32,000 nucleotides of DNA from Thermosulfuriphilus ammonigenes (GTDB taxonomy: Bacteria > Desulfobacterota > Thermodesulfobacteria > Thermodesulfobacteriales > ST65), in contig NZ_CP048877.1 of the NCBI RefSeq assembly GCF_011207455.1, positions 84,576 through 116,575 of the forward strand. The letters are read 5' to 3'. Position numbers and translations under genes: made by a program. Shown in pieces: positions 1-32,000 of this stretch. The notes beneath the pieces were generated by a model. That model had not been told where the DNA came from. It saw only the letters and a list, made by a program, of their open reading frames with translations, and did no database searches. Numbering within the stretch: position 1 is the stretch's first letter; each line of letters begins with the position of its first letter.

Positions 1-92
1 CTCTGGCTTCGAGGACGAAAAGTCTTCTTTCTGGCGCTAACAGACATGGTCTCTAAAATTTACAAATTTACAAATTTGTTAAAGAATACCCC

Positions 93-116
93 AAAAAAGG
101 CTCCTCGACTAGAGGA
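93..116 (-). terminator. Weak hairpin plus T-run downstream of the ModA-like gene (possible terminator)
   Basis: On the minus strand, TCCTC (116-112), loop tagtc and GAGGA (106-102) are followed by gcc and TTTTTT (98-93). The stem is only 5 bp, which is weak for a thermophile. Confidence 0.3.
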
Positions 117-156
117 AAAGACCCTAATTAGAAACGGCCCCTAAAAAATCTTTCTC

Positions 157-1011
157 TTAAGAGCCGGTAAATTCGGGAACAAATCCGTAGTTGGCGTAAA
201 TTTTTTGGGCCTCACGTCCTTTGATGAAGTTCAGAAATTTCTGGGCCGCCTCGGGGTTTCGGGCCTTTCGGAGGCTGGTAATGTAGTAGTTGACTTTATC
301 CCTTTGATCAAGGGGGGCACCAGGGTCAACCATCTCTAAGGGAAGACCCCGACGCTGGGCCTCAATGACCTCTGTAGCCCAGACCGGACCCACATCACAG
401 ACACCTTCAAGTAGCCGTTTGGGCGTTTCTCGATGATGAACCACCGTAAGAAGGGTGGTGCCAAGGCTCCGTTTCTCCTCCATGATTCTGTGAACCAGCT
501 CCTCTCCGCCGGCCTGTCGATACATTTCGAGGATATAAGTAGCGATGTCTTCAAACTCTGGGTTGGGCTGGCTTATGCGGACATCTTCCCGGGCCAAATC
601 GGCAACTTCTCTTATATCTTTGGGGTTTCCCTGGGGAACCATAAGGACTATTCGGTTATGGAGGTAGATAAAGTAGTCTTCCGGTTGGATAAGGCCAATT
701 TCGCTGAGACGTTCCATAGCTTCAAGGGATACCGAAGCATAAACATCTGGTATTCCAGGGATGAGGCGTCCTTTAAAGAGGGCTCCACCGGCCAGGATCT
801 GTTTGAGTTCCAGTCTTGGAGGAAGGGTTTCATAGAAGATGCGTTTTATCTCGGGGTGCTTTTTCTGGAAGGCCTCAAGGAGTTCTGGCATGACCATGAA
901 TTGATTGCCGGCCACAAAGAGGATCAAGTCTGCCTCTTCGGCCCATTCAAGACCGTGGAGATCATCACCTCGTTCAGATGGTATTTCTGGCAGTTCCCTA
1001 TCTTTGGCCAT
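157..1011 (-). CDS. Periplasmic-binding-protein-fold protein, ModA/oxyanion-binding-like, lacking a signal peptide
   Basis: The track ORF 157..1017 begins at GTG. The ATG at 1011 lies 7 nt after AAAGGAGG and is the better start. The sequence looks like a type-II PBP (LILFVAGNQ, VYASVSLEAM, ISQPNPEFEDIATY, C-terminal AQKFLNFIKGREAQKIYANYGF). The N-terminus MAKDRELPEIPSERGDD is acidic and hydrophilic, so no export signal is present. Confidence 0.6.
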   Translation of the reverse strand: MAKDRELPEIPSERGDDLHGLEWAEEADLILFVAGNQFMVMPELLEAFQKKHPEIKRIFYETLPPRLELKQILAGGALFKGRLIPGIPDVYASVSLEAMERLSEIGLIQPEDYFIYLHNRIVLMVPQGNPKDIREVADLAREDVRISQPNPEFEDIATYILEMYRQAGGEELVHRIMEEKRSLGTTLLTVVHHRETPKRLLEGVCDVGPVWATEVIEAQRRGLPLEMVDPGAPLDQRDKVNYYITSLRKARNPEAAQKFLNFIKGREAQKIYANYGFVPEFTGS

Positions 1012-1041
1012 CCTCACACCTCCTTTGGGGGATGGCCTATT

Positions 1042-3351
1042 TTAGTAAAAAACCTTACCCTTTGTCAGGCACCTTTTTACACGACAGTTATGAAGATGTT
1101 TGCGAATGAAGCCGATCAGGTGCCTTTGAGTAAAGGGTTTTTGAATAAAACCATCGGCGCCGAGGGAGAGGAGCTTCTTGGCCGGGCCGTCGCTGGAGTA
1201 GCCAGTACAGATGATGATTTTGGCCTCAGGGGCCGCCTCGCGGAGGAGGGGGTAGAGATCCACGCCGTCCATCTCTGGCATGGCGATATCAAGAAGGATG
1301 AGGGCCGGCTTCTTACCCGTCAAATATAGGGCTTCACGAGCATTCTGGGCCGTGTCCACCAGAAAGCCGAAAGGCTCCAAATATTCTTTGATGACCTCAA
1401 GAACCGCGGGATCATCGTCTACTACTAAAATGCGGCAGACATCCCCCTCTTTTTCTTCCAGTTCTTCGGCTCTGTGCTGAACGGCTGTCTGAGGATCAAG
1501 ACTGGGAAGATAAACGAAGAAAGATGTTCCCTTACCCGGCGTGGAATCCACCTGGATATAACCACCATGGTTGGAGATGATTCCATAGACGGCGGCCAGC
1601 CCAAGCCCTCTTCCGGTAAACTTGGTGGTGAAAAAAGGTTCAAAAATATTGGCTAAAGTCTCTTGATCCATACCATGGCCGGTATCTGTAACCTCTAAGA
1701 TAACATAGCGCCCCGGGGAAATATCTCCACACGGGGTATCAAGAGAGCTATTGAAAGTCCGCACGGTCAAGCGACCGCCATTTTCCATGGCCTCTACCGC
1801 GTTGATGATCAGGTTCATAACAACCTGGGCCATCTGAGAGGGATCAGCATAGATTGGCCACAGATCGGGTTCTAAATCTACTTCTAGTTCCACGTTATGG
1901 CCGATGGAACGTTCATTAAGTTTGATAACATCCCGCACAGTTTCGTTGAGGTTTATGACCCGGGGAGCATATTTTCCCCCCCGGGCATAGGCCAGAAGCT
2001 GTTGGGCAAGGCCACTGGCCTGCATGGCGGAGGTAATGATCTTGTCGGCCCGGTCGGCCAGTGGAGAGTCCGAGGGAAGGGCCAACCTGAGGAGTTCGGC
2101 CTGTCCTAATACGGCGGTCATGAGGTTGTTGAGATCGTGAGCCACCCCGCCGGCTAGTCGGGCAATGGATTCCATCTTCTGGGTTTGAAGAATGCGTTCT
2201 TCAAGCTCCTTTCTGCTGGTGATGTCCCGATTACTTCCCCGGATTCCTAAATAACGCCCGTCTTTTCCGTAGACGGGATGGCAGACGTGACCAATCCACC
2301 GCTCGCTTCCATCGGCCCGGATGATGCGGAAGTCTATCTCTTCGGGCTCTCCCGGGGAGGTTCTTTTGGCCCGTCGATGCTCCTGGACTTTTAACCAGTC
2401 ATCAGGATGGATGATGCGATCATAGAGTTCGTGGTCCCTTAAAAAGGCCTCTGGCGGATAACCGGTAATCCGCTCGCAGGCTGGCGAAACATAGATAAAA
2501 TGGCCATCTGGGGCCCGCCAGTACTCCCAGTCGTAAGTAAATTCGGCTACCGTTCGAAAGCGTTCTTCGCTTTCTTTAATGGCCTCTTCTCGTCGGCGGA
2601 GGTCCTCGACCATATTATTGAAGGTCTGAATAAGTTCGGCGATCTCGCCAGTGACATTGTCTTCCGGTACCCGGACATCGAAGTCTCCAGAGCGAAGCTT
2701 TCTGGCTCCATCCACCAGGCGTTTAAGAGGAGAGGCGATCTGTCGGGCCTGATAATAGGCCAGAAGGGCGGCCAGGGCGGCCATAAGGGTATAAGTCCCG
2801 ACAACTAGAGCTAGAAATTCCTTATAGTAGCCAAGAAAGTGCTCCAGAGATAGATCAACCCGCACAAAACCCAGAAGCTCTGGAGGCGATTCGGTGAGCT
2901 CTTCAGACAGAGGAGAAGAGCGTACCGGCTCAAGGAAGATTCTGATTCTTTTCATTCGTGGTTCAAAGTAATCAATGCTGTTTTCTATATCTTTGAAGTC
3001 CTCCAGCATGAGAACCGGGTCTTTATACCTGGTTTTTTTCTTTACAAAGACTACTTGCCCATCTTTGTTGTAGATGACTACCCCGAGGACGCTTTCATCT
3101 TTAAAAAGACCTTTTATAGGGCTGTCGAGATAATCAGATATTCCAGTGAGCAGGGCCACCTCGGCAGGTTGCTGAAGATAATGAAGTATATAGCGTCCCA
3201 TACGTTCTACCAGGATGTCGGCCTGCTTTCGCAAAAGATAGGGGGTAAAGATGGTGGAAAAGAGGGCTCCGGCTACTAAAAAGATGAGATAGCTTATCAG
3301 AAGCTTGGTGCGGCAGCTGTTACTTTTAAAAAGGCTAAAAATATTTTTCAT
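1042..3351 (-). CDS. Hybrid sensor histidine kinase (TM - extracytoplasmic loop - TM - HAMP - PAS - HisKA - HATPase - receiver)
   Basis: 769-aa ORF. TM1 is LLISYLIFLVAGALFSTIF, followed by a loop of about 150 aa and TM2 LALVVGTYTLMAALAALLAYY. HAMP (SPLKRLVDGARKLRSGDFDVRV...IQTFNNMVEDL) and PAS (FRTVAEFTYDWEYWRAPDG...NRDITSRKELEE) follow. The H-box is GGVAHDLNNLMTAV and the ATPase boxes are NLIINAVEAM, DTGHGM and GRGLGLAAV. The C-terminal REC domain is ILVVDDDP...LILLDIAMPEMDG...IQKP. The ATG overlaps the upstream stop as ATGA at 3348-3351. Confidence 0.9.
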   Translation of the reverse strand: MKNIFSLFKSNSCRTKLLISYLIFLVAGALFSTIFTPYLLRKQADILVERMGRYILHYLQQPAEVALLTGISDYLDSPIKGLFKDESVLGVVIYNKDGQVVFVKKKTRYKDPVLMLEDFKDIENSIDYFEPRMKRIRIFLEPVRSSPLSEELTESPPELLGFVRVDLSLEHFLGYYKEFLALVVGTYTLMAALAALLAYYQARQIASPLKRLVDGARKLRSGDFDVRVPEDNVTGEIAELIQTFNNMVEDLRRREEAIKESEERFRTVAEFTYDWEYWRAPDGHFIYVSPACERITGYPPEAFLRDHELYDRIIHPDDWLKVQEHRRAKRTSPGEPEEIDFRIIRADGSERWIGHVCHPVYGKDGRYLGIRGSNRDITSRKELEERILQTQKMESIARLAGGVAHDLNNLMTAVLGQAELLRLALPSDSPLADRADKIITSAMQASGLAQQLLAYARGGKYAPRVINLNETVRDVIKLNERSIGHNVELEVDLEPDLWPIYADPSQMAQVVMNLIINAVEAMENGGRLTVRTFNSSLDTPCGDISPGRYVILEVTDTGHGMDQETLANIFEPFFTTKFTGRGLGLAAVYGIISNHGGYIQVDSTPGKGTSFFVYLPSLDPQTAVQHRAEELEEKEGDVCRILVVDDDPAVLEVIKEYLEPFGFLVDTAQNAREALYLTGKKPALILLDIAMPEMDGVDLYPLLREAAPEAKIIICTGYSSDGPAKKLLSLGADGFIQKPFTQRHLIGFIRKHLHNCRVKRCLTKGKVFY

Positions 3352-4217
3352 TTAGAAATAATTTCTGGCTCCGGGAAAACTTCGGTCTTCAGCCCCATAA
3401 ATTTTAAGGTCTTTTCGTTTATATGGACTTTATACGGAATCTCCGGACAAACAAGCCTTCCAGTTTTAAAGTAATCCTTTAAAACCTTTCGGCACTGAGA
3501 GAGAAGAAACTCAAAATCGTAGTCCACTGAGAGGAGGGCTCCCAGGCGAACAGTACTCCGAGAAGGACCGATGATAGGTTTTTTGTAAATAAACCCCTGG
3601 CGAATGATATTTTCAAAAACTGCCCGGCGTAGGAGTAGGGGATCAGGTAGCAGAAGGAAGGCCTCACATTCTTTAATGACTTCAGAGACAGCCCGAATGA
3701 TCTCCTCAGGCCCGGCACGGCGCGAAATTAATTCTATTCCTAGTGTCTGGGCCGCCCTTTCGGCCTCTTTATAATAAATCTGGCTCCTGGATGTATATAT
3801 GAGACCTATTCTTTTGAACTGGGGAAATATTTGATGGACTTTTTCCAATACTAAAGAAGGAGGCGTAAAAAGTCTGACCTCACAGTCTCTATTCTTTTGG
3901 GCTTCCTGAATAATCAGGGGATTGGAAATCAAAAGAAGAATCTTACGGGAGCTAAGGGCCTGGCAGTTGTAAGAGGCTAGGTCACCCAAGGCAATGACTA
4001 AGGAAGGGGTAATTCCCCCCAAACGGCTCTGGTTTCCCTTGTTTCGACTATCGAGGGCCAAGAGATGTATTCGGTCGCCGAATTCTCCTTCAATCGTCTG
4101 GGCTATTTTCTGGTAAAGGGCGACGTCCTTTCGATAGACAATCAAAATCTCTTCAGCTGCTTGAGAGGAGCAGACCAGAGAGAACAAGAATACAGGCAGA
4201 AGAATCCGTAAAATCAT
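3348..4217 (-). CDS. Orphan periplasmic substrate-binding protein (ABC_sub_bind / PF04392-like) with signal peptide
   Basis: The track ORF extends to 4241. The ATG at 4217 shares one base with the receptor stop (TGATG) and gives a clean signal peptide, MILRILLPVFLFSLVCSSQA/AEE. The body resembles the BMP/PF04392 binding-protein family (RIGLIYTSRS, AFLLLPDPLL, GALLSVDYDF). No permease or ATPase gene is adjacent. Confidence 0.65.
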   Translation of the reverse strand: MILRILLPVFLFSLVCSSQAAEEILIVYRKDVALYQKIAQTIEGEFGDRIHLLALDSRNKGNQSRLGGITPSLVIALGDLASYNCQALSSRKILLLISNPLIIQEAQKNRDCEVRLFTPPSLVLEKVHQIFPQFKRIGLIYTSRSQIYYKEAERAAQTLGIELISRRAGPEEIIRAVSEVIKECEAFLLLPDPLLLRRAVFENIIRQGFIYKKPIIGPSRSTVRLGALLSVDYDFEFLLSQCRKVLKDYFKTGRLVCPEIPYKVHINEKTLKFMGLKTEVFPEPEIISK

Positions 4218-6265
4218 CAAAAAGTCCAGCTCAGGCGGCAATCAATGGTCCTTCCTGGCCGCAGAAAGTCATCGGGAAAGCGATTGTTGGGATCCGGATA
4301 GCGATAGTGTTTATCAAATAGGTTGTGGACAGAAAGGCTGATCTCCCAATGGGGTTTGAGGAACCGGAAACATACATCTGTAATCCAGTAGGATCCCAGC
4401 CCTGTTCCTATCCTTTGGCCAACATAATTGACCGTAAAGTTAAGGTTCATGGTGGGACGGAGACGCCAGTTGAAAATCATCGTTCCCAGGTCCCTAGCAG
4501 ACCCTGTAAGAGGCGTATGATCCTTATAACGGCTGTCTTGATAAGAGTAGTTCAGTTTTAAATAGTTAAATCTCCCTAGCCCCCAGCGGAGGCGACCTTC
4601 AAGTTCCACACCGACGGTTCTGGCCCGGGCCCGGTTTTCAAAAAGGGTAGTCTGGGGATTAACCATGATTAGATCCTTATAGTCATGGCGAAAGAAAGTG
4701 GTCGAAAGGCTCAGATCGCTAAAAGGGAGATACTCAAGGGCTAGCTCATAGGCCACCATATGCTCTGCATCCAGGTTTGGATTTCCCTTTCGGGGGGACT
4801 CCACGCAGCTTTGGAGATAAAGTTCACAGAAGGAGGGGGCCCTAAGACCATGTCCATAGAGAAACTTGACAAAGGTCTTTGAGGTGGGGCTGATAACTAA
4901 CCCCCCTCTTAAGCTAAGGTCCCGGCCAACGTCATCATAGTAGTCAAACCGTCCTCCCAGGGTAAGTCGGGCCCAATAGACAGGGCTCCATTCTTCTTGG
5001 AGGTAAACAGAGGTGTGGAAGCGATCGGCCCCTTTAATCCAGGGATAGGGGACCTCACGAAGATATGGAAAATTATTGGTCAGACAATAGTTACTCAGGG
5101 TGCGAATCTGACCCAGGCTACTTTGATTGGCCTCTAGACCAAGGGTGATCCGGTGGCCACTTAAGCGGCTGGTTAGCCGCCCCTCTAAACCGTATTCTTG
5201 AATCTGAGCCCTTCTTTCCCGCCGCCAACCATAGGGATAGGTGGTTCCCTGGACCGTTATCCCCGGTGGATAATAGTCCAAAAAGTGTTGATACCAGAGG
5301 TGGCTAGAATATATGCCCAGTCGGGCCTCAAAAGGGCCAAAATGATCCTCGTAGCGAAGCCTACCCCAGAGAAATTTACGGGTTGGCCGGGTACCATTGG
5401 TTCTAGTGACAGCCCCACTGTAGTTGTAATAACCACCATCGGCATGATTTAGATACTGGGCCTCTAAGATAAAAGGTCCCCGCCTTAAACCGGCATAGAT
5501 CTCCCAACGTCTGAACCACTCCTGACTACGTCCTGGTACCTGGGAGACAGTTTGGTTGGTGGGATCCTGGCTTAGATAATCACGAAAGATGGGAAGATTG
5601 GCTCCGTTACTGTCTCGATAACTAAAGCTTCCCCAAAATCTTGTCTGGCCATCTCCTTGAGCCCCGGTAAAAAATATCTCGTCAGAGTCAAAGCTTCCTC
5701 GCCGATAGGAGACCTTGGGGGAGGGGGAGCGGGAGAGGATGATATTTACTACTCCGACAAAGGCATCAGAGCCATAAAGGGCAGAGCCGGGCCCCCTGAT
5801 TATCTCTACTCGGTCAATGGCCTCTACCGAAAGATCGGCAAAAAAGAACGTCCCGCCGGCGATAATGGGGCTATTTACCGGTTGGCCATTGATGAGGAAT
5901 TTGACACTCTTGCTCCCAAAGGAGTTGATCCCCCTCATCGTGATCACCGGCAGGCCGATACTATCCAGAGAGACCTCAAGATCCGGGACTGTCCGCAAAA
6001 CATCAAGGAGATTGCGGGCCCCCATGTTGCGAATCTCCTCAGCCGAGATTACGGTTACGGTTGCCGGGGCTAGATATCGCTCTTGGATATAACCAGTGGC
6101 CACCTCGGCCACATCCAAAAAGAGCAGTTCCTGGCAGGCGATTTCCTCCTTCTGGGAGGGGGAACAGATGTCTTTTCCGGCAAGGCTGAAATAAGGGAAG
6201 AAAAGAATTGATATTAGCGTTGTCAGGAATATATAAATCCTGTGGTTTGCCATTTTATTAAACAT
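4217..6265 (-). CDS. TonB-dependent outer-membrane receptor
   Basis: 682-aa ORF with a signal peptide (FFPYFSLA/GKD). Plug-domain motifs are TVISAEEIRNMGARNLLDVLRTVPDL, ITMRGINS and IDRVEIIRGPGSALYGSDAFVGVVNII. A long Tyr/Gly/Arg-rich barrel region follows, and the protein ends in an aromatic residue (RLSWTF). Confidence 0.9.
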   Translation of the reverse strand: MFNKMANHRIYIFLTTLISILFFPYFSLAGKDICSPSQKEEIACQELLFLDVAEVATGYIQERYLAPATVTVISAEEIRNMGARNLLDVLRTVPDLEVSLDSIGLPVITMRGINSFGSKSVKFLINGQPVNSPIIAGGTFFFADLSVEAIDRVEIIRGPGSALYGSDAFVGVVNIILSRSPSPKVSYRRGSFDSDEIFFTGAQGDGQTRFWGSFSYRDSNGANLPIFRDYLSQDPTNQTVSQVPGRSQEWFRRWEIYAGLRRGPFILEAQYLNHADGGYYNYSGAVTRTNGTRPTRKFLWGRLRYEDHFGPFEARLGIYSSHLWYQHFLDYYPPGITVQGTTYPYGWRRERRAQIQEYGLEGRLTSRLSGHRITLGLEANQSSLGQIRTLSNYCLTNNFPYLREVPYPWIKGADRFHTSVYLQEEWSPVYWARLTLGGRFDYYDDVGRDLSLRGGLVISPTSKTFVKFLYGHGLRAPSFCELYLQSCVESPRKGNPNLDAEHMVAYELALEYLPFSDLSLSTTFFRHDYKDLIMVNPQTTLFENRARARTVGVELEGRLRWGLGRFNYLKLNYSYQDSRYKDHTPLTGSARDLGTMIFNWRLRPTMNLNFTVNYVGQRIGTGLGSYWITDVCFRFLKPHWEISLSVHNLFDKHYRYPDPNNRFPDDFLRPGRTIDCRLSWTF

Positions 6266-6424
6266 TTTAATTTTACATTATTTGTAACTCACAAAGAAAC
6301 TCCTTTCAACTCATCTTAAGTAAGCTCTTTTTGTATAAGTCGGTTTCAATAAGATATAACTTAAGAGGAAAATATCATATTTGTTCTTCTAACCTCAAAA
6401 ATGGTGAATCAAAGCTTTCTGGAT

Positions 6425-7507
6425 TCAGAGAGGTTGGTAAGTTAGCGGCAGACGATTAAGGAGGAGACCTTCTTCCCTTCGGACTACAACCATATTCTCT
6501 AATCTTACGCCTCCCCAGTCAGGGATATATATTCCCGGCTCGATGGTCACTACCGCGCCTTCTTTAAGCTTCCGGCGGCAGCGACTTGAGATGGCTGGAG
6601 CCTCGTGAATGGCCAAGCCCACTCCGTGGCCCAGAGAATGGATGAAGTATCTTCCAAGGCCTGCTTTTTTGATCACCTCACGGGCAGCGGCGTCTATTAC
6701 TCGAGCCGGGACTTTGGCTTTGATAGCCTTCTGGGCTGTCTCCTGGGCTTCGGCTACCAAGTAGTAGATATGTCGGTATTTGTCATCAGGCTGGAGACAA
6801 TAGCTTCGAGTAATATCAGAACAGTAGCCTGAGAACTTAACTCCCATATCAATAATGATTGGATCTTTTAAGGTCAGTCTTCTCGAACTTGGTTCGGCAT
6901 GAGGCCGGGCCGCGTTTTCTCCAAAGGCCACAATGGGAGGAAATGAAGGCCCTTCTGCCCTTTGAAAAGAGGCCTCGATGATCTTCCAGGCGATTTCTTT
7001 TTCACTTACTCCCGGCTTAAGCGCCTGACCGATATCCCGCAGAATGTCTTCGGCAATCTTTAAGGCCCGATTAATCTTTTCTATCTCCTCTTCTGTCTTG
7101 GCCTCTCTGAGCCGTTCAATTATCCCTTGGCAACCCACCAATCTCACCCCGGTAAGGCCAGCTTCGAGGGCCTTTTTTAGAGCGCAGCTGACAAAATCCT
7201 CCTCATAGGCTAAAGCCTTAAGGCCTTCTTTTTTGACCAGGCGAGCCAATTCCCTGACCACTCCCTTTTTGTAGATTATGGAAACAAAGGGGGGGAGAAT
7301 CTCCTTGGCCTCTTCAATAAAACGTCCATCAGTGAGGAGATAGGCACTCTGGTGGCTGATAAGGAGACATCCTGAAGATTCGGTTATAGAGGTATCGGGA
7401 GGGGTAAATCCAGACAAATAGCGTCTGTTCTCTGGCCCTCTTACCAAAAGGGCGTCAAGCCTTCGTGCTTTCAGCCAGCGACGTATCTTCTTGAGGGCGC
7501 TTTCCAT
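6425..7507 (-). CDS. M24-family Xaa-Pro aminopeptidase/dipeptidase
   Basis: 360-aa ORF. The creatinase/prolidase-type N-domain (LDALLVRGPENRRYLSGF) precedes a pita-bread domain with metal-ligand contexts DMGVKFSGYCSDITR, HSLGHGVGLAIHE, VVTIEPGIY and RLENMVVV. Confidence 0.85.
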   Translation of the reverse strand: MESALKKIRRWLKARRLDALLVRGPENRRYLSGFTPPDTSITESSGCLLISHQSAYLLTDGRFIEEAKEILPPFVSIIYKKGVVRELARLVKKEGLKALAYEEDFVSCALKKALEAGLTGVRLVGCQGIIERLREAKTEEEIEKINRALKIAEDILRDIGQALKPGVSEKEIAWKIIEASFQRAEGPSFPPIVAFGENAARPHAEPSSRRLTLKDPIIIDMGVKFSGYCSDITRSYCLQPDDKYRHIYYLVAEAQETAQKAIKAKVPARVIDAAAREVIKKAGLGRYFIHSLGHGVGLAIHEAPAISSRCRRKLKEGAVVTIEPGIYIPDWGGVRLENMVVVRREEGLLLNRLPLTYQPL

Positions 7508-7517
7508 AAATGGCCTC

Positions 7518-8285
7518 CTAGACCTCTAAATGCAGACCATCATGAGCGGCCATGACCGGTATCCCCAGTTCCCAGGTAAGCTCGTCGGCTACTTTTTCTG
7601 GTCTGGCCCGGAGCATAGTCATACCAAAGTGGGTAAGCACCGCTCTCTGGGGAGCAATTTCCTTAAGAAGCCTTTTAACATCGGCTATATGGAGGTGCTC
7701 CAGAAGATATCCTTTAGGAGGATGATAGCGGACAACGTTGATCACCAGAGTTTTAACTCCTAGGTAACTGGCAGCTAGTCCCTTAAAATAGGCGGTATCT
7801 ACTAAAAAGCCCACCTTATGGCCGGAGAAGTCAAAGATCAGCCCATAGGTTTCTACCGGATGCCGGTGTCTGACCGAGGTCCAGAAGGAAATATTCCCCA
7901 AGAGGTAGCTAGTTTCAGCCTGAAGAATCTCTATCCTTTCTAGATTATTTCTTAGGTATCTCAGGATGACGGGATTGTCACCCTCCAGACAATCCCGGGG
8001 GCAAAAAAGGGCTCCAGCCTTCCTTAGCCCTCCCTGGTTTATGGCATCAAGAAGAATATTGGCGTCATTAGAGTGATCTAGGTGGGCATGGCTTAAAATG
8101 AGACCATCCAATTTGGTGACGTCAATGGCCGGCCTTACCCGGGCACAGCGGACAAGGGTTCCCGGCCCAGGATCCAGGATAAGAGATGTCCCCTCATGAG
8201 AAATATAAATTCCAGCCGAGTAACGGAGCTGTCGGGCAACTACAAATCGCCCCCCGGCGGTGCCCAGAAATTTAATAAAGGCCAT
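7518..8285 (-). CDS. MBL-fold metallo-hydrolase
   Basis: 255-aa ORF. It starts FLGTAGG, carries the HxHxDH motif (LSHAHLDHS), and has later His/Asp ligand positions (VDTAY, LTHFG). Confidence 0.8.
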   Translation of the reverse strand: MAFIKFLGTAGGRFVVARQLRYSAGIYISHEGTSLILDPGPGTLVRCARVRPAIDVTKLDGLILSHAHLDHSNDANILLDAINQGGLRKAGALFCPRDCLEGDNPVILRYLRNNLERIEILQAETSYLLGNISFWTSVRHRHPVETYGLIFDFSGHKVGFLVDTAYFKGLAASYLGVKTLVINVVRYHPPKGYLLEHLHIADVKRLLKEIAPQRAVLTHFGMTMLRARPEKVADELTWELGIPVMAAHDGLHLEV

Positions 8286-8346
8286 GGCTTCTTTTAGACA
8301 GAAACCCTATTAAAGACAAGTTTAAGGAGATCTGAAAGGGGGAGGC

Positions 8347-8374
8347 GAGCGGGGCGGGGGGAGTCGCCCCGCTC
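8347..8374. other. Very stable GC-rich hairpin in the divergent spacer between the MBL hydrolase and reverse gyrase genes
   Basis: GAGCGGGGCG (8347-8356) and CGCCCCGCTC (8365-8374) are exact reverse complements. This gives a 10-bp stem (9 G:C pairs) with an 8-nt loop, gggggagt. No T-run follows on either strand. Confidence 0.5.
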
Positions 8375-8523
8375 TCTAAGGGGCTGTTGGGTGCTTGCCT
8401 TTGTTTCTGATAAGAAAGCAGACTCCGTGCCACTTTTATTCTGTTTAAGGTAACCTTGAGGAGGTCTCTTTGCCGGAAATAATTCTTGATAAGGCCTTTC
8501 TGACTGTCAGCCTTTTGACAGAG

Positions 8524-8549
8524 AGAGTCAAAAATGTGACTCTTTTTTT
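8524..8549 (+). terminator. Terminator-like hairpin plus T-run inside the reverse gyrase leader
   Basis: AGAGTCA (8524-8530), loop aaaatg and TGACTCT (8537-8543) are followed by TTTTTT to 8549. The element ends 45 nt before the rgy ATG. The AU-rich 7-bp stem is weak. Confidence 0.3.
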
Positions 8550-8593
8550 CTGGTACCTTCCTTATGCTATTTAGCCCCCTAGAGGAGGAGACA

Positions 8594-11500
8594 ATGACCC
8601 TTTTTATTTTGGCCCATGGCTGTCCCAATTGTCGGGGGGCTATAGATGATAACCGCCTGACCAGAGGTTTTCCCTGTGAGGCCTGTCTTCCTCGGGCCGA
8701 TAACGGAGTCTGTGAGAGCTTAAAGAAATCAGGAAAGCTTAAGTCCCTTTCGGTTTATTGTCAGGCCAGGGATCTAGCTCAAAATTTTGAGGCCCAATTC
8801 GTTCGAGCCCTGAAAGGCCCTCCTTCTAGAATCCAGCTCTCCTGGGCCTTAAGGCTTTATCTGGGAGAATCCTTTGCCATTGTAGCTCCAACCGGAGTAG
8901 GGAAGACCACCTTTGGTCTTATGGCCTCTCTTCTAGAGCCTGGGAAGGTTCTGATCCTTGTTCCTACCAGACTTCTGGCCGATCAGCTGGGAGGACGTCT
9001 GGAAAAAATGGCCCAGGCGGCGGGACTCAGGCGGCAAATTCTTGTTTATCGGAGCCGCAAGGCAGAAAGACAACGATTGGAGACCGGAAATTTTGACATA
9101 TTAGTGGCCACTACAGCCTTCTTTTACCGGCGTTTTGCTGCCCTTTCAGCCTTTTCCTTCCGGCTGATCTTTATCGATGATGTAGATTCCTTTCTTAAAC
9201 GGTCTTCCCAGGTGGATCTCCTCTTTAAACTTCTTGGCTTTGATGAAGAAGAGATCGCCCTAGCAGTAAAGTTAAGACTAACAGCCGAGGAGGAGCGACG
9301 TTTGGAAGAGGCCCGAAGACGTCTAAGAGACCGAACTCTCATTGTCTCCTCGGCCACCCTCCGTCCCCGGACAAACCGGCTCCTTCTCTTCCGCCGTCTG
9401 CTTGGTTTTGAGATCCAGCGGGCTACAAGCACTCTGAGACGAATAGAAGATACATATCTGGAATTTCCTTCCTATGAGACGGCCCTTAAGAAAGTTCCTA
9501 ATCTGGTGCATCATCTGGGGGGCGGAGGTCTTCTTTTTTTGGCTGGAGATCTGGGGCGGGAGGCGGTAGAAGAGGCTGCTTCTTATCTTCGAAATCAAGG
9601 CCTGTCGGTCCTCTCCTACCTTGAGCTCTCCCCTGAAAGACTCTATGAGGAGATGAGCCGGGGAGACTTTCATCTGGCCCTGGGGCTGGCTCATCCTACC
9701 AACCCCCTTGTCCGGGGGATCGATCTCCCCCAAGTCCTTCGTTATGTTCTTTTTTTAGGGGTTCCTAAATATCTCATCCCTACCAAGTTAACCTTGGCTC
9801 CAAGGATGCTCCTTCTGGTTCTTCAGGCCCTGATGCCTCTTTTGGAGGACAAAGAGCGCTCTCAGGCCTTGGCCGATATTATTTACCTTAGGCGATATCA
9901 AGGGGTAAAAGAAGAGGCCCTGGAGCGTTATCCCCGGCTTAAAGAAAGGTTTACAACCATAAGGAATCGCCTTTCGGATCTCCTCAAAGACGAGAAGTTC
10001 CTGTCCAGGTTACGGCAGAGCCCAGAAGTCTTTGTTGAGGAGCGTGATGGGGAGCTCTTTCTAATAGTGGCCGATACTACCTCCTATCTTCAGGCCTCAG
10101 GTCGGGTCTCTCGCCTCACGGTGGCTGGTCTTACCCAGGGTCTTTCCGTGATTTTGAGTTGGGAACCAAGGGCCCTGACCAGTTTGAAAAGGCGTCTCCG
10201 TCTTTTAGGGCAGGAGGTAACCTTAAAGCCCTTTGAATCCGTGGATCTTGAGAGACTCCTGGAGACCATAGACAAAAGTCGGCAGGCCGTTTCTTCTTCC
10301 GGGGCCCCAGATCTTTTCCGGACCACTCTTGTGGTGGTGGAGAGCCCCCACAAGGCCCGAACCATTGCCTCTTTTTTTGGTCGGCCTACAGCGCGTCGAA
10401 TAAGGGAATCCCTGGCCTACGAGATTCCCCTTGAGGATCGAATCCTGGTAGTTACCGCTAGCCTTGGTCATCTGGTCAATCTTTCACGACTTAAGGGAAT
10501 CTTTGGGGTCATAAAGGAGGGAAATCGCTTCTTACCTATCTACGATACCATCAAAATCTGCCGGACTACGGGAGAAGAACTGATAGATCCTGAGGAAACC
10601 AAGGATTGTCCTCCGGGGGAGCTTTGGGACAAGGCTGATCTTGTGGCTGGCCTTCAACACCTGGCCTTCTGTGCTGATGAGGTCTTGGTGGCTAGTGATC
10701 CCGATGCTGAGGGGGAAAAGATTGCCTATGATCTCCAGGCCTTCCTTCGCCCCTTTCAAAAAAACATTTATCGCTTAGAGTTCCACGAAGTGACGCCCAG
10801 GGCCCTAAGGGAGGCCCTTAAGTCCCCTGGCCAGTTTAAAACCTCCCGGGTCAAGGCCCAACTTACCCGCCGTTTGCTTGACCGCTGGGTGGGATTCGGT
10901 CTTTCCCGTCAGCTCTGGAAAACCTTTGGTCGCCGGGGGCTTTCCGCCGGTCGCGTTCAGAGCCCGGTTCTGGGCTGGATAATAGAAAGGGCTCTTGAGG
11001 CCCGTCAAAAAAAGGCCCGCCTAGAGTATCTCTTAGGGGATAGAAGACAGGTACTGGAGATAGAAGACATTTCTCTGGCCAAACGCCTCTTTGAAGCCCT
11101 TCCTGCCGCTAAGATTCAGGTGCTAGAAAGAGGCCAGGAATTTAAACACCCTCTTCCTCCCTTTACCACAGACCTCATTCTTGAAGAGGCCAACCGTCGT
11201 CTTCGCTTTTCAGCTCGCCAAACCATGGCCTTGCTTCAAGAGCTCTTTGAGACCGGTCTGATTACCTATCACCGCACAGACTCCACCCGGGTCTCTGAGT
11301 ATGGTCGTCTTCAGGTGGCTCGTCCTTACATTGTGGAGACTTTGGGAGAGGAGTTTTTTTATCCTCGGGGTTTTTCCGAGGAGGGAGCCCATGAGGCCAT
11401 TCGTCCCACCCGACCAGAGCCTTCTGAGAGACTGCGGCTTCTTCTGGCCGCAGGCCTCCTTGAACTTAAGGATCCCGAAGCGGCTTTAAGCCTTTATGAC

Positions 11501-12046
11501 CTTATTTTTCGCCGCTTTATGGCCAGCCAGATGAGACCATCGGAGGTGGAGGTGGCCCGGCTTCGTTTTGAGCTTGAGGGGTTCAGTTGGGAAGAGTCAG
11601 TAGTTACCAAAGTTCTTAGACCGGGGTTTGAACAGCTATGGCCAACATTTTTCCCTCTAAAAGGGGAGGATTTCCGTCCCCATCCCCTGAATTTTCGTCT
11701 TGTTCCTCGCAAGTCCCCTTTTAGCCAGGGAAGCCTTATCCGGGAGATGAAGGAGCGGGGCCTTGGTCGCCCTTCGACTTATGCCGAGATAATAAATACT
11801 CTGCTGGCCCGTGGCTACATAGTGGAGCGCCGGGGCTTACTTTTCCCTACGGCCTTGGGGAAAAGAGTTTATCGCTTTCTTAAAGAGCATTATTCCCACT
11901 TAACCGATGAGGAACTGACCCGTCAGGTCGAAGCCGCCATGGATCATATCGAAGCCGGAGAGTTAAGCTGGCAAGAGGTTGTCAGAGAGGCCTATCAACG
12001 GCTTCGTCCTCTTTTAGAGGCGGTAGGTGATCACTCCAAGACTTAA
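8594..12046 (+). CDS. rgy: Reverse gyrase (helicase-like domain fused to type IA topoisomerase)
   Basis: The track ORF starts at 8564. The ATG at 8594 follows GAGGAGGAG by 4 nt. An N-terminal Zn finger (CPNCRG...CEAC) precedes the helicase Walker A (APTGVGKT) and motif II (FIDDVD). The Toprim region includes VVVESPHKA and DPDAEGE. The topo IA active-site region is ITYHRTDS. The length of 1150 aa is typical for the family. Confidence 0.95.
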   Translation: MTLFILAHGCPNCRGAIDDNRLTRGFPCEACLPRADNGVCESLKKSGKLKSLSVYCQARDLAQNFEAQFVRALKGPPSRIQLSWALRLYLGESFAIVAPTGVGKTTFGLMASLLEPGKVLILVPTRLLADQLGGRLEKMAQAAGLRRQILVYRSRKAERQRLETGNFDILVATTAFFYRRFAALSAFSFRLIFIDDVDSFLKRSSQVDLLFKLLGFDEEEIALAVKLRLTAEEERRLEEARRRLRDRTLIVSSATLRPRTNRLLLFRRLLGFEIQRATSTLRRIEDTYLEFPSYETALKKVPNLVHHLGGGGLLFLAGDLGREAVEEAASYLRNQGLSVLSYLELSPERLYEEMSRGDFHLALGLAHPTNPLVRGIDLPQVLRYVLFLGVPKYLIPTKLTLAPRMLLLVLQALMPLLEDKERSQALADIIYLRRYQGVKEEALERYPRLKERFTTIRNRLSDLLKDEKFLSRLRQSPEVFVEERDGELFLIVADTTSYLQASGRVSRLTVAGLTQGLSVILSWEPRALTSLKRRLRLLGQEVTLKPFESVDLERLLETIDKSRQAVSSSGAPDLFRTTLVVVESPHKARTIASFFGRPTARRIRESLAYEIPLEDRILVVTASLGHLVNLSRLKGIFGVIKEGNRFLPIYDTIKICRTTGEELIDPEETKDCPPGELWDKADLVAGLQHLAFCADEVLVASDPDAEGEKIAYDLQAFLRPFQKNIYRLEFHEVTPRALREALKSPGQFKTSRVKAQLTRRLLDRWVGFGLSRQLWKTFGRRGLSAGRVQSPVLGWIIERALEARQKKARLEYLLGDRRQVLEIEDISLAKRLFEALPAAKIQVLERGQEFKHPLPPFTTDLILEEANRRLRFSARQTMALLQELFETGLITYHRTDSTRVSEYGRLQVARPYIVETLGEEFFYPRGFSEEGAHEAIRPTRPEPSERLRLLLAAGLLELKDPEAALSLYDLIFRRFMASQMRPSEVEVARLRFELEGFSWEESVVTKVLRPGFEQLWPTFFPLKGEDFRPHPLNFRLVPRKSPFSQGSLIREMKERGLGRPSTYAEIINTLLARGYIVERRGLLFPTALGKRVYRFLKEHYSHLTDEELTRQVEAAMDHIEAGELSWQEVVREAYQRLRPLLEAVGDHSKT

Positions 12047-12628
12047 AAGATCCTCAATCGCCTCTGTTAAGGGAAGACCTACAACATTACTAACTGAACC
12101 CCTGACCCGACGAATCATATAACTGGCTAGCCCCTGAATGGCATAGGCTCCGGCTTTGTCCCAAGGCTCTGGAGTGCGAAGATAGGCTTCTATTTCCTCA
12201 GGAAGAAGCTTCTTAAAGACCACCGAGGTAATAGAAAGACCCCCTCGACTTTGTCCTTGGGGTCCCAAAATGGCATAAGCCGTAAGGACTTGATGCTCCC
12301 GCCCCGAAAGCATAGAAAGCATCTCTCGGGCTTCTTGAAGACTTTCCGGTTTACCTAGGATCTTTTCCCCGATAACCACGGTGGTATCAGCGGCGAGGAC
12401 GAAGGCCCTGGGCCTTAAGGAGGCTACTTTCTGAGCCTTTTTGAGAGCCAGGCGGCAGACATAATTCTCTGGCGACTCAAGGGGCCTTTGGGCTTCCGAG
12501 ACCTCACTCGGAAAAGTTTCAAAAGAGATTCCCAGGCGAGCCAGCATTTCCTGCCTCCTGGGAGAACTCGAGGCTAACACTAAAGGGGCTAGATTCCGAA
12601 AAGGTCCCGGGCGTTCTGAGTGGTCCAT
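12014..12628 (-). CDS. maf: Maf-like nucleoside triphosphate pyrophosphatase
   Basis: 204-aa ORF with LVLASSSPRRQEML, VLAADTVV-like ADTTVVIG and DKAGAYAIQG. Its 3' end overlaps the rgy 3' end, and its 5' end overlaps tatD. Confidence 0.9.
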   Translation of the reverse strand: MDHSERPGPFRNLAPLVLASSSPRRQEMLARLGISFETFPSEVSEAQRPLESPENYVCRLALKKAQKVASLRPRAFVLAADTTVVIGEKILGKPESLQEAREMLSMLSGREHQVLTAYAILGPQGQSRGGLSITSVVFKKLLPEEIEAYLRTPEPWDKAGAYAIQGLASYMIRRVRGSVSNVVGLPLTEAIEDLLSLGVITYRL

Positions 12629-13350
12629 CGGGCGATCTCCTCCAGAGCAATTTTTTTAACCCTGGCGATTTCCTCGGCTACATGGATGACAAAGGCGGGT
12701 TCATTGCGTCTTCCTCGATGGGGAACCGGGGCCAGAAAGGGACAGTCTGTCTCAATGAGAAGCCGGTCAAGGGGGCAATAGGCAACAATCTCTCGGATGT
12801 TTTCGGCCTTAGGGAAGGTGACAATTCCAGTGATAGAGATGTAGAAACCGAGATCAAGTACGGACCGGGCCATCTTTCTGTCTCCGGCAAAACAGTGAAA
12901 CACTCCCTGCCACCAGCCAACCTCACGAACAATGGCTAAGACGTCTTCATGGGCCTCACGATCATGGATGATTACCGGCAGTTCTTCCTGTTTGGCTATC
13001 TCCAGTTGACGCCCGAATACCTCCTGCTGAATAGCCCTAGGGCTTCTTTCCTTGGCATAATCAAGGCCGATTTCTCCAAGGGCAACGGTTTTATCCTCTT
13101 TAAGTAGTTCAAGTAGTTTCCTAAGATCCTCTTCATCGGCCCGATGGGCCTCATGGGGGTGAAAACCGGCCGTGGCCCAGAGATCAGGATATTTTCGGGC
13201 CAAATCGATAGCCTTTTGGCTGCTTTCAAGGTCTATCCCTACGTTTATAATGGCCCTTAGCCCTGCTTCGCGGGCCCTTTGGATGGTGGGCTCGAGATCC
13301 TTTTTGAACTCCGGAAGATTAAGATGGGCGTGGGTGTCAATTAGTTCCAT
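12589..13350 (-). CDS. tatD: TatD-family metal-dependent hydrolase (DNase)
   Basis: 253-aa ORF with ELIDTHAHLN, EIGLDY, PVIIHDREAH, VFHCFAG and ETDCPFLAP. A GGAGGAGG RBS lies upstream. Confidence 0.9.
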   Translation of the reverse strand: MELIDTHAHLNLPEFKKDLEPTIQRAREAGLRAIINVGIDLESSQKAIDLARKYPDLWATAGFHPHEAHRADEEDLRKLLELLKEDKTVALGEIGLDYAKERSPRAIQQEVFGRQLEIAKQEELPVIIHDREAHEDVLAIVREVGWWQGVFHCFAGDRKMARSVLDLGFYISITGIVTFPKAENIREIVAYCPLDRLLIETDCPFLAPVPHRGRRNEPAFVIHVAEEIARVKKIALEEIARWTTQNARDLFGI

Positions 13351-13540
13351 TAGAACCTCCTCCAGGATTCTTCCAGGCGCCGAAGATTATCAGGAAGATG
13401 CCTCCCTGAAAACACCTTAAGGGAGACAAAAACTCAAGCCCCCGATGGTATTGATCGATAACGTAAAAGGAATCATCGAGCGGACGTAAGAGTTTTTCAC
13501 TCTTCATAAACTTTACCTAACCCCTTTAAGGCCGGACAGA

Positions 13541-14368
13541 ATGGAAGAAGTTAACCGCCGCTTTGGTTTCGATACCTTAAAGGCTATAGAGGATGAACTT
13601 GCCAAGATTCACCCCATTTCTCCTTATGTCTTTGAAGTCCTAGAAGCTGCTCAACGGGATGATATTTCCCTTCTTGATCTAGGAAGGCGCCTCAGTTTTG
13701 ATCCGGTTATATGTGCTCATTTGTTGCGAGCCTGCCGTTCGGCCGCTTATGGGATTCGCTTCCCTGTAGAATCCCCCCTTCATGCTGTGGCCCTCCTGGG
13801 AGCTGAAAGGGTTATTCAGATTGTCCTCTCCCTGACTATTAAGGAGCAGATAGGGGTTTTTCTGGCTTCAAGTTTTGAGCATGAGGTCTGGGAACACTCC
13901 TTGGCCGTGGCTTTCGGTATCCAGGGAATGATCAGGCTTTTAAACTCCCCCCTGAGCTTGGCCGTAGGATTTACAGCTGGTCTTCTTCACGATCTGGGTA
14001 AACTCGTTCTATATCGAGCCAGCGGTGGCGATCCGGATTTGGCCCAGGCCCAACTAAAAGGGGGAGAGGTGGGACTTAAAGCGGAAAGGGAGCGCTGTGG
14101 CAAAGATCATATCCAGATTATGGCCTCCATCCTTGAACAGTGGGCCCTGAGTAATGAGATAAAGCAGGCCATTTTAGAACATCATCTTTCCCCTAGAGAG
14201 ATGAAGACCTCCCTTGGCCGATTTCTCCTTTGGTCCCATTATCTGGCCCGTAAGGCCCGCCACGAAAGAGAAGATGGCGAACCCCCTCCCTTAAAAAACA
14301 AAGACCTTCAACAACTTGTGGGTTGGATAAGGCTCGAACTGGAGGCCTTAAGCTGTTTCTTCAGTTAA
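13541..14368 (+). CDS. HDOD domain protein (stand-alone)
   Basis: 275-aa ORF. It shows an HDOD-like pattern (PISPYVFEVLEA, ICAHLLRACRSAAYG) and a degenerate HD region (AGLLHDLGKLVL). Confidence 0.8.
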   Translation: MEEVNRRFGFDTLKAIEDELAKIHPISPYVFEVLEAAQRDDISLLDLGRRLSFDPVICAHLLRACRSAAYGIRFPVESPLHAVALLGAERVIQIVLSLTIKEQIGVFLASSFEHEVWEHSLAVAFGIQGMIRLLNSPLSLAVGFTAGLLHDLGKLVLYRASGGDPDLAQAQLKGGEVGLKAERERCGKDHIQIMASILEQWALSNEIKQAILEHHLSPREMKTSLGRFLLWSHYLARKARHEREDGEPPPLKNKDLQQLVGWIRLELEALSCFFS

Positions 14369-14942
14369 GAGCCCGTCCTTTTCCTAAGGGAGGCGCACCG
14401 GCTTAAAGAGGCGCTTTGTATTAAAAATTCGCTTGTTTATGAATTGCCGCTAGTCCTTAATTTTCACAAAGTACCTTCCATCCTAAAGATCTATCAGCAA
14501 GGGAAGAAATTTTACTCCTATCTTTGGTTATCAATCTTTGACTGCTTTGTCTCTTTTTTTGAAAATCTCATTCATTGAACATTTATTATTCAACTTTTTT
14601 TGTCTGATTTTTTTCTGAAATCATGAAGCTTTTCTTTCTTTAGAATCATTCCCTTTGTTTTATTCCTAATTTTCACTTGACAAACTTCACAAATTACCCT
14701 AAAGGAAAGGGATCAAATAAATAGCATATTAAGCATATATGATTATATGGGATTATTTCCGATTATATAAAATTATTTCAGATTTAAGAGCAAAATTAAA
14801 ATTTTGTTTCATTTTGTTACATTAAAGTTTTGTTCACTTTTGAAACATGGATTATTTAAGAGTGATAAAAAGTGAAATTTGTTGCAAATCGGATGTCCCG
14901 AAAGAGGGAAAGGGCTAAAAATACCTAAATAAGGAGGTTTTT
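14369..14942 (+). promoter_or_regulatory. Long AT-rich, repeat-laden upstream region of the outer-membrane protein gene
   Basis: This 574-nt region has no ORF of 60 aa or more and is visibly AT-rich relative to its flanks. It contains T-tracts (14553-14560, 14594-14601, 14608-14614), a TTGACA hexamer (14677-14682) and 10-bp phased repeats (14741-14880). A strong RBS, AAGGAGG (14931-14937), lies 5 nt before the ATG. Confidence 0.5.
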
Positions 14943-15794
14943 ATGAAAAGGGGGTTGATTAGTTTTGTTTTGGGGGTGTGTTTCTTTCTTTGGGTATCGG
15001 CCGTGGTCCAGGCAGGACCTCCTCTGACCAACGCTGAGGGTGTCGGTGGTTGTGCCCTTAACCCCTTTGCCTATATAGGCAATCCTATTCCTAAAGATGG
15101 TAAAGGGTTAGGTGGTTCAGCTTATGTAGGAATGCCTCAGATTGGGATCTGGAAGATTGGGCTTTATGGTAACAAGTCTCCAGGAAGCATTGGCCGGATA
15201 GATTGGCTGGCCTTAGGGGCCAACATCAGTCTTTTTAATCGGGTCGAGCTTGGCTATAGCCATGAGTATGTCGATATCGAACATCTCCAAAATGTAGGCA
15301 AGGATAATTTCTCTGTTAAAGCTAATCTTGTCCGCGACGGTGATTTCGGTCTTTCTTATATGCCAGCCATTTCCGTAGGGGCTATCTATAAAACTACTAG
15401 TTATAACGCAGCCAGTGATGATAACGATATTGATTATTATGTTGTGGCTACCAAGATGTTGGGTAATCTCCCTGTTCCCGTGCTTCTGAATGCCGGTCTA
15501 CTCTCCACCAAGGGTATCGTTCGCGGAGTTCTCGGTTTTGGTGATGATCGGGACACGGTCTTTTTTGGCAATATTGAACTGGTGGTTCTTAAAAAGTTCA
15601 TTCTTGGCTGGGAATTTGAAGACAATGTCGATACTGATGATGCTAAGACCCACTCTATGTGGGAGACTCACCTAGCCTATATGTATAATTCTGACCTCAT
15701 GTTGGTGGTCTCTTATGCCTTTACCGGCGACAATGAAAATAACGAAAACTCCTTTGGGGATGGCTTTGTCTTCTCCTTACAGTATAGCTTCTAA
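14943..15794 (+). CDS. Putative outer-membrane beta-barrel protein of unknown function (possibly DUF3034-like)
   Basis: 283-aa ORF with a signal peptide (FFLWVSAVVQA/GPP). Alternating hydrophobic strands are visible (ELGYSHEYV, FSVKANLV, ISVGAIYKT, YYVVATKM, LMLVVSYAF). The C-terminus ends ...FSLQYSF, an aromatic residue typical of BAM substrates. The DUF3034 resemblance is from memory only. Confidence 0.6.
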   Translation: MKRGLISFVLGVCFFLWVSAVVQAGPPLTNAEGVGGCALNPFAYIGNPIPKDGKGLGGSAYVGMPQIGIWKIGLYGNKSPGSIGRIDWLALGANISLFNRVELGYSHEYVDIEHLQNVGKDNFSVKANLVRDGDFGLSYMPAISVGAIYKTTSYNAASDDNDIDYYVVATKMLGNLPVPVLLNAGLLSTKGIVRGVLGFGDDRDTVFFGNIELVVLKKFILGWEFEDNVDTDDAKTHSMWETHLAYMYNSDLMLVVSYAFTGDNENNENSFGDGFVFSLQYSF

Positions 15795-15827
15795 AGCTTT
15801 AGGGGCTCTAGAATAACCTTCCTTATC

Positions 15828-15862
15828 CCGGGGTGAGGTTTTCTCTTCGCCCCGGTTTTTTT
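15828..15862 (+). terminator. Rho-independent terminator of the OMP gene, abutting the usp stop codon
   Basis: CCGGGGTGAGG (15828-15838), loop ttttct and CTTCGCCCCGG (15845-15855) form an 11-bp stem including two G:U pairs. Seven T follow (15856-15862). Confidence 0.8.
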
Positions 15863-16298
15863 ATTTGACTATCAGAACAGGAATCTCCGAGAATTCGATC
15901 ACCCTTTCAGCCACGCTACCCAGGAGAATACTTCTTACTCCCCGACGCCCCAATTTTCCCATAACAATGAGTTCCGCCCCCCAGGTATCAGCCTCAGCCA
16001 GGATTTCCTCATGAGGGGTCCCTTGGGTAATAGCCACTTCTATAGGTATGGCCTCTTTCTGGGCCTCCTGCTTCATATCTGCCAGGAAGCCACAGGCCTC
16101 CTGATAAAGGGCTTCCCGAATGGTTTTTTTATCTTTGCTTGAAAAACGGACCAGTTGTTCAAATACTGAAGTATCAAGAACATGGAGAAGCTTGATCTCT
16201 GAACGATGAATCTTGGCCAACTGGGCGGCTAGTTTGACAGCATCTAGAGAATAGGGAGAATTATCCACCGGAACGAGGATACGTCTAAAGAGGGCCAT
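15861..16298 (-). CDS. Universal stress protein (UspA family)
   Basis: 145-aa ORF with ILVPVDNSPYS and the ATP-binding-type tail GKLGRRGVRSILLGSVAERVIEFSEIPVLIV. Its start overlaps the atpD 3' end by 14 nt. Confidence 0.9.
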   Translation of the reverse strand: MALFRRILVPVDNSPYSLDAVKLAAQLAKIHRSEIKLLHVLDTSVFEQLVRFSSKDKKTIREALYQEACGFLADMKQEAQKEAIPIEVAITQGTPHEEILAEADTWGAELIVMGKLGRRGVRSILLGSVAERVIEFSEIPVLIVK

Positions 16299-16923
16299 AA
16301 GCGGCCTCCTTTCGGCCTTTTAGACGTTTAAGTTGGAAAAGGGCCTCCCTTTCTTTTTCTTCAAGGCTTTCCTGAATATGTCTGACGGTGGCCTGATAAA
16401 GGGGAAGATAAATGTTTTCTAAGGCATTGAGCCGACGAATGGTCTTGCGGATTTCGGCTACAAGCCGAAAAAGTCCTACCTCTAGTTCGGCCAGCTCGGC
16501 TATCGTTTCTAAGGTCTCTCTGATTATGACTCCTGTGATATCCATGGCCATTCCTGTCTCCTGGAGTCCGTAGGCTGGTCTAGCAGGAGAAAACTCTATC
16601 TTTACTAAAGGCAACACGACTCCCATGAAACTCCGTTCTCTAATCTGAACCCTTTCATTAAGGACGTTTGAGAGAGCGGCCCTCTCACAGGCTAACCGAC
16701 CATGGAAGAGGAGGGCCTGATCCAAAAACGCATAGGCCTCAGCCAGGGATCGATTCAAGTGCTGGCGCAGGCGATGGGCCTTGGTGGAAAGAATGCTTAT
16801 CTGTCCCATGAGGGCCTCTTTTTTCTGATCAAGGAGATCAAGGCCCTCTCGGGCAAAGGAAAGCTCTTCCTTAAGGCGAATGAGATTACTCTTGGTGGCC
16901 GGGATATTTAGTCTTTCGGCCAT
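16285..16923 (-). CDS. atpD: V/A-type ATPase subunit D (central stalk)
   Basis: 212-aa coiled-coil ORF. The N-terminus [33 protein letters not shown] is typical of subunit D. It overlaps the atpB 3' end by 16 nt. Confidence 0.9.
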
Positions 16924-18311
16924 CGGTCTCTTCCCTTTTGACCGTATTGAATGATTTCTTCTGGTTTGACTCTAGAGAGCTCTCTTTCCGGAAGAATCAT
17001 GGCCAGCTGCCAGCCGAGATCCAGAGTGGTAAAAATGGATCGATTCTCTTGAGGCCCTTGGTTGATAAACTTTTTTTCAAACTCACGAGAAAAACTAAGG
17101 TACCGTTTGTCAAGTTCGGAAAGGTCCTCTTCGCCTATAATAGCTGCTAAACGTTCTATTTGTTTAGATCGAGCGTAGAGGGCATAGAGCTGGCTGGCTA
17201 GATTACGATGATCTTCCCGAGTGTGTCCTTTACCAATACCATCAGCCATAAGGCGGGAAAGGGAAGGTAGAATGTTAATGGGAGGATATATTCCTTTTTG
17301 AAAAAGTCCACGGTCAAGAACAATCTGCCCCTCGGTAATATAACCGGTAAGGTCTGGGATGGGGTGGGTAATATCGTCATCAGGCATAGTTAGGATAGGA
17401 ATTTGAGTGATGGATCCTTTGGCCGTACGGATCCGGCCGGCCCGTTCATAGATGGAGGCCAGATCACTGTAAAGATACCCCGGGTAACCTTTACGACTGG
17501 GCACCTCTCCCTTAGAGGTAGAGACTTCCCTTAAGGCCTCACAATAATTGGTCATGTCTGTAAGAATTACCAAGACATGTCTATCTTCCTCATAGGCCAG
17601 ATATTCAGCTACCGTAAGGGCTATACGAGGAGTGATGAGCCTCTCAATGGAAGGGTCATCGGCTAGGTTAAGAAACATAACCACGTTTTTAAGGCGGCCG
17701 CTCTCCTCGAAGTTCTCTCTAAAAAAATCCGCCTGTTCATGTTTTATACCCATAGCTGCAAAGACAATGGCAAAGGATTCTTCCTCCTTGAGGAGCCGGG
17801 CCTGGCGAACTATTTGGGCCGCTAGCTCGTCGTGTGGAAGACCGCTTCCAGAAAAAATGGGAAGTTTTTGGCCGCGGACAAGGGTATTAAGGCCATCAAT
17901 GCTTGAGATTCCCGTCTGAATAAAATCTTGGGGATAGACTCTAGCTACCGGATTAATGGGAAGGCCATTAACATTACGAGGTTGCCCTATCACCGGAGGT
18001 GGCCCTCCATCAAGGGGGCGTCCCAGACCATCAAAGACTCTTCCCATGATCTCTTCTACCGAAACCCGAAATTCAAAGGGCCTTCCCAAAAAGCGAATCT
18101 TTGTTCTAGTGATGGAGAGCCCCACCGTACCCTCAAAAATTTCTAAAACCGCAGCCTCTTCAGAAACTGCCAGGACCCGGGCCAGTCTGACCCGTCCGGT
18201 CTCATCTGTAACCTCGGCCATCTCATGGAATCCCACTCCCTGGACTCCTTTTATCACCACTAAAGGCCCCTGGACCTTCTCCAGGCCGATATACTCTACA
18301 GAACCCTTCAT
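16908..18311 (-). CDS. atpB: V/A-type ATPase subunit B
   Basis: 467-aa ORF with [39 protein letters not shown] (degenerate P-loop), [17 protein letters not shown] and [16 protein letters not shown]. Its ATG overlaps the atpA stop as ATGA. Confidence 0.95.
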
Positions 18312-20080
18312 GTGATTTCTCCGGTAGCCAGGAGATCATCAAAATCATGGTCTATTTTATGGAGAATTTCCTCAAAAGGTCCCAGGTCATCGCCAGAATA
18401 AGTGAACTTCATGCGGTGTATTTCCTCGAGCACCGGTAGTTTCATAAGGCGATAAACGGGAATTCGTTTGGCTACGGCCTCTTTCATGCGTCGGATAAAA
18501 CGAAGAATGATCTCCAACATGATGATTTGTTTTTCAGCCGGGCAATAGGTGTCTATGGGATCAAAGGCGCTCTGCTGAAGGAAATCCTCTTTGATAAGTC
18601 TGGCTGCTTGAATGATTACCTTTTGGTCATCGGGAAGGGCGTCTTCACCAATGAGTTTGACAATGTTTTGGAGTCTGGCATCCTCTTTAAGGATAGAGAG
18701 GGCCTCCTCTCGGGCGGCTAAGAAGTCAAACTTTCTCTTATCCTCCCACCAACGAGCTACTGAGGCCACGTACCCGCTGTAGCTGGTGAGATAATTTATG
18801 GCCGGAAAATATCGGGCACTAGCCAGTTCCTTATCAAGGGCCCAAAATGTGGCCACAAAACGCTTGGTATGCTGGGTGACTGGTTCCGAAAAGTCGCCTC
18901 CCGGAGGTGAGACAGCCCCGATTATTGAAACCGACCCCTTTTTTCCGGCTAGGGTTTCAGCAGGTCCAGCCCTTTCGTAGAATTCAGCCAACCTAGAGGC
19001 CAAATAGGCTGGAAAACCTTCCTCTGCAGGCATCTCCTCCAGACGACCCGAGATTTCCCTCAAGGCCTCAGCCCAGCGGCTGGTGGAATCAGCCATAAGG
19101 GCTACATGATAACCCATATCTCGGTAGTATTCGGCTATTGTAACCCCGGTATAGATGCTGGCCTCCCGGGCAGCTACTGGCATGTCTGAAGTATTAGCAA
19201 TGAGAATAGTTCGCTGGATAAGGGGTTGTTTGGTGCGCGGATCCAGGAGACGAGGGAAATCGGTCAGGACCCCGGTCATTTCATTGCCTCGCTCACCACA
19301 GCCAATGTAAACGATAATGTCTGCGTCAGCCCATTTAGAAAGCTGATGTTGGGTAACGGTCTTGCCTGTGCCAAATCCTCCGGGAATGGCTGCTGTTCCT
19401 CCCTTGGCTAAGGGGAAGAAGAAGTCTATCACTCTTTGTCCCGTGAAGAGGGGTTCTTCCGGACGAAGACGCCTTTTGATCGGCCGGGGTTGCCTTACTG
19501 GCCAGCGTTGGTAGAGTCGAATCTCGTCTTGTCGGCCATTGTGTTCAATTAAAGCCAGGCGATCTTCCAGACTATAAAGACCTTCAGGAGCGATCCAGAT
19601 CAGGCTTCCTTGCAGGGAGGGAGGGACCATCACCTGGTGAGTAATCCAGTCTGTCTCCTTTACCTCCCCGATTATCTCTCCGGGGAGCACCTTCTGTCCA
19701 ACCTTAGCCAGAGGTTTGAAAGGCCAGACCTTTTCTCGGGACAGGGCGACAGCAGCCTTGCCCCGATGGATAAAGGCGCCACTGGTTTCATAAAGAGAAG
19801 TCAGGGGGCGCTGGATTCCATCAAAGATGTGACCTATCAAACCCGGTCCCAACTCCACAAAGAGGGGAATTCCTTGCCCAAAGATAGGGTCCCCAGGCTT
19901 CAGTCCGGTGGTATCCTCATAAACCTGAATGGTGGCCTGATCTTCCCAGAGCTCGATGACTTCGCCTACTAAACGTTCTTGGCCGATCTCTACCATTTCG
20001 TTCATGGACAGTTCCTGGGCCCTTTTTGCTTTGACCACCGGACCGCTGACATAGATGATGGTTGGGTTAGCCTCCCTCAC
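18308..20080 (-). CDS. atpA: V/A-type ATPase catalytic subunit A
   Basis: The track ORF runs to 20191. Homology-like sequence starts at [15 protein letters not shown] at 20080 is preceded by GGGAGGG 5 nt upstream and gives 590 aa. The Walker A motif is [10 protein letters not shown], and [22 protein letters not shown] and [21 protein letters not shown] are also present. Confidence 0.95.
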
Positions 20081-20675
20081 GGACGCCCTCCCAGATTTGG
20101 CGCTGGATTGTCTCCTTGAGTCGCTGGAGACGGGCCTCAACCGTGTTGTCATAAAGGATGCGGCCATCAGCAGTATAAACCTGAAGACCACCGCTTATGT
20201 GGGGATCTTTCTCAAGGTCTATGCTTGCTCCCCTCTTTTGGGCCAGTTCCTTAAGTCGTCTCTCAAATCTTTGGTCTTCTGGATTAAATCTGACTATAAA
20301 ATTCTTCCCCGGAAGGGCATCCATGGCCTCTTTTAAGGCCCTTTCCATAAAGGATTTGTATTCTGGATGGTGGCGGATGTCTTTTAAGGCCCTCTGCAGT
20401 TCCTCCATGGCCTCGCGAACTATGGTCTCTCTGGTGGCAACGATCGTCTTTCTAGCCGCCAGCTCGGCGGCGTCGATAATCTTTTGAGCTTGAAAATGGG
20501 CCTCGGCTCTTTGACGTTGGCTTTCTTCTTCAAGTTCCCGTTGGATCCTTTCCTGAATGTCCTTCAGCTCCGCTTCGGATCTGGTGCGGGCTTCAAGAAG
20601 GATCTTTTCCGCCTCACGCTGGGCTTCTTCTTTTATGGCATGGCAAAGAAGTTCTATTTCTCCACCAATAAGCAT
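20067..20675 (-). CDS. atpE: V/A-type ATPase subunit E (peripheral stalk)
   Basis: 202-aa ORF. A charged N-terminal coiled coil (EEAQREAEKILLEARTRSEAELKDIQER) precedes a globular C-terminal domain. Its position directly upstream of atpA supports the call. Confidence 0.8.
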   Translation of the reverse strand: MLIGGEIELLCHAIKEEAQREAEKILLEARTRSEAELKDIQERIQRELEEESQRQRAEAHFQAQKIIDAAELAARKTIVATRETIVREAMEELQRALKDIRHHPEYKSFMERALKEAMDALPGKNFIVRFNPEDQRFERRLKELAQKRGASIDLEKDPHISGGLQVYTADGRILYDNTVEARLQRLKETIQRQIWEGVREGG

Positions 20676-20677
20676 CT

Positions 20678-20974
20678 TTATCCCTTAAGTAGGGCGGCAA
20701 TTCTCTCTGTAACACCCGCTCGGGGTCGAGGTCCTTTATAATCTGGGATCTCAACGATCAGAGGTCCGCCAGGACGGAGAAGAATATTGTCCACTAAGAG
20801 GCGATTTTCTTCGGCCAAAGACTCAGTGATTAGGACTAGGGAGACTTCGGAAGGTAGATTCTGCAAGGCTTCTTGGGCCTCAGCCCCGGAGCGAACAATC
20901 TGACCAGCCATCCCCGCCAGGGCAAAGGCCAGATAAGTTCGCTCGTCGGCAATGACGTAAATTTTACCAGACAT
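20678..20974 (-). CDS. atpF: V/A-type ATPase subunit F
   Basis: The track start at 20977 is TTG. The ATG at 20974 shares one base with the atpK TGA. The sequence KIYVIADERTYLAFALAGM...LVLITESLAEE is typical of subunit F. Confidence 0.8.
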   Translation of the reverse strand: MSGKIYVIADERTYLAFALAGMAGQIVRSGAEAQEALQNLPSEVSLVLITESLAEENRLLVDNILLRPGGPLIVEIPDYKGPRPRAGVTERIAALLKG

Positions 20975-21267
20975 CAAAGGCGAGTCAGGATCATAATGGC
21001 CACTATGAGGCCGTATATAGCAATTCCTTCAGCCAATCCCAGAAAGATAATTGCCCGTCCGGCAAGTTCTGGTCGTTCGCTGATAGCCCCCATCGCCGCT
21101 GAGCCTACGATGGCTACTGCCAGACCAGCACCCAGGCTCGAGGCCCCTACTGCAATGGCCGCAGCTAAAAAGCCTAGGCCCTCACCTGATTCACCAGGAC
21201 TTCCGGCCATGGCTGGTGAGGCCCAGATGAGGATGGCCATCAACAAGATCCAAATCAGAGTCTTCAT
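20974..21267 (-). CDS. atpK: V/A-type ATPase proteolipid subunit K/L (single hairpin, c-ring)
   Basis: The track ORF extends to 21342, overlapping atpI. The ATG at 21267 follows GAGGGGG. A signal-like N-terminal helix (MKTLIWILLMAILIWASPAMA) precedes two Gly/Ala-rich helices carrying the carrier glutamate in GLAEGIAIYGL. The layout resembles Thermus subunit L. Confidence 0.85.
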   Translation of the reverse strand: MKTLIWILLMAILIWASPAMAGSPGESGEGLGFLAAAIAVGASSLGAGLAVAIVGSAAMGAISERPELAGRAIIFLGLAEGIAIYGLIVAIMILTRL

Positions 21268-21280
21268 ATTTTCCCCCTCA

Positions 21281-23263
21281 TCATGAGGCTTTGATCTCTT
21301 TAATATCTTGGGTAAAGGGGCGAAATGGCTCCCCTCCGCCATGAAAAAAGCGGCTAAAGAATTCGTAATACTCCAGACGCAAAACCTGAATAGAGACCAC
21401 TAATCCCTCAAGAAGAATGATAAACAGGTTTCCTACAGCCACTACCAACCAGTACCCTAGTCCTTGGCCTCCTTGGCGAGCCAGAAGATCAGCTAGAGAG
21501 AAGACAGCCACAAAGAGGGCCGCGTGGGTAAGGGCGAAGGCCGCTACTCGAACAAAAGAGACGGTGGCCGTAAAGTATCTGAGCAGGCCATCAAAAACCT
21601 CAATAGTTGCTTCTACCAGATAGCTAAAGATTCCTCTCTCAAAAATTCTCTTGGGGGACTTTCGGCGAAAAAGGAGATATATGGGGCGGTGGAGGATCAT
21701 TAAGATCACCAGGGCAGCAGCTGTCCAAGCAAAAAACTCAAGCTCACGGGCCGAAACCTGACCACTCAGGAAATAACGAACAAGAAGGCCCATGGCTAGC
21801 CAATAGAATAGAGCCCCGGCTAACCCTCCGGTAGAAAGGAGGGCCTCATAACGTTTTTGGCGCAAAATGTTAATCAGGTTAAGAACCACTCCCAGAGAAA
21901 GAATAATCAAACCCCAAAAGATAGAGGCCTTGAGAAAAGAGGTGATGTCTTTTAGTGGCTGCATCCAGAGGGCCGGAATGATATTCTCTAGTCCAAATAG
22001 GCTTCCATAAAGAAGACCAAAAACCATCGAACTCAGACCACATTCCATTAAGATGATTCCATAGTCCAGATAACGTGGAACCTGACGAAAGATGTAATAT
22101 CCTAGAAGGGCCAAAATGCCTCCCTGCCCCAGATCTCCAAACATCATCCCGAACATCAAAAGGAAGGTGATAGCCAGAAAGGGAGTAGGTTCTATCTCTT
22201 CGTAGGAAGGTGTTCCATAGAGACCAACCAATCTTTCAAAGGGACGGATTAAATAAGGATTGTTAAAAAGGACAGGAATCTTGATGATCCCTTGACGGAC
22301 CTCACGGATTTCCTGGGGATCTAGTAATTCTATCTGGGCCTGGTTTCTGGTGATGGCTAAGATTTCTTTTTTGACTTTCTCTACCAGCCTCTTGGGAATC
22401 CAGCCGGTGATAACATAGATTTTCTCTATCTTACCAAAGAAGCGTCTGGCTGAAAGAATTGTACGTCCCCAGAGGGCCTTTTCTCGGAGAGAGAGGAGTT
22501 CTGGTCCGTAACGTTTTCTTAAATCTTGAATTTCTTTTTCTAAATGTTCCCTTTCGACCTCGAGGTCCTGGATCTTTTTCTCTTCTTTGGTCAGAATTTC
22601 AGTCACCTTACCCTTTAAACTAGAGAGAAGTTCAATCTTTTCTAAAAAGACTCCCTTAAAGGCGGCCTCAAAGGTTGGCCAATCCCTCTTTAGACCAAAA
22701 ACGAGAACGACAGCCCGTTCTTGTAAGGTGCTCAGTTTAAAGGTTGCGTGGTGAATCTGGGACAGGGCCTCCTCTAATTTGGCCAAAGCCGCCAGTGGGA
22801 TGAGTCCCAAGGCAAACCCTGTGTAGTGGAGGCCTTCTAAGGCCTCTGGCTCCAAATCCCCTGGTAGAAGACGCAACTTTTCAATTAGACGCTGACTATC
22901 ACTTATTCTTTGCCTTAGTGCTATCTTCTTGTTTATTATCCGGGAGGCTTTTTTTTCGATATTTTGAAGACATTCTCGAAGATGGAATATCTCCCTTTCT
23001 GGAATAACTTCTTCTCTAAGCGGAGGAGGGACCATCGGGATCTCAAGGCCCTTGATAAGAATATTTAGCCTGTGGATGATGGCCTCATATTCTTTAAAAA
23101 GGTCAGGGTCAAGCTCCCCTCGGTAACCAAGTTTCCCCAGTGGAGTCTCTTCTAGCCGAACAAGATGAAGAAGTTTTATGCGGGCTAGGATAGCGGTAAC
23201 CGAAGAGATAAATTCTTCCGGGACCTTGATGACTATTCGAGTTAGTCTCTCAGGTCTAAACAC
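21281..23263 (-). CDS. atpI: V/A-type ATPase subunit I (a-subunit, stator/proton channel)
   Basis: 660-aa ORF with a GTG start 8 nt after GGAGAG. The soluble coiled N-terminal half is followed by multiple TM helices, with a conserved Arg context (VSFVRVAAFALTHAAL). Confidence 0.9.
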   Translation of the reverse strand: MFRPERLTRIVIKVPEEFISSVTAILARIKLLHLVRLEETPLGKLGYRGELDPDLFKEYEAIIHRLNILIKGLEIPMVPPPLREEVIPEREIFHLRECLQNIEKKASRIINKKIALRQRISDSQRLIEKLRLLPGDLEPEALEGLHYTGFALGLIPLAALAKLEEALSQIHHATFKLSTLQERAVVLVFGLKRDWPTFEAAFKGVFLEKIELLSSLKGKVTEILTKEEKKIQDLEVEREHLEKEIQDLRKRYGPELLSLREKALWGRTILSARRFFGKIEKIYVITGWIPKRLVEKVKKEILAITRNQAQIELLDPQEIREVRQGIIKIPVLFNNPYLIRPFERLVGLYGTPSYEEIEPTPFLAITFLLMFGMMFGDLGQGGILALLGYYIFRQVPRYLDYGIILMECGLSSMVFGLLYGSLFGLENIIPALWMQPLKDITSFLKASIFWGLIILSLGVVLNLINILRQKRYEALLSTGGLAGALFYWLAMGLLVRYFLSGQVSARELEFFAWTAAALVILMILHRPIYLLFRRKSPKRIFERGIFSYLVEATIEVFDGLLRYFTATVSFVRVAAFALTHAALFVAVFSLADLLARQGGQGLGYWLVVAVGNLFIILLEGLVVSIQVLRLEYYEFFSRFFHGGGEPFRPFTQDIKEIKAS

Positions 23264-23264
23264 C

Positions 23265-24317
23265 TCAACTCTCCGAGATGCGTTCTAATTCGGCCACCAG
23301 AGGTAAGGCCCCCTTTTTTAAAGTCAGCCCCCAGCCAACAGCCGTCAAGAGGCGTTCAAGATTCTTAATCTCTAGTTCTTTAAAGAGGAGATAGGCTCCC
23401 TGAGTTCCGATTTGAAAAGGATCTTTTCGTCCGATTCGGATTAGTTCCCTGGCAATGATCTGTTCCATAAGGAGAAAAATCTCCGAAAAACTTCGAGCCG
23501 CCTTAAGGTCGTTATAACCTCGAGGAAGAAGGGAGAGGAATTCCTTAAGTTTTTGGGCCCGAGCAAGACCTCCTAGTTTCTTAAGATTCAGTCTTCCGGC
23601 CCCAGTGATCAGATAACCAATAATCTCTTCAGGGGAAAGGCGAAAAACCTGTTTTAGACGGCAAATGGTATTCAGATTCTGTTGATCAATCAAATGATTG
23701 ACAAGCCTTTGAGCCTGGTGGCGGTCACCTTTTTTAAGCCCCTTCAAGGAGACTACCAGGGCCTCATAAGTGGCCAGATCCACAGTGCGCTCGAGAGGAA
23801 AGACCCGCCCCTGTCCCTGAAAGAGAGGAAGAACCTCCTTAAGAGGGGCATAAAAAAGACTTTCTTTGAGTCTTTCTACCAGCTCTATCACCCCTGGGGC
23901 TTCCAAAAGACTCTTGAGATCCAAGCCGTCAATTTCTTCGAGGGGATAAAGAAGTTCTCTAATCTCTTTCTTTTGGTGTCTGAAAAGTCCGCGGATGATT
24001 AATTTTAGATTTTCAGCCTCATAGCGTCGCCTAAGGGCCTTAAGAAGACCTTTCCCCTGGGAGGGAACAAACTTCAAAAGGCGTTTATAATCCCGAAAAA
24101 GGCTGGCATAGAGCTGTAGGGTTATCTTTTGGAAGCCGGTCTCTGGTCCGAGATGGCCGAGATAAGGACCATAGGGCGTGCCAAGAAGATAGCGAAAAAT
24201 TTCTTTAAGATTCTTGGCCGACAGGAGATAGTGCCAATCTTGGGCTGAGAGGCTTCCGGCCTTTAAGGCCTTGGTTTTGGCCTGGACAAAGGAGTATTTA
24301 AGGACCCGAAGGATCAT
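23265..24317 (-). CDS. atpC: V/A-type ATPase subunit C (d-subunit/AC39 family)
   Basis: 350-aa all-helical ORF. The N-terminus YSFVQAKTKALKAGSLS resembles the YAYLNARVRA-type start of this family. ENLKLIIRG and the late EIKNLERLL repeat also fit. Its ATG overlaps the upstream stop as ATGA. Confidence 0.8.
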   Translation of the reverse strand: MILRVLKYSFVQAKTKALKAGSLSAQDWHYLLSAKNLKEIFRYLLGTPYGPYLGHLGPETGFQKITLQLYASLFRDYKRLLKFVPSQGKGLLKALRRRYEAENLKLIIRGLFRHQKKEIRELLYPLEEIDGLDLKSLLEAPGVIELVERLKESLFYAPLKEVLPLFQGQGRVFPLERTVDLATYEALVVSLKGLKKGDRHQAQRLVNHLIDQQNLNTICRLKQVFRLSPEEIIGYLITGAGRLNLKKLGGLARAQKLKEFLSLLPRGYNDLKAARSFSEIFLLMEQIIARELIRIGRKDPFQIGTQGAYLLFKELEIKNLERLLTAVGWGLTLKKGALPLVAELERISES

Positions 24318-24625
24318 ACTTTAAGAATCTGGTCGATAATTCCAGCCAGGATGATCTTTTTACGGGCCTTCCAGCTGCTCTTCAGCTCAGCGACATAGGC
24401 TTGGCTGTTCTTTTTAATTTCCTGAGCTTGTTTTTCCGCCTTAGAGATGACTTCTTTTAATTCTTCTTCTCTAAGTCTTTGAAGATAATGGTCTCTTTCT
24501 ATTAAAAGCTTTTTGATCTTTTCTCTGGTCTGGCGATTTATCGCTTCAGCCTCTTCCCGGGCCCTTTTTATCTCTTCCTGAGCCAAACGGTCGGTTTTGA
24601 TTATTTTTTCTATTCCCCGATCCAT
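24314..24625 (-). CDS. Small coiled-coil protein, probable V/A-type ATPase subunit H/G (peripheral stalk)
   Basis: 103-aa ORF that is highly charged and helical (AQEEIKRAREEAEAINRQTREKIKK...). It is first in the ATPase block, where archaeal ahaH and Thermus atpG sit. The assignment rests on position and composition only. Confidence 0.5.
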   Translation of the reverse strand: MDRGIEKIIKTDRLAQEEIKRAREEAEAINRQTREKIKKLLIERDHYLQRLREEELKEVISKAEKQAQEIKKNSQAYVAELKSSWKARKKIILAGIIDQILKV

Positions 24626-24628
24626 ATC

Positions 24629-26170
24629 TTAAAAGGTTTGTCCCGAATGGCCTTCCTCGCCGTGGCAGAGCTGATAAAAGGGACAGTGATGGCATTCGTG
24701 GATCTTTTGGGCGTAGGTGCCCATGATCCTTCCTTCACAGAGAGTTCCAGCGATGGCCCAGCATATACGGCCAAAATAGGGATAGGCTGGACAGCGTCGC
24801 GAGGGATCCTTTTCGATTCCGCACTTCATGTATTCCCAGCAAGGGGTCTTTTGATCCTCCTCTTCACTTTGGTAAGGAAAATAAAGGATAAACGTGCTTC
24901 CTTCTCCCAAACGGCTTTTTACCCGGACAAAACCACGGTGCTCTTCCATGATCTTGCGGACAATAGAAAGACCTAATCCGGTACCAATACCGATTTTTTT
25001 AGTAGAGTAGAAAGGTTCGAAAATGAGTTCTAATTCTTCTTCTGGAATTCCCGGTCCGGTGTCACTCACCGAGACGGTTACCCAGGTAATCTCGTTGCTA
25101 AACTCTGTCCCGGTGCGCACAGTTATAGTCCCTCCCTGGGGCATAAGGGCATCGATGGCATTGGTGATCAGGTTCCCTACCGCCTGTTTTACCGAGTCAT
25201 GATCAAAATAGACTCGGGGCAGCTCGGCCGTATAATTCTCGATGATCTTAATCTTTTCTTGGGAGCAGATGTCACAAAAAAACTCCACTCCCTCCCGTAC
25301 CGGTTGATTAATATCTCCCCGCTTAAGCTCAAAATGGCCTTCGGCTGAAAGAATGAGAATGTCTCGAAGAATCGATTCTAGACGGGCGGCTTCAGAGAGG
25401 ATTACCTTAACGTATTCTTTCTCTCGGCTACCTTCGGGGATCCGTTTATTGAGTCTTCTGGCCATTCCCCCTAAAGCGGCCAAGGGATTTCTTATTTCAT
25501 GAGCGATGTCTGCCGTCAATCTTCCCAGGGCCGAAAGCTTTTCGGCTTCAATGAGTTTTTTTTGCATCTTTTTCAGATTTTCTAGAGAATCAGCTAACTG
25601 GCGGTTGAGCTTTTCTATTTCTTCTTTGTCACGGCGGAGCTTTTCCGAAAGGAGCCCCAGGGGAATGGCAATAAGGTAGAGAAAGGAAACCCTTAAAGCC
25701 AGATCAGTCCAATGGATATGCCCAGGATATCCTCCGACGTTGATCAAATATAATACAGCGGCCACACTAGCCACCACTAAACCAAAACGAAGACCGAAAT
25801 AGAAAGTGTGGAGGGCGGTTAGAAGGTAATAGCCCAGGAAAAAACTGTTGTCGAAACGACGTTGAAAATTGACCAGATAAAAGACAAAGATGATGTCCAG
25901 GACTAGCGACAAAAGATAGATCTGACGGATTCGCCAAGGCCTCAACCAAATAAGAAGATAAAGAATCAAGCTATAGAGGCTAAAGGCACTGAGAGCCCCA
26001 AGAAGAGCTTTGGTTTCATCGACTGAAAGAGGGGCCAAAATAAGCCAAGCTAATCCACCAAGGATGGTTACCACCCGAAGGGTGAAAAAGACAGCATCAA
26101 CAATGGAGAGCCTTTCTTTGAGGGCTGACCAATGCCTTCCTTTGAAATGTTCAGAAAGTTTAAAATTCAT
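24629..26170 (-). CDS. Polytopic membrane sensor histidine kinase with C-terminal 8-Cys (two CW dipeptides) domain
   Basis: The track start at 26188 is TTG. The ATG at 26170 lies inside the last codons of the upstream gene. About 5-6 TM helices (residues ~30-190) precede a coiled coil. The H-box is ADIAHEIRNPLAAL, and the ATPase boxes are GNLITNAIDAL, DTGPGI and GTGLGLSIV. The tail reads CWEYMKC...RRCPAYPYFGRICWAIAGTLC...ECHHCPFYQLCHG. No receiver domain is present and no response regulator gene is adjacent. Confidence 0.85.
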   Translation of the reverse strand: MNFKLSEHFKGRHWSALKERLSIVDAVFFTLRVVTILGGLAWLILAPLSVDETKALLGALSAFSLYSLILYLLIWLRPWRIRQIYLLSLVLDIIFVFYLVNFQRRFDNSFFLGYYLLTALHTFYFGLRFGLVVASVAAVLYLINVGGYPGHIHWTDLALRVSFLYLIAIPLGLLSEKLRRDKEEIEKLNRQLADSLENLKKMQKKLIEAEKLSALGRLTADIAHEIRNPLAALGGMARRLNKRIPEGSREKEYVKVILSEAARLESILRDILILSAEGHFELKRGDINQPVREGVEFFCDICSQEKIKIIENYTAELPRVYFDHDSVKQAVGNLITNAIDALMPQGGTITVRTGTEFSNEITWVTVSVSDTGPGIPEEELELIFEPFYSTKKIGIGTGLGLSIVRKIMEEHRGFVRVKSRLGEGSTFILYFPYQSEEEDQKTPCWEYMKCGIEKDPSRRCPAYPYFGRICWAIAGTLCEGRIMGTYAQKIHECHHCPFYQLCHGEEGHSGQTF

Positions 26171-26849
26171 GATTAGGATAGCCCTCAAGCTGGGTTAAAA
26201 CGTCCTGATAACTCAGGTCAAACCAATGGCGATAGGCATCGGCGACGGCAAAAAAAGGCCCCTCTCGTATGTTAGGACAGTAAATCTCATCCACCACCGA
26301 GGCCAGGCGCCCGATACTAGAGAGGGAGGCAGTGGGCACAGCTACTATTATTCGAGAGGCCCCCTTGCGTCGAACCATATTGGCTGCCGCCAGCATAGTG
26401 TAACTAGAGGCCAGGCCATCATCGACTAAAACAACCGTTTTTCCTGTTAGATTGGGGAAGGGACGACCTTTACGGAAGAGTTCATCGCGCCGCCGGAGTT
26501 CTTCTTTTACCTCTTGGGCTATCTGCTGGATGGTGCCTGGATCCAGCCGGAGTCGGGCCACTAAATCCTGATTAAGAAAAAGGTCTCCTTCCATTGTTAT
26601 GGCTCCGAAACCAGCTTCTGGATTGCCAGGGACAGGGAGCTTACGGATAATAATAAGATCCAATGGGGCCTCTAGGGCCCTGGCCACCTCAAGGCCTACA
26701 GGCACTCCTCCGGCCGGAATAGCTAAAACTAAGGGGCTCTCATCTTTTAGGGTAAGGAGCATCTGGCCCAGCTTCTTTCCAGCCTCGGTCCGATCAAGAA
26801 AGACATACTGGCGGTTTCTTAGTTTGGGGTCATCAAAGATAAGGGCCAT
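26160..26849 (-). CDS. Phosphoribosyltransferase-fold protein (COG1926-like putative PRTase)
   Basis: The track ORF starts at 26873. The ATG at 26849 has a purine-rich AAGGGGAAAG upstream. FLDRTEAGKKLGQML, LVLAIPAGGVPVG and the PRPP-loop-like VVLVDDGLASSYTM are present. Confidence 0.75.
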   Translation of the reverse strand: MALIFDDPKLRNRQYVFLDRTEAGKKLGQMLLTLKDESPLVLAIPAGGVPVGLEVARALEAPLDLIIIRKLPVPGNPEAGFGAITMEGDLFLNQDLVARLRLDPGTIQQIAQEVKEELRRRDELFRKGRPFPNLTGKTVVLVDDGLASSYTMLAAANMVRRKGASRIIVAVPTASLSSIGRLASVVDEIYCPNIREGPFFAVADAYRHWFDLSYQDVLTQLEGYPNHEF

Positions 26850-26911
26850 GGCTCTTTCCCCTTTTCTTACCATAGGAAAGAGAAGAGGCCTTTGTCAAAA
26901 GGCAAACAGAA

Positions 26912-27853
26912 CTAAAGATCAGCTTCTTCGATCTGTCTGAAGCGCTTAAGGATTTTTTCTCCCGTGGAGACAAGTTTCTGAGCCTCTTGGTAGGTCAGAT
27001 CAAACCTCCGGAGGAGTTTTTCCATATGATCCTGAAAGCGGCTAAAATCTTGGGCTAGATACCCCAACTCCTGACGGATCTGGGCCATCTTCTCTCCGGC
27101 TGAGTAATCCTTGATTACGGCCAAAGCAGTAGTCAAGACAGCCATCAAGGTGGTAGGTGAGGCCAGCCAGACTCGTTTTCTCTGGGCCAGTTCTACCAGG
27201 TCTGGATGGTGAGCTTGAATCTCGGCAAAGATGGCCTCAGCGGGGACAAACATTACCGCCCCCTCAGCGGTCTCACCAGGGATAATATATTTTTCAGCGA
27301 TATCCAAGATGTGCTTACGAACATCGGCCTTAAATTGACGAATCGCCGCTTCTTTCTCGCTAGTGGATAGGTCCGGATCTGTTAGTCGTCGGTAGTTCTC
27401 TAGGGGAAATTTGGCGTCAATGACCAGGGCCTTAATAGGTGGAGGCAGGAAAACAACACAATCAGCCCGGCAACCATTAGAGAGACGCTCCTGTAAGGAA
27501 AAACATCTTTCGGGCAAAAGTTCCCGAACGATAATGCTCAACTGGGCCTCACCCAAGGCCCCTCGGGCTTGCTTGTTCTGAAGGATCTGCTGGAAGGAAA
27601 AAAAATTTTGGGAGATTTCTCTAAGTTGTTCCTGAGTCTGATCTAAACGGTAGAGGAGTTCTCTTAACCTTTGTTCTTGGCCGAAAAGACCCTGGTCAAG
27701 CCCTCGGGAGAAGGTATCTTTTACCTCGGCTAGCCCACGATTGATCTCTTCTTTGGTGATCTTTTCAGCCGTTCGAAGACGTATAACTAACCAGATAAGG
27801 GCTACCAGGAGCAGACCATCAACCAGGAGCAGAAGCCAAAGACCCTCCTTCAT
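26912..27853 (-). CDS. rmuC: DNA recombination protein RmuC
   Basis: 313-aa ORF with an N-terminal TM helix (LWLLLLVDGLLLVALIWLVI) and a coiled coil. The RmuC core includes ARGALGEAQL, RADCVVFLPPP, VIDAKFPLENY, AVMFVPAEAIFAE and VWLASPTTLMAVL. Confidence 0.9.
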   Translation of the reverse strand: MKEGLWLLLLVDGLLLVALIWLVIRLRTAEKITKEEINRGLAEVKDTFSRGLDQGLFGQEQRLRELLYRLDQTQEQLREISQNFFSFQQILQNKQARGALGEAQLSIIVRELLPERCFSLQERLSNGCRADCVVFLPPPIKALVIDAKFPLENYRRLTDPDLSTSEKEAAIRQFKADVRKHILDIAEKYIIPGETAEGAVMFVPAEAIFAEIQAHHPDLVELAQRKRVWLASPTTLMAVLTTALAVIKDYSAGEKMAQIRQELGYLAQDFSRFQDHMEKLLRRFDLTYQEAQKLVSTGEKILKRFRQIEEADL

Positions 27854-28116
27854 GGAGACTTTCCTTGAGGGACGTAAAGACAGAATGACTGTTTCCGGGA
27901 CAAAAGGGCCGTCTTTCTAGCGGCCTTAGACAGGGAATCATGGATGATTCCTTCCCGATAAACCAGGTTGGCCGTGTCTTTAGTGGATAGGCCGAAAAGA
28001 GAAGGATAAGCACTTCTGTCGTACCCATTGTCAGCCTTTTGGGTAGGCAGGATGGCCTTCAGGAAGGCAACTAATTTCATGGGGAAATTACTACCGACTA
28101 GGGCGGGAAAAGACAA
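27850..28116 (-). CDS. Hypothetical small protein (88 aa; possibly not coding)
   Basis: The ORF stop overlaps the rmuC ATG. No recognisable motif is present, and neither candidate ATG has a Shine-Dalgarno sequence. The first codons lie inside a hairpin that follows the HD-GYP stop. Confidence 0.25.
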   Translation of the reverse strand: MSFPALVGSNFPMKLVAFLKAILPTQKADNGYDRSAYPSLFGLSTKDTANLVYREGIIHDSLSKAARKTALLSRKQSFCLYVPQGKSP

Positions 28117-28127
28117 GCCTTTTGGCT

Positions 28128-29408
28128 TCAGGCGGCCTTTCTCTCCTCTACTTCCTGTCGAATGCGCTGATAGGCCTGACGACGTTCTTCCTGAGCGCGT
28201 CGCCTAATCTCGTTGATTTCTTCAAAATTTTCTAAGGCCAGAGAGACTACTCGGGGATCAAGGGCCGCACCAGCCATGTCTTTAAGGATACTGGCCACTT
28301 TTTTACCATCCATGCTCTTTCGGTAGGGGCGGTCTTCGCAGAGGGCCACGAAGACATCGGCCACGGCCATTATTCTTGACCCCAGGGAAAGGTTGGTATC
28401 GTTAAGACGGAAGGGATAACCGCGACCATCAAGCCTTTCATGGTGAAAGGAGGCCCATTGGTTAACTGTCTCAAGGTGAGGGATGGTCTCCAGGATGTGA
28501 TAGGTAAAATAGGTGTGCCCCCGCATCACACTCACCTCTTCGGCATTAAGGGGGCCAGGTTTGTTAAGGATCTCCTCGGAGACGGCCAGCTTCCCCAAGT
28601 CATGAAGATAGCCGGCTACCCGCATAAGCCTCCTTTCCAGCGGTGAGAAGCCGAACATCTCTGCCAGTTTTTCGGCTACCGCGGCCACTCCAGCCGAATG
28701 GGTAGCTGTAAAGGGGCTTCTCAGATCGATAATCAGAGAAAAGATACTTGTTAGCTGGTCAAGGTGTCCAAAACCAATGGATGTTCCGGCTTCCGGAAAG
28801 AGCTGAATGATGACGGAGTAGATTCGCGAAGAGGTAAGATCCAGCCAAAAGGACTCTCGGGAGGAGATTTCCAGGAAGGCCTCTACCACCTCAGGGGCAA
28901 ACTTTTCCCCTATCTTGGAACCGATAGCCTTGCGGAGGCTTGGGGCCTGAAGAAGAACGGGACGGTTGCGCCAGATCATGGTTTCCAGGCGGTCGGCCAG
29001 TCGGATAATATTAGCCCCCAAAGGCAGAGGTTCGCCATCAACACCCCGGGCCTGTCCATAAGACCAATCCACATGATGATAACGGATAAATTCTGCGGCC
29101 CGCTGAAAGGGAGAAAACTCTCTCAGAATCAAATAGCCCAGCTCCATGTGGTGATGGATATTTTGCTTCTCCTCCTCAATGCGCAGGCCTTCTAGTTTTT
29201 CGCGGATGGTGAACAGGCCAATATCATGGAGACTGGCCGCATAAAGAAGACTCTCTATAGTGGCGGGGCTGAGGTCCAAGGCCCGGGCAATAGCCACCGA
29301 GGCATAGGTCACCCGTAGCTGATGGTCCACCAGCGAGGGATGAGCACAGTCCAGGGCATCTGCCAGCGAAAGGATAATCTTCTTCAGGGCAATAGTGGCC
29401 TCTTTCAT
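28128..29408 (-). CDS. Tandem HD-GYP protein (degenerate N-terminal plus canonical C-terminal domain), probable c-di-GMP phosphodiesterase
   Basis: 426-aa ORF. Domain 1 has HQLRV, ASLHDIGL and RYHHVDWSYGQARGVDG, with no GYP motif. Domain 2 has THSAGVA, GYLHDLGKLAV, MRGHTYFTYHIL and FHHERLDGRGYP. Confidence 0.9.
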   Translation of the reverse strand: MKEATIALKKIILSLADALDCAHPSLVDHQLRVTYASVAIARALDLSPATIESLLYAASLHDIGLFTIREKLEGLRIEEEKQNIHHHMELGYLILREFSPFQRAAEFIRYHHVDWSYGQARGVDGEPLPLGANIIRLADRLETMIWRNRPVLLQAPSLRKAIGSKIGEKFAPEVVEAFLEISSRESFWLDLTSSRIYSVIIQLFPEAGTSIGFGHLDQLTSIFSLIIDLRSPFTATHSAGVAAVAEKLAEMFGFSPLERRLMRVAGYLHDLGKLAVSEEILNKPGPLNAEEVSVMRGHTYFTYHILETIPHLETVNQWASFHHERLDGRGYPFRLNDTNLSLGSRIMAVADVFVALCEDRPYRKSMDGKKVASILKDMAGAALDPRVVSLALENFEEINEIRRRAQEERRQAYQRIRQEVEERKAA

Positions 29409-29444
29409 CCTGTCTGTTTTTATCGGTTTAAAGTGGAAGACTCT

Positions 29445-30365
29445 TTAGGAGAGACGGTAAAAGCATCGACCGGAAAAAGGATAGGCTTTTAAGCGCCCTG
29501 AAGTTGTTAGGGCCTCGATGAGTTTTTCTACCTCGCCCGGTGAATAACCCAGAGCCATGGCCAGCTCCTGAACATCGGCAGGCCGGCGGCGCAAAAACTC
29601 CATTACGGCTTCCTCCGGGGGGATGTGGCTTCTGGCCCGAGCCACTCGATTTTTGGCGACGATGATTTCAGCTCGAGGGCCGAAGATGTTCTGGGCCTCC
29701 TCAAGCACTTGATAGGCTACGGGCCTGGCTCGAGAATCAGCCGGAGGGCGGACTACGGTATTTATCTGTATCTTGTCTGGATTTATAGCTTGGAGGGCCT
29801 CGGAGAGCCTTGTGAGCTCTTGCGGAGAATCGTTAATCCCAGAGGCCAGAAGAACCTCCAGCCAGATTTGCCCCCGGAACTCTCTTCGCAGCTGAACAAG
29901 CCCCTCGATGATAGATTCGATCTTCAAGCCAGGTGCCGGGCGGTTTATGGCCAAAAAAGCCTCTTGGCTGGCAGCATCCAGGCTGGGGAGCAGGATATCA
30001 AACCCCGTTACAGCCTCACGAACCTCCCTTAAAAAAAACAGGGAGCTGTTGGTCAAAAGACATAGTGGTTTTGAGGTCAGCCGACGAATCTCTTCTAGCA
30101 GTGAGGTCAGTTCTGTGTTGAGAGTAGGTTCTCCAGAGCCGGTGAGGGTAATGACATCCAGGTCCTTTACCTGCTTGAGGACTTCTTTTAGCTGGCTAAT
30201 TATAATCTCTTTGGAGATGTAAGGGGCCCGTTGACAGGTAAGTTTGGTGGTGCGTCCTACCTCGCAATAAAGACAATCAAAGGAGCAGATCTTACTGGGG
30301 ACCAGGTCCACCCCCAGAGAAAGCCCCAGACGTCTGGATTTCACCGGGCCAAAGACATATTGCAT
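29445..30365 (-). CDS. Radical SAM enzyme with C-terminal winged-helix-like tail
   Basis: 306-aa ORF. The N-terminus is FGPVKSRRLGLSLGVDLVP. The CxxxCxxC cluster motif is CSFDCLYC and the SAM-binding motif is TLTGSGEPTL. The C-terminal ~55 aa (EFLRRRPADVQELAMALGYSPGEVEKLIEALTTSGRL) look like a wHTH. Confidence 0.85.
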   Translation of the reverse strand: MQYVFGPVKSRRLGLSLGVDLVPSKICSFDCLYCEVGRTTKLTCQRAPYISKEIIISQLKEVLKQVKDLDVITLTGSGEPTLNTELTSLLEEIRRLTSKPLCLLTNSSLFFLREVREAVTGFDILLPSLDAASQEAFLAINRPAPGLKIESIIEGLVQLRREFRGQIWLEVLLASGINDSPQELTRLSEALQAINPDKIQINTVVRPPADSRARPVAYQVLEEAQNIFGPRAEIIVAKNRVARARSHIPPEEAVMEFLRRRPADVQELAMALGYSPGEVEKLIEALTTSGRLKAYPFSGRCFYRLS

Positions 30366-30495
30366 AGGAAAAAGATACCCCGACTGCTCTTTTGGTCAAG
30401 CCAATAGCCGTTTTCGGCGGGAAAGCCTTTTCCTGGCTGATCTTTTAGGTTAAAGATCTTAACTGACCGCATTTCAGCTCTTCCAGGAGGAGAAT

Positions 30496-32000
30496 ATGGG
30501 GAATCTTCACATCGGTCTTGATGTCGGCTCTGGCGGGGCCAAGATCGTTGTTCTTGATGACCAGGCCCAAATTCTCTTTGAGGATTATCGCCGCACCCAT
30601 GGTCAGCCCATTCAGACGGCAAATGCCATGCTTAAAGAGATGGAAGAGGCCATTGGCGAAGCAAATTTTACCATTACCTGTACCGGTACCGCCGGGAAAT
30701 TTCTGGCCCGACTCTTAGGGGTCAACTTTATAAACGAGGTTATCTGTCATACCAAAGGAGTGGAGTTCTTTCATCCCGAGGCCCGGACCATTATTGATAT
30801 TGGTGGCGAGGATTCTAAGCTCATCTTTGTTGGTCATGGTCAGGACGGCCGCTTTTATATTGAAGACTTTGCCCTCAATACCATGTGTGCCGCGGGCACA
30901 GGGGCCTTTCTTGACCAACAGGCCGCCCGTTTAGGTTATTCTATAGAGGAATTTAGCCGGTTGGCCTTAAAGGCTAAGACTATCCCCCGAATCGCCGGTC
31001 GCTGCACGGTCTTCGCTAAGTCAGACATGATTCATCTCCAGCAGGCCGCTGTTCCCGACTATGAGATTATTGCCGGTCTATGTTTTGCCATTGTTCGTAA
31101 CTTAAAGAGCAATATTGCCAAAGGTCGGCGTATCCGGCCTCCCCTTGTCTTCCAGGGAGGGGTGGCGGCCAATTATGGGGTGCGCCGGGCCTTTGTAGAG
31201 ATTTTTCATCTCAAAGACGGTGAACTAATTATCCCTAAACACTTTGCTACTATGGGGGCTATCGGGGCTGCCCTTCACTCTCTGGAACAGGCCTCTTGGG
31301 CCAGCCCCTATCCAGGGCGTAAGCCTCTTATGGACTATCTCTCGGGAACCCGGGAGAAGACTAAACGGTTCCCCCCTCTTAAGTCACCTCAGGGACGTCC
31401 CCGGACTTTCTCCTCTCAGGATGAGGCCCCATCTGGCCCCATTGAGGCCTATCTTGGTATAGACGTAGGTTCTGTTTCCACCAAGGTGGTGATTATCGAC
31501 AAAAATCTTCGGCTCTTAGCCAAGAAGTACCTTTACTCTTCTGGAAGGCCTCTTGAGGCCATTAAAGAGGCCTTAGAGGCCATTTCCCGGGATCTTCCCC
31601 CAGAGGTAGAGATTTGCGGGGTGGGCACCACTGGTTCGGGGCGTTATCTAACGGGGGATTTTGTTGGAGCTGATATTATTCGTAATGAGATCACAGCCCA
31701 GGCCACAGCAGCCGCAGCCGTAGATCCCGAAGTGGACACCATTATCGAGATCGGGGGGCAGGATTCGAAATTCATCCGTCTGGAGAGAGGAACTATAGTA
31801 GACTTTAACATGAACAAGGCCTGCGCTGCTGGAACCGGTTCCTTCCTTGAAGAGCAAGCCGTCCGACTGGGTATTTCGATTGAAGACTTTGGCAGATTGG
31901 CCTTAAAAAGTCAGGCTCCGGTGAAGATGGGGGAACGGTGTACAGTCTTTATGCAGAGTGACCTTGTCCATTATCAACAGCGAGGCATCCCTAAGGAGGA
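30496..32000 (+). CDS. Double BcrAD/BadFG-type ASKHA ATPase (CoA-substrate-specific enzyme activase-like), 3'-truncated by the window edge
   Basis: This gene is absent from the ORF track because no stop lies in the window. I translated it by hand: the ATG at 30496 lies 3 nt after AGGAGGAG, and the frame stays open to 32000 (501 codons). Copy 1 has HIGLDVGSGGAKIVV, IIDIGGEDSKLI, NTMCAAGTGAFLDQQA and GRCTVFAKSDMIHLQQ. Copy 2 (from ~31450) has YLGIDVGSVSTKVVI, IIEIGGQDSKFI, NKACAAGTGSFLEEQA and ERCTVFMQSDLVHYQQ. Confidence 0.85.
   Translation, partial: MGNLHIGLDVGSGGAKIVVLDDQAQILFEDYRRTHGQPIQTANAMLKEMEEAIGEANFTITCTGTAGKFLARLLGVNFINEVICHTKGVEFFHPEARTIIDIGGEDSKLIFVGHGQDGRFYIEDFALNTMCAAGTGAFLDQQAARLGYSIEEFSRLALKAKTIPRIAGRCTVFAKSDMIHLQQAAVPDYEIIAGLCFAIVRNLKSNIAKGRRIRPPLVFQGGVAANYGVRRAFVEIFHLKDGELIIPKHFATMGAIGAALHSLEQASWASPYPGRKPLMDYLSGTREKTKRFPPLKSPQGRPRTFSSQDEAPSGPIEAYLGIDVGSVSTKVVIIDKNLRLLAKKYLYSSGRPLEAIKEALEAISRDLPPEVEICGVGTTGSGRYLTGDFVGADIIRNEITAQATAAAAVDPEVDTIIEIGGQDSKFIRLERGTIVDFNMNKACAAGTGSFLEEQAVRLGISIEDFGRLALKSQAPVKMGERCTVFMQSDLVHYQQRGIPKE

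Follow-up and report, generated by a model that had tools for sequence, protein, structure and literature searches.

Beyond anti-sigma signalling of the FecA type, the way in which Gram-negative bacteria sense molecules whose size or scarcity keeps them from diffusing through porins is, to our knowledge, largely unexplained. The locus described here raises the question of whether a TonB-dependent receptor, a periplasmic binding protein and a histidine kinase encoded side by side could form such a sensor. In the window, i.e., the whole stretch of 32,000 nucleotides from a thermophilic sulfur bacterium that was analysed, the minus strand carries four ORFs, for a TonB-dependent receptor of 682 aa (4217..6265), a two-lobe binding protein of 289 aa (3348..4217), a hybrid histidine kinase of 769 aa (1042..3351) and a cytosolic ModA-fold protein of 284 aa (157..1011). 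An earlier note had placed them at these same positions, and direct reading of the junctions (TGATG, ATGA and a 30-nt gap) bears out its description of four same-strand ORFs with near-zero spacing.

The stop and start codons of the receptor, binding-protein and kinase genes are translationally coupled: the receptor TGA (4219-4217) and the binding-protein ATG (4217-4215) have an A in common, and ATGA at 3351-3348 holds both the stop of the binding-protein gene and the start of the kinase gene. The TTG at 4241 proposed by the ORF lister as the binding-protein start was set aside, and the ATG at 4217 yields a proper signal peptide, MILRILLPVFLFSLVCSSQA. After the kinase stop at 1042, AAAGGAGG precedes the ATG of the fourth gene at 1011, and the GTG at 1017 was ruled out as its start because it is too close to the RBS. 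Overlapping stops and starts are common in operons and do not by themselves exceed what chance would give, and the significance of the arrangement is therefore sought in the frequency of its recurrence. A 159-nt gap separates the receptor gene from the upstream peptidase gene; this AT-rich spacer (6266..6424, minus strand) is the probable promoter region of the operon, has a TTGAAA box in common with Thermosulfuriphilus sp. (L003) and gave no match to a sigma-54 -24/-12 element.

The assignment of the receptor to the outer membrane, made previously on its signal peptide, plug, barrel and C-terminal residue, is supported by both Pfam and direct reading. The signal peptide (residues 1-29, 6265-6179) was read directly, Plug (PF07715, 4e-23) covers 6070-5750 and the TonB_dep_Rec barrel (PF00593, 6e-33), which conforms to the 22-strand type, covers 5479-4220; the last residue is Phe. 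A TonB-box-like segment, QELLFLDVAEVATG (6133-6092), is putatively assigned by alignment: the N-terminal motif of the receptor aligns with a clade motif, L-S-L-E-E-L-M-x-V-E-V-T-S, and its VAEVATG with ETVITAG and VEVTSVS of relatives. No NCBIfam subfamily reached its cut-off (the best was the TOL_0244 family, 140/645 bits), and Pfam gave no match for an STN signalling extension. As relatives of the receptor we took, from species-representative genomes, the best 80 of the 600 pattern matches listed. Among these best 80 of 600, the receptor gene is followed by a DUF4154 gene (YfiR/HmsC-like) in 29, by a PF04392 gene in four and directly by a kinase gene in four, and in at least 22 of the 29 YfiR-like loci the next gene is a CHASE8-HAMP sensor or another transducer. 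Together, the trio and the sister arrangement that contains YfiR amount to about 46% of these closest relatives (37 of the best 80 of 600) and come from many phyla, and the receptor appears to belong to a clade dedicated to signalling.

The binding protein, which had been described as periplasmic with a PF04392-like fold, has a signal peptide (4217-4158) and indeed matches PF04392 in Pfam (29.0 bits, cut-off 25.9), and its AF2 model (pLDDT 89.8) is a two-lobe class I fold. The nearest PDB structures found by Foldseek were 3LFT, 6HNI/J, 3LKV and RmSBP, and the profile of the PF04392 family matched 3LKV with 2e-41. It scored 20/390 bits against the NCBIfam TrpX model, and in a search that collected 2285 representatives at E<1e-3 only a single one was found at E<1e-30; the protein is from a divergent branch of PF04392. 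By hhalign, the PF04392 C-lobe is similar to YfiR-like proteins (probability 68%, E 5e-5), which suggests that YfiR and PF04392 are structurally related, YfiR having one lobe and the binding protein being a full-size relative of YfiR.

The kinase has TM1 (residues 17-35, 3303-3247) and TM2 (residues 179-197, 2817-2761) around a periplasmic loop of 143 aa (3246-2818), previously estimated at about 150 aa, followed in the expected order by the Pfam domains HAMP (2748-2596), PAS (2511-2206), HisKA (2160-1978), HATPase_c (1845-1501) and Response_reg (1431-1111). The catalytic motifs are intact, with His405 (2139-2137), the N513 box, DTGHG at 556 (G1) and GRGLG at 580 (G2), and the receiver domain keeps Asp688 (1290-1288) and Lys738. 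No Hpt domain was matched in the kinase even at E<=1, which sets it apart from unorthodox kinases of the BarA/TorS type; Hpt is present in the kinase relatives of loci L009, L012, L024, L036 and L039. The periplasmic loop has no Pfam match, and CHASE8, sCache_4 and GGDEF were not matched in the window kinase, while many relatives have CHASE8 or sCache_4. Pairwise similarity among the transducer loops was not significant. In hhalign comparisons, which were built on small alignments, the window loop aligned over 122 columns with its counterparts in other binding-protein-associated transducers (probability 86%, E 5e-6), and these counterparts matched CHASE8 with probability 97%, the link of the window kinase to CHASE8 being indirect. 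The loops of transducers encoded after PF04392-branch proteins thus appear detectably related whatever the output domain, which is compatible with the binding protein docking on the kinase loop.

The earlier note's statement that triplets of receptor, binding protein and transducer occur elsewhere proved right in distant phyla. A two-TM transducer directly follows the PF04392-branch gene on the same strand in 11 of the 12 related loci with DNA, with HK, HK-REC-Hpt, GGDEF-EAL or MCP (chemoreceptor) outputs. The receptor gene lies directly upstream of the binding-protein gene in L003, L005, L009, L015, L024, L048 and L083, and is frequent but not obligatory, since three related loci (L007, L008 and L010) have none adjacent. 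Judged from this gene order, which was found in Thermodesulfobacteriota, Nitrospirota, Betaproteobacteria, Desulfobacterota and metagenomic lineages, the trio is a conserved unit.

Given these observations on gene anatomy, domains, recurrence and related loops, and the lack of ABC genes described below, we consider it rather probable that the genes from 6265 to 1042 specify an envelope-spanning sensor of three components. Against this reading stand the non-significant pairwise similarity of the loops, the missing Hpt, CHASE8 and sCache_4 matches of the window kinase and the three loci in which no receptor adjoins the binding protein. The receptor, as a member of the signalling clade, would bind an external ligand and may admit it through the outer membrane. 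The two-lobe PF04392 protein, having no transporter partner, would act as co-sensor; in the most likely model, it would take the ligand at the receptor and then dock on the 143-aa Cache-like loop of the kinase. Docking would switch the autophosphorylation of His405 and the passage of the phosphoryl group to Asp688 in the kinase's own receiver. The three genes encode no downstream output; among relatives, this role falls to an Hpt relay, c-di-GMP turnover or chemotaxis.

A partner switch like that of YfiBNR, in which the periplasmic protein keeps the kinase loop in one state until a loaded or TonB-energised receptor sequesters it and so releases the kinase, and in which the cleft is no ligand clamp, is the strongest alternative, though we think it unlikely. 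One-lobe YfiR-like proteins, which are unable to clamp a ligand in flytrap fashion, fill the same slot in 29 receptor loci among the best 80 of 600; YfiR acts by sequestration at an outer-membrane protein (PMC4655355), and resting-state PahP, of the Cycloclasticus system compared below, reportedly sits on its receptor PahS (PMC10570129). However, both lobes and the hinge are kept in the window protein and in its whole branch, small ligands are bound in the cleft of solved PF04392 proteins, and PahP itself reportedly binds ligand (PMC10570129).

The three-component sensor ends, in our reading, with the kinase. The earlier note had counted four genes, and the ModA-like protein could be a fourth, cytoplasmic station, e.g., a target of the receiver domain or an intracellular sensor of the same ligand; this we judge improbable. 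The 30-nt gap, the strong RBS and the absence of a terminator between the two genes speak for it, and the fourth gene is probably co-transcribed with the kinase gene. The order is identical in Thermosulfuriphilus sp., but this locus is syntenic over the whole region and is therefore not independent evidence. The fourth gene is next to the kinase gene in Thermosulfuriphilus only, and no such gene is found in any other triplet locus. Its homologs number more than 2000, at 64-77% identity, and in three other lineages (Desulfobacterales, Thermodesulfobacterium and another lineage) they stand alone in unrelated contexts, beside SecDF, a hydrogenase or a GTPase. It also has a promoter-like site of its own (1068-1039), and a weak terminator-like hairpin with a T-run, TTCCTCTAGTCGAGGAG CCTTTTTTGG, follows it at 101..117 (minus strand). 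The fourth gene is thus no part of the conserved trio and is best taken as a neighbour outside the module. Its description as a cytoplasmic binding fold holds: it matches SBP_bac_11 in Pfam (5e-37), the structures closest to its AF2 model (pLDDT 86.7) are ModA, WtpA and SubI, it has no signal peptide, and a hydrophobic N-terminus is absent from it and from all of its 29 aligned orthologs. An identity as the molybdate-binding protein ModA agrees with the fold alone and was rejected: besides having no signal peptide, the protein scores 45.5 against modA TIGR01256, under the cut-off of 62.5, and no modBC genes lie beside it in the window, in the contig flank or in the three other lineages examined. 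This highly conserved cytosolic ModA-fold protein is a separate question for sulfur-cycling bacteria.

An uptake locus, in which an ABC importer with genes at another site receives substrate from the receptor and binding protein and the kinase does no more than regulate that uptake locally, is very unlikely. The annotation of PF04392 is that of an ABC substrate-binding family, and its canonical members serve importers; the canonical TrpX-type member P0169 has a permease (BPD_transp_2) and an ABC ATPase adjacent. In contrast, no ABC gene was found within 10 kb on either side, beyond position 1 included, and no permease or ATPase near the binding protein in any of the 12 related loci, translation of the binding protein is coupled to that of the kinase, and the varying partner across loci is always a signalling protein. 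The view that the binding protein is not a transporter part was thus upheld, and a scan of the remaining window confirmed that it has no ABC transporter, TonB/ExbBD or Hpt. The statement that a DNA-binding output is missing stands for response regulators, none of which with a DNA-binding domain was found in the rest of the 32,000-nt window, but a DNA-binding protein does adjoin the locus, since the gene for an enhancer-binding protein with GAF, sigma-54 activator and HTH_8 domains starts at 47 and runs to 1 on the same strand. The window holds its first 15 codons (1..47, minus strand), and the full protein has 524 aa on contig JACDUQ010000003.1 (L001:13305-14879). The gene keeps the same position in Thermosulfuriphilus sp., and is a neighbour and not a conserved part of the trio. 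Chance juxtaposition of unrelated genes, a general possibility and nothing more, is extremely improbable and is effectively refuted by the recurrence of the order in the phyla named above.

The locus suggests a second, modular route of sensing, in which a TonB-dependent receptor is combined with a PF04392/YfiR-lineage binding protein that has no transporter and with a Cache-like membrane sensor. More tentatively, and with somewhat less than even confidence, we propose that it exemplifies a large class of surface signalling systems undescribed in the literature searched, in which the L-S-L-E-E-L-M-x-V-E-V-T-S receptor clade replaces YfiB and, via a periplasmic YfiR or PF04392 adaptor, controls Cache/CHASE8-type kinases, c-di-GMP enzymes and chemoreceptors. 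If this is true, a TonB-energised, ligand-gated route would lead from the cell exterior to two-component, c-di-GMP and chemotaxis outputs, independently of the FecA/anti-sigma/ECF paradigm and from Acidobacteriota to Thermodesulfobacteriota. The link to YfiBNR predicts that the adaptor binds both the receptor and the sensor loop and that loop and adaptor co-vary, and the window proteins are thermostable material for structural work. The "ABC transporter substrate-binding proteins" of this PF04392 branch are probably signalling accessories, and their annotation is to be corrected accordingly.

Among known systems, FecA/FecR/FecI likewise has a TonB-dependent receptor as the first element of a trans-envelope signal path; in contrast, the window receptor has no STN extension, and no anti-sigma or ECF sigma factor was found in the window or contig flank. 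In Bacteroides, the genes for a SusC-like TonB-dependent transporter and a hybrid kinase are linked, and the kinase detects what is imported via a binding-protein fold; in the BT1754 type, this fold is fused to the kinase, the output is DNA-binding and catabolic enzymes are in the locus. In LuxP/LuxQ, TorT/TorS, ChvE/VirA and CBP/ChiS, as proposed for the locus, an orphan periplasmic binding protein whose gene adjoins that of a kinase acts on the kinase's periplasmic domain, but these systems have no dedicated outer-membrane receptor gene and their binding proteins are of other families; TonB is in none of the examples of a 2021 review of binding-protein-dependent sensor kinases. The best mechanistic paradigm, absent from the earlier note, is YfiB/YfiR/YfiN (TpbB), with HmsE/HmsC/HmsD. 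These also combine an outer-membrane protein, a small periplasmic protein and a two-TM HAMP sensor, and the window's relatives have sensor loops akin to CHASE8, the sensor domain of YfiN and target of YfiR (PMC8085984). The window differs in having a 22-strand TonB-dependent receptor instead of an OmpA/Pal-like lipoprotein, a two-lobe periplasmic protein and a hybrid kinase instead of a diguanylate cyclase, and its proteins have no direct DUF4154 or CHASE8 match.

The trio is a member of a known but poorly studied kind of arrangement, for which the one experimental study known concerns aromatic hydrocarbons: PahS/PahP/PahK(/PahR) of Cycloclasticus sp. P1 (Wang et al., iScience 2023; PMC10570129), for which ligand binding by PahP and ligand-dependent switching from PahS to PahK were reported. 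The earlier statement that no triplet has a defined ligand or mechanism does not hold, since both are claimed in that study, which does not state the protein families and makes no connection to YfiBNR. The Cycloclasticus system comes from a mesophilic gammaproteobacterium and has polycyclic aromatics as claimed ligands, and its response regulator, of the GacA type, is encoded elsewhere; PahK is described as having no periplasmic sensor domain, in contrast to the 143-aa loop of the window kinase, which also has its own receiver. The likeness lies in gene order, sizes and the published description: receptor, binding protein and kinase come in the same order with 687/318/771 aa vs 682/289/769 aa in the window, no ABC transporter is involved, and PahP is described with a three-stranded hinge, i.e., the class I fold, and is reported to shuttle between PahS and PahK.

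The locus belongs to a thermophile of Thermodesulfobacteriaceae, and four minus-strand genes across 6265-157 encode a TonB-dependent receptor (4217-6265), a PF04392 binding protein (3348-4217), a hybrid histidine kinase (1042-3351) and a cytosolic ModA-fold protein (157-1011). One base is common to the receptor stop and the binding-protein start in TGATG at 4219-4215, the binding-protein stop overlaps the kinase start in ATGA at 3351-3348, and a 30-nt gap with AAAGGAGG lies upstream of the ATG at 1011 of the fourth gene. The earlier note had described these three junctions, all of which are exact on reading the sequence, and each of its domain assignments was recovered by Pfam: Plug and barrel domains in the receptor, PF04392 barely over the cut-off in the binding protein, HAMP-PAS-HisKA-HATPase-REC in the kinase, and SBP_bac_11 in the fourth gene. 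The kinase has intact catalytic residues and a 143-aa loop between two TM helices; at E<=1, Pfam search found no Hpt domain in this protein and no family in its periplasmic loop. The binding protein is secreted and has two lobes (AF2 model, pLDDT 89.8). In the NCBI contig annotation, the receptor start is placed 51 codons downstream (631 aa) and the signal peptide is lost; the 682-aa start (signal peptide region 6179-6265) is backed by the SLAGKD cleavage region conserved in the sister species, Thermosulfuriphilus sp.

The flank beyond position 1 was read in contig JACDUQ010000003.1 (GCA_013761125.1), where a GAF/sigma-54 activator/HTH_8 regulator (47->1, minus strand, cut by the window edge; 13305-14879 in this contig, L001) is followed by genes for a CCA-adding enzyme, a multihaem cytochrome and housekeeping functions. 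An ABC permease/ATPase pair at this place had been named as the mark of an ordinary uptake locus; no ABC permease or ATPase was found beyond position 1 in the full contig, and the sensory reading therefore stands on this point. The regulator start is the one amendment to what had been observed from the sequence, namely that TonB/ExbBD, Hpt and a DNA-binding output are missing from the window: apart from it, the window contains no TonB/ExbBD, Hpt or DNA-binding response regulator. The regulator lacks a receiver domain and is therefore no obvious candidate for phosphorylation by the kinase. Its position is retained in Thermosulfuriphilus sp.; as it was seen in no loci other than these two of Thermosulfuriphilus, it was rejected as a module member. 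Between it and the ModA-like gene lies a weak hairpin.

The four-gene module proposed in the earlier note was not sustained for its last member. More than 2000 homologs share 64-77% identity with the ModA-like protein over the full length, and orthologs in a Desulfobacterales genome, Thermodesulfobacterium hydrogeniphilum and another lineage are stand-alone in unrelated settings, adjoining SecDF, a NiFe hydrogenase maturation gene or an Obg-like GTPase. The other triplet loci all lack a ModA-like gene, and on this neighbourhood evidence the protein was rejected as a member; judged by gene order, its gene is outside the conserved module and probably shares a transcript with the kinase gene in Thermosulfuriphilus. 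In an alignment of 30 homologs, mean column identity was 73%, no signal peptide was found in any of them, and the invariant motifs, which include AGNQFMVM, YLHNR, SQPxP, VHHRETP, DVGPVW.TE and DQR, contain many His, Arg and Asn residues. The AF2 model (pLDDT 86.7) resembles ModA, WtpA and sulfate-binding proteins, and the protein scores under the modA equivalog cut-off. This extremely conserved protein looks less like a component of a transporter than like an enzyme or an essential factor.

Within PF04392 the binding protein is divergent: exhaustive HMMER search gave 2285 cluster representatives at E<1e-3 and only one, the protein itself, below 1e-30, few relatives were recovered by a word-indexed protein search, and tblastn against plasmids gave no match. 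Among relatives with readable contigs, a two-TM membrane transducer is encoded by the next same-strand gene in 11 of 12 loci, whose domain calls rest partly on single-sequence phmmer queries. The locus of Thermosulfuriphilus sp. (L003; L numbers denote loci read for comparison) shows full synteny with the window. Receptor and binding protein are followed by HAMP-HisKA and REC-HD (L005), HAMP-kinase-REC-Hpt and REC (L009), sCache_4-HAMP-PAS-GGDEF-EAL in a betaproteobacterium (L015), sCache_4-HAMP-kinase-REC-REC-Hpt in Nitrospira (L024) and HAMP-kinase (L048). Other binding proteins precede HAMP-GAF-kinase (L007), a kinase and REC-GerE (L008), HAMP-GGDEF-EAL (L010) or, in Desulfococcaceae (L031), HAMP-MCP and then the receptor; the exception is a Rhodocyclaceae locus (L083) with receptor and binding protein, where no transducer was found. 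At L005:8989-10621, the kinase is broken into four ORFs (345, 93, 93 and 41 aa), which suggests that this metagenomic contig has frameshifts, a pseudogene or assembly errors.

The neighbourhood comparison thus upholds the trio, with the receptor/adaptor/sensor order recurring across phyla. No ABC ATPase was found in any of these binding-protein loci, and the positive control, a canonical TrpX-type PF04392 gene, has a BPD_transp_2 permease and an ABC ATPase encoded next downstream. Because a transducer comes next and an ABC ATPase is missing, unlike in the control, the window branch of PF04392 is probably a signalling accessory and not a transporter part, in line with the earlier view.

For the receptor, a scan seeded with its alignment was conducted on one genome per species, and genes downstream of the best 80 of the 600 pattern matches listed were classified with purpose-built profiles and checked with Pfam. 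Among these best 80, the next gene encodes a DUF4154 “YfiR/HmsC-like” protein of about 190 aa in 29, a PF04392 protein in four and a kinase directly in four, and 11 of the 14 evaluable loci among the top 17 matches have one of these three arrangements. All eight YfiR/HmsC-like proteins put to Pfam matched DUF4154, that of L027 under the gathering score. A transducer comes next after the YfiR-like protein in at least 22 of the 29 loci, mostly CHASE8-HAMP-kinase-REC-(REC)-Hpt and in one locus CHASE8-MCP. Because of these downstream-gene counts, the clade of the window receptor can be described as mostly wired to sensors. Arrays of receptor, YfiR-like DUF4154 protein and CHASE8-HAMP sensor (L012, L013, L016, L022, L023, L036, L039 and 22 other loci), the sensor being a hybrid kinase with Hpt or a chemoreceptor, occur in Acidobacteriota, Nitrospirota, Proteobacteria, Desulfobacterota, WOR-3 and other phyla, and no description of them was found in the searchable literature. 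The N-termini of receptors in L011-L090 carry a clade motif, L-S-L-E-E-L-M-x-V-E-V-T-S(-x-S-K), between signal peptide and plug; its variant in the window receptor, QELLFLDVAEVATG, is probably the TonB box. The motif is also present in some receptors without an adjacent sensor, and could serve as an extended TonB box or as the place where the periplasmic adaptor docks.

Pairwise comparison by phmmer gave no significant similarity among transducer periplasmic loops. In profile-profile comparison, the C-terminal lobe of the PF04392 branch matched YfiR-like proteins over 123 columns (probability 68%, E 5e-5), the loop profile of the window and L003 matched other binding-protein-associated loops over 122 columns (probability 86%, E 5e-6), and the latter matched the CHASE8 loops of YfiR-associated sensors (probability 97%, E 2e-10). 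The Cache-like clan includes both CHASE8 and sCache_4 (PMC8846402). These matches suggest that the conserved pair is “adaptor plus loop”, with output domains freely exchanged, as would be expected if the adaptor docks on the loop; since the profiles were built from small alignments, our confidence in both points is moderate.

In the window, the binding-protein gene is translationally coupled to a catalytically competent hybrid kinase and has no transporter partner. Most likely, the receptor would bind an external ligand and admit it using TonB, the binding protein would receive the ligand and then dock on the kinase loop, the kinase would phosphorylate its own receiver domain, and a partner encoded elsewhere would relay the signal onward. 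The main rival is a partner switch of the YfiB/YfiR/YfiN (YfiBNR) type, with an adaptor that binds no ligand and is sequestered by the receptor; YfiR acts on the CHASE8 domain of YfiN (PMC8085984). In the model for the Cycloclasticus triplet PahS/PahP/PahK, ligand capture and partner switch are combined: an adaptor seated on the receptor at rest picks up the ligand and then shifts to the kinase; binding of aromatic hydrocarbons by PahP has been reported (PMC10570129). Solved PF04392 proteins bind aromatic amino acids and, together with PahP, give only a weak hint at the ligand class.

Three further signalling genes in the window are candidate downstream partners, because triplets in relatives often feed HD-GYP or GGDEF-EAL outputs: those for an HDOD protein (13541-14368, plus strand), a second histidine kinase (24629-26188, minus strand) and an HD_5 (HD-GYP-like) protein (28128-29408, minus strand). 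The remaining genes include Maf, TatD, a complete V/A-type ATPase operon (D, B, A, E, K/c, I, C and G-like subunits; 16285-24625, minus strand) and reverse gyrase (8564-12046, plus strand), the last two being typical of thermophiles. Rfam and tRNA scans of the window gave no matches, and a sigma-54 promoter search found none upstream of the receptor, with window matches only at chance frequency. A sigma-54-like -24/-12 element with one mismatch, TGGCACGGAGTCTGCT (8417-8432, minus strand), is located about 130 nt upstream of a metallo-beta-lactamase-fold gene, and the shorter spacer of the sister species has no matching stretch. In the spacer between this gene and the divergent reverse gyrase gene, a block of about 68 nt (8336-8403) is about 97% identical to Thermosulfuriphilus sp. 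with diverged flanks, and contains a 10-bp GC hairpin (8347-8374; RNA fold z = -3.5). The block has no Rfam match and might function as a small RNA, leader or protein-binding site.

The window locus belongs to a kind already known and poorly characterised. The wider pattern, a receptor clade connected to Cache/CHASE8 sensors by way of YfiR or PF04392 adaptors, is more novel than the locus itself; we propose it tentatively from the gene neighbourhoods, with somewhat less than even confidence. The searchable literature gave no paper that connects DUF4154, CHASE8 or PF04392 to TonB-dependent receptors, TonB goes unmentioned in the main review on signalling roles of binding proteins, and single-lobe PF04392 relatives beside chemoreceptor genes have already been noted. 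PahS/PahP/PahK, compared by published description only, has the same gene order and sizes as the window trio, and its paper names no protein families (PMC10570129). YfiBNR resembles the trio in the working logic proposed here, whereas an OmpA-like lipoprotein and CHASE8-GGDEF are missing from the trio, and its proteins gave no DUF4154 hit. LuxPQ and TorTS share with the trio an orphan binding protein, to which the trio adds a dedicated outer-membrane receptor.
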